Positions 1-64,000 of a DNA stretch of 64,000 nt are shown here, one piece after another; within the stretch, counting starts at the first letter, position 1, and the number at the start of each line of letters is the position of its first letter. The notes under the pieces are model-generated. The model made no database searches. It saw nothing but the letters and a program-made list of their open reading frames with translations, and had not been told where the DNA came from. The position numbers were made by a program, and so were the translations under genes. The DNA lies in assembly GCF_001194135.2 (NCBI RefSeq), contig NC_068982.1, positions 74,111,240 through 74,175,239 of the forward strand, in the 5' to 3' direction. Source of the stretch: Octopus bimaculoides (taxonomy: Eukaryota).

Positions 1-312
1 GTTGCCAGTACCGCCTGACTGGCTCCTGTAGGATTTTCGAGCGAGATCGTTGCCAGTGCCCCTGGACTGGCTTGTGCGGGTGGCACATAAAAGACACCAA
101 TTTCGAGCGTGGCCGTTTTCGTGCGGGTGACACGTAAAAGCACCCACTACACTCTCTTAGTGGTTGGCGTTAGGAAGGGCATCCAGCTGTAGAAACTCTG
201 CCAAATCAGACTGGAGCCTGGTGTTGCCATCCGGTTTCACCCGTCCTCAGTCAAATCGTCCAACCCATGCTAGCATGGAAAGCAGACGTTAAACGATGAT
301 GATGATGATGAT
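1..312 (+). mobile_element. RTE-LINE 3' tail / non-autonomous RTE-tail element (truncated by window start)
   Basis: Shares aaagcacccactacactc...aggaagggcatccagctgtagaaac...caacccatgctagcatggaa...gttaaacgatgatgat with the 3' end of the RTE at 35618-36638 and with 22189-22424. Confidence 0.85.
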
Positions 313-1680
313 TATGCTTTATTAGGCACAGGTACAGGCTGTACAGTTGAATACTGTTTTTGATGGCATAAACAACACATGTGCATATTAGATGTACTCC
401 AGTTTCAGTGTATATTCAGGAAGAAAACTTTTTACAGCATTAAAACCCTGTATTATAGACCCAACTTCATGTGGAACCCAGAGTGATATTTTTGAGACTT
501 TTTAAAAAAATAAAAAGTGCTTTATGTGCCATCAAGTGTCTTCAATAGTCCTGGCCAACCAAAGCCTTGTGAATAGACTTGATTGTCAGAAACTGAAAGA
601 AGCCTGTCATTTGTGTTTGTGTGTGTGGTTTTGTTGTACTGACATCATGTGATGGGTATAAATGAGTGTTACTGTCATACAAGCAATATCATTCATTTCC
701 AGTATTCTGTAAGAACATCTCTAGTCATGGGGGAATATTACTTCACTTGGAAACAAGAAATCTTCATCACTAGATTTTATCTGACCCATGCAAGCATGGA
801 GAAAAGTGGATGTTAAATGATGATGATGATTATTACAAATGTTACAACTGGATGTTTTAAAATGATTTATTTGAATCTTAGAATATAAATATAGATGTTT
901 TCGATCTAGTTGAGATTCTTTGCCATCACATTTGAATTCTTTGCAATCAAATTTGATGGCAAAGAATCCAAACTAGATCAAAAACATCTATAAAATAAAA
1001 TTTCTTCCCAACCTAATAATATTTCGTATATCCATCTGTGTCTTGGTAGTGATTCTCTGTTATAAAACACAGACATAAAGATTTAAATTTACTGGGGAGA
1101 TATAAATGATTATTTTTTAACCCCAGTATTTGACTGGTATTTTCTTTTATTGACCCCGGAAGGATGACGGATGTTTGACCTAGTGGGATGTAAACTTGAG
1201 AACATAAGGGTTATAACTAAGTACAGCAATGAATTTTAACTGATGCTTTTACATACCTTCCCAGAAACCCATTATAACTCTTCTAGTCTGTAGTATTTTG
1301 TTTACTTAAAATAGTTAGAACCACTTTTAAAGAGTACTAGAAATTACAATATTCAAGTTAGTGAATTAGACTCATCATCATCACCAGAATCACCACTATT
1401 GTCTTTATTATCACCATCATCACAACTGCCACCATCATCATCATATTTGTCATCAATTTAATGTTTACTTTTCTAAGATTGCATGTATGAGAACTTGTAG
1501 AGGCTGATTTTTCTTTGGCTGGATTATTTTTCTATGAACTGACCTTCACCTGTCTCCAAGCAAGGCAGTATTTCTCCTTACCCTTCAAACAATGAACAGC
1601 TCAATGGCTGAGCATGTGTTTGCAGAAGGTTGTTATAATAACGGCATTGTTTATATGAATAGTAATTTTATTTTTAATCA

Positions 1681-2072
1681 GTGCACAGGTGTGGCTATGA
1701 GGTAAGAAGCTTGCTTCCCAATCATGTGGTTCTGGGTTCTGTCCCACTGTGTGGCAGCTTGGGCAAGTGTCTTTTACTATACACTTGAGTCAATCAAAGT
1801 CTTGTGAGTGGATTTGGTAGATGGAAACTGAAAGAAGCTTGTCGTATATGTGTGTGTGTGTGTCTGTATCTGTCTGTCTTTGTGTCTGTGTTTATCAACT
1901 GGTGTTGGTGTGTTTACGTCCTCATAAGCTAGCAGTTTGGCGAAAGAGATCAATAGAATAAGTACCAGGCATAAAAAAGTACTGGGATTAATTTATTTGG
2001 TAAAAAAAATTTTCAAGGTGGTGCTCCAGCATGGCCACAGTCTCATGACTGAAACAAGTAAAAGAGATAGAA
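1681..2072 (+). mobile_element. tRNA-head SINE family A (internal TA/TG microsatellite, gactgaaacaagtaaaaga tail)
   Basis: Same head/body/tail as the copies at 31813 and 57420. Confidence 0.85.
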
Positions 2073-2103
2073 ATGTGAAGAAGACAACTACACAACCATG
2101 CCT

Positions 2104-2680
2104 ATTCTATTCTTTTTTCTTCTTTTACTTGTTTTAGTCATTTGACTACGGTCATGCTAGAGCACCACCTTGAGGGGTCTTAGTTGAACAAATTGACCCC
2201 AGGACTTTTTTTTTAAAGCTTGGTACTTATTCTATTAGTCTCTTTTGCCAAACTGCTACATTACAGGGGTGTAAACATACCAACAGCAGTTGTCATCAAG
2301 CAGTGATTGGCTACTCTTCAAGAAAAGACACAATGTGTATGATGGTTTATTGAAACAAAATCAGACATGCAGACCCAGCAAAACTACAGGATTAAGTATC
2401 CATAAAGCCATGCATGGCACAAGAAATTTACGGAAACAAAAACATTGAGTATGTATATNNNNNNNNNNNNNNNNNNNNNNNNNNNNNNNNNNNNNNNNNN
2501 NNNNNNNNNNNNNNNNNNNNNNNNNNNNNNNNNNNNNNNNNNNNNNNNNNNNNNNNNNNNNNNNNNNNNNNNNNNNNNNNNNNNNNNNNNNNNNNNNNNN
2601 NNNNNNNNNNNNNNNNNNNNNNNNNNNNNNNNNNNNNNNNNNNNNNNNNNNNNNNNNNNNNNNNNNNNNNNNNNNNNNNN

Positions 2681-2741
<61 letters not shown>

Positions 2742-2832
2742 TTTTAGTTTCCGTCTACCAAATCCACACAAGGCTGTGGTTGTCCCAAGGCTATAGTAGA
2801 AGATACTTGCTTAAGGTGCCATGCAGTGGGAC

Positions 2833-2835
<3 letters not shown>
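2104..2835 (-). mobile_element. SINE family A, antisense, interrupted by a mariner fragment and an N gap
   Basis: Reverse-complement tail at 2104-2300 and head at 2740-2835. Confidence 0.75.
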
Positions 2836-2876
<41 letters not shown>

Positions 2877-3125
2877 GTGTGTGTCTGTGTTTGTGTGTGT
2901 CTCTTTGTGTCCCTCTTTGTTCACTCCCCCATCACTGCTTGACAACTGGTGTTGGTGTGTTTATATCCCTGTAACTTAGCACCTTGGCAAAAGAGACTGA
3001 TAGAACAAGTACTGGACTTGAAAGCTAAGTCCTAGGCTCGATTTGTTCAACTAAAACCTGTCAAGGCAGTGCACCAGCATGGCCTCAGTCAAATGACTAA
3101 AACCAGTAAAAGAACAAAATATATA

Positions 3126-4407
3126 TTGGGTGTCCATAAAGTCTCTACAATTTCAAAAATTTATTACAAAAGCAAACATATAGATAAATCTGTGGAAATT
3201 ATTAGAAAAGGAGTAAATATTGAAGTTATTTTGCCTCATTTAAAACATCTAGATGGGCACCATTAATTGCACAAAGCACAGCAAGTTGATAAGCAATTTC
3301 TTGCCATGTTTGCTGTAGCATAGCCTTATCAATGGTGGCAATAGCATCAGTGACCATTTGCTTCATATCAGTGACCATTTGCTCCCATATCTTTGTTCGA
3401 TACACAATGTGTTTAACAAACCCCATAGAAAAAAAGTCCAGGGTAGTGATATCTGGGGAACAAGGTGGCCAGGGAATTGGGCCATCCCTTCCACTCCACC
3501 ATATCTGGTAATGTTTGATTTAGGAACCCACGAACATGCAGTCCCCAATGTGGTGGTGCACCATCCTGCTGGAAAATGATGTTTGGTTGATGATCATCCA
3601 GTTGTGGTGCCACATATTCTGTCTAAAGATCATGGTAAACATTTGGAGAAATTGATCCCTCCATGAAGAAAAATGTAACAATGATTTGATTGTTCATCAT
3701 TCCACATCAGACATTCACCTTTGGACTATATTGGTGAAGTTGTCTTGTCATGTGAGGGTGTTTTGATCCCCAAATCCTCACATTATGTGTTCAGTTTCCC
3801 TGAAACATGAAAGGTTGCCTCATCACTTAAAACGCTCTCAGGTGAGGAATGCTGCATCCTCAGAAATTTGTTCCAGCATGTTAACTGCAAACTCTTTTTG
3901 TTTTGGTTTATCATTTGGTTTGAGTGCTTGTATGAATTGCACCTGGTAAACATACAATTTCAAGTTACTGTGTAAGACTTTGTACACTGTTGAACACTGT
4001 ATCTGTGACTGTCTGGCAACAGTACGTATGGACTTTATAGGAGATATTTTCCTCAGATAATTTTGGTTGTCCACTCTTCCCTTTATCCAATACTGTTTTT
4101 GTTTCCATAAATTTCTTGTGCCATGCATGACTTTATGGATACTTAATCCTGTAGTTTTGCTGGGTCTGCATGTCTGATTTTGTTTCAATAAACCATCATA
4201 CACATTGTGTCTTTTCTTGAAGAGTAGCCATTTTTTAAGGGTTTCATTTAACAGAACCCTTTTCCACCAACAGAGTACCTGAAAAACACAAATGCAATGT
4301 GGTTAAAACTTTTGATAACCACTGAGTACATAGAACAAATCTATTACACATATCCAATCAATTGCCTTTGTAATAAATTTTTGAAGTTGTAAAGAAACTT
4401 TATGGAC

Positions 4408-4408
<1 letters not shown>
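3126..4408 (-). mobile_element. Decayed Tc1/mariner-superfamily transposon (~1.28 kb)
   Basis: ~45-bp TIRs (tgtccataaagt.tct..acaa.ttcaaaaatttattacaaa) next to TA. Broken transposase with IIFQQDGAPPH and WPPCSPDI..LDFFLWGFVK motifs. Confidence 0.92.
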
Positions 4409-4439
<31 letters not shown>

Positions 4440-4986
4440 AGTGTGTGTGTGTGTCTTTGTCTCCTCCACATTTCTTGACAACCAGGGTTGGTTTGTTTAC
4501 ATCCCTGTAACGTAGCAGTTAAGCAAAAGGATTTGATAGAATAAATATCACACTAAGTACTGGGGTCATTTTATCTTGTTTGACTAAACCCTTCATGGTC
4601 GTTCTCCAGCATGGCCATACTCAATGACTGAAAGATATTTCTGTTGAAATACATTGCCTTTGATTTGATTAATTTTGAAAATAATGAAGAATTTAGTTAA
4701 ATAATGATGTCATTATTAAGTTGGAGTTTGGAATCTAAATTAACAAGAAATTTTGATGGAAGATTTTTATTTAGAGCATTTTAAAACTTGAAGTTTGTAT
4801 CATAGTACCTGATGCAGTTTCAGGTGGGTTGATATCAAAAGATTTAACTTGGACACCCTGTTCTCAGGTGTCTTGCTGTAGAGGAGGTACATAGCTACCC
4901 TAGCAAGAAAGAGAGAAATGATGGTGGAGATAATGTATCAGGGTGAACGCTCAGGTAATTGTATAATTAGATACCTATGGGCATAG

Positions 4987-5036
<50 letters not shown>

Positions 5037-5843
5037 ATGAAAACTATATATTTATTTATATGTACTTGTAATTTTAATCTTTATTTTTGTGACAAAAGGT
5101 ACATGTTAACTAGATTTTATAATTATATTTCAAATGTAGTGGTGAGGAGAGAGACATTGTAAATTGTTTAGGGAGTTTTCAGTCATCTGAATCTGCATTC
5201 AGGTTTATAATTCCCAGTTGGGAATGTTTCATGTGTGTTGATAATACCTTTTGAGAAAAGCATTTTGCACATTGTTTTACTTTGAATATTCTGCAGCTTT
5301 CTACTTTCCATAGCAGCTTCAAGCTAAAATTCAAGTAAATAACCTCATCAAGGGGAGATTATTCCCATTGGTCTCTTGAACTTACTAAATAGTAGCAGTT
5401 ATTTTTTATTTTGTTTTTCCATAATAGTGGTGATTTAAAGATAATATACATCTAGTTTGGGTTTAGATGTTTATTTTGTGCATTTTATTGTTTTTAGACT
5501 GTGTACTTGCGTTCACCTAGCATACATAGATTCTCTATGATAGCTAAATTTTATTGTGATACAAGTGTCCAAGAAAGATTCCTCTCTTAGTTCAGAGTTA
5601 CAAAAATATCACAATTATATCTAATGCACAGCTATTTACATATCATTGGTATCCATAGAGGTCTAACTTTTTAGTAATTTTATGCAATATCTGGATTTTA
5701 TTTTAGTTCCGTTTTATCCATAGATTAAGGTGGATCTTTATGTTTATAGATTTGAGCAGGTGCCCCTCACCCAGCCCCACCCCAATCTCCCCCTACCCTC
5801 TCTTTTGGAATGTGAGTTATCATGTAGCTCTTTTACAGTGAGA

Positions 5844-5920
5844 AATCTGTTCTGCACTGGTCCCTTCATAAATCTTTTTCTGCGCTAGTCCCTTCATAAT
5901 CTGTTCTGCGCTGGTCCCTT
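5844..5920 (+). repeat. ~27-bp tandem repeat x3
   Basis: aatct(g/t)tt(c/t)tgc(a/g)ct(g/a)gtcccttcata units. Confidence 0.8.
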
Positions 5921-6592
5921 TCTTCATCTTCTAACATAAAGCTGCTTCACTTGGGGTTCATAGTCTTGCAAACTGCATGGCAACCTTGTCAGTGCAGATG
6001 GCATGGAAAAAGCATCCAGTACATATTGTAAAGTGTTTGGTATTAGAAAAGGCATTCAGCTGTAGAAACCATTCCAAAGTAGACAATGGAGCACAATACA
6101 ATCCTCGGATGTCTGATTCTGTCAAATCATCCATCCCATGCCAGCATAGATTATGGATGTTAATGATGATGATAAGGTGATTATTGTCCTTGTATAAGAG
6201 TATAATATATTGTATTTTGGCAAAGTATTATTTAATAATCCAACACCACAAATACTCATCCTCTTCACACCTTCTTGTACAAAATTAAAAACTATTTTTC
6301 TTAAGTATGCTAAGATACAAAAAACATTTTCACATGCTTTTATTTGCAGAAATATTACATAATCACCTGCTGTCAAAAGGAGCGAGTGACCAAACCACTT
6401 AATCATTAAACTTAGTCTAGTTTCCCTTGATAATCTTTTCATAAATCTGTGATCTCAGTTGAACTATTTTAATCATTCTATTCTATAAGTTATTTGTTTT
6501 CTTAAAAATGAAGAAAAAGTGCTTTTAACCTCTTTTCCCCTTCACTCATCTTAATGTGGGTACCATGAATGGCTTTTGTTATTTTAAATATT

Positions 6593-6957
6593 TGGCTGAT
6601 GTGGTTAAGAAGTCTGCTTCTTGATTTCATGGTTTATGTTCAGTCTCACTGCATGGTACTTTGGGCAAGTGTTTTCTTCTATAGCTCTGGGCTGACCAAA
6701 GCCTTGTTAGTGGATTTGGCTGACAGAAACTGAAAGAAGCTTGTGTGTGTGTGTGTGTGTGTTTGTGTGCCCCCTCACTTGATTATTGGTGTTGGTTTAT
6801 TTATGTCCCCATAACATTGCAGTTTAGTAAAAGAGACTATTACAATAAGTACCAGACTTGAGAAATAACTATTGGTGTTAATTTGTTCAACTAAACCCTT
6901 CAAGGCATTGCCCCAGCATGGCTGCAGTCCAATGACTGAAACAAGTAAAAGATAAAA
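6593..6957 (+). mobile_element. SINE family A, CpG-decayed copy
   Basis: Head, TG microsatellite and tail colinear with 31813-32220. Confidence 0.8.
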
Positions 6958-7935
6958 GGTACAAACACACTTTTATATCAAGTTATAAGAAGAGCAATTG
7001 CAATTTAACATTAAACTAAAGGATTAGTGAATACTTCTTGTAGAGTACATATTTATTATACATTTATAAGAATAGTGGTGATAGTATTTTCAGCCTGCTA
7101 GCTTTCCTTGGAGTGTTACTATCACCACACACACACACACGAACGTATATATTTTTATATATACACAAAGACGTATATACGCTTATACATACACACATAT
7201 ATGTATGTATGTCCTGGGTATGACTTTAAACAACATCCGGTAGTGGGGTCCTCCGTTTCAGGAGTTCCAAGGTTTTGAGGAGTGTGAAACCACCCCTTAG
7301 CCACTATTGTTTCCAGGTCTATTCTGTCCTTGAGTGGTAACACCTTCAGGGTCCCAGCTGTGGGTTAGCTAACACATGAGCAGCAGGCTGTAGAAATAGT
7401 TGGGTTGGTGTTCGAGGGCACATTAAACTCACTTGGAGTGAAGGATCCTTGATCTTTGCTAAGGCATCCATCTAGGAGTTGACTAACTCATATATAAAAC
7501 CTGTTGCTCTACTGAGTTTGATATCTTGCTCTTTGCTTGTCTCTGGGCACTTCTTGGTATTGCTAGTGAGAGTCATTTTGGTATTGTGCAAGCTGCACTC
7601 AACTTAAAACCATTGCTTGTGCACAGCTGACGCTGACCTGTCAGCAGTGGTCATGCTCATCTAACAAGTAGACATCCATCATGTATGTATACACACATAT
7701 GCAAATGTTTTTGTTAAACTAATTTTATACATTATAGTGATGAAGTTTTGTGTTGACAATTTTCTTAGTGTCTACCTTGAGTATTTACTCTTGACTCATG
7801 CCTGGTTTGTTTGTAGTTGTGGATATATATGTGTACACTTACATCACATACTCTCAATCATGTAATGAGTGCTATCTTCACTTAGGCATTGCTTCATATA
7901 ATAAATATCAATGTTTTATACTTGTCAATATATTG

Positions 7936-7952
7936 TCCTTAATGTTACAAAG
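7936..7952 (+). promoter_or_regulatory. Probable U12-type branch point and 3' splice site (TCCTTAAT-gttacaa-AG)
   Basis: Matches the U12 branch consensus TCCTTAAY 9 nt before the AG, with no polypyrimidine tract. An in-frame TAA at 7899 rules out a longer exon. Confidence 0.7.
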
Positions 7953-8018
7953 ATGGCTGCTGCAGATGATGTACGGTTTGAAGCAGCTAGTGTTTTGGCA
8001 CAGATTTATGAAAAGCAG
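7953..8018 (+). CDS. MAU2: MAU2 exon (66 nt) [22 protein letters not shown]
   Basis: Aligns to MAU2 IPQFEDVKFEAASLLSELYCQE with the same length. Acceptor aaag follows TCCTTAAT; donor gtaggt. Confidence 0.9.
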
Positions 8019-11000
8019 GTAGGTGCTTCTTGTTTTTATATTTTTTAAAATTTCTTTTTCAGTCCTCAGTTCTGACAACATTCCCTCCATCTTTCTTGTA
8101 ATTTCTTTTTCACTTGAATTTCCATTTTAAATATTTCTGTTAGATGTGTACATTTGAAGATAAATGGTTAAAGATGGGTTTACTTGGGTTTACTGTTAAG
8201 TGGCAACTGTTTTATTATAGCTTGGTAGACTTAAGACAATCAGGGCACACTGCAGTTGTTGTAATTGTTTGATTTCATAAATTAATGGTTTGTAATGCAA
8301 GAGATTAAATATTAAATTATATTGAAATTATAATTGTGTGCTGCATTGTAAAAGTTATCAAAGATCTCTGTATTGTCATTTACATTTTATGAATGATATC
8401 CAAAATTCCTTGTCTTGCAAGTTACTTGGTAACTTTGCTGGTGCCCTGTAAAAAGCATCCAGTCCACATTATGAAGTGGTTGACATTTGGAAGGGTATCC
8501 AGCTGTAAAAACCATGCCAAAACAGACACAGTAGCCTGGTGTAGTCTTCTGGCCAGCTCCTGTCAAACCATCCAGCCCATGCCAGCATGGAAGGAGAACC
8601 TTAAATGATGATGATGATGAACCAGTTGTCTGTTGGCTTAGAAGCCCTGGAAAGGCTAGAGGCACTAATCTTCCTCCCCTGGAGACTAATTCATAATTGT
8701 GAAACCCAGAAACCATTTGGTTGTACAGGTGCCACTGAAAATTCTCTGTTTTATATATAATATGTTTAAAGTTAGTTAGTTTGACAGAACTATACTTACA
8801 AGAGGAACTGAACTGAACACTCATCAGGTTTACAGTGCTACTATTTCTTACAGCAAGGACTTGGTCATTTTATTGGGTTTACTTCTGTCTGTTACTCACT
8901 TCAAAACTACCACTTCATACCTTGGGTACCGTTGGTGGACCTTATTCTTTTTGCAAGTATTTAGGCCAGATGTTTGGTCTGAAGATACCCAGACTCCCTC
9001 CCAACAATCTTGGAGGCCCTGTGAAGGCACATCGACATTGCCTTTCATTCTGATTCAGGTTTCCCAGTTTGCCCGGTGTATAAGTGACTGAGATTTCAAT
9101 ACTTCCCCTTGAACAGGACACTGGTTCATTGCAGGGTTAACTTCTCAGCTGTTGCTGGAACTCATTTATAGCTGGGTGAACTGGAGCAATGTGAAATGAA
9201 ATGTTTTGCTCAAGCACACAATGCACTACCTGCTCTGAGAATCAAAACCATAACCTTGTGATTGTGAGTGCAACATCCTGACCACAAGACCATGCATTTT
9301 CATTTGATTACTAAAAGTTTAAAAAGAAAAAAGTTGTTAACTTTTGTTCAGTTGATGTTGAACACATTTCTTTGTGGCTCTGAATTGGATTTTGATAAAA
9401 CAGAGTAACATCCATCAATTTGCTATTGGTGCTGACCTTCCTTCATACTGGTTGTTGATCCATTAGCTAGTGTGGCTGTGTCTGCAAGAATACAGAGGCT
9501 GTTGGCTGGTGCGGTTACATCTGTTAGAATGCACAGTCTGTTAATATTTGGTATTCTAAAACAGCCTGTGATCAGGAGACATGGAGGGCTGGACCTAGTT
9601 TCTTAGCATAGTTAGATCTTACCCATGTTGGGTTGGTGGTGATAAGGAACTAAACTAGTTGAATGTTGGGTCTGAGGACTTGTGTCCCATGTCATGTTTG
9701 TAAGTTTACTAATGATGTTGTGAGCACTCACTTCTGCCTTTGTTTTTAAAACTACATTTTATGGTTCTGTTTTTAACCAGGTTGAGTGGACTATTTGTGA
9801 TTTGAAGTGTGTGAGAGTGTGAGGGGATAAATCTCTCATATTTTACATGGCCATTGGTGTGTTATGAGTGAAGTTTGTCAGGTGGTAATGGTGCCTTCAT
9901 GTAGCAAATGTTTTACAGTTTTTTTTTCCAGGTACCATGATTTGGATTGGTGCACACCATGCATATTTGTTGAAACATTGGTCAACCTATAAAATGTGGG
10001 AAGTTTGTTTGTTGCACTCTGTATCTAAATGATTGAAAATTATAAGCGACAGATGAATAGACTAAATTGAAAATTTTGTTAAAACAACTCAGCTAGGAAC
10101 TTTGGTCATAAAAAATCCTTTTGAGGAAATATTTGAGTTTACCTTATTCGTTAAACTATGTTAGATATATGAAATCTTTTTTTTCTTTTGTGATCCATAA
10201 TCTTGTCTTACACGAGTTTTTATTGATCTTTTATAGCAGCAAGTAGACCGTGCTAAACCTATTTTGAAAAAGGCAATTGAGGTGTCACAGCAAGCTCCCT
10301 ATTGGCATTGTCGACTTCTTTTCCATCTTGCAGTAAGTATTGCTTTTTATGTTGGATAGATTTGTGTTGAATAATGCCTTCTGAGTGAATTTGATAGATG
10401 GAAACTGTAGGAAACCTTGTGTGTGTGTATGTCTCCGTCTATGTACATGTAGGTGCATTGATGATGTTTACACTCCTTGTTGACACTGTTACTGGTTGTT
10501 CTTTGCTTTTGAAGACCTGTGAAATAAAAAAAAAATCCCTTCTTTAAAAAAACAAACAAACAAACAGGTGAGAATTGGTAATAAAAAGGGCATCTGACTA
10601 AAATCCTGCTTCAAAATCAATTTCTATCCAAGCCATGTTATGGAAAAACAAACAATGTAACAAATGGACTCAAACACATCAAATCACCAAATTGCTTCAA
10701 GTGATTGTGGCCTTTGGCAGTTTGCCAATAAAGGGCCTGAAGAAATGCTAAGCATTTTGTTTGATGTGCTAACATTGTCAGTTTTACTATCTTAACAATA
10801 ATCCTTTCTACTATCAGCACAAGGGCTGAAATTTGTGGGTAGGGGCTCTAGTTGATTGCATCGACCCCAGTGCTTGACTGGTACTTAATTTAGCAATCCT
10901 GAAAGGATAAAAAGCAAAGTTGATCTCTGTAGAATTTGGATTCAGAATGTAAAGATGAATGAAATGCTAAGCATTTTGGCCAGTGTGCTAACGATTCTGC

Positions 11001-14000
11001 CAGCTCACCACCTTAAATGTTAGCTCGCTTATAATAATAATAGATCACTGACATAGGCACAAGGCGACACATTATAAGGGGCGGTTTAGTCATTGAATGA
11101 ATCCCAGTACTTAGTTGGTACTTATTGTATCAATGATGAAAAAAATGGTGAAAGTACAAGGCTTGTTCTGAATACTCTAAATCTCTACCATTTCTTCAGT
11201 TCCACTACTCTATCAATGAGGATAACATTCCCAGGAGTTGAAACAATAATTTAATTGTGGCATTAATATTAGTTTCTGCCATAAATAATGAGACCAGGAA
11301 TTTTGAGGAAATAGAAATGTATATTGTAATGTTTGTGCCTTTGTCAAGGACATAAGTTGTGGAAATAAAATGAAGTGGTTCCAACTGGGAATCAAATCAA
11401 CTGGGAGTTGATTTGATTTAACAGGATGTTTATAGCACACAAGCTTGTCAATTATTATTTACATGCCAACTAAAAAGAAGGTTTTATATATATATATATA
11501 TTAATATATAGCAGAAGTAATAGAGTGACTCAAGGACCAAGAGTTTTGTGCATTGGCACTTATCAAGGCTGAAAGTTTTGTGTGTTGGCACTTATCATAC
11601 TAGTTTGATAAGTGCCAATGATGTCCGAAACTCTCATCCCTTGAGTCACTCTGTTGCTTCTGCTTAATATCAATGAAAATATTCATTTACTCATATTTTG
11701 AATTCTATTTCTTCTGTTTGCATCACTGCACCTGTGTGTATACATAGAAGGGATCCATATAGTGATCTCTCATATTTATATATATATACTTTTAGTTAAA
11801 TTAGGAATTAAAGCCTCTGCCTATAAATTGATAAATCTGAACATCTCTGCAACTAGATCTCAGTTAAATTGACCATTTTATTTGGAATCATTTTGTTTAT
11901 TGCATTGTTTTAAATAGAATTTGTTTTTATTGTTTTTTGTTTTTTTTGCCTTTGATCAGCAAATCCATGCCTCTGAACGAGACTATGTGTCTGCATGCCA
12001 GTTATTGGGTGTTGGTTCCGAATTTGCTTTGTCAGCCAAGTCTGATTACCTACGCCTATTGTTTCTACTCAGTAAAGGAATGGTAAGTTCCATCTCATTG
12101 CAAAGTCATTGCTCCTTACTCCACCTGTAGTTTAATTTTTTCTTGGCTCTCCTCTGAATATTTTTAGTCCCAAATTATTGCACTGTGGTTTATTTGTAGG
12201 CCTTCCATTGACAAATCTTTTACTCATCTTTGGAAATGTCCAGCGGGTAAGGCATAATGAATTTGAGGAGCAATAGCCTTTATACATGTATTACACAGGG
12301 CCACCAATATATGAGATATTCTCTGGTGTTACATGAACCAGTCTCCTTGCCTAAGGGTTAAAGCTTAAACTGTGGTTAATCCTTTCGCATTCAGATTTTT
12401 TGCCAAATGTATTGCTTATTTATTCACATTGCTTTGAATTAATCTTGCATTATTTTGTAGCTTCAAGATTTAATGGTGTTTGTATATTTTTAGAATGACA
12501 TTGTAGGGTAGATATGAGAGGTTGGTTCTGGTCAGTTTTAAACATAAAACAGATTATTTGGGCTGGGTATGGCCAGATTAAATGCTAAAGGGTTAAGGGA
12601 TAAGCTCAGGAGAGCAGGGGACTAACAGAGTAAACTTTAACTGAACAAGCAGAAGGCAAACAGAAAAATCACTGTTGTATCTTTCACAAGAAAAATCATA
12701 AATGTTAATACTTGGGCATGGAAGTTCATGATCGTTGATGCCCTTATGCATGGCACGTATAGAGAAGAGATAACAGATATGGTTTAAAGTTGAATTTCAA
12801 GTTGGATTAATGTTAGTGTTACTTTTTAAATTTCATTTTGTCTGTCTTTATTGATTATTTGTACCTATTTGATTTTCTTGTTTCTTTATTTCTAGTTACT
12901 ATTAGTTGATAAAAAGATGCCTGAGGTGAAGGAGGTTCTTTCAATGGCCGGTGCTTTAATTGAACGTTATCAAGGATCACCAACTCAAAAAGAATCTCTT
13001 AATGTATTTTTCTTAGTTCTTCAAGTTTGTCACTATTTAATGGCTGGGCAGGTGTGTATATAATATATTGTTTTTTCCTTTCTTTTTTCTTTTTTGGCTT
13101 TTGTCATTCAAACTTTTAATTTTCATCATTCAACCTTTAAGTGTGTCAAGCTAAGTGAAATCGTATCTGTGGCCATTGCTGGTGACATGCGAAAAGCACC
13201 TGTGCTGGTGACACATTAAAGATACCCAGTACATTCTGTGGAATGGTTGGCATTAGGAAGGGCAACCAGCTGTAGAAACCGAGCCTAAACAGATGGAGCC
13301 TGGTGCAGCTCTCCAATTTACCATCCCCAGTCAAACCATCTTACTTATGCCAGTATGGAAAACCGATGCTAAATGATGATAATGATGATGTATCATTTCC
13401 GTTGTTATTGATATATTTCATTCTTTCTAAGTAAGATATTTATTGGAATTGTCTGTTGATTGTGATATATTCTTAACTTGTCTAGGCACAGGTGTGAGCA
13501 TAGATGTAGGGTGTAGCCATTGGCACAGAGGTAGCTGTGTGGTTAAGAAGTTCACTTTGCAACCATATGGTTTTGGGTTTAGTCCCACTGTGTGGCACCT
13601 TGGGCAAGTGTTTTATTAATCTAAACCCTTCAGGGTGATGCCCCAGAATGGTTGCAGTCCAATGATTGGAACACGTAAAGATAAATTGTTTTAGAATTAT
13701 TTTATTACTAAAGTGTTTAACTGTTATATGATGAGTAACTTTGAAGTATACTTTTGCTACAGTGGGTAATAGCAGTAAATATGACATACATATATTAATT
13801 ATAATTCATCTTTTATCGCGTTATTTGATGCTTATACAAAATGAGGAAATGAATACTAATTTTCAAAATGAAAATATGTATCACTAAAATGAAATTAAAT
13901 AAACCAAATTTCTCATTTGCATAATTATTATGATTTATTCCCTCTCCTCTTCCTCCTGCCACCAAGTCTAGTTTATGCACCTGCCCTATACCTCCTATGT

Positions 14001-16557
14001 TTGCTCTATCTCTCTTTCATTCTCTCACTCCCTCTCTATCTGGTGTAAAATGTGACTGGTTGTTGTTGTTGGCACTCCGTTGCTTACGACGTCGAGGGTT
14101 CCAGTTGATCCGATCAACGGAACAACCTGCTCGTGAAATTAACGTGCAAGTGGCTGAGCACTCCACGGACACGTGCACCTTTAACGTAGTTCTCGGGGGA
14201 TATTCAGCGTGACACAGTGACAAGGCTGATCCTTTGAATTACAGGCACAACAGAAACATGAAGTAAGAGTGAGAGAAAGTTGTGGTGAAAGAGTACAGCA
14301 GGGTTCGTAACCATCCCCTGCCGGAGTCTCGTGGAGCTTTAGGTGTTTTTGCTCAATAAACACTCACAACGCCCGGTCTGGGAATCGAAACCGCGATCCT
14401 ATGGCTGCCATTGTGCCTCCACTAACGTGACTGGAAAAATAAATCAGCCAACATTTATATTGAATTATATTATATGCAGATGCTTTTCTAAAAACAAAAA
14501 TGTATATCAGTAGAATGGAGCATAATCTAATGTTTGTTTTAATTAAATATTTAATTCTCTTAGCCCTTTTGATATCAACTCACCTGAGAATGAATGCCTC
14601 TGGCTCTATGATGCAAACTTCCTGTTTTGAAGTGATCTCAATTAAAAGCTTTCCATCAAAATTACATGTTAATTTGTACTCTAAACACCAGCCTAATAAC
14701 GACTGAGTTGTTTTACTAAATTTTTCATTATTTTCAAATTTTGAAATGAAGGAAGTGTACTTCAGTAGAAATACAATAATGAAAGGGTTAATATCTCCTG
14801 TTAATTATTAATCAATTAATTCTTATTTCAGTATCAGAAATCAGTTAATTTAATGCCAAATCAGTTGTTTTTTAATTTTTTGTTCTCTTTCAGGTAAAAA
14901 GTGTAAAACCATGTTTAAAACAGTTACAACAGAGTATACAAACAGTTACCCAGTTACATTCAGATGATGGTAAGTTGAAAAAAATTTTTTTTATTTAAAA
15001 TTGAAAGATGATTAATAGAACTAAAGACATTAAACTATTTAGACATGACTCTATATTTAAAATCCAGTGTTATTTTATTATCATGAGATACCATTGATGC
15101 GTCTAATTCATTGATCATATATCATTTTCATCCTTGTTTAATGTCCACTTTTCCATGCTTGCATTGGTCACACAGAATTTTGTTGAGACAGATTTTCTTC
15201 AGCCAGGTGCCCTTTCTGTTTCCAAGCAAAGTAATATTTCCCCATGGTTAGACATGTTTTTCTTAGAAGACTGGAAACCAACAATATTGCTTGTGTGATG
15301 GTGGTGTGCTCATTTACAATCATCCCAATGTTATGACAAGAGACCCCCCCCACACACACACACACACATATTGGGTCATCCCATAAATAATGTGGTTTTG
15401 TCAATTGCATAAACTAAGTCAGACAGGAATGGGATAAACTGCCTGCATCAACTTGATAGAAAAGCAGATAGTAATTTTACCTTTTCTTTATTCTTAGTGC
15501 AAGTTTTGGAGAGTGCAGTTGAATTTTTAAAGTTATTTTTTTCAAAGCTATAATGGAAGTGATAAAGGAGCATATTTTGCTTTATGAGTTCAATAAAGGC
15601 AACAACACAACAGAATGTGCGAGGAATATTAATGCAGTATATGGGAATCAGACAGTAAGTGCAAGCCAGTGTCAACGGTAGTTCCAGAAGTTCTGAGAAA
15701 GAAACTACAGCCTAGAAGATGAGCCTTGTCCTGGAAGATATGTAGAGCTTGGCGAGGACGTCCTACAAACCCTGATGGAATAAAATCCCATTGTAACTGT
15801 TGAACTAGCAGAGAAACTTGGATTTGTTATTCAACCATTCATCAACACCTGCATACCATCGGAAAAGTCAACAAATTGGGTCAATGGGTTCCTCACAAAC
15901 TTTCCGAGTCTAATCATGCGCAGAGAGTGAATGTGTGCTCTTTTTTGGACTGAATAGTGGTTGGTGATGGAAAAATGGGTTCTCAAGTGCCATTGACAGT
16001 GGTTAGGGAAAGGAGAAACAGTGGCACCCCAGGCTAAAGAAGGTCTTCATCCATGTAAGTTGTTATCTGTTTGGTGGGATATGAAGGGTTTAGTCCAATT
16101 TGAACATTTAAACCCAAATGATAACAAAGGAGATCTACTGCTAGCAGTTTGAGTGGCTCAAGTTGGCACGAGAAGAAAAACAACCATCTTTGGTTTTGAA
16201 ACAAAAGATGTTCTTCCATCAGGATAATGCTTGGCTACATATAGCTAGAATAACATTCCAAAGGCTGGAGCAGTTCGAATGGGAAACGATACCCTACTTG
16301 GACATTGCCCCATCTGATTATCGTTTATTCTGCAATCCTCAAAATCATTTGGACAGAAAAAATATAAATTCTGTAGACAAGGTCAGAACAGCACTAGAAG
16401 AGTATTTTTTGTCATGGACAAGTAGACTTTTGAAGAGGGGCCTTGCAAGTCTACCAGATAGGTGGAAAATGAAGGAGAGTATATTTTAGATTAAAAAAGA
16501 ACTTTATCTTAATTTTGAAAAATAAAAGTATAAAAAAAACATTATTTATGGGATGAC

Positions 16558-16603
<46 letters not shown>

Positions 16604-16676
16604 TTTGCAGGGATATACTATCCAAGCAGATATCATGTTTGCTCTCAGTTTGGTTCCATTCTCATTATTATTAATG

Positions 16677-16719
<43 letters not shown>

Positions 16720-18805
16720 CAACTGACAGTCTGTCAGTTACTACAAAGTGGGTTCCAGTTGATACAATCAACAGAACAGCCTGCTCATGAAATTAACATG
16801 CAAACGGCTGAGCACTCCACAGACACGTGTACCCTTAACATAGTTCTCAGGAAGCTTCAGCATGATAAAGAATGTGATAGGGCTGGTCCTTTGAAATACA
16901 AGTACTACTCATTTTTGCTAGCTGAGTGGACTGAAGCAACATGAAACGAAGTCAAAAATTGAACTCACGACCTCATGTTCATGAGCTGAATATCCTTACC
17001 TCTAAGCCTATATATACACACCCACAAAACAGAAAAATGAAATTCTTTGGTATTATTTTATCTCCATTACACATGTACCAAAAAATTTCCATTTTCTTGT
17101 TTTGTTATTCAGCAACTGTGCAAATAATATTTCCATAATTCTCAATTTTAATGTGTTTTGATCTACATACAACAATGACTATGGATGGATACATATTGAT
17201 TATGATAATGGAATAAGCAGATGTGCTCCAAGAGGAAACAGGTGGGAGTTATCCTAAACACTTATTTATATTTACACACACATATGATAGGCTTGTAGTT
17301 TTTGGCTACCAGATTCACTCACAATACTTTGGTCAGTCTGTCAGTCTGGGGTTATGGAAAACCCCAATAGGGGGTGCTATAAAATCGCTTTGATGTTTTA
17401 ACATTTTTTTCCTCAAGCAAGAATTTTTCTTAGTGGCAGATTGCAGTGAAAATGCCCTTTTCTCAGGTCAATGTGTTGGAAATATATTTAAATTGACTGC
17501 AAAGTTTGTTTATTGAAAAAAGAAAAAGAAAATTCAATATCAGACAAGAATTTCTCTGTTCTGCTTCATATGTATATAAAACTGTGTTGCAAGTTTTTTT
17601 GATGATGTGTTTCCTGGTTTTTTCAGAACCACTTTCTAGCAACCAGATAGACCAGTTCCAATGGTTACCCAAAGAACATATGTGTGTCTTAGTTTATCTT
17701 GTGAGTATGACTGAGAATTTTATTTGATACCCCATACTGACTTGAACTCAAATCATTTAGATTTTTTTTTTTCTGAAATGATATTTAGATATTGGTTATT
17801 GATTAAAGTTGTATTAACCATTGATTACATTGGTCTAAAGTTTCATTAAAAATTCATTATATCATGAAAATCAATCAATTTCAGGTATTGATCATTCATT
17901 ATCGGTTCAATATTTGTTTAGCATTGTGTATGAAGTATTGACTATATTTCTTGACTATCACAAACAGTGATTTTATTGAGAACAAAAGCACCACTGATAC
18001 CACCACCAACAACATCGTCATCATCAACATCGCCATCATAATTGTCATCTTCATCATAATCATTTTACATCTTTTCATGATGGCATGTGTTGGAAATGTT
18101 TTCATGGCTTGAGTCAGTTCTTGTTTGGAGGTTACTGCTCTCCAAATGGGTGGGTGGTATCATATTTTACTTTATGTTCCATTTTGAATGCTGCTACACA
18201 GCATCCTTTGCTAGGGAATCAGCTTGATGATATACCCACAAAGAAAGTTCATGCCTTCTCTACCTCCCTGAAACAACACTTGTTTTTTTTAAATTGCTAC
18301 AATTTAATGAGAGAACATCCTCTGAAATCTGACAAGTGATTCATAGAGTGAGGTTGAATATACATTTGGCATGCATTAGATCTCCCCTGGGGAAAATATC
18401 TGTCTGGCAGTGGTTTCATTATATGTTAGTCAGCTGACCCATCAACAATGTGGATGTATATATTCATGGGTCTATGTGGTATACTGTATAATTTGTAATA
18501 AATGTAACATATCTTACATTGGTAGCAACTTCTACAGACTGCACATCTATCATTAAAGATTATCATTATCACTTTAATGTCTATTTTACTATGCTTGCAT
18601 GGGTTGGATGAAGTTTGTTGAGGCAGCTATTCTACTCCCAGATGCTCTTCCTGTTACCAACCCTCACCTGCTTCCAAGCAAGATTGTATTTCCTCATGGC
18701 TAGTCATGTTTCACATTGGAATGTTGGAAACAAAGGGCATCAGTATAGTGACAAACGTTTGCAACTATTATGCAGTGTCAAAATAATGAGACAGACAGAT
18801 AGACA

Positions 18806-18844
<39 letters not shown>

Positions 18845-19871
18845 TCATTCATCTAGGTCGACTAACAATGTGAAGTGAAACACCTTGCCTAAAGACACTG
18901 CTCCCCGGTTCAGGAATTGAACCCATGACATGATGATCATGAGACTAACACCCTGTTGTTGTTGTCAGCACTCCATCGCTTATGGCGTTGAGGGTTCCAG
19001 TTGATCCGATCAACGGAACAGCCTGCTCGTGAAATTAATGTGCAAGTGGCTGAGCACTCCACAGACACGTGTACCCTTAACGCAGTTCTTGGGGATATTC
19101 AGTGTGACACAGTATGACAAGGCTGACCCTTTGAATTATAGGCACAACAGATACAGGAAGTAAGAATGAGAGAAAGTTGTGGTGGAAGAGTACAGCAGGG
19201 TTCGCCACCATCCCCTGCCAGAGCCTCGTGGAGCTTTAGGTGTTTTCGCTCTATAAACACTCACAACGCCCGGTCTGGGAATTGAAACCGCGATCCTATG
19301 ACCGCGAGTCTGCTGCCCCAACCACTGGGCCATTGCGCTTCCACATGACTAACACCCTAACCCCTTCACATATATATGACTGTCTTAAGCCTTATTACTT
19401 TAATTCAAAATACTTGACATTAACTGATATATCATCATCCTTATTTAACATCCGCTTTCCATGCTGGCATGATCAAACAATGGGTAAGTCAACTCTGTAT
19501 GTCTCTAACATCACTGTTGCTATTCTCTCCCTTCCACAGGTTACAGTGATGCATTCCATGCAGGCGGGCTACATGGACAAAGCACAAAAATATACTGACA
19601 AAGCTCTCATGCAGATTGAAAAATTAAAAAGTAATTATGTTTTCATTATTTTGCATTTTATATTTTTGTATGTGCAAGAATCTTTTACTTATTTCTGTCA
19701 TGTGACCGCCACCTTGAGTTTTACTTGAATAAATCGACCCCAGAACTTTTTTTTGAGCCTGGTACTTATTCAACCAATTTTATTTTGCTGAACTGCTAAG
19801 TTATGAGGATGTAAAGATACCAACACTGGTTGTCAAGCTGTGGTCACACACACACACATACATACATACAT

Positions 19872-19934
<63 letters not shown>

Positions 19935-20619
19935 NNNNNNNNNNNNNNNNNNNNNNNNNNNNNNNNNNNNNNNNNNNNNNNNNNNNNNNNNNNNNNNNNN
20001 NNNNNNNNNNNNNNNNNNNNNNNNNNNNNNNNNNNNNNNNNNNNNNNNNNNNNNNNNNNNNNNNNNNNNNNNNNNNNNNNNNNNNNNNNNNNNNNNNNNN
20101 NNNNNNNNNNNNNNNNNNNNNNNNNNNNNNNNNNNNNNNNNNNNNNNNNNNNNNNNNNNNNNNNNNNNNNNNNNNNNNNNNNNNNNNNNNNNNNNNNNNN
20201 NNNNNNNNNNNNNNNNNNNNNNNNNNNNNNNNNNNNNNNNNNNNNNNNNNNNNNNNNNNNNNNNNNNNNNNNNNNNNNNNNNNNNNNNNNNNNNNNNNNN
20301 NNNNNNNNNNNNNNNNNNNNNNNNNNNNNNNNNNNNNNNNNNNNNNNNNNNNNNNNNNNNNNNNNNNNNNNNNNNNNNNNNNNNNNNNNNNNNNNNNNNN
20401 NNNNNNNNNNNNNNNNNNNNNNNNNNNNNNNNNNNNNNNNNNNNNNNNNNNNNNNNNNNNNNNNNNNNNNNNNNNNNNNNNNNNNNNNNNNNNNNNNNNN
20501 NNNNNNNNNNNNNNNNNNNNNNNNNNNNNNNNNNNNNNNNNNNNNNNNNNNNNNNNNNNNNNNNNNNNNNNNNNNNNNNNNNNNNNNNNNNNNNNNNNNN
20601 NNNNNNNNNNNNNNNNNNN

Positions 20620-20660
<41 letters not shown>

Positions 20661-22783
20661 ATGTTTGTCCCCCAACATTGCTTGACAACAGATGCTGGTG
20701 TGTTTACGTCTCCCGTAACTTAGCGGTTCAGCAAAAGAGAACGATAGAATAAGTACTAGGCTTACAAAGAATGAGTCCTGTGGTTGATTTGCTCAACTGA
20801 AGGCGGTGCTCCAGCATGGCCGCAGTCAAATGACTGAAGCAAGTAAAAGAGAGGAAGAGTTTCGTCCCTTCGCTACCTGAAGTCGTTCAGTTTTGCATTT
20901 TTCACTGGGTACAACTGTTTATTCACATTCCAATCCATACAGCCTCCTGTTACTGTTCAGTCACCATTTCTTCTTTCAACTACTAAATTCTCAGACCTCA
21001 TTTAGAATATTAATTGCATTAAAGCTGGAGTCCATTCACCCTGCCCAACTTTTATGCACTGTCAAAGCTACATGGAACTGTCCTAGATTCAATAGTAAGA
21101 AATACTTATTTTGAGCTGTTCCCTCTATTAGGCTCTAATCCTTCTGTTGTTTTTTAATGTACTAAAACCTTTCTGAATGCAACGTATTTTCCTGCCTATT
21201 TCTATTATAAAACCCTTCTTTTTTTTGCCTCTTCAGTGCTGGACGCCCATCCACTCTTATCATCATTCCAACTGATGCTGCTTGAACACATCGTCATGTG
21301 TCGTCTAATAATGGGCAGTAAGTCTGCCGCCATCCAAGAAGTAAGTCAACTAATTTTCCAAGATTGTTTTCTCTTTTTCTATATTCCAGGGTCGTTGCCA
21401 GTGCCCCTGGACTGGCTCATGTGCGGGCGACACATGAATTCTTTCGAGCGGGATCGTGCCAGAGCCCCTGGACTGGCTCATGTGCGGGCGACGCCCCTGG
21501 GCCGGCTCTTGTGCGGGTGACACATGAGGTTTTTCAAGCAGGATCGTTGCGGGTGCCCCTGGACTGGCTCATGTGCGGGCAACACATGAAATCCTTCGAG
21601 CGAGATCGTTGCCAGTGACCCTGGACTGGCTCTTGTGCGGGTGACACATGAAATGTTTTGAGCGGGATNNNNNNNNNNNNNNNNNNNNNNNNNNNNNNNN
21701 NNNNNNNNNNNNNNNNNNNNNNNNNNNNNNNNNNNNNNNNNNNNNNNNNNNNNNNNNNNNNNNNNNNNNNNNNNNNNNNNNNNNNNNNNNNNNNNNNNNN
21801 NNNNNNNNNNNNNNNNNNNNNNNNNNNNNNNNNNNNNNNNNNNNNNNNNNNNNNNNNNNNNNNNNNNNNNNNNNNNNNNNNNNNNNNNNNNNNNNNNNNN
21901 NNNNNNNNNNNNNNNNNNNNNNNNNNNNNNNNNNNNNNNNNNNNNNNNNNNNNNNNNNNNNNNNNNNNNNNNNNNNNNNNNNNNNNNNNNNNNNNNNNNN
22001 NNNNNNNNNNNNNNNNNNNNNNNNNNNNNNNNNNNNNNNNNNNNNNNNNNNNNNNNNNNNNNNNNNNNNNNNNNNNNNNNNNNNNNNNNNNNNNNNNNNN
22101 NNNNNNNNNNNNNNNNNNNNNNNNNNNNNNNNNNNNNNNNNNNNNNNNNNNNNNNNNNNNNNNNNNNNNNNNNNNNNNNNNNNNNNNNGCGAGATGAGCG
22201 TGGCCTTTGCCAGTACCGCCTGACTGGCCTTCGTGCGGGTGACACGTAAAAGCACCCACTACACTCTCTGAGTGGTTGGTGTTAGGAAGGGCATCCAGCT
22301 GTAGAAACTCTGCCAAATTAGATTGGAGCCTGGTGTTGCCATCCATTTTCACCAGTCCTCAGTCAAATCGTCCAACCCATGTTAGCATGGAAGGCGGACG
22401 TTAAACGATGATGATGATGATGATCTGTATCCTTTGGTGTTTCATTTACAGCGATATAGGACAGTTCACGATAATGTTTAGATCAATAAAAAGGAGATTA
22501 GTAATATGGGACAGTTAATGTCAATAATACTGTTAGAAAAAGAGCTTTGTTCTTATATATGTCAAACATATGGGTTTAGATAGTCATGTAATGTCACTTG
22601 CTTCTGATAGGACACTTTGGGGGAAGAACCCAGGACTCTAACCCCATGAGCTTCCAAGGAATAGTGGGTGGTGAAAATGAATGGATATTTGTCAAATTCT
22701 AGGGTTGTGTAATTCTGTAGTTTCATAGAGAGAGGATGAGTGAGTCATGCTACCACAGAAAACCAGCATTAAACAAATGAACT

Positions 22784-22833
<50 letters not shown>

Positions 22834-25800
22834 CACACACACACACATGTAAAAAGTATGGATTATGTAACAAAATCAGACAGTAGATATATCAGGTGGG
22901 TTTGTTGTCTTAGAATAGGCTGAGAAATGAATTTCACATGTGGATGACTCTAAAATTTTGTTTGTTGACAAGTTTTCTTTTGAGATTCTCTTAGAATCTT
23001 GTTAATTAATATTGATTAAAAACAAAATCTGGTGCCTTTTAAACCACATCTCATGTTGACTGTTCGGTCCTTCAAGTACAACAAAGGACTTATAAAAAAA
23101 TCCTGTTGCTAAGAACAGAAGTTGCTGCATCACCTTGTTGCAGATATTTTGGGTTATTGAGTGAAGGAGGAATTAGATCAGAGTTATTTTATAGTTGATA
23201 TAATGGTGAAATTTCAGAGCACTATGAAGACATTTCTAGGATTCTGTCATCCAAACCAAATCTGTTTGTAAATTAGCGCACTTATATAATGAGTTGTAAT
23301 TTAATGACTGTGTTCTATAGTGGTATAAGATGAACCATTTCATAGGTTCTGATGGGTCCAAGGGCCACATTGTGTGGCACCATGTAAAAGCACCCAGTGC
23401 ACTCTAGTGATTGGCCCGAGGAAAGGCATCTAGCTGTAGAAACCATGCCAAATCATACTGGACTCTGGTGCAACACCCTACCCGCTCTGGCTACACTGTC
23501 CAACCCATGCCAGCATGGACAACGGATGTTTGGCCACACTGTCCAAAACAGATGTTAATTGATGATGATGATGTCTGTTTTTGACATGGTTTCTACAGCT
23601 GGTTGACCTTCTTAAAACCAACTGCTTTACTGTGTGTATTGGGTGCTTTTTCATGCTACCAGCACTTGGCAAGGTCACCATGCAGCTTTCAAAACTATGA
23701 ACCCTGATCCTGAGGGAGCAGATTTATAATAGATGAGGGATTAAAGTGTGAGAGAAGGGGCTAGAGTAGGGTGGGTTTCTTACTGTAGAGGAGCTACATG
23801 ACTACATACAGTTTAGAAAAGAGAATAGGAGTGATTGTGGACCCTTGAGGTATGAAGTGAGTTGAAACAGAAGAATCAGGAGTGTGGGGGTGTATGGGAT
23901 TATGAGAGGTGGGAAATGGATGAGGAGGTGAATTTAATGAAGGAAGAACAACTGTTGTGAGAGTTGGATCTAGTAAATGATGGATAAGGGTTAGCAGGGG
24001 TGATTAATGTTGCATGAGTGTGTTTGTGTGTGTGTGAAAAGCACCATAATAATAACCGTATAATATTTTAAATATTAACCCATTACCTCCCATAATTCTA
24101 TTAACTGGAATTTTTTTTATAAAACTTTGATTTCTAGCATAAAACAGCCTTAGAAACATTTCAAAATAAACATTTTAAATAGAAATAAGCGAGATATTGG
24201 GTGAAAAATTAGCAGACCTCATTTGAATATCGGAGAAATATACCTAGTAGATATAGCAAAAAGGTTAGATATGTGTAAATATTGATAGATAATTACGAAA
24301 TTTGTAATTTTTAAGTGATCTCATATGAGATCACTAGTAGGTAATGGGTTAATGTAATGATTATAATAATAATAATAATAATATTTATTTGCATTTTCTG
24401 TCTCCTTTCAGATCTTCCAGGCTTGTAATGTCTGCCAACAACAACCCAGGTTATTTTCAACTCATGGAGCTCAAATACACACACTATTAGTGAGTGACCT
24501 GTCTTTAGTTATTTTCTACTTCTTTGTTGTTTGTTTTATTTAACTCATATACACATATTATGTGTATATATTTGTATCTGTGTGAATGTTTTACATTCTG
24601 TGCTGAGCTGAGCTGCAGATGGTATTGTTGGTTGACATTAACCTCATCAACAAATTACCCAGTAGCTTTGCGCTCTTGAAGATAAGTTGATTGAAAACTC
24701 CCTTATTTGAAAAACAGATAAGGATTAGAAACAGGAAGGGCATCCAGCTGCAGAATAATCCCTTGGTTATATGTATTCATCTAACACAGGGGTTCTCAAC
24801 CAGAGTCCATAGGGCACTTGAGGGTCCATATAAGATTTTGTTGTTAAAATTTATCTGCAATAAATTGGTTATACTTTTACAATACACAAAATATATATTT
24901 TTTTAATGCAATTCCTAATAATTTTTAATTATAAAAAAAATATAATAGGATATTTTTAAACATTGCATGACCAGTAGGGACCAGGAGGTAAAATAGGGAT
25001 CAAAAGGGGTCTGTAGGCAAAACAAATGATTGAGAACCACTGATCTAACCCATGACAACATGGAAAAACAGATGTAAAACAAACAAATTAATGTCACAAC
25101 TTGATATTTTTTCCTGTTTAAGGATAAGACATACTTATTGGACATAAAGGTAACATTCACTGAAACACATGCACACACACAACATAAAAGCTTTTCATGT
25201 ACTTTTATTAATATTTTCTGTCTTTTCCTTCCTTCTAGGGCCTTTATGCTATGTCTATGAACTGTATGGAGGCAGCAGAGTCACAGTTTAATACAGCTTT
25301 TAAAGTAAGTTTTCTGCTGCAAATTCAACCTTCATTTATGTTAGGCAAAAATTCTGTAGATGTTACATCTTATGTTTTTTTTCTTTGTCTTTTTTTTGGG
25401 GGGGGGGCTAATTCACTGATGTTATATTCTCTAGAATTTCTCTTTCAATGAAGTGATATTCAGTTTTAAGAATCAAAGTAAAATGATGTTCCACTGTATA
25501 AATTTAAGAATAAGGGAGTTGCTATGTGGTTGACTAACCTGCTAGAAATAATAGTTAAATTTCCCTAAACTGAAACTCTAACATTTTGATATGGAATGCT
25601 TGGACACCTCAGCTAAAGTAGTCCTCTGTATATTTTGTTAAAAGATGGTTGAAATGTCATCAATTGATCAGACATCTGCTTGGTTTAAACAGCTACAACT
25701 GTTGTTGCTGGACCAGTGTTGAGACAAAATTAAAATGAAATGTACCAAGTATCTCTTATTGGTAGAACTATCTTCTTTAAATCTTCATTTGGAAGAAATC

Positions 25801-28800
25801 TGATCTGTTGAATGTGTTAACTAGAGTATGGTACAAGAGCCATTTCCTCTCTTTGATGTTGTTTCCTCATCACAGAACTGTAAGGTAGGCAAGTCACACA
25901 AGTTGCCTCTGCGGAACAAAAGGTAAAATTGATCTTCAATAAAATTCATAGAAAATAAGCTTTTTAAGATTTGCTTTAATGTTCAAAACAGAAATATTTA
26001 TTCATCTGCCACATTAAATGCAGGCATTGATTTAGTAACAATTGGGTGAACTTTACATATATATTCATTTCAAATTTTGGCACCAGGCCAGCAATTTCAG
26101 AGGAAGGGAAAATGGATTACGTTGACCCCAGTGCCCAACTGGTACTTATTTTATTGACCCCAGAAAGATGTAAAACAAAGTCGACCTTGGTGGTATTTGA
26201 ACTCAGAAGGTGAACTCTGGTGGCATTTGAACTCAGAAGGTGAAGTCTGGTGGTATTTGAACTCAGACGAATGAAATGCTGCTAAGCATTTTACCTGGAT
26301 GCTAGTAATTCTACCAGCTTGCGACCTTAACTTTAAATATATTGACTTCACTTGGCTAACTACAGTCTGGTTTGTTGTTGAACTTTGATTATTTCTGATC
26401 TAGCAGACTTATTAAATATGTTTCAGACCTAAATCATCAGCATCATCATTTGTACATATCTCGGACTACATTATCCACGATGTGGACAAAATAGGTTTTA
26501 GCTTCTATTTCTAGTAGGTGTCAAGCAATCACATAATGGTTCCTTTACTGTCTTTTGTAAATAGATGAGAGGCATCATTAGTTGAGTGTGTGAGCTGACC
26601 CAAATATTTTTCTGTTTAACTTTTCATTTTCATCATTTTGTTTCTTTTTTTTTTATCCTTGCAGCTTTCTACCGATGTAGATTTAAGAACATTTGTAAAA
26701 CTGAACCTTGCTATTGTATATTTACGAACAAATAGACAAACAGATTTAATAAGTCTTCTGGAAACAGTAGTTTCACCCCAGAAGGTTTCTCCTTCCACGT
26801 AAGTTATATTTTTCAACTGTTCTTTATTTCCATAAGCATAAATTTTAGTTAATGAGTTTTTATCTCATAAAGCTAGTAAACATTTAAATACAAAATAATC
26901 GTAAAATTGTTGTTTTCAACACCTGACTTGAATTGTTATGAATTATGTAGCCCAACATTAATCCCTACATTCAGTTCTTCCATCCCAGAATGTCAGAGCT
27001 GTCTGGAACACTCTCCCTGCTCATGTCTTTTGTGCAGATTTTGAATTACAAAGGTTCAAGAGGAGTATTAAACCTTTTGTTATCACATTTCTGTTGAAAT
27101 ACAATGCCTTTGCTTCAATTGATTTTGAAAATAATAAAGAATTTAGTAAAATAAATTTGTCATTATTAAGCTGGTATCTGGAACATTAAGATTAACATGA
27201 AATTTGGATGGAAGGTTTTTGTTTAGATCACCTTAAAATAAGAAGTTTATATCTTAGAACCAGGCCAGTCTTGGGTGAGTTGGTGTTAAAAGGGTTAGCT
27301 TGGAATTTAAATGAAGGACAGTTGTAATGTTGATTGTTTAACAAGATGGCAATCAGGTGCATAACAGTGGCCAAACACATTTGTTCTTGCGAGTCACTGC
27401 TTTGATGGTGTTTATCTTGCTCGAATATGTATTGTTTTCAACACAAGTCTATGGAAAAAGTTTATCTTAGACAATTACACAGCATCAGGCCTTCTAATGG
27501 TGTATATACATATACTATGATATATATACATGGCAATTTTAATTTAATGCTATAATCATTTTCTCCTCCTCTCCTCTTCATCCCCTTCTCCTCTTCATCC
27601 CCTCCTCTCCTCTTCATCCCCTCCTCTCCTCTTCATTCCTCCTCCTCCCTCCTCCTCTCCTCTTCATTCCTCCTCCTCTCCTCTTCATCCCTCCTCCTCT
27701 CCTCTTCATCCCTCCTCCTCTCCTCTTCATCCCTCCTCCCTCCTTTGTTTTATATAGCTGTCATTAATTATTTCTTAATGTGCTGTTTCTAGAGATAGAA
27801 GGTTGTCAACAGACAGTGAAGTAATGAGCCGAATCGGGTATGTATAATAACCATCTTATTGGAATAAAAATTATATTAAAAGTTGTAATGACAGAATATT
27901 GTTTTGAGAAGATCTTTAAGCAATGCAGATGAAGTTAGGTACAATATATAAGAGATGTCAATAAATGAAGACAAAGACAAGCTATTGTATTACCTTGAAT
28001 AAGTTGTTCAATAATGTTCTTATTACATATTGGGAGTGATTTCCCTTATCAAATGTAAGAGAGAAAATAATCCAAGAGTTCAGAGAAAAAGTCTATTACC
28101 AGTAGGCCATTCTGGTGTGTTTATGAGGCTTCAAGCAAATTAGTTATCTGAAGGATTTTGTATTTTCTAGTTCAGCATGGATGTAAATTGAGTTAACTTG
28201 TATACATGGAATCAAAAAGGGATTGTCTTAAAAATATAAAATAAACTGTAAATAAAAGTAATTTTTCTAGAGGCAACTATAAACTTTTTGGAGACAGTTA
28301 TTGACAATACAGTTCTGTATTTAAGAGATGAGGAATTATGTACATTATTTACAATTGACGGATATTTGTCCTCATCTTGCTTGTTGTTAACCCATGTTCG
28401 AAATTTCCCCAAGACACCTGATGAAGGCTGGAGGGTATATCAGCCAAAACATTATGTTAACAACAAACAAGATGAGGTCAAATATCCGTCAATTGTAAAT
28501 AATGTAAATAAAGTTATTGACAAGTCTATTTCGTATCATTTTCAGAAAAAAAAAATTATTGTTGAGGTTTTAAAAATTTGTTTTATATTCTATCTAACCC
28601 TTTAGCATTCACATTATTCTATCAAAAGTAATGCTTCATGCATAATTTTGTAGCTCTAAGATTTTGATGAGGTAACTTAATTTTTAGAATGACATTGTAG
28701 AGTTGGTGTAAGAGGCCAGAGCTGGCCAGTTTGAGCATAAAACGGGTGGAATATTTTGGAAAAAAAAATATTTTAGATTAGCTTAATATGCTCATGTACA

Positions 28801-31800
28801 AAAATGGATTTAAAATATTAATTAAAAACATTGCTGGATGACTGTAAAATTCACATTGGTAAGAAAGAAACACATATAAGAAAGTGAATGAATAGATTTT
28901 AAGTGCCTCAGTAATGCAACCCAATGCCCCCGCAAAGAAGCCTTTGGTGTTTCTTGAAATTAACTTTTCTCAAGATTAATTTTTGCTTCACTGTTTCTTT
29001 CATCTATTTGTTCTTGATAAAATTTGCCTTAATCTTATTTTCAGCTCGCACAGTTTACGGGCTTCTGCATTTTATGTTCGTGGATTGCAGGCATTCTTTC
29101 AGGCAGGCTATAATGAAGCCAAGTAAGTAATGTTGTTTAAAATGAAACTTGTGGTTTTAGCCTTTAGGATTCAGATAACTCTGTCATATGCAATGCTTAT
29201 TTATTGACTTTGTTTTTAATAAATCATGCATTATCTTGAAGCTTTGAGTTTTTGACAATGTGATTGTTTAGTTTTAGAATGACTTTGTAGGATAGTGTGA
29301 GAGGCCAAATCTGGCTGGTTTGAACATAAAACAATATTTGGGCTGAATATGGCTGGTTTAAACGCTAAAAGGTTTTAAAAACAGTATTTTAAAGGGAAAA
29401 AAAGCATGAAAAATGATTACTTCCCAAGTTAATTGGCTGTGTTAATTATTTATTTTCTGCTGTATCAAAATTTTGGCTTGGTTTCTACAGCTGGATGCCC
29501 TTCTTAATGCCAACCACTCTACAGAGTGCACTGGGTACCTTTTATGTGTCACTGACTTGGGTGCCCTTTACATGTCACTGGCGCTGGCCATGATCACGAT
29601 TTCACTTAGTTTGATGTGTCTTCCTAAGCACAGCAAATTGCAAGAAGTCTTGGTCTCTTTGTGAGATTCAACAAGTGAAGATCATATTTCACCAACTCAT
29701 CTCTCATATTCCTCATAGAGATCATTAAGGTCAATGGATTAAGTAGAATGAGTGACAAACAAAATAAGTTCCTACATTTAGTTTCATACCTTCATGTTAT
29801 AATGCCAGTTCTCTTAATGTGCATCATTAATTTTTTTTAATGTATGACTGTGAGACCTTATTTTTATATAGGCTTTGTGGTTATATAAGCAATTAACAGT
29901 AATGAGGTTTTGTGTTTATAAAAGCGATTAATACTCATGAAGTGTTTTGTTTATATATATAAGCAATCAATATTGATGTTTAATCTTTGTAGAAATAAAT
30001 ATGTGGTATGTTGAATTGAGTTTGTGACTGTGATCAAGAGAAGTTCACCACACAATTCCCTATTTTCTCAAACTATTGTTTTAAAACTATCTTCTTTTTG
30101 GTTGAATTTGCTTTAAAATCAAAGATAAAAATAGAATGGTTATAAAATTTAGGGTACTAGATTACTTATTGATTGGTCAGGAGGTAATATTTTATTATCC
30201 TTTGTAGCATACTGCTCAACAAGGTACATAACTCTTGTTCCACACTGATTAAAAAAAAAAATACCCTCAAATCTGTCTTGCTTCTTCACAGTTAAATTTT
30301 TGATAGTAGGAAATATCTTCAACTGTAAAAACAATTATTCCAACTTAAAAAAAAAAAAAAGAATCTGTTTATGCAGGTATTGGAAAATGGATGTAAAATA
30401 GTAAAAAAAAAAGATAAGTTGAAAGTTTATATTTTCTAGACATGAAGTGTGCTGTGGTGATGTAAAATTATTGTAGCTAATCACCATAGATAATTTAGAA
30501 CTTGACTTTAATCTGTTCTTTTAACCATTTTCTTTCATTTATTTCATTTGGAGAAAGGCATGAATGTCATATAATTGTTTGCTCTTCCCTATAAATTTTA
30601 ATATTTATGACTTTTTCTCAACTCATATTCTTCATACACTTGCAGTCCCTCTAACTGTCACAGCTATTACGAGGTTAGATAAATCATTTTGTCATAGTTC
30701 AAAGCAGGTCTAGAAAATTGAAATTGAAGAAATTTAAAGAAAAAGTTGCATAGAACTTGCATTTGTTTTTGTTTACTTCATACAACGTTCATAAAAATCA
30801 TTGGTTATCATGAAGCATTATTTCATTCTTTTTAGAAGTGATCATCTGCATGACATAACCTCTGGCTTATTAAACATTTTATGAAGTGAGACATTTCATC
30901 AAAGATGGAAAACGTCTGGAAGAAATTCATAGAATATGCTTTTCTTTTCCCTACTTAGAATGGTAGTAGGCAGCGAGCTGGCAGAATCGTTAGCACGCCA
31001 GGCGAAATGCTTAGTGGTATTTTGTCTGCCGTTACGTTCTTTGCCTTTCATCCTTTTGGGATCGATAAATTAAGTACCAGTTACGCACTGGGGTCGATGT
31101 AATCGACTTAATCCGTTCGTCTGTCCTTGTTTGTTCCCTCTATGTTTAGCCCCTTGTGGGCAATAAAGAAATAAGAATGGTAGTAGTTAAGTGGGAAAAT
31201 TGATAAAAGTATTGTAGTTATTCTCTTCTTGTATTTGGTTTTGTTAACCTGTATTTCTTTATCTCTGTATTTTTTCTTCAGACGCTACCTACGCGAGACG
31301 CTGAAAATGGCCAATGCTGAAGACTTAAATCGTTTAACATCATGTTCACTGGTTTTATTAGGGCATATATTTTTATCATTAGGAAATAGCAGGGTAAATA
31401 TAATTTGGCTTCATTATTTTCTGTTATTTTTGTTCTTTTGCTATTTTTGAAAATTTATTCCACTTTTTCTGTTTACGGTCTTTTGACATTTTTTTATATC
31501 ATGATTGGTGTACATTATTTATTGTCAGGGATTACAAGTAACTGACAGATCAATCATTGGTTCACTGTATTTATGTTGGTGGCAGTGATAAGGGATTGTA
31601 ATATACTGATAATATACTAGTGTCACTCAGTTGCTGATATTTTATCACTACTATTTTTAAAAAAGAAAAACAGTATGAACATGTGGTTCCCCTAATGGGT
31701 ACAGCTATTACAAGGGAGATAATTATTTTGTCATTATATAAAATGGGATTAGAAACTTGAAATTGAAATTATGGAAATTTCAGGAAAAAATTGCAAAGAA

Positions 31801-34800
31801 TTCACTTATTTTAGGCGCAGGAGTGGCTGTGTGGTAAGTAGCTTGCTTACCAACCACATGGTTCCGGATTCAGTCCCACTGCGTGGCACCTTGGGCAAGT
31901 GTCTTCTACTATAGCCTCGGGCCAACCAAAGCCTTGTGAGTAGATTTGGTAGACAGAAACTGAAAGAAGCCTGTCGTATATATGTGTGTGTGTGTATATA
32001 TATATATGTTTGTGTGTTTGTGTGTCTGTGTTTGTCCCCCCACCATCGCTTGACAACCGATGCTGGTGTGTTTACGTCCCCATAACTTAGCGGTTCGGAA
32101 AAAAGAGGCCGATAGAATAAGTACTAGGCTTACAAAGAATAAGTCCTGGGGTTGATTTTCTCGACTTAAGGCGGTGCTCCAGCATGGCCGCAGTTAAATG
32201 ACTGAAACAAGTAAAAGAGTAAATGAGTTCTTTAACTTTTTTTTACTTAATATGAATTTCTTGAAATTCTTATAAAAACAACAGGATGAGTCAGCAAGGC
32301 TGCTCAACCTGCTAGAAATAGTTAGTAAAATTTCTTCTTGTCTTAATGAAGTACAAGGATAATGTAGTCTGAGATGTGGAAAGTCATGTCTAGAGTCTCT
32401 ATGAATATGATGCAGCTGGATCAGAGTGGATCTGGGTTCAACAGCAACAAATAAAGCTGTGACTAATCAAAAGAAGTCAGTATGTTTGAAGTTTACAAAA
32501 TGTTACTAAATCAGTGCCAGTGTTTTATGTGGCAAACAAATCTTAAGATGTTAGTTTTGTATAAATCTTATTGAGGTCCAACTTTGCCTTTCATTCTACC
32601 CAAAATCAATAAAATAAGGATCTATCATACACAGAAGTTGATCCAGTCAGCAATACCCACCCCCGTTTTTACCCATATAAGAAATCTTGACTTATAATGT
32701 CTGCTTTCTGTCTCTTCTTTTAACCTTTTCTGCTGAGTTTAAGGCTGTGAGCTGGCAGAATTGGTACCACGCTAGGCAAAATGCCTTGTGACATTTTGTC
32801 TGTCTTTACATTCTGAGTTCAAATGCCACTGTGGTTGACTTTGCCTTTCATCCTTTCAGGATTGATAAAATAAATCACTGGGGTTGATGTAATTGATTGC
32901 TCCCTTCTACCAAATATGCCTATAATATGAAAGATTATTATTATTATTGTTGTTGTTGTTGTTGTTTTGATTCAAATTCTGGTCGAAAGCCAGTGATTTT
33001 AATGGGGAAAGGGAAATTTGTTACATTGATCCTGAAAAGATGAAAGGCAAAGCTGACCTTGGTGGTGTTGGAACTCAAAACATAGAACTGGAAGAAATGC
33101 TGCTAGGTATTTTGTCTGATGTACTAACAACTTTATCAATTTGTCTTTATCATCATTGTTAGAAGAATCATTAGCATGTCAGAGAGAATTTTTAGTGGTA
33201 TTTCTTCCAGCTCTTTATGTTCTTAGTTCAAATTCTGCTGAGATGATGTTTAAGAAAGAACTAATAGAACCCAAAATTTCATCCCAGACAAATCCAAACA
33301 GTAAAGCCCTACTTTAGTTATCCATTTCTTCTATATATTTCTCTAGGAATAGTTCTCTCTGCTATCATCTGCTATGTTTATTTTCTGTTGCAGGAAGCCA
33401 TGAACATGGTAACTCCAGCCATGCAGTTGGCTGGTAAAATCCCGGATGTACATGTTCAGCTCTGGGCCTCTTCATTACTCAAAGGTAATTTTACATGTTT
33501 TAATTAAGTTTGTATTACCTAATGAGGGAAGTTACTCTTTCCAGTTTTCTTTACCTTCTCCCTATTGTTTTTTTTTCTTTGTTTTGGTTTACTTATATTT
33601 TTCTGTGGTGTCCAAACATCTTTATGCTCTGACATCTTGTCAGCTATGTCTCTATCTTCTTCCCAGTGTGGTAGCCATATATCTCCTCTAAAGCAAGACA
33701 CCTCTAGTTGTTCCACACCTCCCATAAAGCCACCTACCCTTGTAGGCTTTTCCTTTGTCTTGCAAGTTACTTGATGACTTTAACTCATACTGATCACACA
33801 GGAAAAATCACCCAATACACTCTGTAAAGTGGTTGGCATTAGGAAAGGCATCCAGCTGTAGAAACCAGGCCAAACCAGACACTGGAGTCCAATGCAGTCA
33901 TCTGGCTTATTGGATCCTGTGAAAACATCCAACCCATGCCAGCATGGAAGACATGCATTGAATGGTGATGTTAATATATTTTGGATCATTGCCACCGCAT
34001 TCATTCATTTATCTATTTAATATCTAACTTCCCATTCTAGTATAGACTTTCATCATTTTAACCCTTTTGATAGCAATCCACTCATGACTACCCTTGGTTC
34101 CATGATACAAATTTCCTGTCTAAAAGATACCTAGATTAAAGCCTTTTTTTTCCAAACACCAGCTAAATAACAGCAAAGTTGTTTTACTAATTTAATTGAA
34201 ACATTGACAGTGTATTTAAAAAATAGTGTTAATACCTCTTTTTCCACTTTGGCATGAGTTGTACAAATTTGAAATAAAATCTCTTTCTATATATTGTGAT
34301 TTTAAACAGAACAATCATATGATGTTTACTTTTAAACCTTGTCAGAACAATTCACAACTATGAACCACTGTCATGTAGATATGAAATGTGTTATGTTTCA
34401 GCATTCTGGCTCTTGTCCTGTCATCATTGTAACACGATTCTGCCATAAGCTCCAGGATTTTAAACATTTGGTCCCAATTTTAAAGCTGGCGAAGAATTTA
34501 TTGAGGAAGATATGGCTGCAATATTGAGAGACAATGTGATTTGAAGTAATATTTGTTGTTGGGTTACTCTTGTGTTAACCTTGATTGAGCACAGCTATGA
34601 TAGACATAAAGATACTTGATCAAACAGTTGTGCTCCACTGATCCATATCTTCTATACAGGTAGCATCTGCCTAGCTGAAAAATCCCATGTTAATCATATG
34701 GATGTTGTGTGACAGTCTAGACATCGTTGTGGTAGTGTTGATGATGATTGTGTTGCTATTTCTAATTACTGTTGATGTGCTTAATTTCATACTGTTTTTT

Positions 34801-36724
34801 TTTCTTCTGTATTGTAGACCTATATCGTTTGTGTGGGGACCAGGTAAAAGAGGCCGAAGGTTACAGGATGCACACCAGCTTTTCTCAAGATCTCCTTAAA
34901 GATCATTTTCAGTCATCACAGTTATCTGAACATGGCTTAATACAAGTAAGTATGAATAAAAGCACTCATGCTCACAAGTGCTTAAACATAACTATGGCTT
35001 AGGCACTTCACCACACATTTTTTATTTTTTTTATTAGTTTCTGTGACCCTTCAAGCCTGATTGAGAATGATGTTTATTTTCAGCATCTAGTGTTGGGTAC
35101 ATGGAGTGTGGCCAATGGAGATTAATGAAAGAGGAGCTGTAGGGTTAGCGGGATGTAATTTTCTGGTTCAGAGGAGCAGATATTGTTTTGTCAGGGTTAG
35201 AAGAGGCAGAGATAATAAAAGAAAATGTTTGTGAATCATAGCACCGCCCTTGCTAAATCAGTTTTTGGATATGATGGATGTTTGTGTGAGTATGGAGTAG
35301 CATCACTGTATCAAATATGTGGTTGATAACGGCAATGTAGTATATCTGTGGAGCTGTAGTAATGTTCCAGATACATGAATAGTAGTGTGTGTGTACAGCC
35401 TTATCTTAACATCATGTGATGATTGTAAATGTGTATCATTGTGTTACAAAGCAATGTTTGTTTCTAGTTTTCTGTGAAAAATGCTTGGAAACAGATGAGG
35501 GTTGGCAACAGGAAGGGCATCTGGCCATAGAGAATCTATCTCCAGAAATTCCGCCTGGAAAAGGCATGAAAAAGTAGATGCTAAATGATGCTGTTAATAA
35601 TATTCTAATGTCAGTGTGCATACTCGACAGAGTGTTAATACCTTGAGAGAAAAGTTGGGCCTAAGAAGTATGAGTTGTGGTGTGCAAGAGAGACGATTGC
35701 GCTGGTATGCTCATGTGGCGAGAATGGATGAGGATAGCTGTGTGAAAAACTGCCACAGCCTAGCAGTTGAGGGTACCTGTGGAAGAGGTCGACCCAGGAA
35801 GACCTGGGATGAGGTAGTGAAGCACGACCTTCGAACTTTAGGCCTCACCGAGGCAATGACTAGTGACCGAGACCTTTGGAAATATGCTGTGTGTGAGAAG
35901 ACCTGGCAAGACAAGTGAGACCATAACCCGTGGCCTTTACCAGGGGTGTAGCCAGCCCACTTATGCGTACCTTTCCTTCTTTGGACACAAATCCCTGCTT
36001 GCGAAGACCTGTTGAGGCAAGTGAAATCGAAATCGAACCAAATTCGGCGACTGGCACCCATGCCAACCTTCTTTCATTGGACACTAAACNNNNNNNNNNN
36101 NNNNNNNNNNNNNNNNNNNNNNNNNNNNNNNNNNNNNNNNNNNNNNNNNNNNNNNNNNNNNNNNNNNNNNNNNNNNNNNNNNNNNNNNNNNNNNNNNNNN
36201 NNNNNNNNNNNNNNNNNNNNNNNNNNNNNNNNNNNNNNNNNNNNNNNNNNNNNNNNNNNNNNNNNNNNNNNNNNNNNNNNNNNNNNNNNNNNNNNNNNNN
36301 NNNNNNNNNNNNNNNNNNNNNNNNNNNNNNNNNNNNNNNNNNNNNNNNNNNNNNNNNNNNNNNNNNNNNNNNNNNNNNNNNNNNNNNNNNNNNNNNNNNN
36401 NNNNNNNNNNNNNNNNNNNNNNNNNNNNNNNNNNNNNNNNNNNNNNNNNNNNNNNNNNNNNNNNNNNNNNNNNNNNNNNNNNNNNNNNNNNNNNNNNNNN
36501 NNNNNNNNNNNNNNNNNNNNNNNNNNNNNNNNNNNNACTCTGCCAGATCAGATTGGAGCTTGGTGCAGCCATCTGGTTCGCCAGTCCTCAGTCAAATCGT
36601 CCAACCCATGCTAGCATGGAAAGCAGACGTTAAACGATTATGTATGTATGTATGTATGTGTGTGTGTGTGTCTGTGGTAGCAATACTGCCTTGGATATGT
36701 GAGCAGTATTCCAAAGCTCTCTGT

Positions 36725-36761
<37 letters not shown>

Positions 36762-38855
36762 CATCACTACTCACTCAGCTGTTGTAATTATGAGAATATA
36801 ACTATACATATTTGATGTGCAATGTCAGTGTACATGTGTGACAGTGCTGAGGGAAATGTTGTATTGAGGGAAATGTTGGGGATAAGATGAATTAAATGCA
36901 GTGTGCAAGAGAGAAGACTGCACTTGTTTGGTTATGTGATGCATATGTATGTGGACACTTGTATACAGAAGTGCTGATCACTTAAAATGGATGGATCTTG
37001 TGGAGGAGGGAGACTCAGGAAGACTTGGGATGAAGTATTGAAAGCCGATCTCAAGACACTGCACCTTACAAAGGAGATGACTAAGGGACTGAGATATCTG
37101 ATGCATTGCTGTACTCAAGAAAACACATCCACCATGGCAGAATTAATACTACTGCTGGTGCCACATAAAAGGCTCCTGATACACTCTGTGGAGTGGTTGA
37201 CATTAGAAAAGACATCCAGCTGTAGAAACCATGCCAGAACAGAAATTGCTTAGATGGTGAGTAGGGCATGCTGGGCCAGCTATAATTGGTCTAGTTGTAA
37301 ATCTTTTGGATATAGCACTTTTATGTATTCACTTCCTTGTTCTTTTACTGCCTGTTGAATATCTTCTGACTTATGTATTTTAGGTAAGCTGTAAAAGTTA
37401 CTGGGTTTTGGTTCGAAATTGGTGATGTAGTCTCTTTCGTTGTCAGTGAGTGAGTTGTAATGTTTAGAAACTAGGTGGTTGATCTTCATGATGTGGTGGT
37501 CTATATTCGAGGGTATTTCACAATAGAAGGTTGTATCCTTTAGTTGCTCCTCAACTAAATCCTTGTAGTATTCCACATCTATGATAACGATTGCACCCCC
37601 TTTATCTGCTTGTTTAATTATTATTGTTTCATCGTTTTATATGCGTTTAAGTGCAGATATCTCTGATTTGTTAATGTTCGGCCTAACTTTGGTATTTTGT
37701 TTTAGGGGGAAGTTTGATAGGGTGTCAATNNNNNNNNNNNNNNNNNNNNNNNNNNNNNNNNNNNNNNNNNNNNNNNNNNNNNNNNNNNNNNNNNNNNNNN
37801 NNNNNNNNNNNNNNNNNNNNNNNNNNNNNNNNNNNNNNNNNNNNNNNNNNNNNNNNNNNNNNNNNNNNNNNNNNNNNNNNNNNNNNNNNNNNNNNNNNNN
37901 NNNNNNNNNNNNNNNNNNNNNNNNNNNNNNNNNNNNNNNNNNNNNNNNNNNNNNNNNNNNNNNNNNNNNNNNNNNNNNNNNNNNNNNNNNNNNNNNNNNN
38001 NNNNNNNNNNNNNNTATTGGTGGTGAAGAATTCCACAAGTCGTAACTTGCGACAGAATTTCTGGATATCTTCCTTTAGTTCATGGTGGTTGACTGTTGAT
38101 GTAGGTGTAAATTTCAGGCCTTTTAACAGAAGTTGGGTTTTATCATTGTCAAGATCTCTTCTGGAAAGATTAATTATCTTAGGATCTATATGTCCAGTTG
38201 TTTTGGGTATGTTTCCTCTTGGGATGTTTCTTTCTCTGGTGTTTGTTGTCCTGACATTAAAAAATGAATTTTTTTTTTCTGTTTGTGGTTTCTATTTTTG
38301 TTGGTGTTGACTTAAAGTTTGTGTTTTCGTTGTGTTATTTTACCTGGCGTTGTTATGTTTTCCGTCCTATTTTCAGAATTATACATCTTCCTTTTCAATT
38401 TGTTAGTATTGGTTTTAATGATCTGAGAGGATGGTCTAGTATTGTGTCTGGTTCTAGGTCGGTTTTTTGCCCAGTTTTTTGTAAGTTGTCTTTGTTGAGG
38501 CTTTGAAAATGATCTGTCGTTCCTACGTCTAATGGTCTGATCAGAGAAATATTTATTTTGTTCATGTTCTTTGTTTATAATGTGTACATTAGGGTCTTTG
38601 CGTACAAAAAGAGAAGAGTTCTTACTGTAGTTCCTCTTTGATTCCTGGTGGAATGGGCGTTCATGTTGCCTCATGCTCTGGCTTTTGTTACGTTGGTGAA
38701 ATTGTTCTTTTTTACTGTTATTTCTCTGGGTTCTAAATTCTTTACCGTAGTTGGTAGAATATTTATCCAGGAACAGTTGTTTCTGCTGCCATAATTTTCT
38801 TAATTTGTTCTCTTCTCTGGAGATATCTTTTTATATTTTAAAAAATTTTTATTCA

Positions 38856-38891
<36 letters not shown>

Positions 38892-39515
38892 AATTTGCAC
38901 GAAGCGTAATGATGCTTAATAAGCATCTACCTGCTAGAAATAAGAGCTAAGTCTTAAATTAATCCACCGTAGCGCACCAATATAACAGAAAAACAGTATG
39001 CGAGGAAAACAAAGAATTAAAACATTTAAACAGCACAAATAAAAATATTATGCAATTAGGGATATCCATAAACNNNNNNNNNNNNNNNNNNNNNNNNNNN
39101 NNNNNNNNNNNNNNNNNNNNNNNNNNNNNNNNNNNNNNNNNNNNNNNNNNNNNNNNNNNNNNNNNNNNNNNNNNNNNNNNNNNNNNNNNNNNNNNNNNNN
39201 NNNNNNNNNNNNNNNNNNNNNNNNNNNNNNNNNNNNNNNNNNNNNNNNNNNNNNNNNNNNNNNNNNNNNNNNNNNNNNNNNNNNNNNNNNNNNNNNNNNN
39301 NNNNNNNNNNNNNNNNNNNNNNNNNNNNNNNNNNNNNNNNNNNNNNNNNNNNNNNNNNNNNNNNNNNNNNNNNNNNNNNNNNNNNNNNNNNNNNNNNNNN
39401 NNNNNNNNNNNNNNNNNNNNNNNNNNNNNNNNNNNNNNNNNNNNNNNNNNNNNNNNNNNNNNNNNNNNNNNNNNNNNNNNNNNNNNNNNNNNNNNNNNNN
39501 NNNNNNNNNNNNNNN

Positions 39516-39549
<34 letters not shown>

Positions 39550-39743
39550 CGGTGCTGCACCATGACCGGTCTAATAATTGAGACAAGTAAAATATATCAA
39601 TGTTTCATGTGAACTAATATTACTTCTACAATGTTTGTGTTTTATTTATAATGATTTTCTTTGTCTTTTTGTTTTGTTTTCAGTGGACTGAGGGTCCGTG
39701 TCCTTTCCACCTGTCATCAGAGGTGTCCAGTAGCATTTTGTGA
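7953..39743 (+). CDS. MAU2: MAU2/Scc4 cohesin-loader subunit, 5'-incomplete multi-exon gene (16 coding exons in window, 1533 nt = 510 aa + stop)
   Basis: Exons join in frame with AG/GT boundaries. Translation is colinear with animal MAU2 (e.g. [90 protein letters not shown]). Confidence 0.97.
9120..9295 (-). mobile_element. CORE-type tRNA SINE, old CpG-decayed copy
   Basis: Alignable to 60190-60325, with CpGs converted to TpG/CpA. Confidence 0.7.
10237..10332 (+). CDS. MAU2: MAU2 exon (96 nt) [32 protein letters not shown]
   Basis: ttatag acceptor (NAGNAG), gtaagt donor, conserved PYWHCRLLF. Confidence 0.95.
11499..11670. mobile_element. Palindromic fold-back element (MITE-like) next to (TA)n
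   Basis: Arms agcagaagtaatagagtgactcaagg / ccttgagtcactctgttgcttctgct (24/26). Inner perfect 13-bp stem ttggcacttatca / tgataagtgccaa. Confidence 0.75.
11960..12082 (+). CDS. MAU2: MAU2 exon (123 nt) [41 protein letters not shown]
   Basis: tcag acceptor, gtaagt donor, matches MAU2 SACDLLGVG...LFLLSKGM. Confidence 0.96.
12376..12596. mobile_element. piggyBac-type MITE family P1 (other copies ~28594-28760, 29156-29376, 43154-43350)
   Basis: TTAA at both ends, TIR ccctttagcatt / aatgctaaaggg, ~220 bp, shared internal sequence. Confidence 0.7.
12896..13051 (+). CDS. MAU2: MAU2 exon (156 nt) [52 protein letters not shown]
   Basis: ttctag acceptor, gtgtgt donor, conserved [19 protein letters not shown]. 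Confidence 0.96.
14060..14423 (-). mobile_element. tRNA-derived SINE family B
   Basis: Colinear with 51775-52194. TSD aa(t/c)gtgactgg at 14049-14059 and 14424-14434. Confidence 0.9.
14894..14969 (+). CDS. MAU2: MAU2 exon (76 nt) [25 protein letters not shown](E)
   Basis: ttcag acceptor, gtaagt donor, phase 1 matches the next exon. Confidence 0.96.
15371..16561 (+). mobile_element. Mariner (DD34D-type) transposon, decayed, 1191 bp
   Basis: Perfect 22-bp TIR ttgggtcatcccataaataatg with TA TSD. Transposase remnants FHQDNAWLH and [10 protein letters not shown]. Confidence 0.95.
16750..17010 (-). mobile_element. CORE-type SINE with family-B tail, partial
   Basis: Aligns to 60020-60310. Confidence 0.75.
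17627..17700 (+). CDS. MAU2: MAU2 exon (74 nt) (E)[24 protein letters not shown]
   Basis: tttcag acceptor, gtgagt donor, invariant [13 protein letters not shown]. Confidence 0.97.
18955..19346 (-). mobile_element. SINE family B nested in the head of an older CORE SINE
   Basis: 12-bp TSD gactaacaccct at 18943-18954 and 19347-19358. Confidence 0.9.
19540..19630 (+). CDS. MAU2: MAU2 exon (91 nt) [30 protein letters not shown]
   Basis: ccacag acceptor, gtaatt donor, near-identical to animal MAU2. Confidence 0.97.
21237..21340 (+). CDS. MAU2: MAU2 exon (104 nt) (M)[34 protein letters not shown]
   Basis: cttcag acceptor, gtaagt donor, conserved LLEHI.MCRL. Confidence 0.96.
21389..22424 (+). mobile_element. 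5'-truncated RTE-tail element with a ~62-bp tandem array (spans gap)
   Basis: Units g(g/a)gatcgttgccagtgcccctggactggctc(a/t)tgtgcggg(c/t)gacacatga...; ends in the RTE tail plus (GAT)n. Confidence 0.8.
24412..24489 (+). CDS. MAU2: MAU2 exon (78 nt) [26 protein letters not shown]
   Basis: tttcag acceptor, gtgagt donor. Confidence 0.95.
24787..25042. mobile_element. hAT/Charlie-type MITE (256 bp) inserted in an RTE-tail element
   Basis: TIR caggggttctcaa / ttgagaaccactg. 8-bp TSD atctaaca / atctaacc. Host repeat resumes after the element. Confidence 0.88.
25239..25304 (+). CDS. MAU2: MAU2 exon (66 nt) [22 protein letters not shown]
   Basis: ttctag acceptor, gtaagt donor, matches GLYCVSVNCMDNAEAQF. 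Confidence 0.96.
26188..26267. repeat. 30-bp tandem repeat x2.7 inside a family C SINE
   Basis: tggtgg(t/c)atttgaactcagaaggtgaa(c/g)tc units. Confidence 0.9.
26665..26798 (+). CDS. MAU2: MAU2 exon (134 nt) [44 protein letters not shown](T)
   Basis: ttgcag acceptor, gtaagt donor, phase 2. Matches the NLA.VY.R...L..LLE region and keeps frame between its neighbours. Confidence 0.92.
27068..27298. mobile_element. piggyBac-type MITE family P2 (other copies ~4635-4850, 14560-14791, 34058-34300, 41840-42110, 44940-45156)
   Basis: ttaa-(c)ccttttg ... aaaaggg-tta termini and a shared AT-rich core (gaaaataat..agaatttagtaaaataa...gtcattattaagctg). Confidence 0.7.
27559..27745 (+). repeat. Near-pure polypyrimidine minisatellite (cctcctctcctcttcatcc-like units)
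   Basis: Directly visible, ~19-22-nt units. Confidence 0.9.
27793..27837 (+). CDS. MAU2: Candidate alternative MAU2 cassette exon (45 nt, adds [15 protein letters not shown])
   Basis: ttcttaat...tgtttctag acceptor and cgg|gtatgt donor. Length is a multiple of 3 and it is stop-free in the phase-2 frame of the host intron. No transcript evidence is available here. Confidence 0.45.
28308..28511 (+). mobile_element. Fold-back retroelement (probably Penelope pLTR-derived) with a decayed minimal hammerhead ribozyme
   Basis: 12-bp TSD agttattgacaa (28296-28307, 28512-28523). 51-bp inverted arms with 2 mismatches. Loop contains gacac-CTGATGA-a-ggctg-N10-cagcc-(a)AAAC-att-atgtt. Confidence 0.75.
29045..29122 (+). 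CDS. MAU2: MAU2 exon (78 nt) [25 protein letters not shown](K)
   Basis: tttcag acceptor, gtaagt donor, conserved LRA.AFYVRGL..FFQ..YNEAK. Confidence 0.96.
30970..31173 (+). mobile_element. SINE family C (related copies ~10830-11030 and 26090-26330 minus; 32750-32920, 43970-44160 and 52810-52980 plus)
   Basis: 13-bp TSD agaatggtagtag (30957-30969, 31174-31186). Body ttagcacgcc..gcgaaatgcttag...ttgcctttcatccttt...aagtaccag...ctggggtcgatgtaatcgac. Confidence 0.85.
31282..31393 (+). CDS. MAU2: MAU2 exon (112 nt) [37 protein letters not shown]
   Basis: cttcag acceptor, gtaaat donor, invariant [26 protein letters not shown]. Confidence 0.97.
31813..32220 (+). mobile_element. SINE family A, near full length
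   Basis: tRNA-like head (gtggctgtgtggtaag...ggttccggattcagtccc), internal microsatellite, conserved tail. Confidence 0.9.
33394..33484 (+). CDS. MAU2: MAU2 exon (91 nt) [30 protein letters not shown]
   Basis: ttgcag acceptor, gtaatt donor, conserved PAMQLA.KIPD..VQLW. Confidence 0.97.
34818..34945 (+). CDS. MAU2: MAU2 exon (128 nt) (D)[42 protein letters not shown]
   Basis: ttgtag acceptor, gtaagt donor, matches MH.NFSQ.LL.DH....LPEH.LI. Confidence 0.95.
35618..36638 (+). mobile_element. 5'-truncated RTE-clade LINE (ORF C-terminus plus 3' UTR)
   Basis: [12 protein letters not shown]...[27 protein letters not shown]...DRDLW is the typical RTE ORF end; the 3' tail follows across the gap. Confidence 0.92.
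36860..37250 (+). mobile_element. Older RTE 3' fragment
   Basis: [23 protein letters not shown] followed by the start of the RTE tail, cut off at 37250. Confidence 0.8.
37251..38830 (-). mobile_element. Penelope-like retroelement fragment (N-terminal region to start of RT)
   Basis: [44 protein letters not shown]...FYSLPKIHK and, after a frameshift, [11 protein letters not shown]. Confidence 0.88.
39684..39743 (+). CDS. MAU2: MAU2 terminal coding exon [19 protein letters not shown]
   Basis: Long T-rich tract plus cag acceptor. WTEGP matches the MAU2 C-terminal WTDGP; stop TGA at 39741-39743. Confidence 0.9.
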   Translation, partial: WTEGPCPFHLSSEVSSSIL

Positions 39744-39866
39744 GAAGATGCAGGTGAACCTTCCCTCCCATCTGTTGTTTTAACCAACTGGCTGTGCAGC
39801 TGATCAAATGAACACCTAACTGGACCTGTATTGCTGCATGTTATGATGCAGTGGTGTGCAGGTTTA

Positions 39867-39872
39867 AATAAA
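39867..39872 (+). terminator. Possible proximal polyadenylation signal of MAU2
   Basis: AATAAA ~124 nt after the stop codon. No clear GU-rich downstream element, so the real 3' end may lie further out. Confidence 0.25.
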
Positions 39873-40224
39873 GAAATAATAGGGGTGATGGAGATATTTA
39901 ATGGTCCTGGAGTGAAAACAGAGAAGAGACAAAGAAAAGCAGAAAAGAAGAGGGTTGGGAGGGAGGGGGTGACTACAAAATAAGTAAAAGTTTCTACTTC
40001 ATCTCTCTCTCTATTTTTCTTCCTCCTACTTCCTTCCTCCTACTTACTGCCACCTTTTCCTGCTCTCTGCCTGTATTCTCTCCTGTGTCCACCACCACCA
40101 CCACCATCATATTATCATCATCTGTTACACTCCATTACTATTACCAACATTTGTTTAACATATGCATGTACATGTGTATGTGAATATGTTACATTTTTTT
40201 TTTACTACATGGTTTTGCATGACA

Positions 40225-40296
40225 CCTTGGGCAAGTGTTTTTGTATTATATCCCCAGGCAGATCAAAGCCTTGCAGATGGATTTAATAGACAGAGG

Positions 40297-40331
<35 letters not shown>

Positions 40332-40666
40332 ATGTGCACATGTATATAATGTGTGTGTGTATATATGTGTATATATGTGCATATATATGTGTATATATAT
40401 CTATATTTGTGTTTATATATATCTGTGTATATATGTGTGTACATGTGTATATATATGTGTGTATATATGTGTATATATGTGTATGTATATATATATCTAT
40501 ATATATAACTTTGTGTCTGTGTTTGTCCCTGTAACTTAGCAATTTGGCAAAAGTGACCAATAGAATAAGTACTAGACTTACAAAAAGTAAGTCTTTGGGT
40601 CAATTTGTGCGACTAAAGGCAGTACTCCAGCATGACCACAGTCAAATGACTGAAACAAGTAAAAGA
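40225..40666 (+). mobile_element. SINE family A with expanded internal TA/TG microsatellite
   Basis: accttgggcaagtg head remnant and gactgaaacaagtaaaaga tail. Confidence 0.8.
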
Positions 40667-40681
40667 ATATATATGTATATT

Positions 40682-40734
<53 letters not shown>

Positions 40735-40737
40735 ATG

Positions 40738-40798
<61 letters not shown>

Positions 40799-42302
40799 CA
40801 CATACATATGCTGTATGTTGCTTCTGAAGATCATGAGCTACAATTACTGTTGATTATCATTTCTCCTGTCAATAAATCTTCCACTGGATTTGTTCCTTTG
40901 AAGACATGTCAAATTACAGATTCCTAATTTTGAAAAGCAAATAAAGATTCGGAACAGGACGGGCATCTGGCTGTAAAACAGTGCCCCAGTAGCATATTTC
41001 TCTAACCCATGTTAGCATGGAAAAGTGGATGTAAAAACGAAACGATGTCTATGTCTGTGGATGTGTGTGCATGCATGTGTGTGTATAAAGCATCTTTTTA
41101 AGACTCTGTCTCTCGTACTCCCTTCCCTCATCATTTCTATTAGTTTCTACCATTGTTGTGTGTTTGCATGATTTGTTTATACATATACTGTCAACAGAGT
41201 ACACTCTCTGTGTTTGGACACACAGTTTGCAACATACTTCATAAGTAGGCAGTCTGCATCCAGCTGGTGCTGTTGTTACACTTTATATTCAGTACACCTG
41301 GAGTTGCAGCAGAAGTTGATTGCCATGCACACTGGTGCATGCCGTCATTAAGTTCTTTAGTAGAACAGTGCAGTGCTGTGAGAATGAGATAAGATTGTGT
41401 TCTATATAGAGGGGGAGAAAAGGAGGGAAAATAAGTAGAGGTGGAGCAAGTGTGAATGAGAGGTTAGAAGGTTATTATCGTTAAAGTGCGATACTGTGAT
41501 ATAGCCAAAAAAAAATAATAATAATAATAGCTGTAATTAATTTGAATAAATAATGTTGAGCAAAATATATTTTAGTAAACACACAATATACACATACATT
41601 CGTTCTCTCTTTCATTTTCTCAACCCCTTCTGCTTTGAGGTACAAGCAAAAGCAATTGAAAAGGCACAGAACAATTTGAGATGTTAGAGTAGGGCTGAGC
41701 TGTAGTGGAGGATGATGATTGAACAGTATGATTCAGTGTTTTACTACTGCTTCCCTTCCCAATATTTGCTGTTTAATGTTTTACTATTTGGCAATTTAAC
41801 TAAAGAGAATTGCTGAAGGAAGGTTTTAATTTAGATCACTGTAATCCTTTTGCTGCCATATTTCTTTTGAAATATACTGCTTTCGTTGTAATTAGTTTTG
41901 AAAATGCTAAAGAATTTAGTAAAATAGCATTGTCATTATTAAGCTGATATTTGAATATAATTATTTTAAATAATATTTTTAGTAAATACAGAAATAAAAT
42001 TATCATGGAATTTTGGTGGAAGGTTTTAATTTAAATAATTTTATAACTTGGAGTTTGTATCATAGAATCAGTGGATGGTCTGAGGCAGAATAATTATAGT
42101 TAAGGTGTATACTTGAGGTCTTGTCACTTGCTAGAGTATGTCCACAATACAAAGCCAGATTTATTTGTTCCCTGACTACAGAGTATAACATGACCCATCT
42201 GCAATCTGCCTGTCTGAGACACCTCATACTATTCTGTTTTAAACCTTAATGACAAATAATGGTTCTTTTCTTGTGTTTATAAAAGTCTATTTTCAAACAG
42301 TC

Positions 42303-42335
<33 letters not shown>

Positions 42336-45300
42336 CTTTCTCTCTATCTCTCTCTCTCTCTCTCTCTCAGTTTTTCATATTCCTTTTCTCTCACTTATTG
42401 TCAATAATAACTTTTTATGGTAACTTTCCAATAGCATCATGCACATACAAATTCTCTTTCTCTCTCTTACACACATTTCCCCTCTCTCTCACTTTTTTTT
42501 CTCTTCTTAACTTAATTTATTTTCTGATGGCTGTGTTTGATTTTTATTTCTTAGCTTCACTTATTGCTGCATTGATTGATTTTTAATGACCTAAAAGTAG
42601 GAAAGACAACACCTTTTATATATTCTGTTGCCGAGTGTATGAGACTGATGGAAAGGAGAAAGCAACTTCATCTTGGACATCTGCTGCAAATGCTTTCAGC
42701 CAGGTGGCCTTCACTAAGGACACCCAACAGCCAAGTGATGGTGTTAAGGCAATAAATTGAATTAAGGAATTATATGTATGGGTTGTTACTGTTGAAGTTG
42801 ATGACTTTAGTTCTGCTGGTGTCAGCTGTGTCCTTATTAATTAGAGTCAGTCACCTTCACTGAATCCACTGGGCAGTTTAACTTGATTTTTAATTCTTTT
42901 TCTGCAACCCCATTCCTTCCTGGTTTGTTTGTTTGTTTGTTTTGTTGGATTTCTATGCGGTTCGTAGATGCCTTGTAATGTTTATTTTCTCTGAGAAATC
43001 TGTTACCATTTCTGGTGGGATGGAAAAAAGACCACTATTGTTTGATGATGATGGTATATTGGTATCTGGAATCCTTTTGTTTATGTCATTTCTGCCAATC
43101 AATGCTTCTGCAATGTTCTGCTTTGTTTGAGAGGCAAGGTTGTTTGGTATAAATTAACCCTTTAGCATTCAGATTACTCTGTCTTATTTATTCATATTGT
43201 TTTGAATTAATTATGCAATATCTTGTAGCTTTGAGATTTCGATGATGTGATTGTTTATTTTTAGAATGACATTGTAGGGCAGGTGTGAGAGTTAGGATTT
43301 TCCCAATTTGAACATAAAACAGGTAGAATATTTGGGCCAGGTATGGCCGGAGGCTTTGTTGTTGTCCACAGTCAGACAGGACTGTTAACATCTCTCGTCA
43401 CTTGTAATAAATATCTTCATGTTTTGGCATTTAAAACAAACAACTTGTTCGTATCCTTGGTTGTAGGGGGAAAAACTTGGAAAGAATCAACAGATATTCC
43501 TGCTAGGAACATGAAACAAGTGACCCAGTCTTGGAAAGCATCTTTCATCTTCATTATTTGAAAATATACCATCATTGTTTCTGAGCCCTACTTTAAGGAC
43601 ATAGACATAGCAAGTTGTCCAGTAATTAATAATAAAAAAACTGTCTTTCTGACATAGTGGTCAACTATGTGTATCTGCGTGTACACACACACACACACAC
43701 ACACACACTAGCCTGTTTCTAACCATGGAGCGGAGCCAAGCCAAGCATGAAATGTCCAGTTCCAGATGTCCATTAGATGGTACTGGTGCATCCACTTGGC
43801 TATGATGTTCTTGTATCAGATGAATTATTCATTGTTTTATGGTTATATTTGGTACCCTTCATTGGGAATCATTTTGTGTGCTGTTGTTGGTTCTGATATG
43901 GTTGGGTATTGTTTATAGCATTGGTATGGTTTTGTTATCAATGTTTATTATTATTATTAAGATTGCAAGCTGGCAAAATCATTAGCATGGTGAACAGAAT
44001 GCTTAGCAGCATTTTTCCCTTCTCTTTATGTTCAGAGGTCAACTTTACTTTTCATCCTTATATGTTTGATAAATTAAGTACCAATCGGGTATTGGGGTGG
44101 GGTGGGGTGGGGGGTTTAATGTAATCAACTTCCTCCTCCCCTGGAAATTGCTGGCCTTGTGCTTATAGTAATATTATTTATGAAGATAGGAGGATAATGC
44201 TGTGCATTCTTTCTTGCAAAAAAAAAAAAAAGCAAACAAAAAGATATTTAGAAGAAAGAAAGGGTGAGTGTGTATCTATGTCAAATAAATGGTAAGTGAA
44301 CTTATCTGTGATAACTGTTAACACTAAAGTTTCTCTGTCTCTCCTTTCTCCTCCTCTCTCACTTGCTTACACAAGTGCTGTAACTCCCTCCCTCCACTTA
44401 ACCAGACTTTTTGGGGGTCTTTTCTGTTGCAGTCACAGTTTTTGAAAGTATTATATTTAGTGAAAATTTTCAAATTTGGTATATTGATGTGATTTTTCAT
44501 GTTGAGTCTCATTTTCATATTCACTTATTCCAGAGAACTTCTAGAAAGGTTTAAAACCAGATTTGGAAGCTGGTATTTTCTGTGTGATAAGTCTTCTATC
44601 ACAAAAAGAAAGCAAAACATTACAACAACAAAAGTTGTAAGAAGTTTTTAGGTTTTAATAAAGTCATGTGAAACAGCTGAACGAACATGTAAATGATTTA
44701 AAAATGAAAAAAATTCTCCATGAAATTTTTTTGTGAAATATTTCAAAACAAACTACTTTAGGGTTGGGGTTTAGGGTTAGGATTAGAGTTGTGGTCTAGG
44801 TTAAAGGCTTAAGGTTAGGATGTAGGGGTATTAGTTAATTTTAAATCTAATGAAGAATTTAGTAAAAAGAAAATGTCATTATTAAGCTGTTTGTAATATA
44901 AATTAACAGTGTTCATGGAAGATTTTAATGTAGATTACTTTAACCCTTTTGTTACCATATTTCTGTGGAAATATATTGCTTTTGTTTTAATTAATTTGGA
45001 AAATAATGAATTTAATAAAATAACTGTCATTATTAATCCATTATGAGAAACAAATCAACATGAAATTTTGATGGAGGATTTTTTTAGTTTAGATTATTCC
45101 AAAACAAATTTGTATTACAGAACCAGGGGCAGCCTCAGGTGGGTTGAAAAACTTAACCTCCATCCCTGCAACCCCCCCCCCTTGCCCCTATTTATTCTTC
45201 TCTCTCTCTTTGTCTTTTAGATTTTATTTTTCATTGTTCCTCTTACATACATGTATGTCTGTGTACACTTCAATTGTGCCCTCTTTCCATATGTGCATGT

Positions 45301-46093
45301 CCACACTGTTCATATGGTGGCTCAAGAAGAAAGTGTGCATGTTTGAGGTTAACTATATGTAATTATTATTTACTATTTGGGGAGTGGTGAGGTTTGAGAA
45401 CGTATGGAATATGAGAGAGAGTCAAGAGACTGAGCTTTTGTTTTTCTCCTTACATATTGCAGTTGTGTATGTATGTATGTCTGTATGTGTGTGTTTGGAT
45501 GTTTTAATTAATGTTACTCCACACACATACAACTTCTACCACATATTTACAGATTTTTTGCATTGTTTGCTTATTGTTTTTTTTTTGTTTGTTTTTGTCT
45601 CTTGTATCTGTTGATCCTCAATCATCATAACAACCCCAACAAAAGAACAAAAATAACACCACAATCACTATATCTCTTTTTACCTAATTTGATGACATTG
45701 CCTTTCCCTTTTTTCTTGCTTATATTTCATTTTTTCTTTTCTTATTTAAAAAAAAAAAATCGAGTCCCCTCCTCTTTCTCTAAATATAGGAAAATATAAT
45801 TTACATGCAGGAGGTGTACCTCTCCCTTAGTTTCCTTCATTGTAAAAATATTTTTTCTTCCCTCTTCCATTCTGTTTTCATCATCTTCTCTCTCCTTTGC
45901 TTTCAATTTCTTCCTCTTTTGTACATACTCTCTTTAATCACCCCCAGCCCACCATTTCTCTCTTGCACACAATTTCTCTCTAACCAACTTTCTCTTCCTT
46001 TCACATTGTATGAAGTGTGAAAGGGAGAGAACTCAGTCCTTTTTTTTTTCACCTACCTTTCTTTCTACCTAGCTCATCTCTCTCTCTCTTTGT

Positions 46094-46128
<35 letters not shown>

Positions 46129-46129
46129 C

Positions 46130-46760
46130 CGTATAAGCGGGGACTGCCAGTAACTTCAATAACAAAAACAACAAACGAAAGAAAACATTAAATTTTTTTT
46201 TTTTTTAAATAAAGATAAAACCGTTACTCTGCTGCTGTCCACGACATTCTGTGTCGCAGGTGTCGCCTTTAAAACTGTCGACCATCACTACCACCACCAC
46301 TACTACCACCACTACCACCACCACCACCACCATCTGCAACAGCTGTTGTTGCAGCGGTGGAACATTTGTAAATAATCATCACTTTTATGTGCCACAGACC
46401 ACAAGAAACTCGTTTTTTTAAAAATAGTTAATAAACCAAATTGTCACTGTTACAAATGTGTGTTGATGTGTTTCTTTCACTGGTTATCTGTTTGTGAACT
46501 ATTGCATCTATGTTATGGGGTGGAGGGAGCGTCTGACGTTCCTGTCATATTTGACTTTAGCCATTCCAATGCTTTACTAGTAAAAGGTAAGGAAGAAATG
46601 GGACAAAACTTGAACTGTAGATAAAGTTATAAATAATGATGCTTAGAATGTTGGGTAATGAAAAAAAAAACGTTGATAACTGCTCGAGGGACTCGAATCC
46701 TCATCGTTTGCGAACACTTTATACGTGCTAAAAAGTTCATGAAAACAACTCTTCAAATGG
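46130..46760. promoter_or_regulatory. CpG-rich segment, putative promoter/TSS region
   Basis: Abrupt rise in CpG, TGACGT at 46534-46539, 5'UTR-like low-complexity runs, and strong donors pointing outward on both strands (46057 minus, 46586 plus). Confidence 0.35.
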
Positions 46761-49544
46761 TCTCACTCCATTTTGGATGCTCTGTTTACATTATAAAGAC
46801 TTAGACACTTAGAGAGAATTAAAATAATTCTACGTGGAACTCGAAGTAGATAAAAGTATAAATTATAGTGTGTGGAATATTGGGGTTAAAGCCCCTTTGA
46901 ATGGGCTGCCCATCTGTCATGTGCTTGGTGTCCCACGAGTAGCCTTCAACTTTTTTAAATCCAAAGTTTTTTTTGCTAAACTCAGTATTCTGCATGTTAT
47001 TATTCATAGCTTTATCTACTTCGAATTTCACCGGAAAAAAAAAAGACTTCCGTTTCTCTTGAATGTTTTAAATTCTTATAATGTAATGATCTTACATTTA
47101 TATCCTATGGTTTTTTTTTCTTTTTAATTTATAGCTTTTTCTTCGAGTCGGACGTTAAAAGCAATTTCATATTTAATAGTTTCCATATTTACTTTTACCG
47201 ATTATATTCTGTTTCCGTCGCTAGATAGCTTTGATAAATGAAAGTCACCGAATCAGTTTTTTTTTTTAATAAAATCTGCCTTTTTTAAATAATATATTTT
47301 TCTGCAAAAAAGAAAATCACTAAATGTTGAAGTTACTTCCCTTCATTCCGATGGTTTAAGGGTAGACAACTCTTGAAATCTTCATTGCAGTTCTTATTTT
47401 GTATGTAACATACTAAATATTTGTTAGTGTCTCCTTGACTCGCAATGATGAAAGATTCATTTAAAGTTAAGTCAAGTGAAGATAGGACAGTTTGGGGAAG
47501 TATTATGATTATAGAAAGTCTCATTCCACCTTCTTGAATATAAATGAAGTTATTGGCCGTCGCCTTTTGGATAGAAGGAAGATGAAGGTAAGTATGGGGC
47601 TTTCTGCAAACATGAGAATAAGTTATGATTCAATGATTCTGCACCATTTGTTCACAATATCCAGAAATCTTGTAATATAAAACAGTCAATTAGTTCGGGA
47701 AGATAACATTTTACTAATACTTATCTCAGCTTACTGGTCATTGAAAAAGACATCGTCTGCTGGTTAATTTATCTCGAATTAGTTATTATTTACTCAGTTA
47801 AATGTAGCTTTTATGCTTATAAATAAGATATTATAAAATTTTATGCCATCTGAATCCTGGCTTTAGCCCCCCCCCCATATAACCTGTCATAACTTTTATT
47901 TTTAGGAAATTTTTGCGAACTTGTGATCTACACACAGGAATTAATATGATTATGAAAAAACAATGGATTTTGTGTTTGTGTGNNNNNNNNNNNNNNNNNN
48001 NNNNNNNNNNNNNNNNNNNNNNNNNNNNNNNNNNNNNNNNNNNNNNNNNNNNNNNNNNNNNNNNNNNNNNNNNNNNNNNNNNNNNNNNNNNNNNNNNNNN
48101 NNNNNNNNNNNNNNNNNNNNNNNNNNNNNNNNNNNNNNNNNNNNNNNNNNNNNNNNNNNNNNNNNNNNNNNNNNNNNNNNNNNNNNNNNNNNNNNNNNNN
48201 NNNNNNNNNNNNNNNNNNNNNNNNNNNNNNNNNNNNNNNNNNNNNNNNNNNNNNNNNNNNNNNNNNNNNNNNNNNNNNNNNNNNNNNNNNNNNNNNNNNN
48301 NNNNNNNNNNNNNNNNNNNNNNNNNNNNNNNNNNNNNNNNNNNNNNNNNNNNNNNNNNNNNNNNNNNNNNNNNNNNNNNNNNNNNNNNNNNNNNNNNNNN
48401 NNNNNNNNNNNNNNNNNNNNNNNNNNNNNNNNNNNNNNNNNNNNNNNNNNNNNNNNNNNNNNNNNNNNNNNNNNNNNNNNNNNNNNNNNNNNNNNNNNNN
48501 NNNNNNNNNNNNNNNNNNNNNNNNNNNNNNNNNNNNNNNNNNNNNNNNNNNNNNNNNNNNNNNNNNNNNNNNNNNNNNNNNNNNNNNNNNNNNNNNNNNN
48601 NNNNNNNNNNNNNNNNNNNNNNNNNNNNNNNNNNNNNNNNNNNNNNNNNNNNNNNNNNNNNNNNNNNNNNNNNNNNNNNNNNNNNNNNNNNNNNNNNNNN
48701 NNNNNNNNNNNNNNNNNNNNNNNNNNNNNNNNNNNNNNNNNNNNNNNNNNNNNNNNNNNNNNNNNNNNNNNNNNNNNNNNNNNNNNNNNNNNNNNNNNNN
48801 NNNNNNNNNNNNNNNNNNNNNNNNNNNNNNNNTGTTTTCACCTTTTCGATATCAGTGAAGAATTTCACTGGAAAAGTAGATATAAGATTGCCAGGTTTTT
48901 GTCTCTCTCGCCAAGGTCAGCAGCTATCGAACGCCGAAGAAGGGAAATAACCCTGAAATCCGGATCCGTTCGTGCTGCAGATCGTGGTGAGAGGGATAAC
49001 TTCCCTTGGCAAACAGGACACAGTCGTGTGTCGATAAGCCAGCTGGAGGAGATGTCCTCCTGGGGCTAAAAGCAACAGTAACATCCACCCCTAGGGGTCA
49101 GCCACACTTAAGTGGCAATATACTACACTTTATCGTGCAGTTACTGTTAATACTTCATTTAGAGAATTAACATTGCTTAATACATATAATAGATAATAAA
49201 ATGGGAAAAGACTGAGTATTTTGTTGTCTACAATTATCTCCCTTGACAGTCTGATTTTTTCCCCCCTCCGTTTATCTTTGTAGGGTCTTCAAAATAAACT
49301 ACCCGTCAAATATTGGAGTCTCAATTTCTATTTATACCGTGGGGTGGCAAAAAATCTCCAAAATCGATCATCCTCGATAAATGCAGGCGTAGCTGTGTTG
49401 TGAAGACGCTCACATAGCGACCACATAGTCTTGATTTCAGTTCCACTGCATGGCACCTTAGTCAAGTGTCTTTTATTATAGCTTTGTGGGTGTGTAGCGA
49501 TGCATGCATGCATACATGTATGTACACACACACACATATATATT

Positions 49545-49931
49545 CTTGGATGAATCTTGAAACATTAGTTTCAAGGTTCATCCAAGGCTGGGACCACGGA
49601 CCATACGTCCTCTGCCCAATTCAGGATCACAACATATAGGTACACTAAGACATAATTTCTTTTCCTCATCAGGCCCTGTCCTGTTTAACATTGTCCCAAA
49701 ACGGATCAAAGAGGAAAAGGATCACATCACCTTTAAACGGAGTCTGGACAGATTTCTTCAAGGAATACCAGATAAGCCACCCATACCTGGATACAACTCA
49801 CTCAACAAGAACTCATTACTTGAATGGACCTTAAACAAAACTTGACTTAAAAAGGATTTAGATAATCCTATCAGGTGGTGCTATTAAGTTAAACATGGCC
49901 TGGACCAATCTTTGGTCGAAACATATCTAAG
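49545..49931 (+). mobile_element. CR1-like LINE 3' end
   Basis: Open frame 49561-49845 ...GPVLFNIVPKRIKEEKDHITFKRSLDRFLQGIPDKPPIPGYNSLNKNSLLEW*, a typical CR1-group ORF2 C-terminus, followed by a short 3' UTR. Confidence 0.8.
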
Positions 49932-50806
49932 TTTATATATGTGTGTGTGTGTGTGTGTATGTAATATGAGCAGGCGTGGCTTTGTGGTAAGAAGCGTGCT
50001 TCCCAACTACATGGTTGTGTGTTTAGTCTCACTGTGTGTTTGTGTGTTTACGTTCCCTTAACCTAGCTGGTCGGCAAAAGATACCGATAGAATAAGCACT
50101 GGGGTCGATTCATTCGACTAAAATTCTTGAAGGTGGTGTTCCAGCATGGCATAGCATCAGTCCAATTTCTGAAAGAATTAAAAAGAATACAAAAGTTATT
50201 TGTAGCAATCTCTTCTATAAATGAATGAATGAATAAATAAATAAATATCAAAAAAAGCAAAGAGGATGATGAGAAATAATTCATTACCTAACTTCCGGTC
50301 TGTTAGTTTCATATAATCTTCCGTCTTCGAATACATCTTGGCTAAATTCCATATGTCTGCTTTGCAAAAAGAACGATTAATTGGATAAAATTATTGTGGT
50401 TTGCTGGTGTATTTGTGTTACAATGTCAGATATGCTACAAGTAATGTCTAGTTGAAAGACACTAAGATGTTTAGCGGTTATTTTGGTCTCTCTATTTGCA
50501 GTAAACAGCCTAATTCTGCAACCTTTCGAGTTATTCTGCTTAAATGTCAGCTTGTCTTTATCGTTCTTTTATACTAGTTTCAGTCATTTGACTGCGGCCA
50601 TACTGGGGTACCGCTTGATGGGTTTTTAGTCCCACAGATCATCCCATGTACTTATGCTTTTTTTAAAAGTCTAGTACTTTATCGCTCTCTTTTGCTGAAC
50701 TGCTAGATTTACAGGGACATAACTCAACACCAGCTGTCAATTGGTGGAGGTAGGGTCAAACAAAAAACACAGACATTCCTCCACCACACACACACGCACA
50801 CGCACA

Positions 50807-50850
<44 letters not shown>

Positions 50851-51228
50851 GATGGATCCTTACGTCGTAGACGACTTGTGAGTGTTCAGTTTTTGCCGAA
50901 CTATCCGCACAAATGATTTGTTTATAGTAATCAAATGTATGTGCTGTACACTAACTCCCTCCCTCCATCAAATCGACGTTGCCTGGACAGGTGTACAGTG
51001 TACCACGCGTCAGGTGTCGTTCATGATTTGATACAGCTGACTGAAAATTCTGTTTGATTTGGTAACAGCACTTTTGGAAGTGAACACACTCACTCGCGCG
51101 CGGGCGAGTGAGCTCAGTGGAAGGTAAATGTGACAAATCAAAAATACCCCTAATCATTTCCTAGACGTTTTCAACTGTTTTCTATTAAATATTACTATTA
51201 TTCCGTTATATACAGCAGAAACAGCATT

Positions 51229-51774
51229 GGAATGATATAGCCATCTGTGTATCTACTTAATGCAGAACGCGAAAAGGCATATTAATTGCAGTATTCGCCC
51301 GGAGATAACATCTCTTATGGGCATACTGTGTTAAAAACACAAATACCTCAGTAGCAGACGAAAATCATTCAGCAGCGCCGGTAATAATGCTAGATGCACA
51401 TTTCTGCTTCGTTGGGCATTATCAATAACATGTACGCACTGTCAACTGCATGCTAAGACAAAATCCGTCGCTTGGTGGTTAATTGCAACACCAGTGATTT
51501 TTTAATCACTGTATTCCTATATCTATAGTGATATATTTTGTTCTAGCAGGCGGTTGGCAGTAAATACATGCTACTGACAAAACCCAACGAAGCAGAAATG
51601 TACACCTAGCTTCCTCACCGTCGCTGCTGAACGATTTTCGTCTGCTGCTGGTATAGTGTTTTTAAACACAATACGTCCAAAAGCGATATTATCTCCGCAC
51701 GAATACCACAGTTAATATGCCTTTTCGCGATGTATTTGCATTAAGTATGGTAACAGATGACTGTTATCATCATT
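51229..51774. mobile_element. Fold-back/MITE-like element with ~150-bp inverted arms
   Basis: 51229-51393 is roughly 80% identical to the reverse complement of 51606-51774 (e.g. gcgaaaaggcatattaa, agcagacgaaaatc.ttcagcagcg). Confidence 0.75.
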
Positions 51775-52194
51775 GTGGAGGCGCAATGGCCCAGTGGTTA
51801 GGGCAGCGGACTCGCGGTCATAGGATCGCGGTTTCGATTCCCAGACCGGGCGTTGTGAGTGTTTATTGAGCGAAAACACCTGAAACTCCACGAGTCTCCG
51901 GCAGGGGATGGTGGCGAATCCTGCTGTACTCTTTCACCACAATTTTCTCTCACTCTTACTTCCTGTATCTGTTGTGCCTGTAATTCAAAGGGTCAGCCTT
52001 GTCACACTGTGTCACGCTGAATATCCCCGAGAAGTACGTTAAGGGTACACGTGTCTATGGAGTGCTCAGCCACTTGCACGTTAATTTCAAGAGCGGACTG
52101 TTCCGTTGATCGAATCAACTGGAACCCTCGACGTCGTAAGCGACGGAGTGCCAACAACAACAACAACAACAACAACAGCAACAACAGTGCCAAC
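51775..52194 (+). mobile_element. SINE family B, full length
   Basis: tRNA head ggcgcaatggcccagtggttagggcagcggactcgcgg...ggtttcgattccc; (CAA)n tail; 12-bp TSD gttatcatcatt (51763-51774, 52195-52206). Confidence 0.92.
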
Positions 52195-53416
52195 GTTATC
52201 ATCATTATAATTATTGAGAGAGAGAGTAGCGCATGCCATCAAAGTGACACTGGGGTACAAATATACGAAGCCCAATACCCATCATGACTACCCGTCTGAT
52301 AAGGGTACACCAGGCACATGCATCACAACCATATGTGTGCGACATGGTGATCTCATATCCAGATAAACAGCGCATGACCGTGCAGGTGGGGTCCACTTAG
52401 AATTTTCTTCAAGTTGAGGAGCTCAAAAGGTCCCTGCATAAGATTTGTTTAAGAATGATGAACAAAACACCCATGTTTCCAAAGGTGAATTGTTTAAACC
52501 CCAAATAATTCCTCTCAGTACATGGCTATGATGCTCCCCCACTACTTCTGTTCGTGATCAGAGATGTACATACCGTCAGCCTTTGAGACATGCTCAACTG
52601 GTTATGGTAAAACAACTGACAAGCAAATCTGTGGTATTGAGCAGAATATTTGCTGTAGCCCATCTTTTATACCTAGACAAAACAATGTACATGATAATAC
52701 TTCCAACCAGTTTAGATCAAAAGCTATGAGAGCCAGTGCCTGGTACAACATCATGGCATATTATTATTATTAATATTATTATTATTATTAGTGTTGTTGT
52801 TGTTATTGGCACGTCGGACAAAATGTTTAGCGGCATTTCGTCTGTCTTTACGTTCTGAGTTCAAATTCAGCCGTTCAACTTTGCCTTTCATTCTTTCGGA
52901 GCCGATGAAATAAGTACCAGCTGAGCGCTAGAGACGATGTGACAAATCCTCCCACAAAGTTTCAGTACTTATGCCTATAGTAGAAATGATTGTTGTTGTT
53001 GTTAAATTACGTTATCGAAGCTGCAGATTTGCCCACTCGGTAGCATTGGATAAAGTGGACGAACCAGTGGTTTGCCATGAGTGGGTTGAACGCTGGGACT
53101 AAAATAACCACGATTATTTTAATTAACATAATTGTTGGAGCAATTGGACGTGTTAAGTGACAGCCTGAAAAAGCTCGGATTCTCAGGCAAAAAACAAAAC
53201 AAAACAAAAAACAAAACAAAAAAACATAGTAAAACAAAACAAGACACACACAAAAAAAAACGGTGTGTTCACGTGAATTTTACAAATAGAGTCTGTAAGA
53301 TGAACACTAAAATTGTGAAAGATTTTTATGAAGTTTAACATATAATAATTATCGCTGTTGTTCTAGCAGGCGGTTGGCAGTAAATACATGCTACTGACAA
53401 AACCCAACGAAGCAGA

Positions 53417-53770
53417 AATGGCCCAGTGGTTAGGGCAGCGGACTCGCGGTTTCGATTCCCAGACCGGGCGTTGTGAGTGTTTATTGAGCGAAAATACCTA
53501 AAGCTTCACGAGGCTCCGGCAGGGGATGGTGGTGAACCCTGCTGTACTCTTTCACCACAACGTTATCTCACTCTTACTTCCTGTTTCTGCTGTACCTGTA
53601 TATCAAAGGGCTAGCCTTGTCACACTCTGTGTCACGCTGAATATCCCCGAGAACTACGTTAAGGGTACACGTGTCTGTGGAATGCTCAGCCACTTGCACG
53701 TTAATTTTACGAGCAGGCTGTTCCGTTGATCGGATCAACTGGAACCCTCGACGGAGTGCCAACAACAAAC
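53417..53770 (+). mobile_element. SINE family B, second copy
   Basis: Colinear with 51785-52160, with small deletions. Confidence 0.9.
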
Positions 53771-54402
53771 ATCCCACTTCCAGCGATGATGCTTTGATCC
53801 ATCAGTGATGGTCCTTCATTGTAATAAGAATTCTAATAATTGAGAAAAGAAAAAAAGAAAAAGAAAAAGATACTGAATATGTGTTTGTTCAACGCACATC
53901 CATACATACGCACATATATGCATACATACATTCTTACATTCGCACACGTACACACACGCAGACATATATAACTATATACGTACATACATTCACTGCCTCC
54001 CAACCATATGGTTCCAGGTTCAGTCCCTCTGTGCGGCACCATGGGCAAGTGTCTTTTACTATAGCTTCGGGCCGACTAAAGCCTTGTGAGTGATTGATTT
54101 GGTAGACTGGAACTGAAAGAAGCCCGTCGTATACATGTGTATATAGTCTTCAGTCAAATCGTCCAACCCATGGAAAGCGGACGTTAAACGATGATGATGA
54201 TGATGATGATATACATATATACATACATACATATGTGTGTGTGTGTGTGTGTGTGTATCTTTGTGTGTATGTGTTTGTTCTCTGCATCACCACTTGATAA
54301 CCGGTGTTGGTGTGTTTACGACCTAATTCTTCAAGGTGGTGCCCCAGCATGGTCGCAGTATGATGACTGAAACAAGTAAAAAATATAAAAAAAGATATAT
54401 AG

Positions 54403-54803
54403 GTGCAGGCGTGACTGCGTGGTAAGAAGTTAACTTCTTAACCTCATGATCCAGGGTTCAGTCCCACTGTGCGACACCTTGGGCAAGTGTCTTCTACAAT
54501 AGCCTTGGGCCAACCAAGGCTTTTGTGAGTGGACTTGGTAGATGGAAACTAAAAGAAGCTCGTCGTATATATACATATATATGTGTTTGTGTGTGTGTGT
54601 GTGTGTGTGTTTGTATTTGTCCTCCATCGCTGCTCAACAATCGGTGTTGGTGTATTTATGTCTCCCGTAACTTAGCGGTTTAGCAAAAGAGGCCGGTAGA
54701 ATAAGTACTAGGCTTTAGAAAAAAAAAGAGCCTTGTAATTACGGTGACTTCAAAGCACCGACGAAACGTAGATTTAGTCAAAAATGACTGAAACAACTAA
54801 AAG
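54403..54803 (+). mobile_element. SINE family A carrying a 40-bp Tigger-derived insert
   Basis: Head at 54403, tail at 54776-54803, foreign segment at 54732-54771. Confidence 0.8.
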
Positions 54804-55164
54804 ATATATATATATATATATATATATGTCTGGTCTTCGAAACGTCTAGATAGAATAGAGACAGCTGATGAAGGGATATTCCAAGGGGCTTTCCGTTTTC
54901 CTATGTGTTCGTTGCGTTGTCTGTAGTTTATTGTTCTAACGTCCTGTACCCTGATATGCATGTATATACACATGTAGATGTAAGTATGTACATATATGTG
55001 TGTATACATGTATATATATTCTTTGTATTATATATATATATANNNNNNNNNNNNNNNNNNNNNNNNNNNNNNNNNNNNNNNNNNNNNNNNNNNNNNNNNN
55101 NNNNNNNNNNNNNNNNNNNNNNNNNNNNNNNNNNNNNNNNNNNNNNNNNNNNNNNNTATATATA

Positions 55165-56975
55165 CAGTGATATCTCACAGTACGAGTTTAATTCGTCCCA
55201 TGACCTAGCGCGTTTTCGATTTACTCGTTTTACAAATCAATTTTACCAATTGAAGTTAATTAAAATATAATTAGTCCTTTCCAAACTCACTCAAAATTCA
55301 TTTCTTATGGGTTTTAAAACAGAAAAGGTGCAGTTATAAGGAAAATGACAATTATAAAAACACAATAAAAGTGAATGCAAAAGAAATACGTAAATTGGTT
55401 TTATTAATTTAATTACCTCAAAGATGGGACGATTTGTGCGCGAGGAGGAATATGGAGCGAGATGGAGGGGAATCATTGTTTGGAAGGAGAATTTCCTTCC
55501 ATTAAGACTTCAAGAAGAACAATTCCAAGCGTTTTCTCTCTCATTTCGCTTAATTTAGGCTTTTTGGATACACTTTCTTCATTTTTCACACGCGTAGGTC
55601 GTTTCCTTAGAAACATATCAAGAGAAGTCTTTCAAAATGTTACGAAAATGCGCCAGAGCAGTGTCATTAAATAAAACAGCTGTACGACCTGTAGCTACTT
55701 TTTCCAGATGATATTTTTCTACAAATTCAGAAATATACTACCACTTTGCCAACACTGCCTTTATGTCACTCGTGGAGATAGTCTTCTCCGTTTTGTTGTC
55801 CTCTTCTGGGGTGCCAACCTCGTCCACCGCATCCAAATGCTGCTGCTCCTGATACTGCAGAAGTTCATCTGTCGTAAGCTCTTTTGAGTGTTACTCGACG
55901 AGTTCGTTAATGTCTTCTACGTCAACCTCGAGGCCCATGGACTTGCCAAGAGACACTATCCCCTCGACTACAATTGTTTCAGACTCAAACTGTTCGAAGT
56001 CTCTTTCGGATACATAGTCAGACCACAGCTTCCAATATGCAGAATTGAGCGTTCTCCTCGTTACATCCTGCCGAAGGGTTAGACTTGTAATCACGGTTAC
56101 TTCAAAGCACCGACGAAACATAGTTTTTGGTATAGAATTTCTTAAAGTTAGAAATCAACTGTTGGTCCATAGACTGCAAGATAGGGGTGGTGTTGCGTGA
56201 AAGGTACAGACTTTTTGTAAATTCAAATTTCTCCAGAATATCATTTTCGAGGGTAGGAAGGTAAGCAGGAGCATTATCGAGGACGAGGAGGGCTTTGAGA
56301 GGAAGATCGTTCTCCAGAAGGTACTTCTTCACTGCTGGTCCGAAGACACGGTTGACCCTCTCGATGAACAATATCCCAGTTTCATCACAGTTTAATATCT
56401 GTTGTGCGATGTACCACTCAGCTGCGATGAGCTGACGGAATTCACGTACGAAATCCTCAGGTGCCTTCGTGCCTGAACTCGCTGCTTCTCTATACCTGAC
56501 GACTCCATGAACACCAGTCCTCTTCTTGAAATTATCGAACCAGCCGCAACTGGCCTTAAATGCGTCTGCTTATGTCTCCTCCATCGATGTTCCAGGGTTC
56601 TATTTCAGGAGATTCCCATACAACACACGTGCTTTCTCGCACATGATGGTATCTGTAACCGAATCACTTGCTTCTCTATGCTCCACAGGAGAAGCAATTT
56701 TTCCATCTCTGCGTGGACAGGTGTGCATTGCTTGGAGAGCCTTGAGACACCCTTTGCTGTTGTAACGGCCTTGATCTCATCTTTTTTCTTCAGGATGGTA
56801 CAGATCGTCGACGTGCTTCGGTCGTATTGACGTGCTATGTCCACTACACGCACTCCTTTCTCATTTTTATCAATCATTTCCATCATCAATTCTATCGCAA
56901 TCAGCTTTTTCTTCTCAGCACTGTCCTTTGCATTAACCTTCTTAAGACCCATGGCTAATACAACTAATTATTATA
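55165..56975 (-). mobile_element. Tigger/pogo (TIGD1-like) DNA transposon relic, internally deleted, 5' TIR missing
   Basis: CENP-B-type HTH (KKKLIAIEL..EMI...EKGVRVVDIARQY), FKASCGWFDNFKKR, NCDETG, LLVLDNAP, NTTPILQSMDQQLISNFK. One TA-CAGTGATATCTCACAGTACGAG terminus at 55163. Confidence 0.92.
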
Positions 56976-56979
56976 AGAT

Positions 56980-57030
<51 letters not shown>

Positions 57031-57419
57031 TGTATGTATGTATGTATGTATGTATGTATGTATGTATGTATGTATATATGTATGTATGTATGTGTGTGTA
57101 TGTATATATGCATGTATGTATACATATATACATTACATACATATTTACATACACACACACAAATCGTATACTCACATATAATATGGCTCCATCTCTTGAT
57201 TATTCAAGTCTGGTTAAATACATGACGGGCTAAATAGCTTTAATCTTTTTTCTATTATGTGTTTCGAACATTCTAACGTCTCACTAGATCAGAGAGGAAG
57301 ACGTGTTGATGTCTCTAAACTATAAAGGCCAAATGGCTTGCATCTTCGGCATATTTCCGTAGCTATCTTTAGAGACAGACAACATTCATTATGTGTTCTA
57401 GAATAGTCGTAGGCGTATA

Positions 57420-57584
57420 GGCGTAGGAGTGGCTGTGTGTTAAGTAGCTTGCTTACGAACCACATGGTTCTGGGCTCAGTCCCACTGCGTGGCAGCTTGG
57501 GCAAGTGTTTTCTACTATAGCCTCGGGCCGACCAAAGTCTTGTGAGTGGATTTGGTAGACGGAAACTGAAAGAAGTCCGTCGTA

Positions 57585-57621
<37 letters not shown>

Positions 57622-57931
57622 NNNNNNNNNNNNNNNNNNNNNNNNNNNNNNNNNNNNNNNNNNNNNNNNNNNNNNNNNNNNNNNNNNNNNNNNNNNNNNN
57701 NNNNNNNNNNNTGTGTGTGTGTGTGTGTGTGTTTATGTGTCTGTGTTTGTCACTTGACATCGCTTGACAACCGATGCTGGTGTGTTTACCTCCCCGTAAC
57801 TTAGCGGTTCGGCAAAAGAGACCGATAGAAAAAGTACTAGGCTTACAAAGAATAAGTCCTGGGGTCGATTTGCTCTACTAAAGGCGGTGATCCAGCATGG
57901 CCACAGTCAAATGACTGAAACAAGTAAAAGA
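57420..57931 (+). mobile_element. SINE family A, full length, CpG-intact (spans gap)
   Basis: Colinear with 31813-32220. Confidence 0.9.
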
Positions 57932-58082
57932 GTCGTTACGAGTTAAACATGCAATGACGGAATGAAGTTTACTGTTTTGTTATAAGTGAGAACTCTGTGC
58001 ACTTTAAAAGTGAAATTGTGATGAAATATCTATCTATCTGTCTGCCTGTCAGCCTATCTACCTGTCTGCCCGCCTGCCTGTG

Positions 58083-58117
<35 letters not shown>

Positions 58118-58489
58118 GTACATGAACCTGCTGCATGAGAGCAGATACTTTTAAGTAACATACACTGCGTCCAAATTCTTTCAATCCATAATGATTTACT
58201 TACAAACCTGCGCACTAGTCATCCAGTGCCTCTTATCGCAACGTTCAGTCAAATTATTTATCGCTCCTGCAACCACCCACGAAGAAAATTACATAAAGGA
58301 ACACACTACATATCTATATATAAGCACATACATACATACATACATATATACGTGAATATGTATATATATGTGTATATATGTATGATTTTCAGGCAGTTAA
58401 CTATGTATGTATATATGTATGTATGTATATATATAATATACATATATATATATGTGTATATACATGTATATATATATAAATATACATAT

Positions 58490-58634
58490 ATAAATATATA
58501 TATATATATGTAAATATATATATATGTAAATATATATATATATGTAAATATATATATATATATGTAAATATATATATATATATGTAAATATATATATATA
58601 TATGTAAATATATATATATATATGTAAATATATA
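58490..58634. repeat. AT-rich minisatellite (tatatatatgtaaa-type) running into a gap
   Basis: Directly visible. Confidence 0.9.
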
Positions 58635-59536
58635 NNNNNNNNNNNNNNNNNNNNNNNNNNNNNNNNNNNNNNNNNNNNNNNNNNNNNNNNNNNNNNNNNN
58701 NNNNNNNNNNNNNNNNNNNNNNNNNNNNNNNNNNNNNNNNNNNNNNNNNNNNNNNNNNNNNNNNNNNNNNNNNNNNNNNNNNNNNNNNNNNNNNNNNNNN
58801 NNNNNNNNNNNNNNNNNNNNNNNNNNNNNNNNNNNNNNNNNNNNNNNNNNNNNNNNNNNNNNNNNNNNNNNNNNNNNNNNNNNNNNNNNNNNNNNNNNNN
58901 NNNNNNNNNNNNNNNNNNNNNNNNNNNNNNNNNNNNNNNNNNNNNNNNNNNNNNNNNNNNNNNNNNNNNNNNNNNNNNNNNNNNNNNNNNNNNNNNNNNN
59001 NNNNNNNNNNNNNNNNNNNNNNNNNNNNNNNNNNNNNNNNNNNNNNNNNNNNNNNNNNNNNNNNNNNNNNNNNNNNNNNNNNNNNNNNNNNNNNNNNNNN
59101 NNNNNNNNNNNNNNNNNNNNNNNNNNNNNNNNNNNNNNNNNNNNNNNNNNNNNNNNNNNNNNNNNNNNNNNNNNNNNNNNNNNNNNNNNNNNNNNNNNNN
59201 NNNNNNNNNNNNNNNNNNNNNNNNNNNNNNNNNNNNNNNNNNNNNNNNNNNNNNNNNNNNNNNNNNNNNNNNNNNNNNNNNNNNNNNNNNNNNNNNNNNN
59301 NNNNNNNNNNNNNNNNNNNNNNNNNNNNNNNNNNNNNNNNNNNNNNNNNNNNNNNNNNNNNNNNNNNNNNNNNNNNNNNNNNNNNNNNNNNNNNNNNNNN
59401 NNNNNNNNNNNNNNNNNNNNNNNNNNNNNNNNNNNNNNNNNNNNNNNNNNNNNNNNNNNNNNNNNNNNNNNNNNNNNNNNNNNNNNNNNNNNNNNNNNNN
59501 NNNNNNNNNNNNNNNNNNNNNNNNNNNNNNNNNNNN

Positions 59537-59800
59537 CGTAGTTCTCGGGGATATTCAGCGTGATACAGTGTGACAAAGCTGACCCTTTGAATTACAGGCA
59601 CAACAGAAACAGGAAGTAAGAGTGAGAGAAAGTTGTGGTGATAGAGTACAGCAGGGTTCGCCACCATCCCCTGCTGGAGCCTCGTGGAGCTTTAAGTGTT
59701 TTCGCTCAATAAACACTCACAACGCCCGGTCTGGAAATCGAAACCGCGATCCTATGACCGCGAGTCCGCTGCCCTAACCACTGGGCCATTGCGCCTCCAC
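59537..59800 (-). mobile_element. SINE family B (3' part lost in gap)
   Basis: Reverse complement of the family B head and body. Confidence 0.88.
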
Positions 59801-59884
59801 TATATATTAGTAAACAGACGCATGAACCAGAAACTGCTCAATAATTGTTATAGTTAGAAATTGCGGGTATTGAATTTGTATATT

Positions 59885-61035
59885 ACAGTGGGATACAACT
59901 TGGTTCATCGGAATGGGATCTTCGGCATGCACTGAAAGAGTTCGCTGCCGAGTGCTGCAAAGCAGGGATGAGAATTAGTGCTGCGAAAACTGAGACATTT
60001 CTAGCACTCCGTCGGTTAGGACGACGAGGGTTCCAGTTGATCCGACCAACGGAACAGCCTGCTCGTGAAATTAACATGCAAGTGGTTGAGCACTCCACAG
60101 ACACGTGTACCCTTAACGTAGTTCCCAGGGAAATTCAGCGTGACACAGAGTGTGACAAGGCTAGCCCTTTGAAATAAAAGTACTACACATTTTTACCAGC
60201 TGAGTGGACTGGAGTAACGTAAAATAAAGTGCTTTCCTCAAGGATACAACGCGTCACCAGGAATTGAACCCACGACTTTATGATCGTGAGCCGAATACTC
60301 TAACCACTAAGCCACGCGCCTTCACACTGAGACATTACACCTCTGAAAAAAGTCTTCGCAGTGCACTCTGCATGTTCACAGCGAAAGAGAGAAGATTAAG
60401 TATCTCAGGATCGTAGTCACGAGTGATGGGAAACAAAGGTTGAATTGGATGCTAGAATTGCAGGTGCTGGCACAGTTATGCGCAAGCCCCAGCATTCGAT
60501 CCTCAGAAGAGGAGAGGTTGGTAAAAAAAACAAAAAAAAAACGACGAACTCGCTATCTTGAAGTCGGTTTTGGTGTCTATCTTCACCTGAGGTCATGAGT
60601 GTTGAATACTGACTGGAAAGAGTGCCACCAAAATGGAGTTCTTCCGAAGCAACCAAAATGGTGTTCCTCCGAAGCGATCAAAATGAGGGTCCGCTGAAGA
60701 CTCCCAGGACTAATGTTACTCGACAGGGTGCATAGCTCGAAGACCAGGGTGTCTCTCCAGCTATAGCAGCTACTTTTCTGCATTGAGATGACACAGCTCC
60801 GGTATGATGGATATGTAATAAGAATGTCGAAGGCAAGAATCGCAGAACAGATTCTTCAAACCGAGTCAACTGGCAGGAGACCTAGAAGTAGGCCAAAAAC
60901 GAGATGGTTAGATAATATCCATAGTCTCAGTTGGTCACGCTTGGGAATCCTGCCGGAAATTACAATAACGGTTGCTTCTGTTAGGCTCCTATGGAAGAAA
61001 TGCCTGAGGACTCTACACCTTCAACCCTCTTAGAA
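59885..61035 (+). mobile_element. Decayed RTE-clade LINE fragment (second family), split by a SINE
   Basis: DLRHALKEFAAECCKAGMRISAAKTET | KYL.IVVTSDGK..LDARI...GHEC...LRYDGYVIRM...TGRRPRSRPKTRW.D.I..LSWSRLG. Confidence 0.85.
60000..60325 (-). mobile_element. CORE-type tRNA SINE with family-B 3' tail
   Basis: 11-bp TSD actgagacatt (59989-59999, 60326-60336). tRNA head plus CORE-like block (tccttgaggaaagcacttt...ctccagtccactcagctg). Confidence 0.9.
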
Positions 61036-61294
61036 ATAGTAGACGGAATGAATGATTGGCTGGCTGGCTTGCTGGCTGGCTGGCTGGCTGGCTGGCTGGT
61101 TGGAAAGGTTCTCTTGAGACTGTATGTGGTGTTTGGACGGTATCTTATTAAAGTTCCGTACCTCATTAGAAAGGAAAAAAAATGTAGTTTTCATTCATTA
61201 AATAAAAAAGCGCCACATTTTCATACAACGGTAATTACGATGTATGTCAAATGACTGAAACAAGTAAAAGAATAAAAGGATAAAAGGCACATAC

Positions 61295-61497
61295 ATACTC
61301 ACACACACGCGCATGCATACAGCTCACGAACACACACACAGCCACGCGCATGCACGCACGCACGCGCACACATACATAGGCGCGCGCGCGCATGAACACG
61401 TACGCACACACACACGCACACGCACACGCACACACACATACGCGCGCGCGCGCACATACACACACACACACACTCCCTCTGTCTCTCTCTCTGTCTC

Positions 61498-61530
<33 letters not shown>

Positions 61531-61605
61531 GTGTCTGTCTCTCTCTCTCTGTGTGTCTCTCTCTCTGTCTCTCTCTCTATGTCTCTCTCTGTCTGTCTCT
61601 CTCTC
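61295..61605. repeat. Compound microsatellite: alternating (CA/CG) tract then (CT)n
   Basis: cgcgcgcgcg at 61381 and 61441, (CACG)n, then (CT/GT)n. Confidence 0.9.
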
Positions 61606-62314
61606 AACCATTTGGTAACGTCTAATTAGAACGTTCAAAATAGCTTTAAGTCTCTTTCATATCGAATGAAGTACAATTTGTCCTAAAACTCAAGATATTT
61701 CATTGGTAATCACTTCCATGCCCAGATATTTGATACGTCAACCGAATGCACATAGCAGCCCACAAGGGTTTCCTTATCTATACGTTTATTAAACGAAATA
61801 TCTGTGACCCCCACAAAATGTGAAATCCAATGCTAATGGCATTAAGTGGAACACTAACGTCCACATTTGAACTCTTACATATAAATAAACACGTATTCAT
61901 ATCGCGTTTATTTACTCGAAATTTTAGCTTTCTTTGTTTTCACTATATATATGTATTTTCCTTTAGAGTGTGTTTTTTTTCAAAAAATTTATTTTGGTGG
62001 TCCTCAGTTTCTGTGAGATATAAGGCAATATTTAGGACGACACTATAAACAGTAATCCCCTGTTTGTTGTTACTAGGTGGGTGGTGTTGAGTTGTCATGT
62101 CGTGGCTGCCAACGATGCTTTAAATTCTGGTATCGTATAGTATTCAGTGTGTGTGTGTGTGTGTGAGCATGTATGTGCATATGTGTCTTTTATTCTTTCA
62201 CTTGTTTCCGTTATTCGGCTGCGACGTGCTGGGACACCGCCTTGAAGGGTTTCTCTACTCGAACAAATCGACCCCAAGACTCTTTTAAAGCATGACAAGT
62301 GTGTGTGTAAAGCA

Positions 62315-62335
62315 TAACCCTAACCCTAACCCTAA
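62315..62335 (-). repeat. Short interstitial telomeric repeat (TAACCC)3TAA
   Basis: Reverse complement of TTAGGG x3.5. Confidence 0.75.
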
Positions 62336-62342
62336 TATGAAG

Positions 62343-62720
62343 AACATTATCGCTCGTAAACATCACCAAAGACCCACTCTCAATTGTAATTATCGAAGCC
62401 CTGACGCTTGCCCACTCGACTAGGCCTGTATGATAAACTCCGTCGTCTTTGAGGCACATCGACAAAAGTAAAGCCACTAAGTTGGCTAACCACGTATGAT
62501 GTTTGAAGACCAACTGCACCTCACATACAATCAAGTGGAGAATTGTAGTGGAATCCGTGCCATACGTAAATAGTTGTAAGAAATGCAACTTATGCATAGT
62601 GAAAGATGGCGCATTCATTTTAGATCTAAAAATTCCATCGCATTACTTAATTCCAGATCCGAAATCTTTAGCAAATGTAAGTATATAGACAAATTTCTTT
62701 GGGCGAACTGGAGTGCACCA
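62343..62720 (+). mobile_element. Penelope-like element C-terminal (endonuclease-region) fragment
   Basis: CNYRSPDACPLD*ACMINSVVFEA...KATKLANHV*CLK...IKWRIV...Y....KKCNLC...LLNSRSEIFSKCKYIDKF. The YIG segment is deleted. Confidence 0.82.
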
Positions 62721-63180
62721 CTCTCTCCGGATTGAGCAGCTGTATCGCAAAATTTGGACCCCACTCCGTCGAATTATTCTACCACAACTAGTTTAATTAT
62801 GGCTTCTATGGTGAAGGATAGTAACTTTAATTTCTTTATTTTTCGTTTTTATTCACCATTCCAATTATTACAGCAACCTTCTCGTTTTATTTTTCTCGTG
62901 ATTACTCATGTACTAGCGTCCTGATTTTCAAATAAAATAAAGCATGTGCTCAGAGCCTGAGGTTTGCTTGGAGGTACAAGGGTTATTATAGAAACCTGCC
63001 TAACCACGTACCTTCACAGCAAGAAACTATTAGTAGCTCGTATCTTTATGCCGTGTACATCAGATGGTTATATATATATATATATATATATANNNNNNNN
63101 NNNNNNNNNNNNNNNNNNNNNNNNNNNNNNNNNNNNNNNNNNNNNNNNNNNNNNNNNNNNNNNNNNNNNNNNNNNNNNNN

Positions 63181-63254
<74 letters not shown>

Positions 63255-64000
63255 GATAGATATAGATATACATACATATATGCATGCATTCATACATACA
63301 CATGTATTCATGCATATACGCATGAACATAGTATGTAGTTATGTATGTACATACATAAGTATGTATGCATGTCAGTAAATGTATGTATGTCATTGTTCAT
63401 GTATGTATGTATGTATGTATCTCTCTCTCTCTCTCTCTCTATCTATCTCAGTTGTAGTATAAGCTCCTGTATCAACTGCACTAATATTGACCAATCTGCT
63501 GCCACTCATGACAGCAGTTTTGTTACATAATCAGAAATCGTTAACAGTTCCCAGAATTCCACACGATTTTAATTTCATAAATTAACATAAATTAACATAT
63601 TTGAATCGCTTTTTTCTTTTTCTAATGCGTATTTGAATTAAACTTACCCACATCATACATCATAACCTTTCACCCTTTCTTCATCTTGCACATCTATCAA
63701 TATAGAACTATCTACATATATATACCAATGTCTATCTATTTAGCTGTGTATTTCTTACTCCCTCCCTCTTTCTCCTCTCTCTCTCTCTCTCTCCCTCAAT
63801 TTCTCCGCCCCTTCTTTCACTCACTCTCCTCTCACTGTCTTCGCACCCTTCCAACGCTTTCCATGTCTATTTCTCCCCCTTCATTTATCTTTCTCTCCCC
63901 TCCGCTCTTTTTGTCTCCTCCCCTTTTTTCACTCAATCTCCTCTTACCTTCCTCTTACGTTCATCCTCCTAATGCTTTTCATTCCTTTCTTCCCGATCTC

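Follow-up and report, generated by a model that had tools for sequence, protein, structure and literature searches.

A 45-nt coding exon of MAU2 in Octopus bimaculoides, probably restricted to cephalopods and present in all available octopod gene models

The stretch of DNA analyzed here (the window) comprises 64,000 nt of the Octopus bimaculoides genome (NCBI RefSeq assembly GCF_001194135.2, contig NC_068982.1, positions 74,111,240 to 74,175,239 of the forward strand). Exons of the gene located in the window were mapped via TBLASTN using a human MAU2 sequence as a probe, and the calls were later validated by a 100% match to the annotated O. bimaculoides protein. Without the 45-nt cassette described below, the exon map consists of 16 exons and 15 introns, all of the GT-AG type, and the N-terminal exons (about 88 residues) were not found within the window by the TBLASTN mapping. 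The spliced translation of the window including the cassette is 100% identical over 520 aa (100% coverage) to the 608-aa protein [quoted passage not shown] (XP_014777387.1 / UniRef100_A0A0L8GX50, referred to as P0002). For P0002 a precomputed match to Pfam PF10345 (Cohesin_load) is available, as it is for the Argonauta and O. sinensis gene calls, and the octopus protein shares 63–81% identity with other homologs named MAU2. Judged by its whole-length orthology to metazoan MAU2, the gene is MAU2, the Scc4 subunit of the cohesin loader, with which it has in common the PF10345 domain and an all-alpha TPR solenoid fold, in addition to the complete match to XP_014777387.1. The features of the locus and the public protein models that contain the cassette are listed in Table 1.

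Table 1. Features of the MAU2 locus in the window and public octopod protein models that include the 45-nt cassette.
Feature	Position or accession	Strand	Remarks
MAU2, part within the window	7966..39743	+	17 coding exons with the cassette, residues ~89-608; Pfam PF10345
Upstream constitutive MAU2 exon (LSTDVDL...VSPS + AC)	26665..26798	+	end CAC/gtaagt; translation 100% identical to P0002
Upstream half of the ancestral phase-2 intron	26799..27792	+	dispersed repeat copy and CT-rich tandem repeat
3′ splice region of the cassette	27773..27792	+	branch-like TTCTTAAT, short pyrimidine tract, AG
MAU2 cassette, 45-nt coding exon	27793..27837	+	phase 2 at both ends; window sequence, frame, public models, Argonauta DNA, transcript L003
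Cassette 5′ splice site gtatgt	27838..27843	+	junction CGG/gtatgt; gtttgt in Argonauta
Downstream half of the ancestral phase-2 intron	27838..29044	+	inverted repeat with 56-nt arms and dispersed repeat copy
Downstream constitutive MAU2 exon	29045..29122	+	start ttttcag/CTC; match of the spliced translation
O. bimaculoides model with cassette	XP_014777387.1 / UniRef A0A0L8GX50		identical 608-aa protein in RefSeq and UniRef
O. sinensis model with cassette	XP_029655691.1
O. vulgaris model with cassette	CAI9717563.1
O. vulgaris second model with cassette	CAI9717562.1		sole difference is a 20-aa C-terminal extension
Argonauta hians model with cassette	GAB1597268.1

The window was read and translated around the cassette, which lies inside a phase-2 host intron (26799-29044) and forms a stop-free segment of 45 nt or 15 codons, while stops are found upon translation in its two alternative frames. 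It codes for residues 439–453 of XP_014777387.1, its first base completing the T438 codon, and by its inclusion the sequence ...VSPST-SHSLRAS... gains 15 aa between VSPST and SHSLRAS. The acceptor tgtttctag is preceded by the branch-like TTCTTAAT at 27773-27780. An earlier note on this DNA had proposed the segment as a candidate exon. On re-reading and translating the window, the coordinates, the acceptor, the donor, the intron phase and the open frame given there were all found to be correct, and the stop-free gain of 15 aa in MAU2 is borne out by the public proteins, which contain those 15 residues.

Splice-site weight matrices were built from the gene's own 15 real introns and used to scan all 30.3 kb of MAU2 intron. 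These introns hold 25,941 AG..GT pairs of 9–300 nt, of which 1,346 are frame-preserving and stop-free. Seven pairs have scores at both sites at least as high as those of the cassette, and among these seven the cassette is the only one that is in frame and open. The cassette donor is typical with 7.5 bits (real donors 3.1–12.0), and the acceptor is weak, its 3.8 bits being exceeded by 14 of the gene's 15 real acceptors in this matrix derived from only 15 sites. From the window sequence alone, the exon status is therefore only suggestive, i.e., plausible but not proven; the exon is shown to be real by cross-species conservation and by a spliced transcript, both of which go beyond the window sequence.

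In RefSeq, in UniProt and in three other octopod annotations, the cassette already belongs to the standard MAU2 model. All 15 cassette residues are identical in the models of O. bimaculoides, O. sinensis, O. vulgaris (both isoforms) and Argonauta hians, and the proteins of the latter three species, including both from O. vulgaris, belong to the same 90%-identity cluster as P0002. Among these five public protein models from four octopod species there is no model that skips the cassette, and an isoform label is absent from all RefSeq names in the cluster. The O. vulgaris annotation was created from Iso-Seq, RNA-seq, protein alignments and ab initio predictions, and alternative splice forms were added by PASA updates (doi 10.1101/2023.05.16.540928). 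Octopus proteins may have served as hints for the model of Argonauta and, in part, for that of O. vulgaris, so the models are not fully independent of each other. The suggestion that the exon is absent from annotation does not hold, since it is present in the public models of four octopod species.

The comparison of the cassette on the DNA level is independent of gene-model annotation. For this, the region between the flanking exons was taken from two further loci, those of Argonauta hians (L001) and O. sinensis (L002), and aligned to the window. The cassette is identical at 45/45 nt in O. sinensis and at 42/45 nt in Argonauta (L001, 42751-42795), where the three changes AGG>CGG, TTG>TTA and TCA>TCT are all synonymous. 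The AG and the GT are conserved across the three genomes (tttttcag/ and /gtttgt in Argonauta) and the cassette length is frame-preserving; the conservation of splice sites and frame in related cephalopods, named in the earlier note as a check, is found in both O. sinensis and Argonauta. Outside of the exon there is little similarity to Argonauta: the 30-nt flanks of the cassette show only 14/30 and 11/30 matches, and in the acceptor region the AG is kept in both species, the remainder having diverged in Argonauta. Neither the upstream nor the downstream half of the intron could be aligned to Argonauta, forced alignments yielding 292/994 and 447/1207 matches, respectively.

Synonymous and non-synonymous changes between O. 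bimaculoides and Argonauta were counted by the method of Nei and Gojobori. This resulted in a pS of 3/9 and a pN of 0/33 for the cassette, compared to a pS of 137/329 and a pN of 16/1171 for the other 16 exons. If replacement sites changed at a neutral rate close to 0.4, some 13 changes would be expected in the 33 sites, and none was observed. By these counts, the cassette evolves like the other MAU2 coding exons, with free synonymous and fixed replacement sites, and its amino-acid sequence is kept under purifying selection. An apparent extra synonymous conservation of the cassette was rejected as an artefact of the comparison with two unusually diverged flanking exons, as it is gone when all exons are considered.

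The transcript of a more distant cephalopod was found by a focused protein search, in which a 160-aa protein (P0177) was called on the Logan contig SRR27666074_94187 (L003, 1375 nt). This contig is intronless and colinear with the downstream exon and the four exons after it, through the stop codon, and is thus spliced across four downstream junctions. It reads ...RKSTDSEIMNRIG/SHSLRAS..., with the cassette homolog abutting the next exon at the corresponding junction. The protein is nearest to the octopod MAU2 proteins, with 94–95% identity vs. ≤90% for the best non-cephalopod sequence. The pS values of L003 to Octopus and Argonauta are 0.82 and 0.84, compared to 0.40 between those two, so that the species is equally far from both and lies outside of them; the exon is hence shared with a lineage outside of both. 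The contig ends in a Ser-codon repeat, short of the upstream exon, and consequently shows the use of the donor but not that of the acceptor. The repeat contains three variant Ser codons, all differing at the third position, which weakly suggests that it is coding.

To locate the exon in the wider family, 125 MAU2 sequences were aligned and the segment from LNLAIVYLR to SHSLRAS was measured. The five octopod proteins have 55 aa in this segment; of the remaining sequences, 108 have 38 aa, 11 have 39 aa and a single one has 30 aa. The insert is absent from the 120 other MAU2 sequences compared, none of which is named as cephalopod, and the lineage specificity claimed for the exon is supported by these lengths (55 aa in octopods vs. 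38–39 aa in 119 homologs and 30 aa in one). The stretch separating the LNLAIVYLR and SHSLRA helices is thereby extended by 16–17 residues in octopod MAU2 relative to the other sequences, and 15 of these extra residues are supplied by the cassette. At the locus of the gastropod Lottia gigantea (L004), an intron of 211 nt is located at the identical codon position and in the same phase (CA/gtaagt ... tag/C TCA CAT), and the cassette is absent from this homologous intron. Since the Lottia intron is empty at the same position and phase and the insert is missing elsewhere, it can be concluded that the exon arose in the cephalopod lineage, within an ancestral intron that was already there. A new exon would then have been gained within an older phase-2 intron, and its sequence would afterwards have been held by purifying selection.

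Two other origins were considered for the segment. It could be a chance pseudo-exon that was produced by gene predictors, spread between annotations by homology and does not occur in mRNA; the 1,346 open, in-frame AG..GT segments counted above in the introns of this gene leave ample room for such calls, and some annotations took related proteomes as hints. This is extremely improbable, given that 0 non-synonymous vs. 3 synonymous changes are found and both splice sites are kept amid an unalignable intron, that a homologous peptide runs straight into the next exon in the spliced transcript of a distant cephalopod, and that the UniRef and RefSeq entries of O. bimaculoides carry the identical 608-aa protein. 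Almost as hard to credit is a recent exonization confined to Octopus, with a transposable element or the neighboring CT-rich microsatellite as its source. The host intron does hold dispersed repeats and a CT-rich tandem repeat of 182 nt (27563-27744) that ends 48 nt upstream of the cassette. However, this microsatellite is expanded only in O. bimaculoides, no second copy of the cassette or its flanks exists elsewhere in the window, and the dispersed repeats of the intron do not overlap the exon. An origin from either type of repeat was rejected on these grounds, and a recent origin is further opposed by the fact that the exon predates the Octopus–Argonauta split and is common to a more distant lineage. 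The cassette is a real coding exon of MAU2, included in every available gene model and likely restricted to cephalopods and gained inside an ancestral intron. New exons that arose inside an old intron and became fixed as constitutive, lineage-specific exons are known, and the MAU2 cassette resembles them in being short, a multiple of three and located in a surface loop. Many young exons born inside introns are derived from repeats and have low inclusion. Unlike these, the MAU2 cassette is old, under purifying selection and present in every model, and a repeat origin was not detected.

Apart from its origin, it was considered whether the exon is constitutive or a regulated alternative cassette, e.g., a neural one, with both forms present at meaningful levels and with inclusion adding a PKA-type RRLS phospho-switch, as had been envisaged in the earlier note. 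Several properties fit such a cassette: its 45 nt with phase 2 at both ends allow skipping without loss of the frame, its acceptor is weaker than nearly all real acceptors of the gene, the low-confidence loop of the AlphaFold model described below suits a modification, and RRLS is invariant across four octopod species. On the other hand, 5/5 public models from four species include the exon, although Iso-Seq and PASA-derived splice forms entered the O. vulgaris annotation, and RRLS is replaced by SRKS in the distant cephalopod. Regulated exons typically show raised conservation of the flanking intron or of synonymous sites. Here, the flanking intron has diverged between Octopus and Argonauta to the extent given above, and the synonymous divergence of the cassette is ordinary, with no excess of constraint (pS 0.33 vs. 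0.42 in the other exons, Fisher p=0.74). A regulated isoform of this kind is unlikely, as no skipped model exists among those of the four species, the flanks have diverged, the synonymous constraint is ordinary, a candidate UGC motif upstream of the acceptor is not conserved and the expansion of the CT-rich tandem repeat ahead of the exon is peculiar to O. bimaculoides.

The UGC motif is of relevance with regard to neural microexons controlled by SRRM4/nSR100 (eMIC domain), the core class of which comprises exons of ≤27 nt, a wider definition extending up to 51 nt, and which have a UGC upstream of the 3′ splice site. The MAU2 cassette is similar to these in that it is short and frame-preserving, contributes a surface loop to a scaffold protein and, in O. 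bimaculoides, is preceded by a TGC at -11. It differs in length, as with 45 nt it exceeds the 27-nt core class and falls within the wider definition only. The TGC 11 nt before the acceptor in O. bimaculoides is lost in O. sinensis, where it reads TGT, and in Argonauta, where the nearest TGC is found at -54. A control of the SRRM4 type was rejected for this reason, the motif not being conserved even in O. sinensis. Judged from the absence of skipped gene models, the cassette appears to be constitutive. Some skipping is nevertheless plausible because the acceptor is weak, according to the 15-site matrix, and the exon is short and symmetric; appreciable regulated skipping, by comparison, is improbable.

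An AlphaFold2 model of P0002 was built with the alignment of 125 sequences. The model (mean pLDDT 88, pTM 0.82) is an all-helical solenoid of about 30 helices, for which a Foldseek search against the PDB returned TPR solenoids, including Scc4 in 5c6g_C (Scc2-Scc4) with a TM of 0.55/0.56; searching the PDB by sequence, with P0002 as the query, gave no match. Residues 430–452 form the only long internal stretch with a pLDDT <50, and the cassette (439–453) lies almost wholly inside it, between the helices 418–429 and 455–471 of the predicted TPR solenoid. The earlier note placed the insertion in a poorly conserved segment immediately ahead of the SHSLRA helix, which agrees with this low-confidence loop. 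According to the model, the 15 added residues would extend what is otherwise a short turn to a loop of some 24 residues, which is probably disordered.

With regard to kinase consensus sequences, R-R-x-S is of the PKA type, R-x-S is basic-directed and T-D-S-E is acid-directed. Residues 439–453, situated in the loop with a pLDDT <50, are predicted to form the accessible or disordered segment that is looked for in a PKA-type site. The RRLS itself is invariant in the four octopods, but the transcript L003 reads SRKS at the homologous position, with only the Arg at -2 kept. The strict R-R-x-S consensus is thus not the conserved feature. What is conserved in L003 as well is a Ser/Thr-rich core, R-x-S-T-D-S-E-[VI]-M-x-R-I-G, in which both the basic-directed R-x-S and the acid-directed T-D-S-E are retained. 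The constancy of the loop sequence makes it most likely that a short linear motif resides in the cassette loop, and the conserved core could be a putative site for phosphorylation or docking at the outer face of the NIPBL-MAU2 loader. Being conserved, rich in Ser/Thr and located in a flexible loop, the peptide is a reasonable candidate for such a motif. Alternatively, it could be a tolerated insertion that is conserved for structural reasons. The broader proposal that either the exon is skipped in certain tissues or stages despite the annotation, or the R-x-S-T-D-S-E core acts on the cohesin loader as a phospho-regulated or docking motif specific to cephalopods, is regarded as quite unlikely.

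The practical outcome of the analysis is a correction, in that the candidate is not a hidden isoform. A literature search for MAU2 together with cephalopods found no paper, and the lineage restriction of the exon therefore appears to be undescribed. MAU2 is highly conserved and has nevertheless gained a 15-residue loop in cephalopods through the creation of an exon within an intron, the loop sequence having since been subject to strong purifying selection. As an instance of exon gain this is small but clean, and it may offer an entry point to a lineage-specific regulation of the cohesin loader. If the skipping or the phosphorylation/docking reading were true, coleoids would possess a lineage-specific means of controlling cohesin loading and, through it, 3D genome organization.

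Several features of the MAU2 intron (26799-29044) that houses the 45-nt cassette exon 27793-27837, and of the sequence around it, were recorded (see table). The CT-rich tandem repeat upstream of the exon is contained in a longer CTC-like tract and ends 48 nt before the acceptor. Because O. sinensis carries just a remnant at this site, about 35 nt long, the repeat is a microsatellite expansion specific to O. bimaculoides. The intron also carries copies of two dispersed repeat families, both of which are present elsewhere in the window, and none of the copies in the window overlaps the exon.

Features recorded in the window.
Feature	Window position	Remarks
Assembly gap (N run)	~2460-2730	(TA/CA)n-type simple repeats on the flanks
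NAGNAG-type tandem acceptor	10237/10240	tatagcag|caa, ahead of the second of the MAU2 exons that the window contains
CT-rich tandem repeat	27563-27744	21-nt unit TCCTCTTCATCCCTCCTCCTC, 5.2 copies
Dispersed family 1, intron copy	~27058-27304	
Dispersed family 1, other copies	4637-4853; 14561-14802 (minus strand); 41842-41953; 44940-45146	
Dispersed family 2, intron copy	~28636-28759	
Dispersed family 2, other copies	12443-12550; 29224-29332; 43213-43336	
Inverted repeat	28336-28391 and 28456-28511	56-nt arms, 95% complementary, 64-nt loop

The inverted repeat belongs to the part of this intron downstream of the cassette, for which O. sinensis and the window share 94% identity. A MITE-like insertion is one possible reading of the repeat and a long intronic hairpin another, and double-stranded RNA formed from it could be an ADAR substrate in coleoids.

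In the spliced MAU2 transcript fragment of a distant cephalopod (Logan contig SRR27666074_94187, 1375 nt), the homolog of the cassette is immediately preceded by at least 11 consecutive serine codons (TCA/TCG/TCC; nucleotides 1-34), whose variants all differ at the third position. The contig end falls within this tract, which could either be translated, as a poly-Ser expansion of the MAU2 loop that the cassette lengthens, or represent retained intron sequence.

Of the two O. vulgaris MAU2 isoforms, CAI9717562.1 differs from CAI9717563.1 solely by a C-terminal extension of 20 amino acids (KSRNVEVTSLRSDDLRVDNP), and therefore an alternative 3′ end or a read-through of the last exon is suggested by the protein sequences. 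At the other end of the gene, a search of the window did not find the N-terminal exons, which encode residues 1 to about 88. At the tandem acceptor, the first AG is the one chosen in the annotated MAU2 protein (EKQQQVD); if the second AG were used, MAU2 would lose one Gln.
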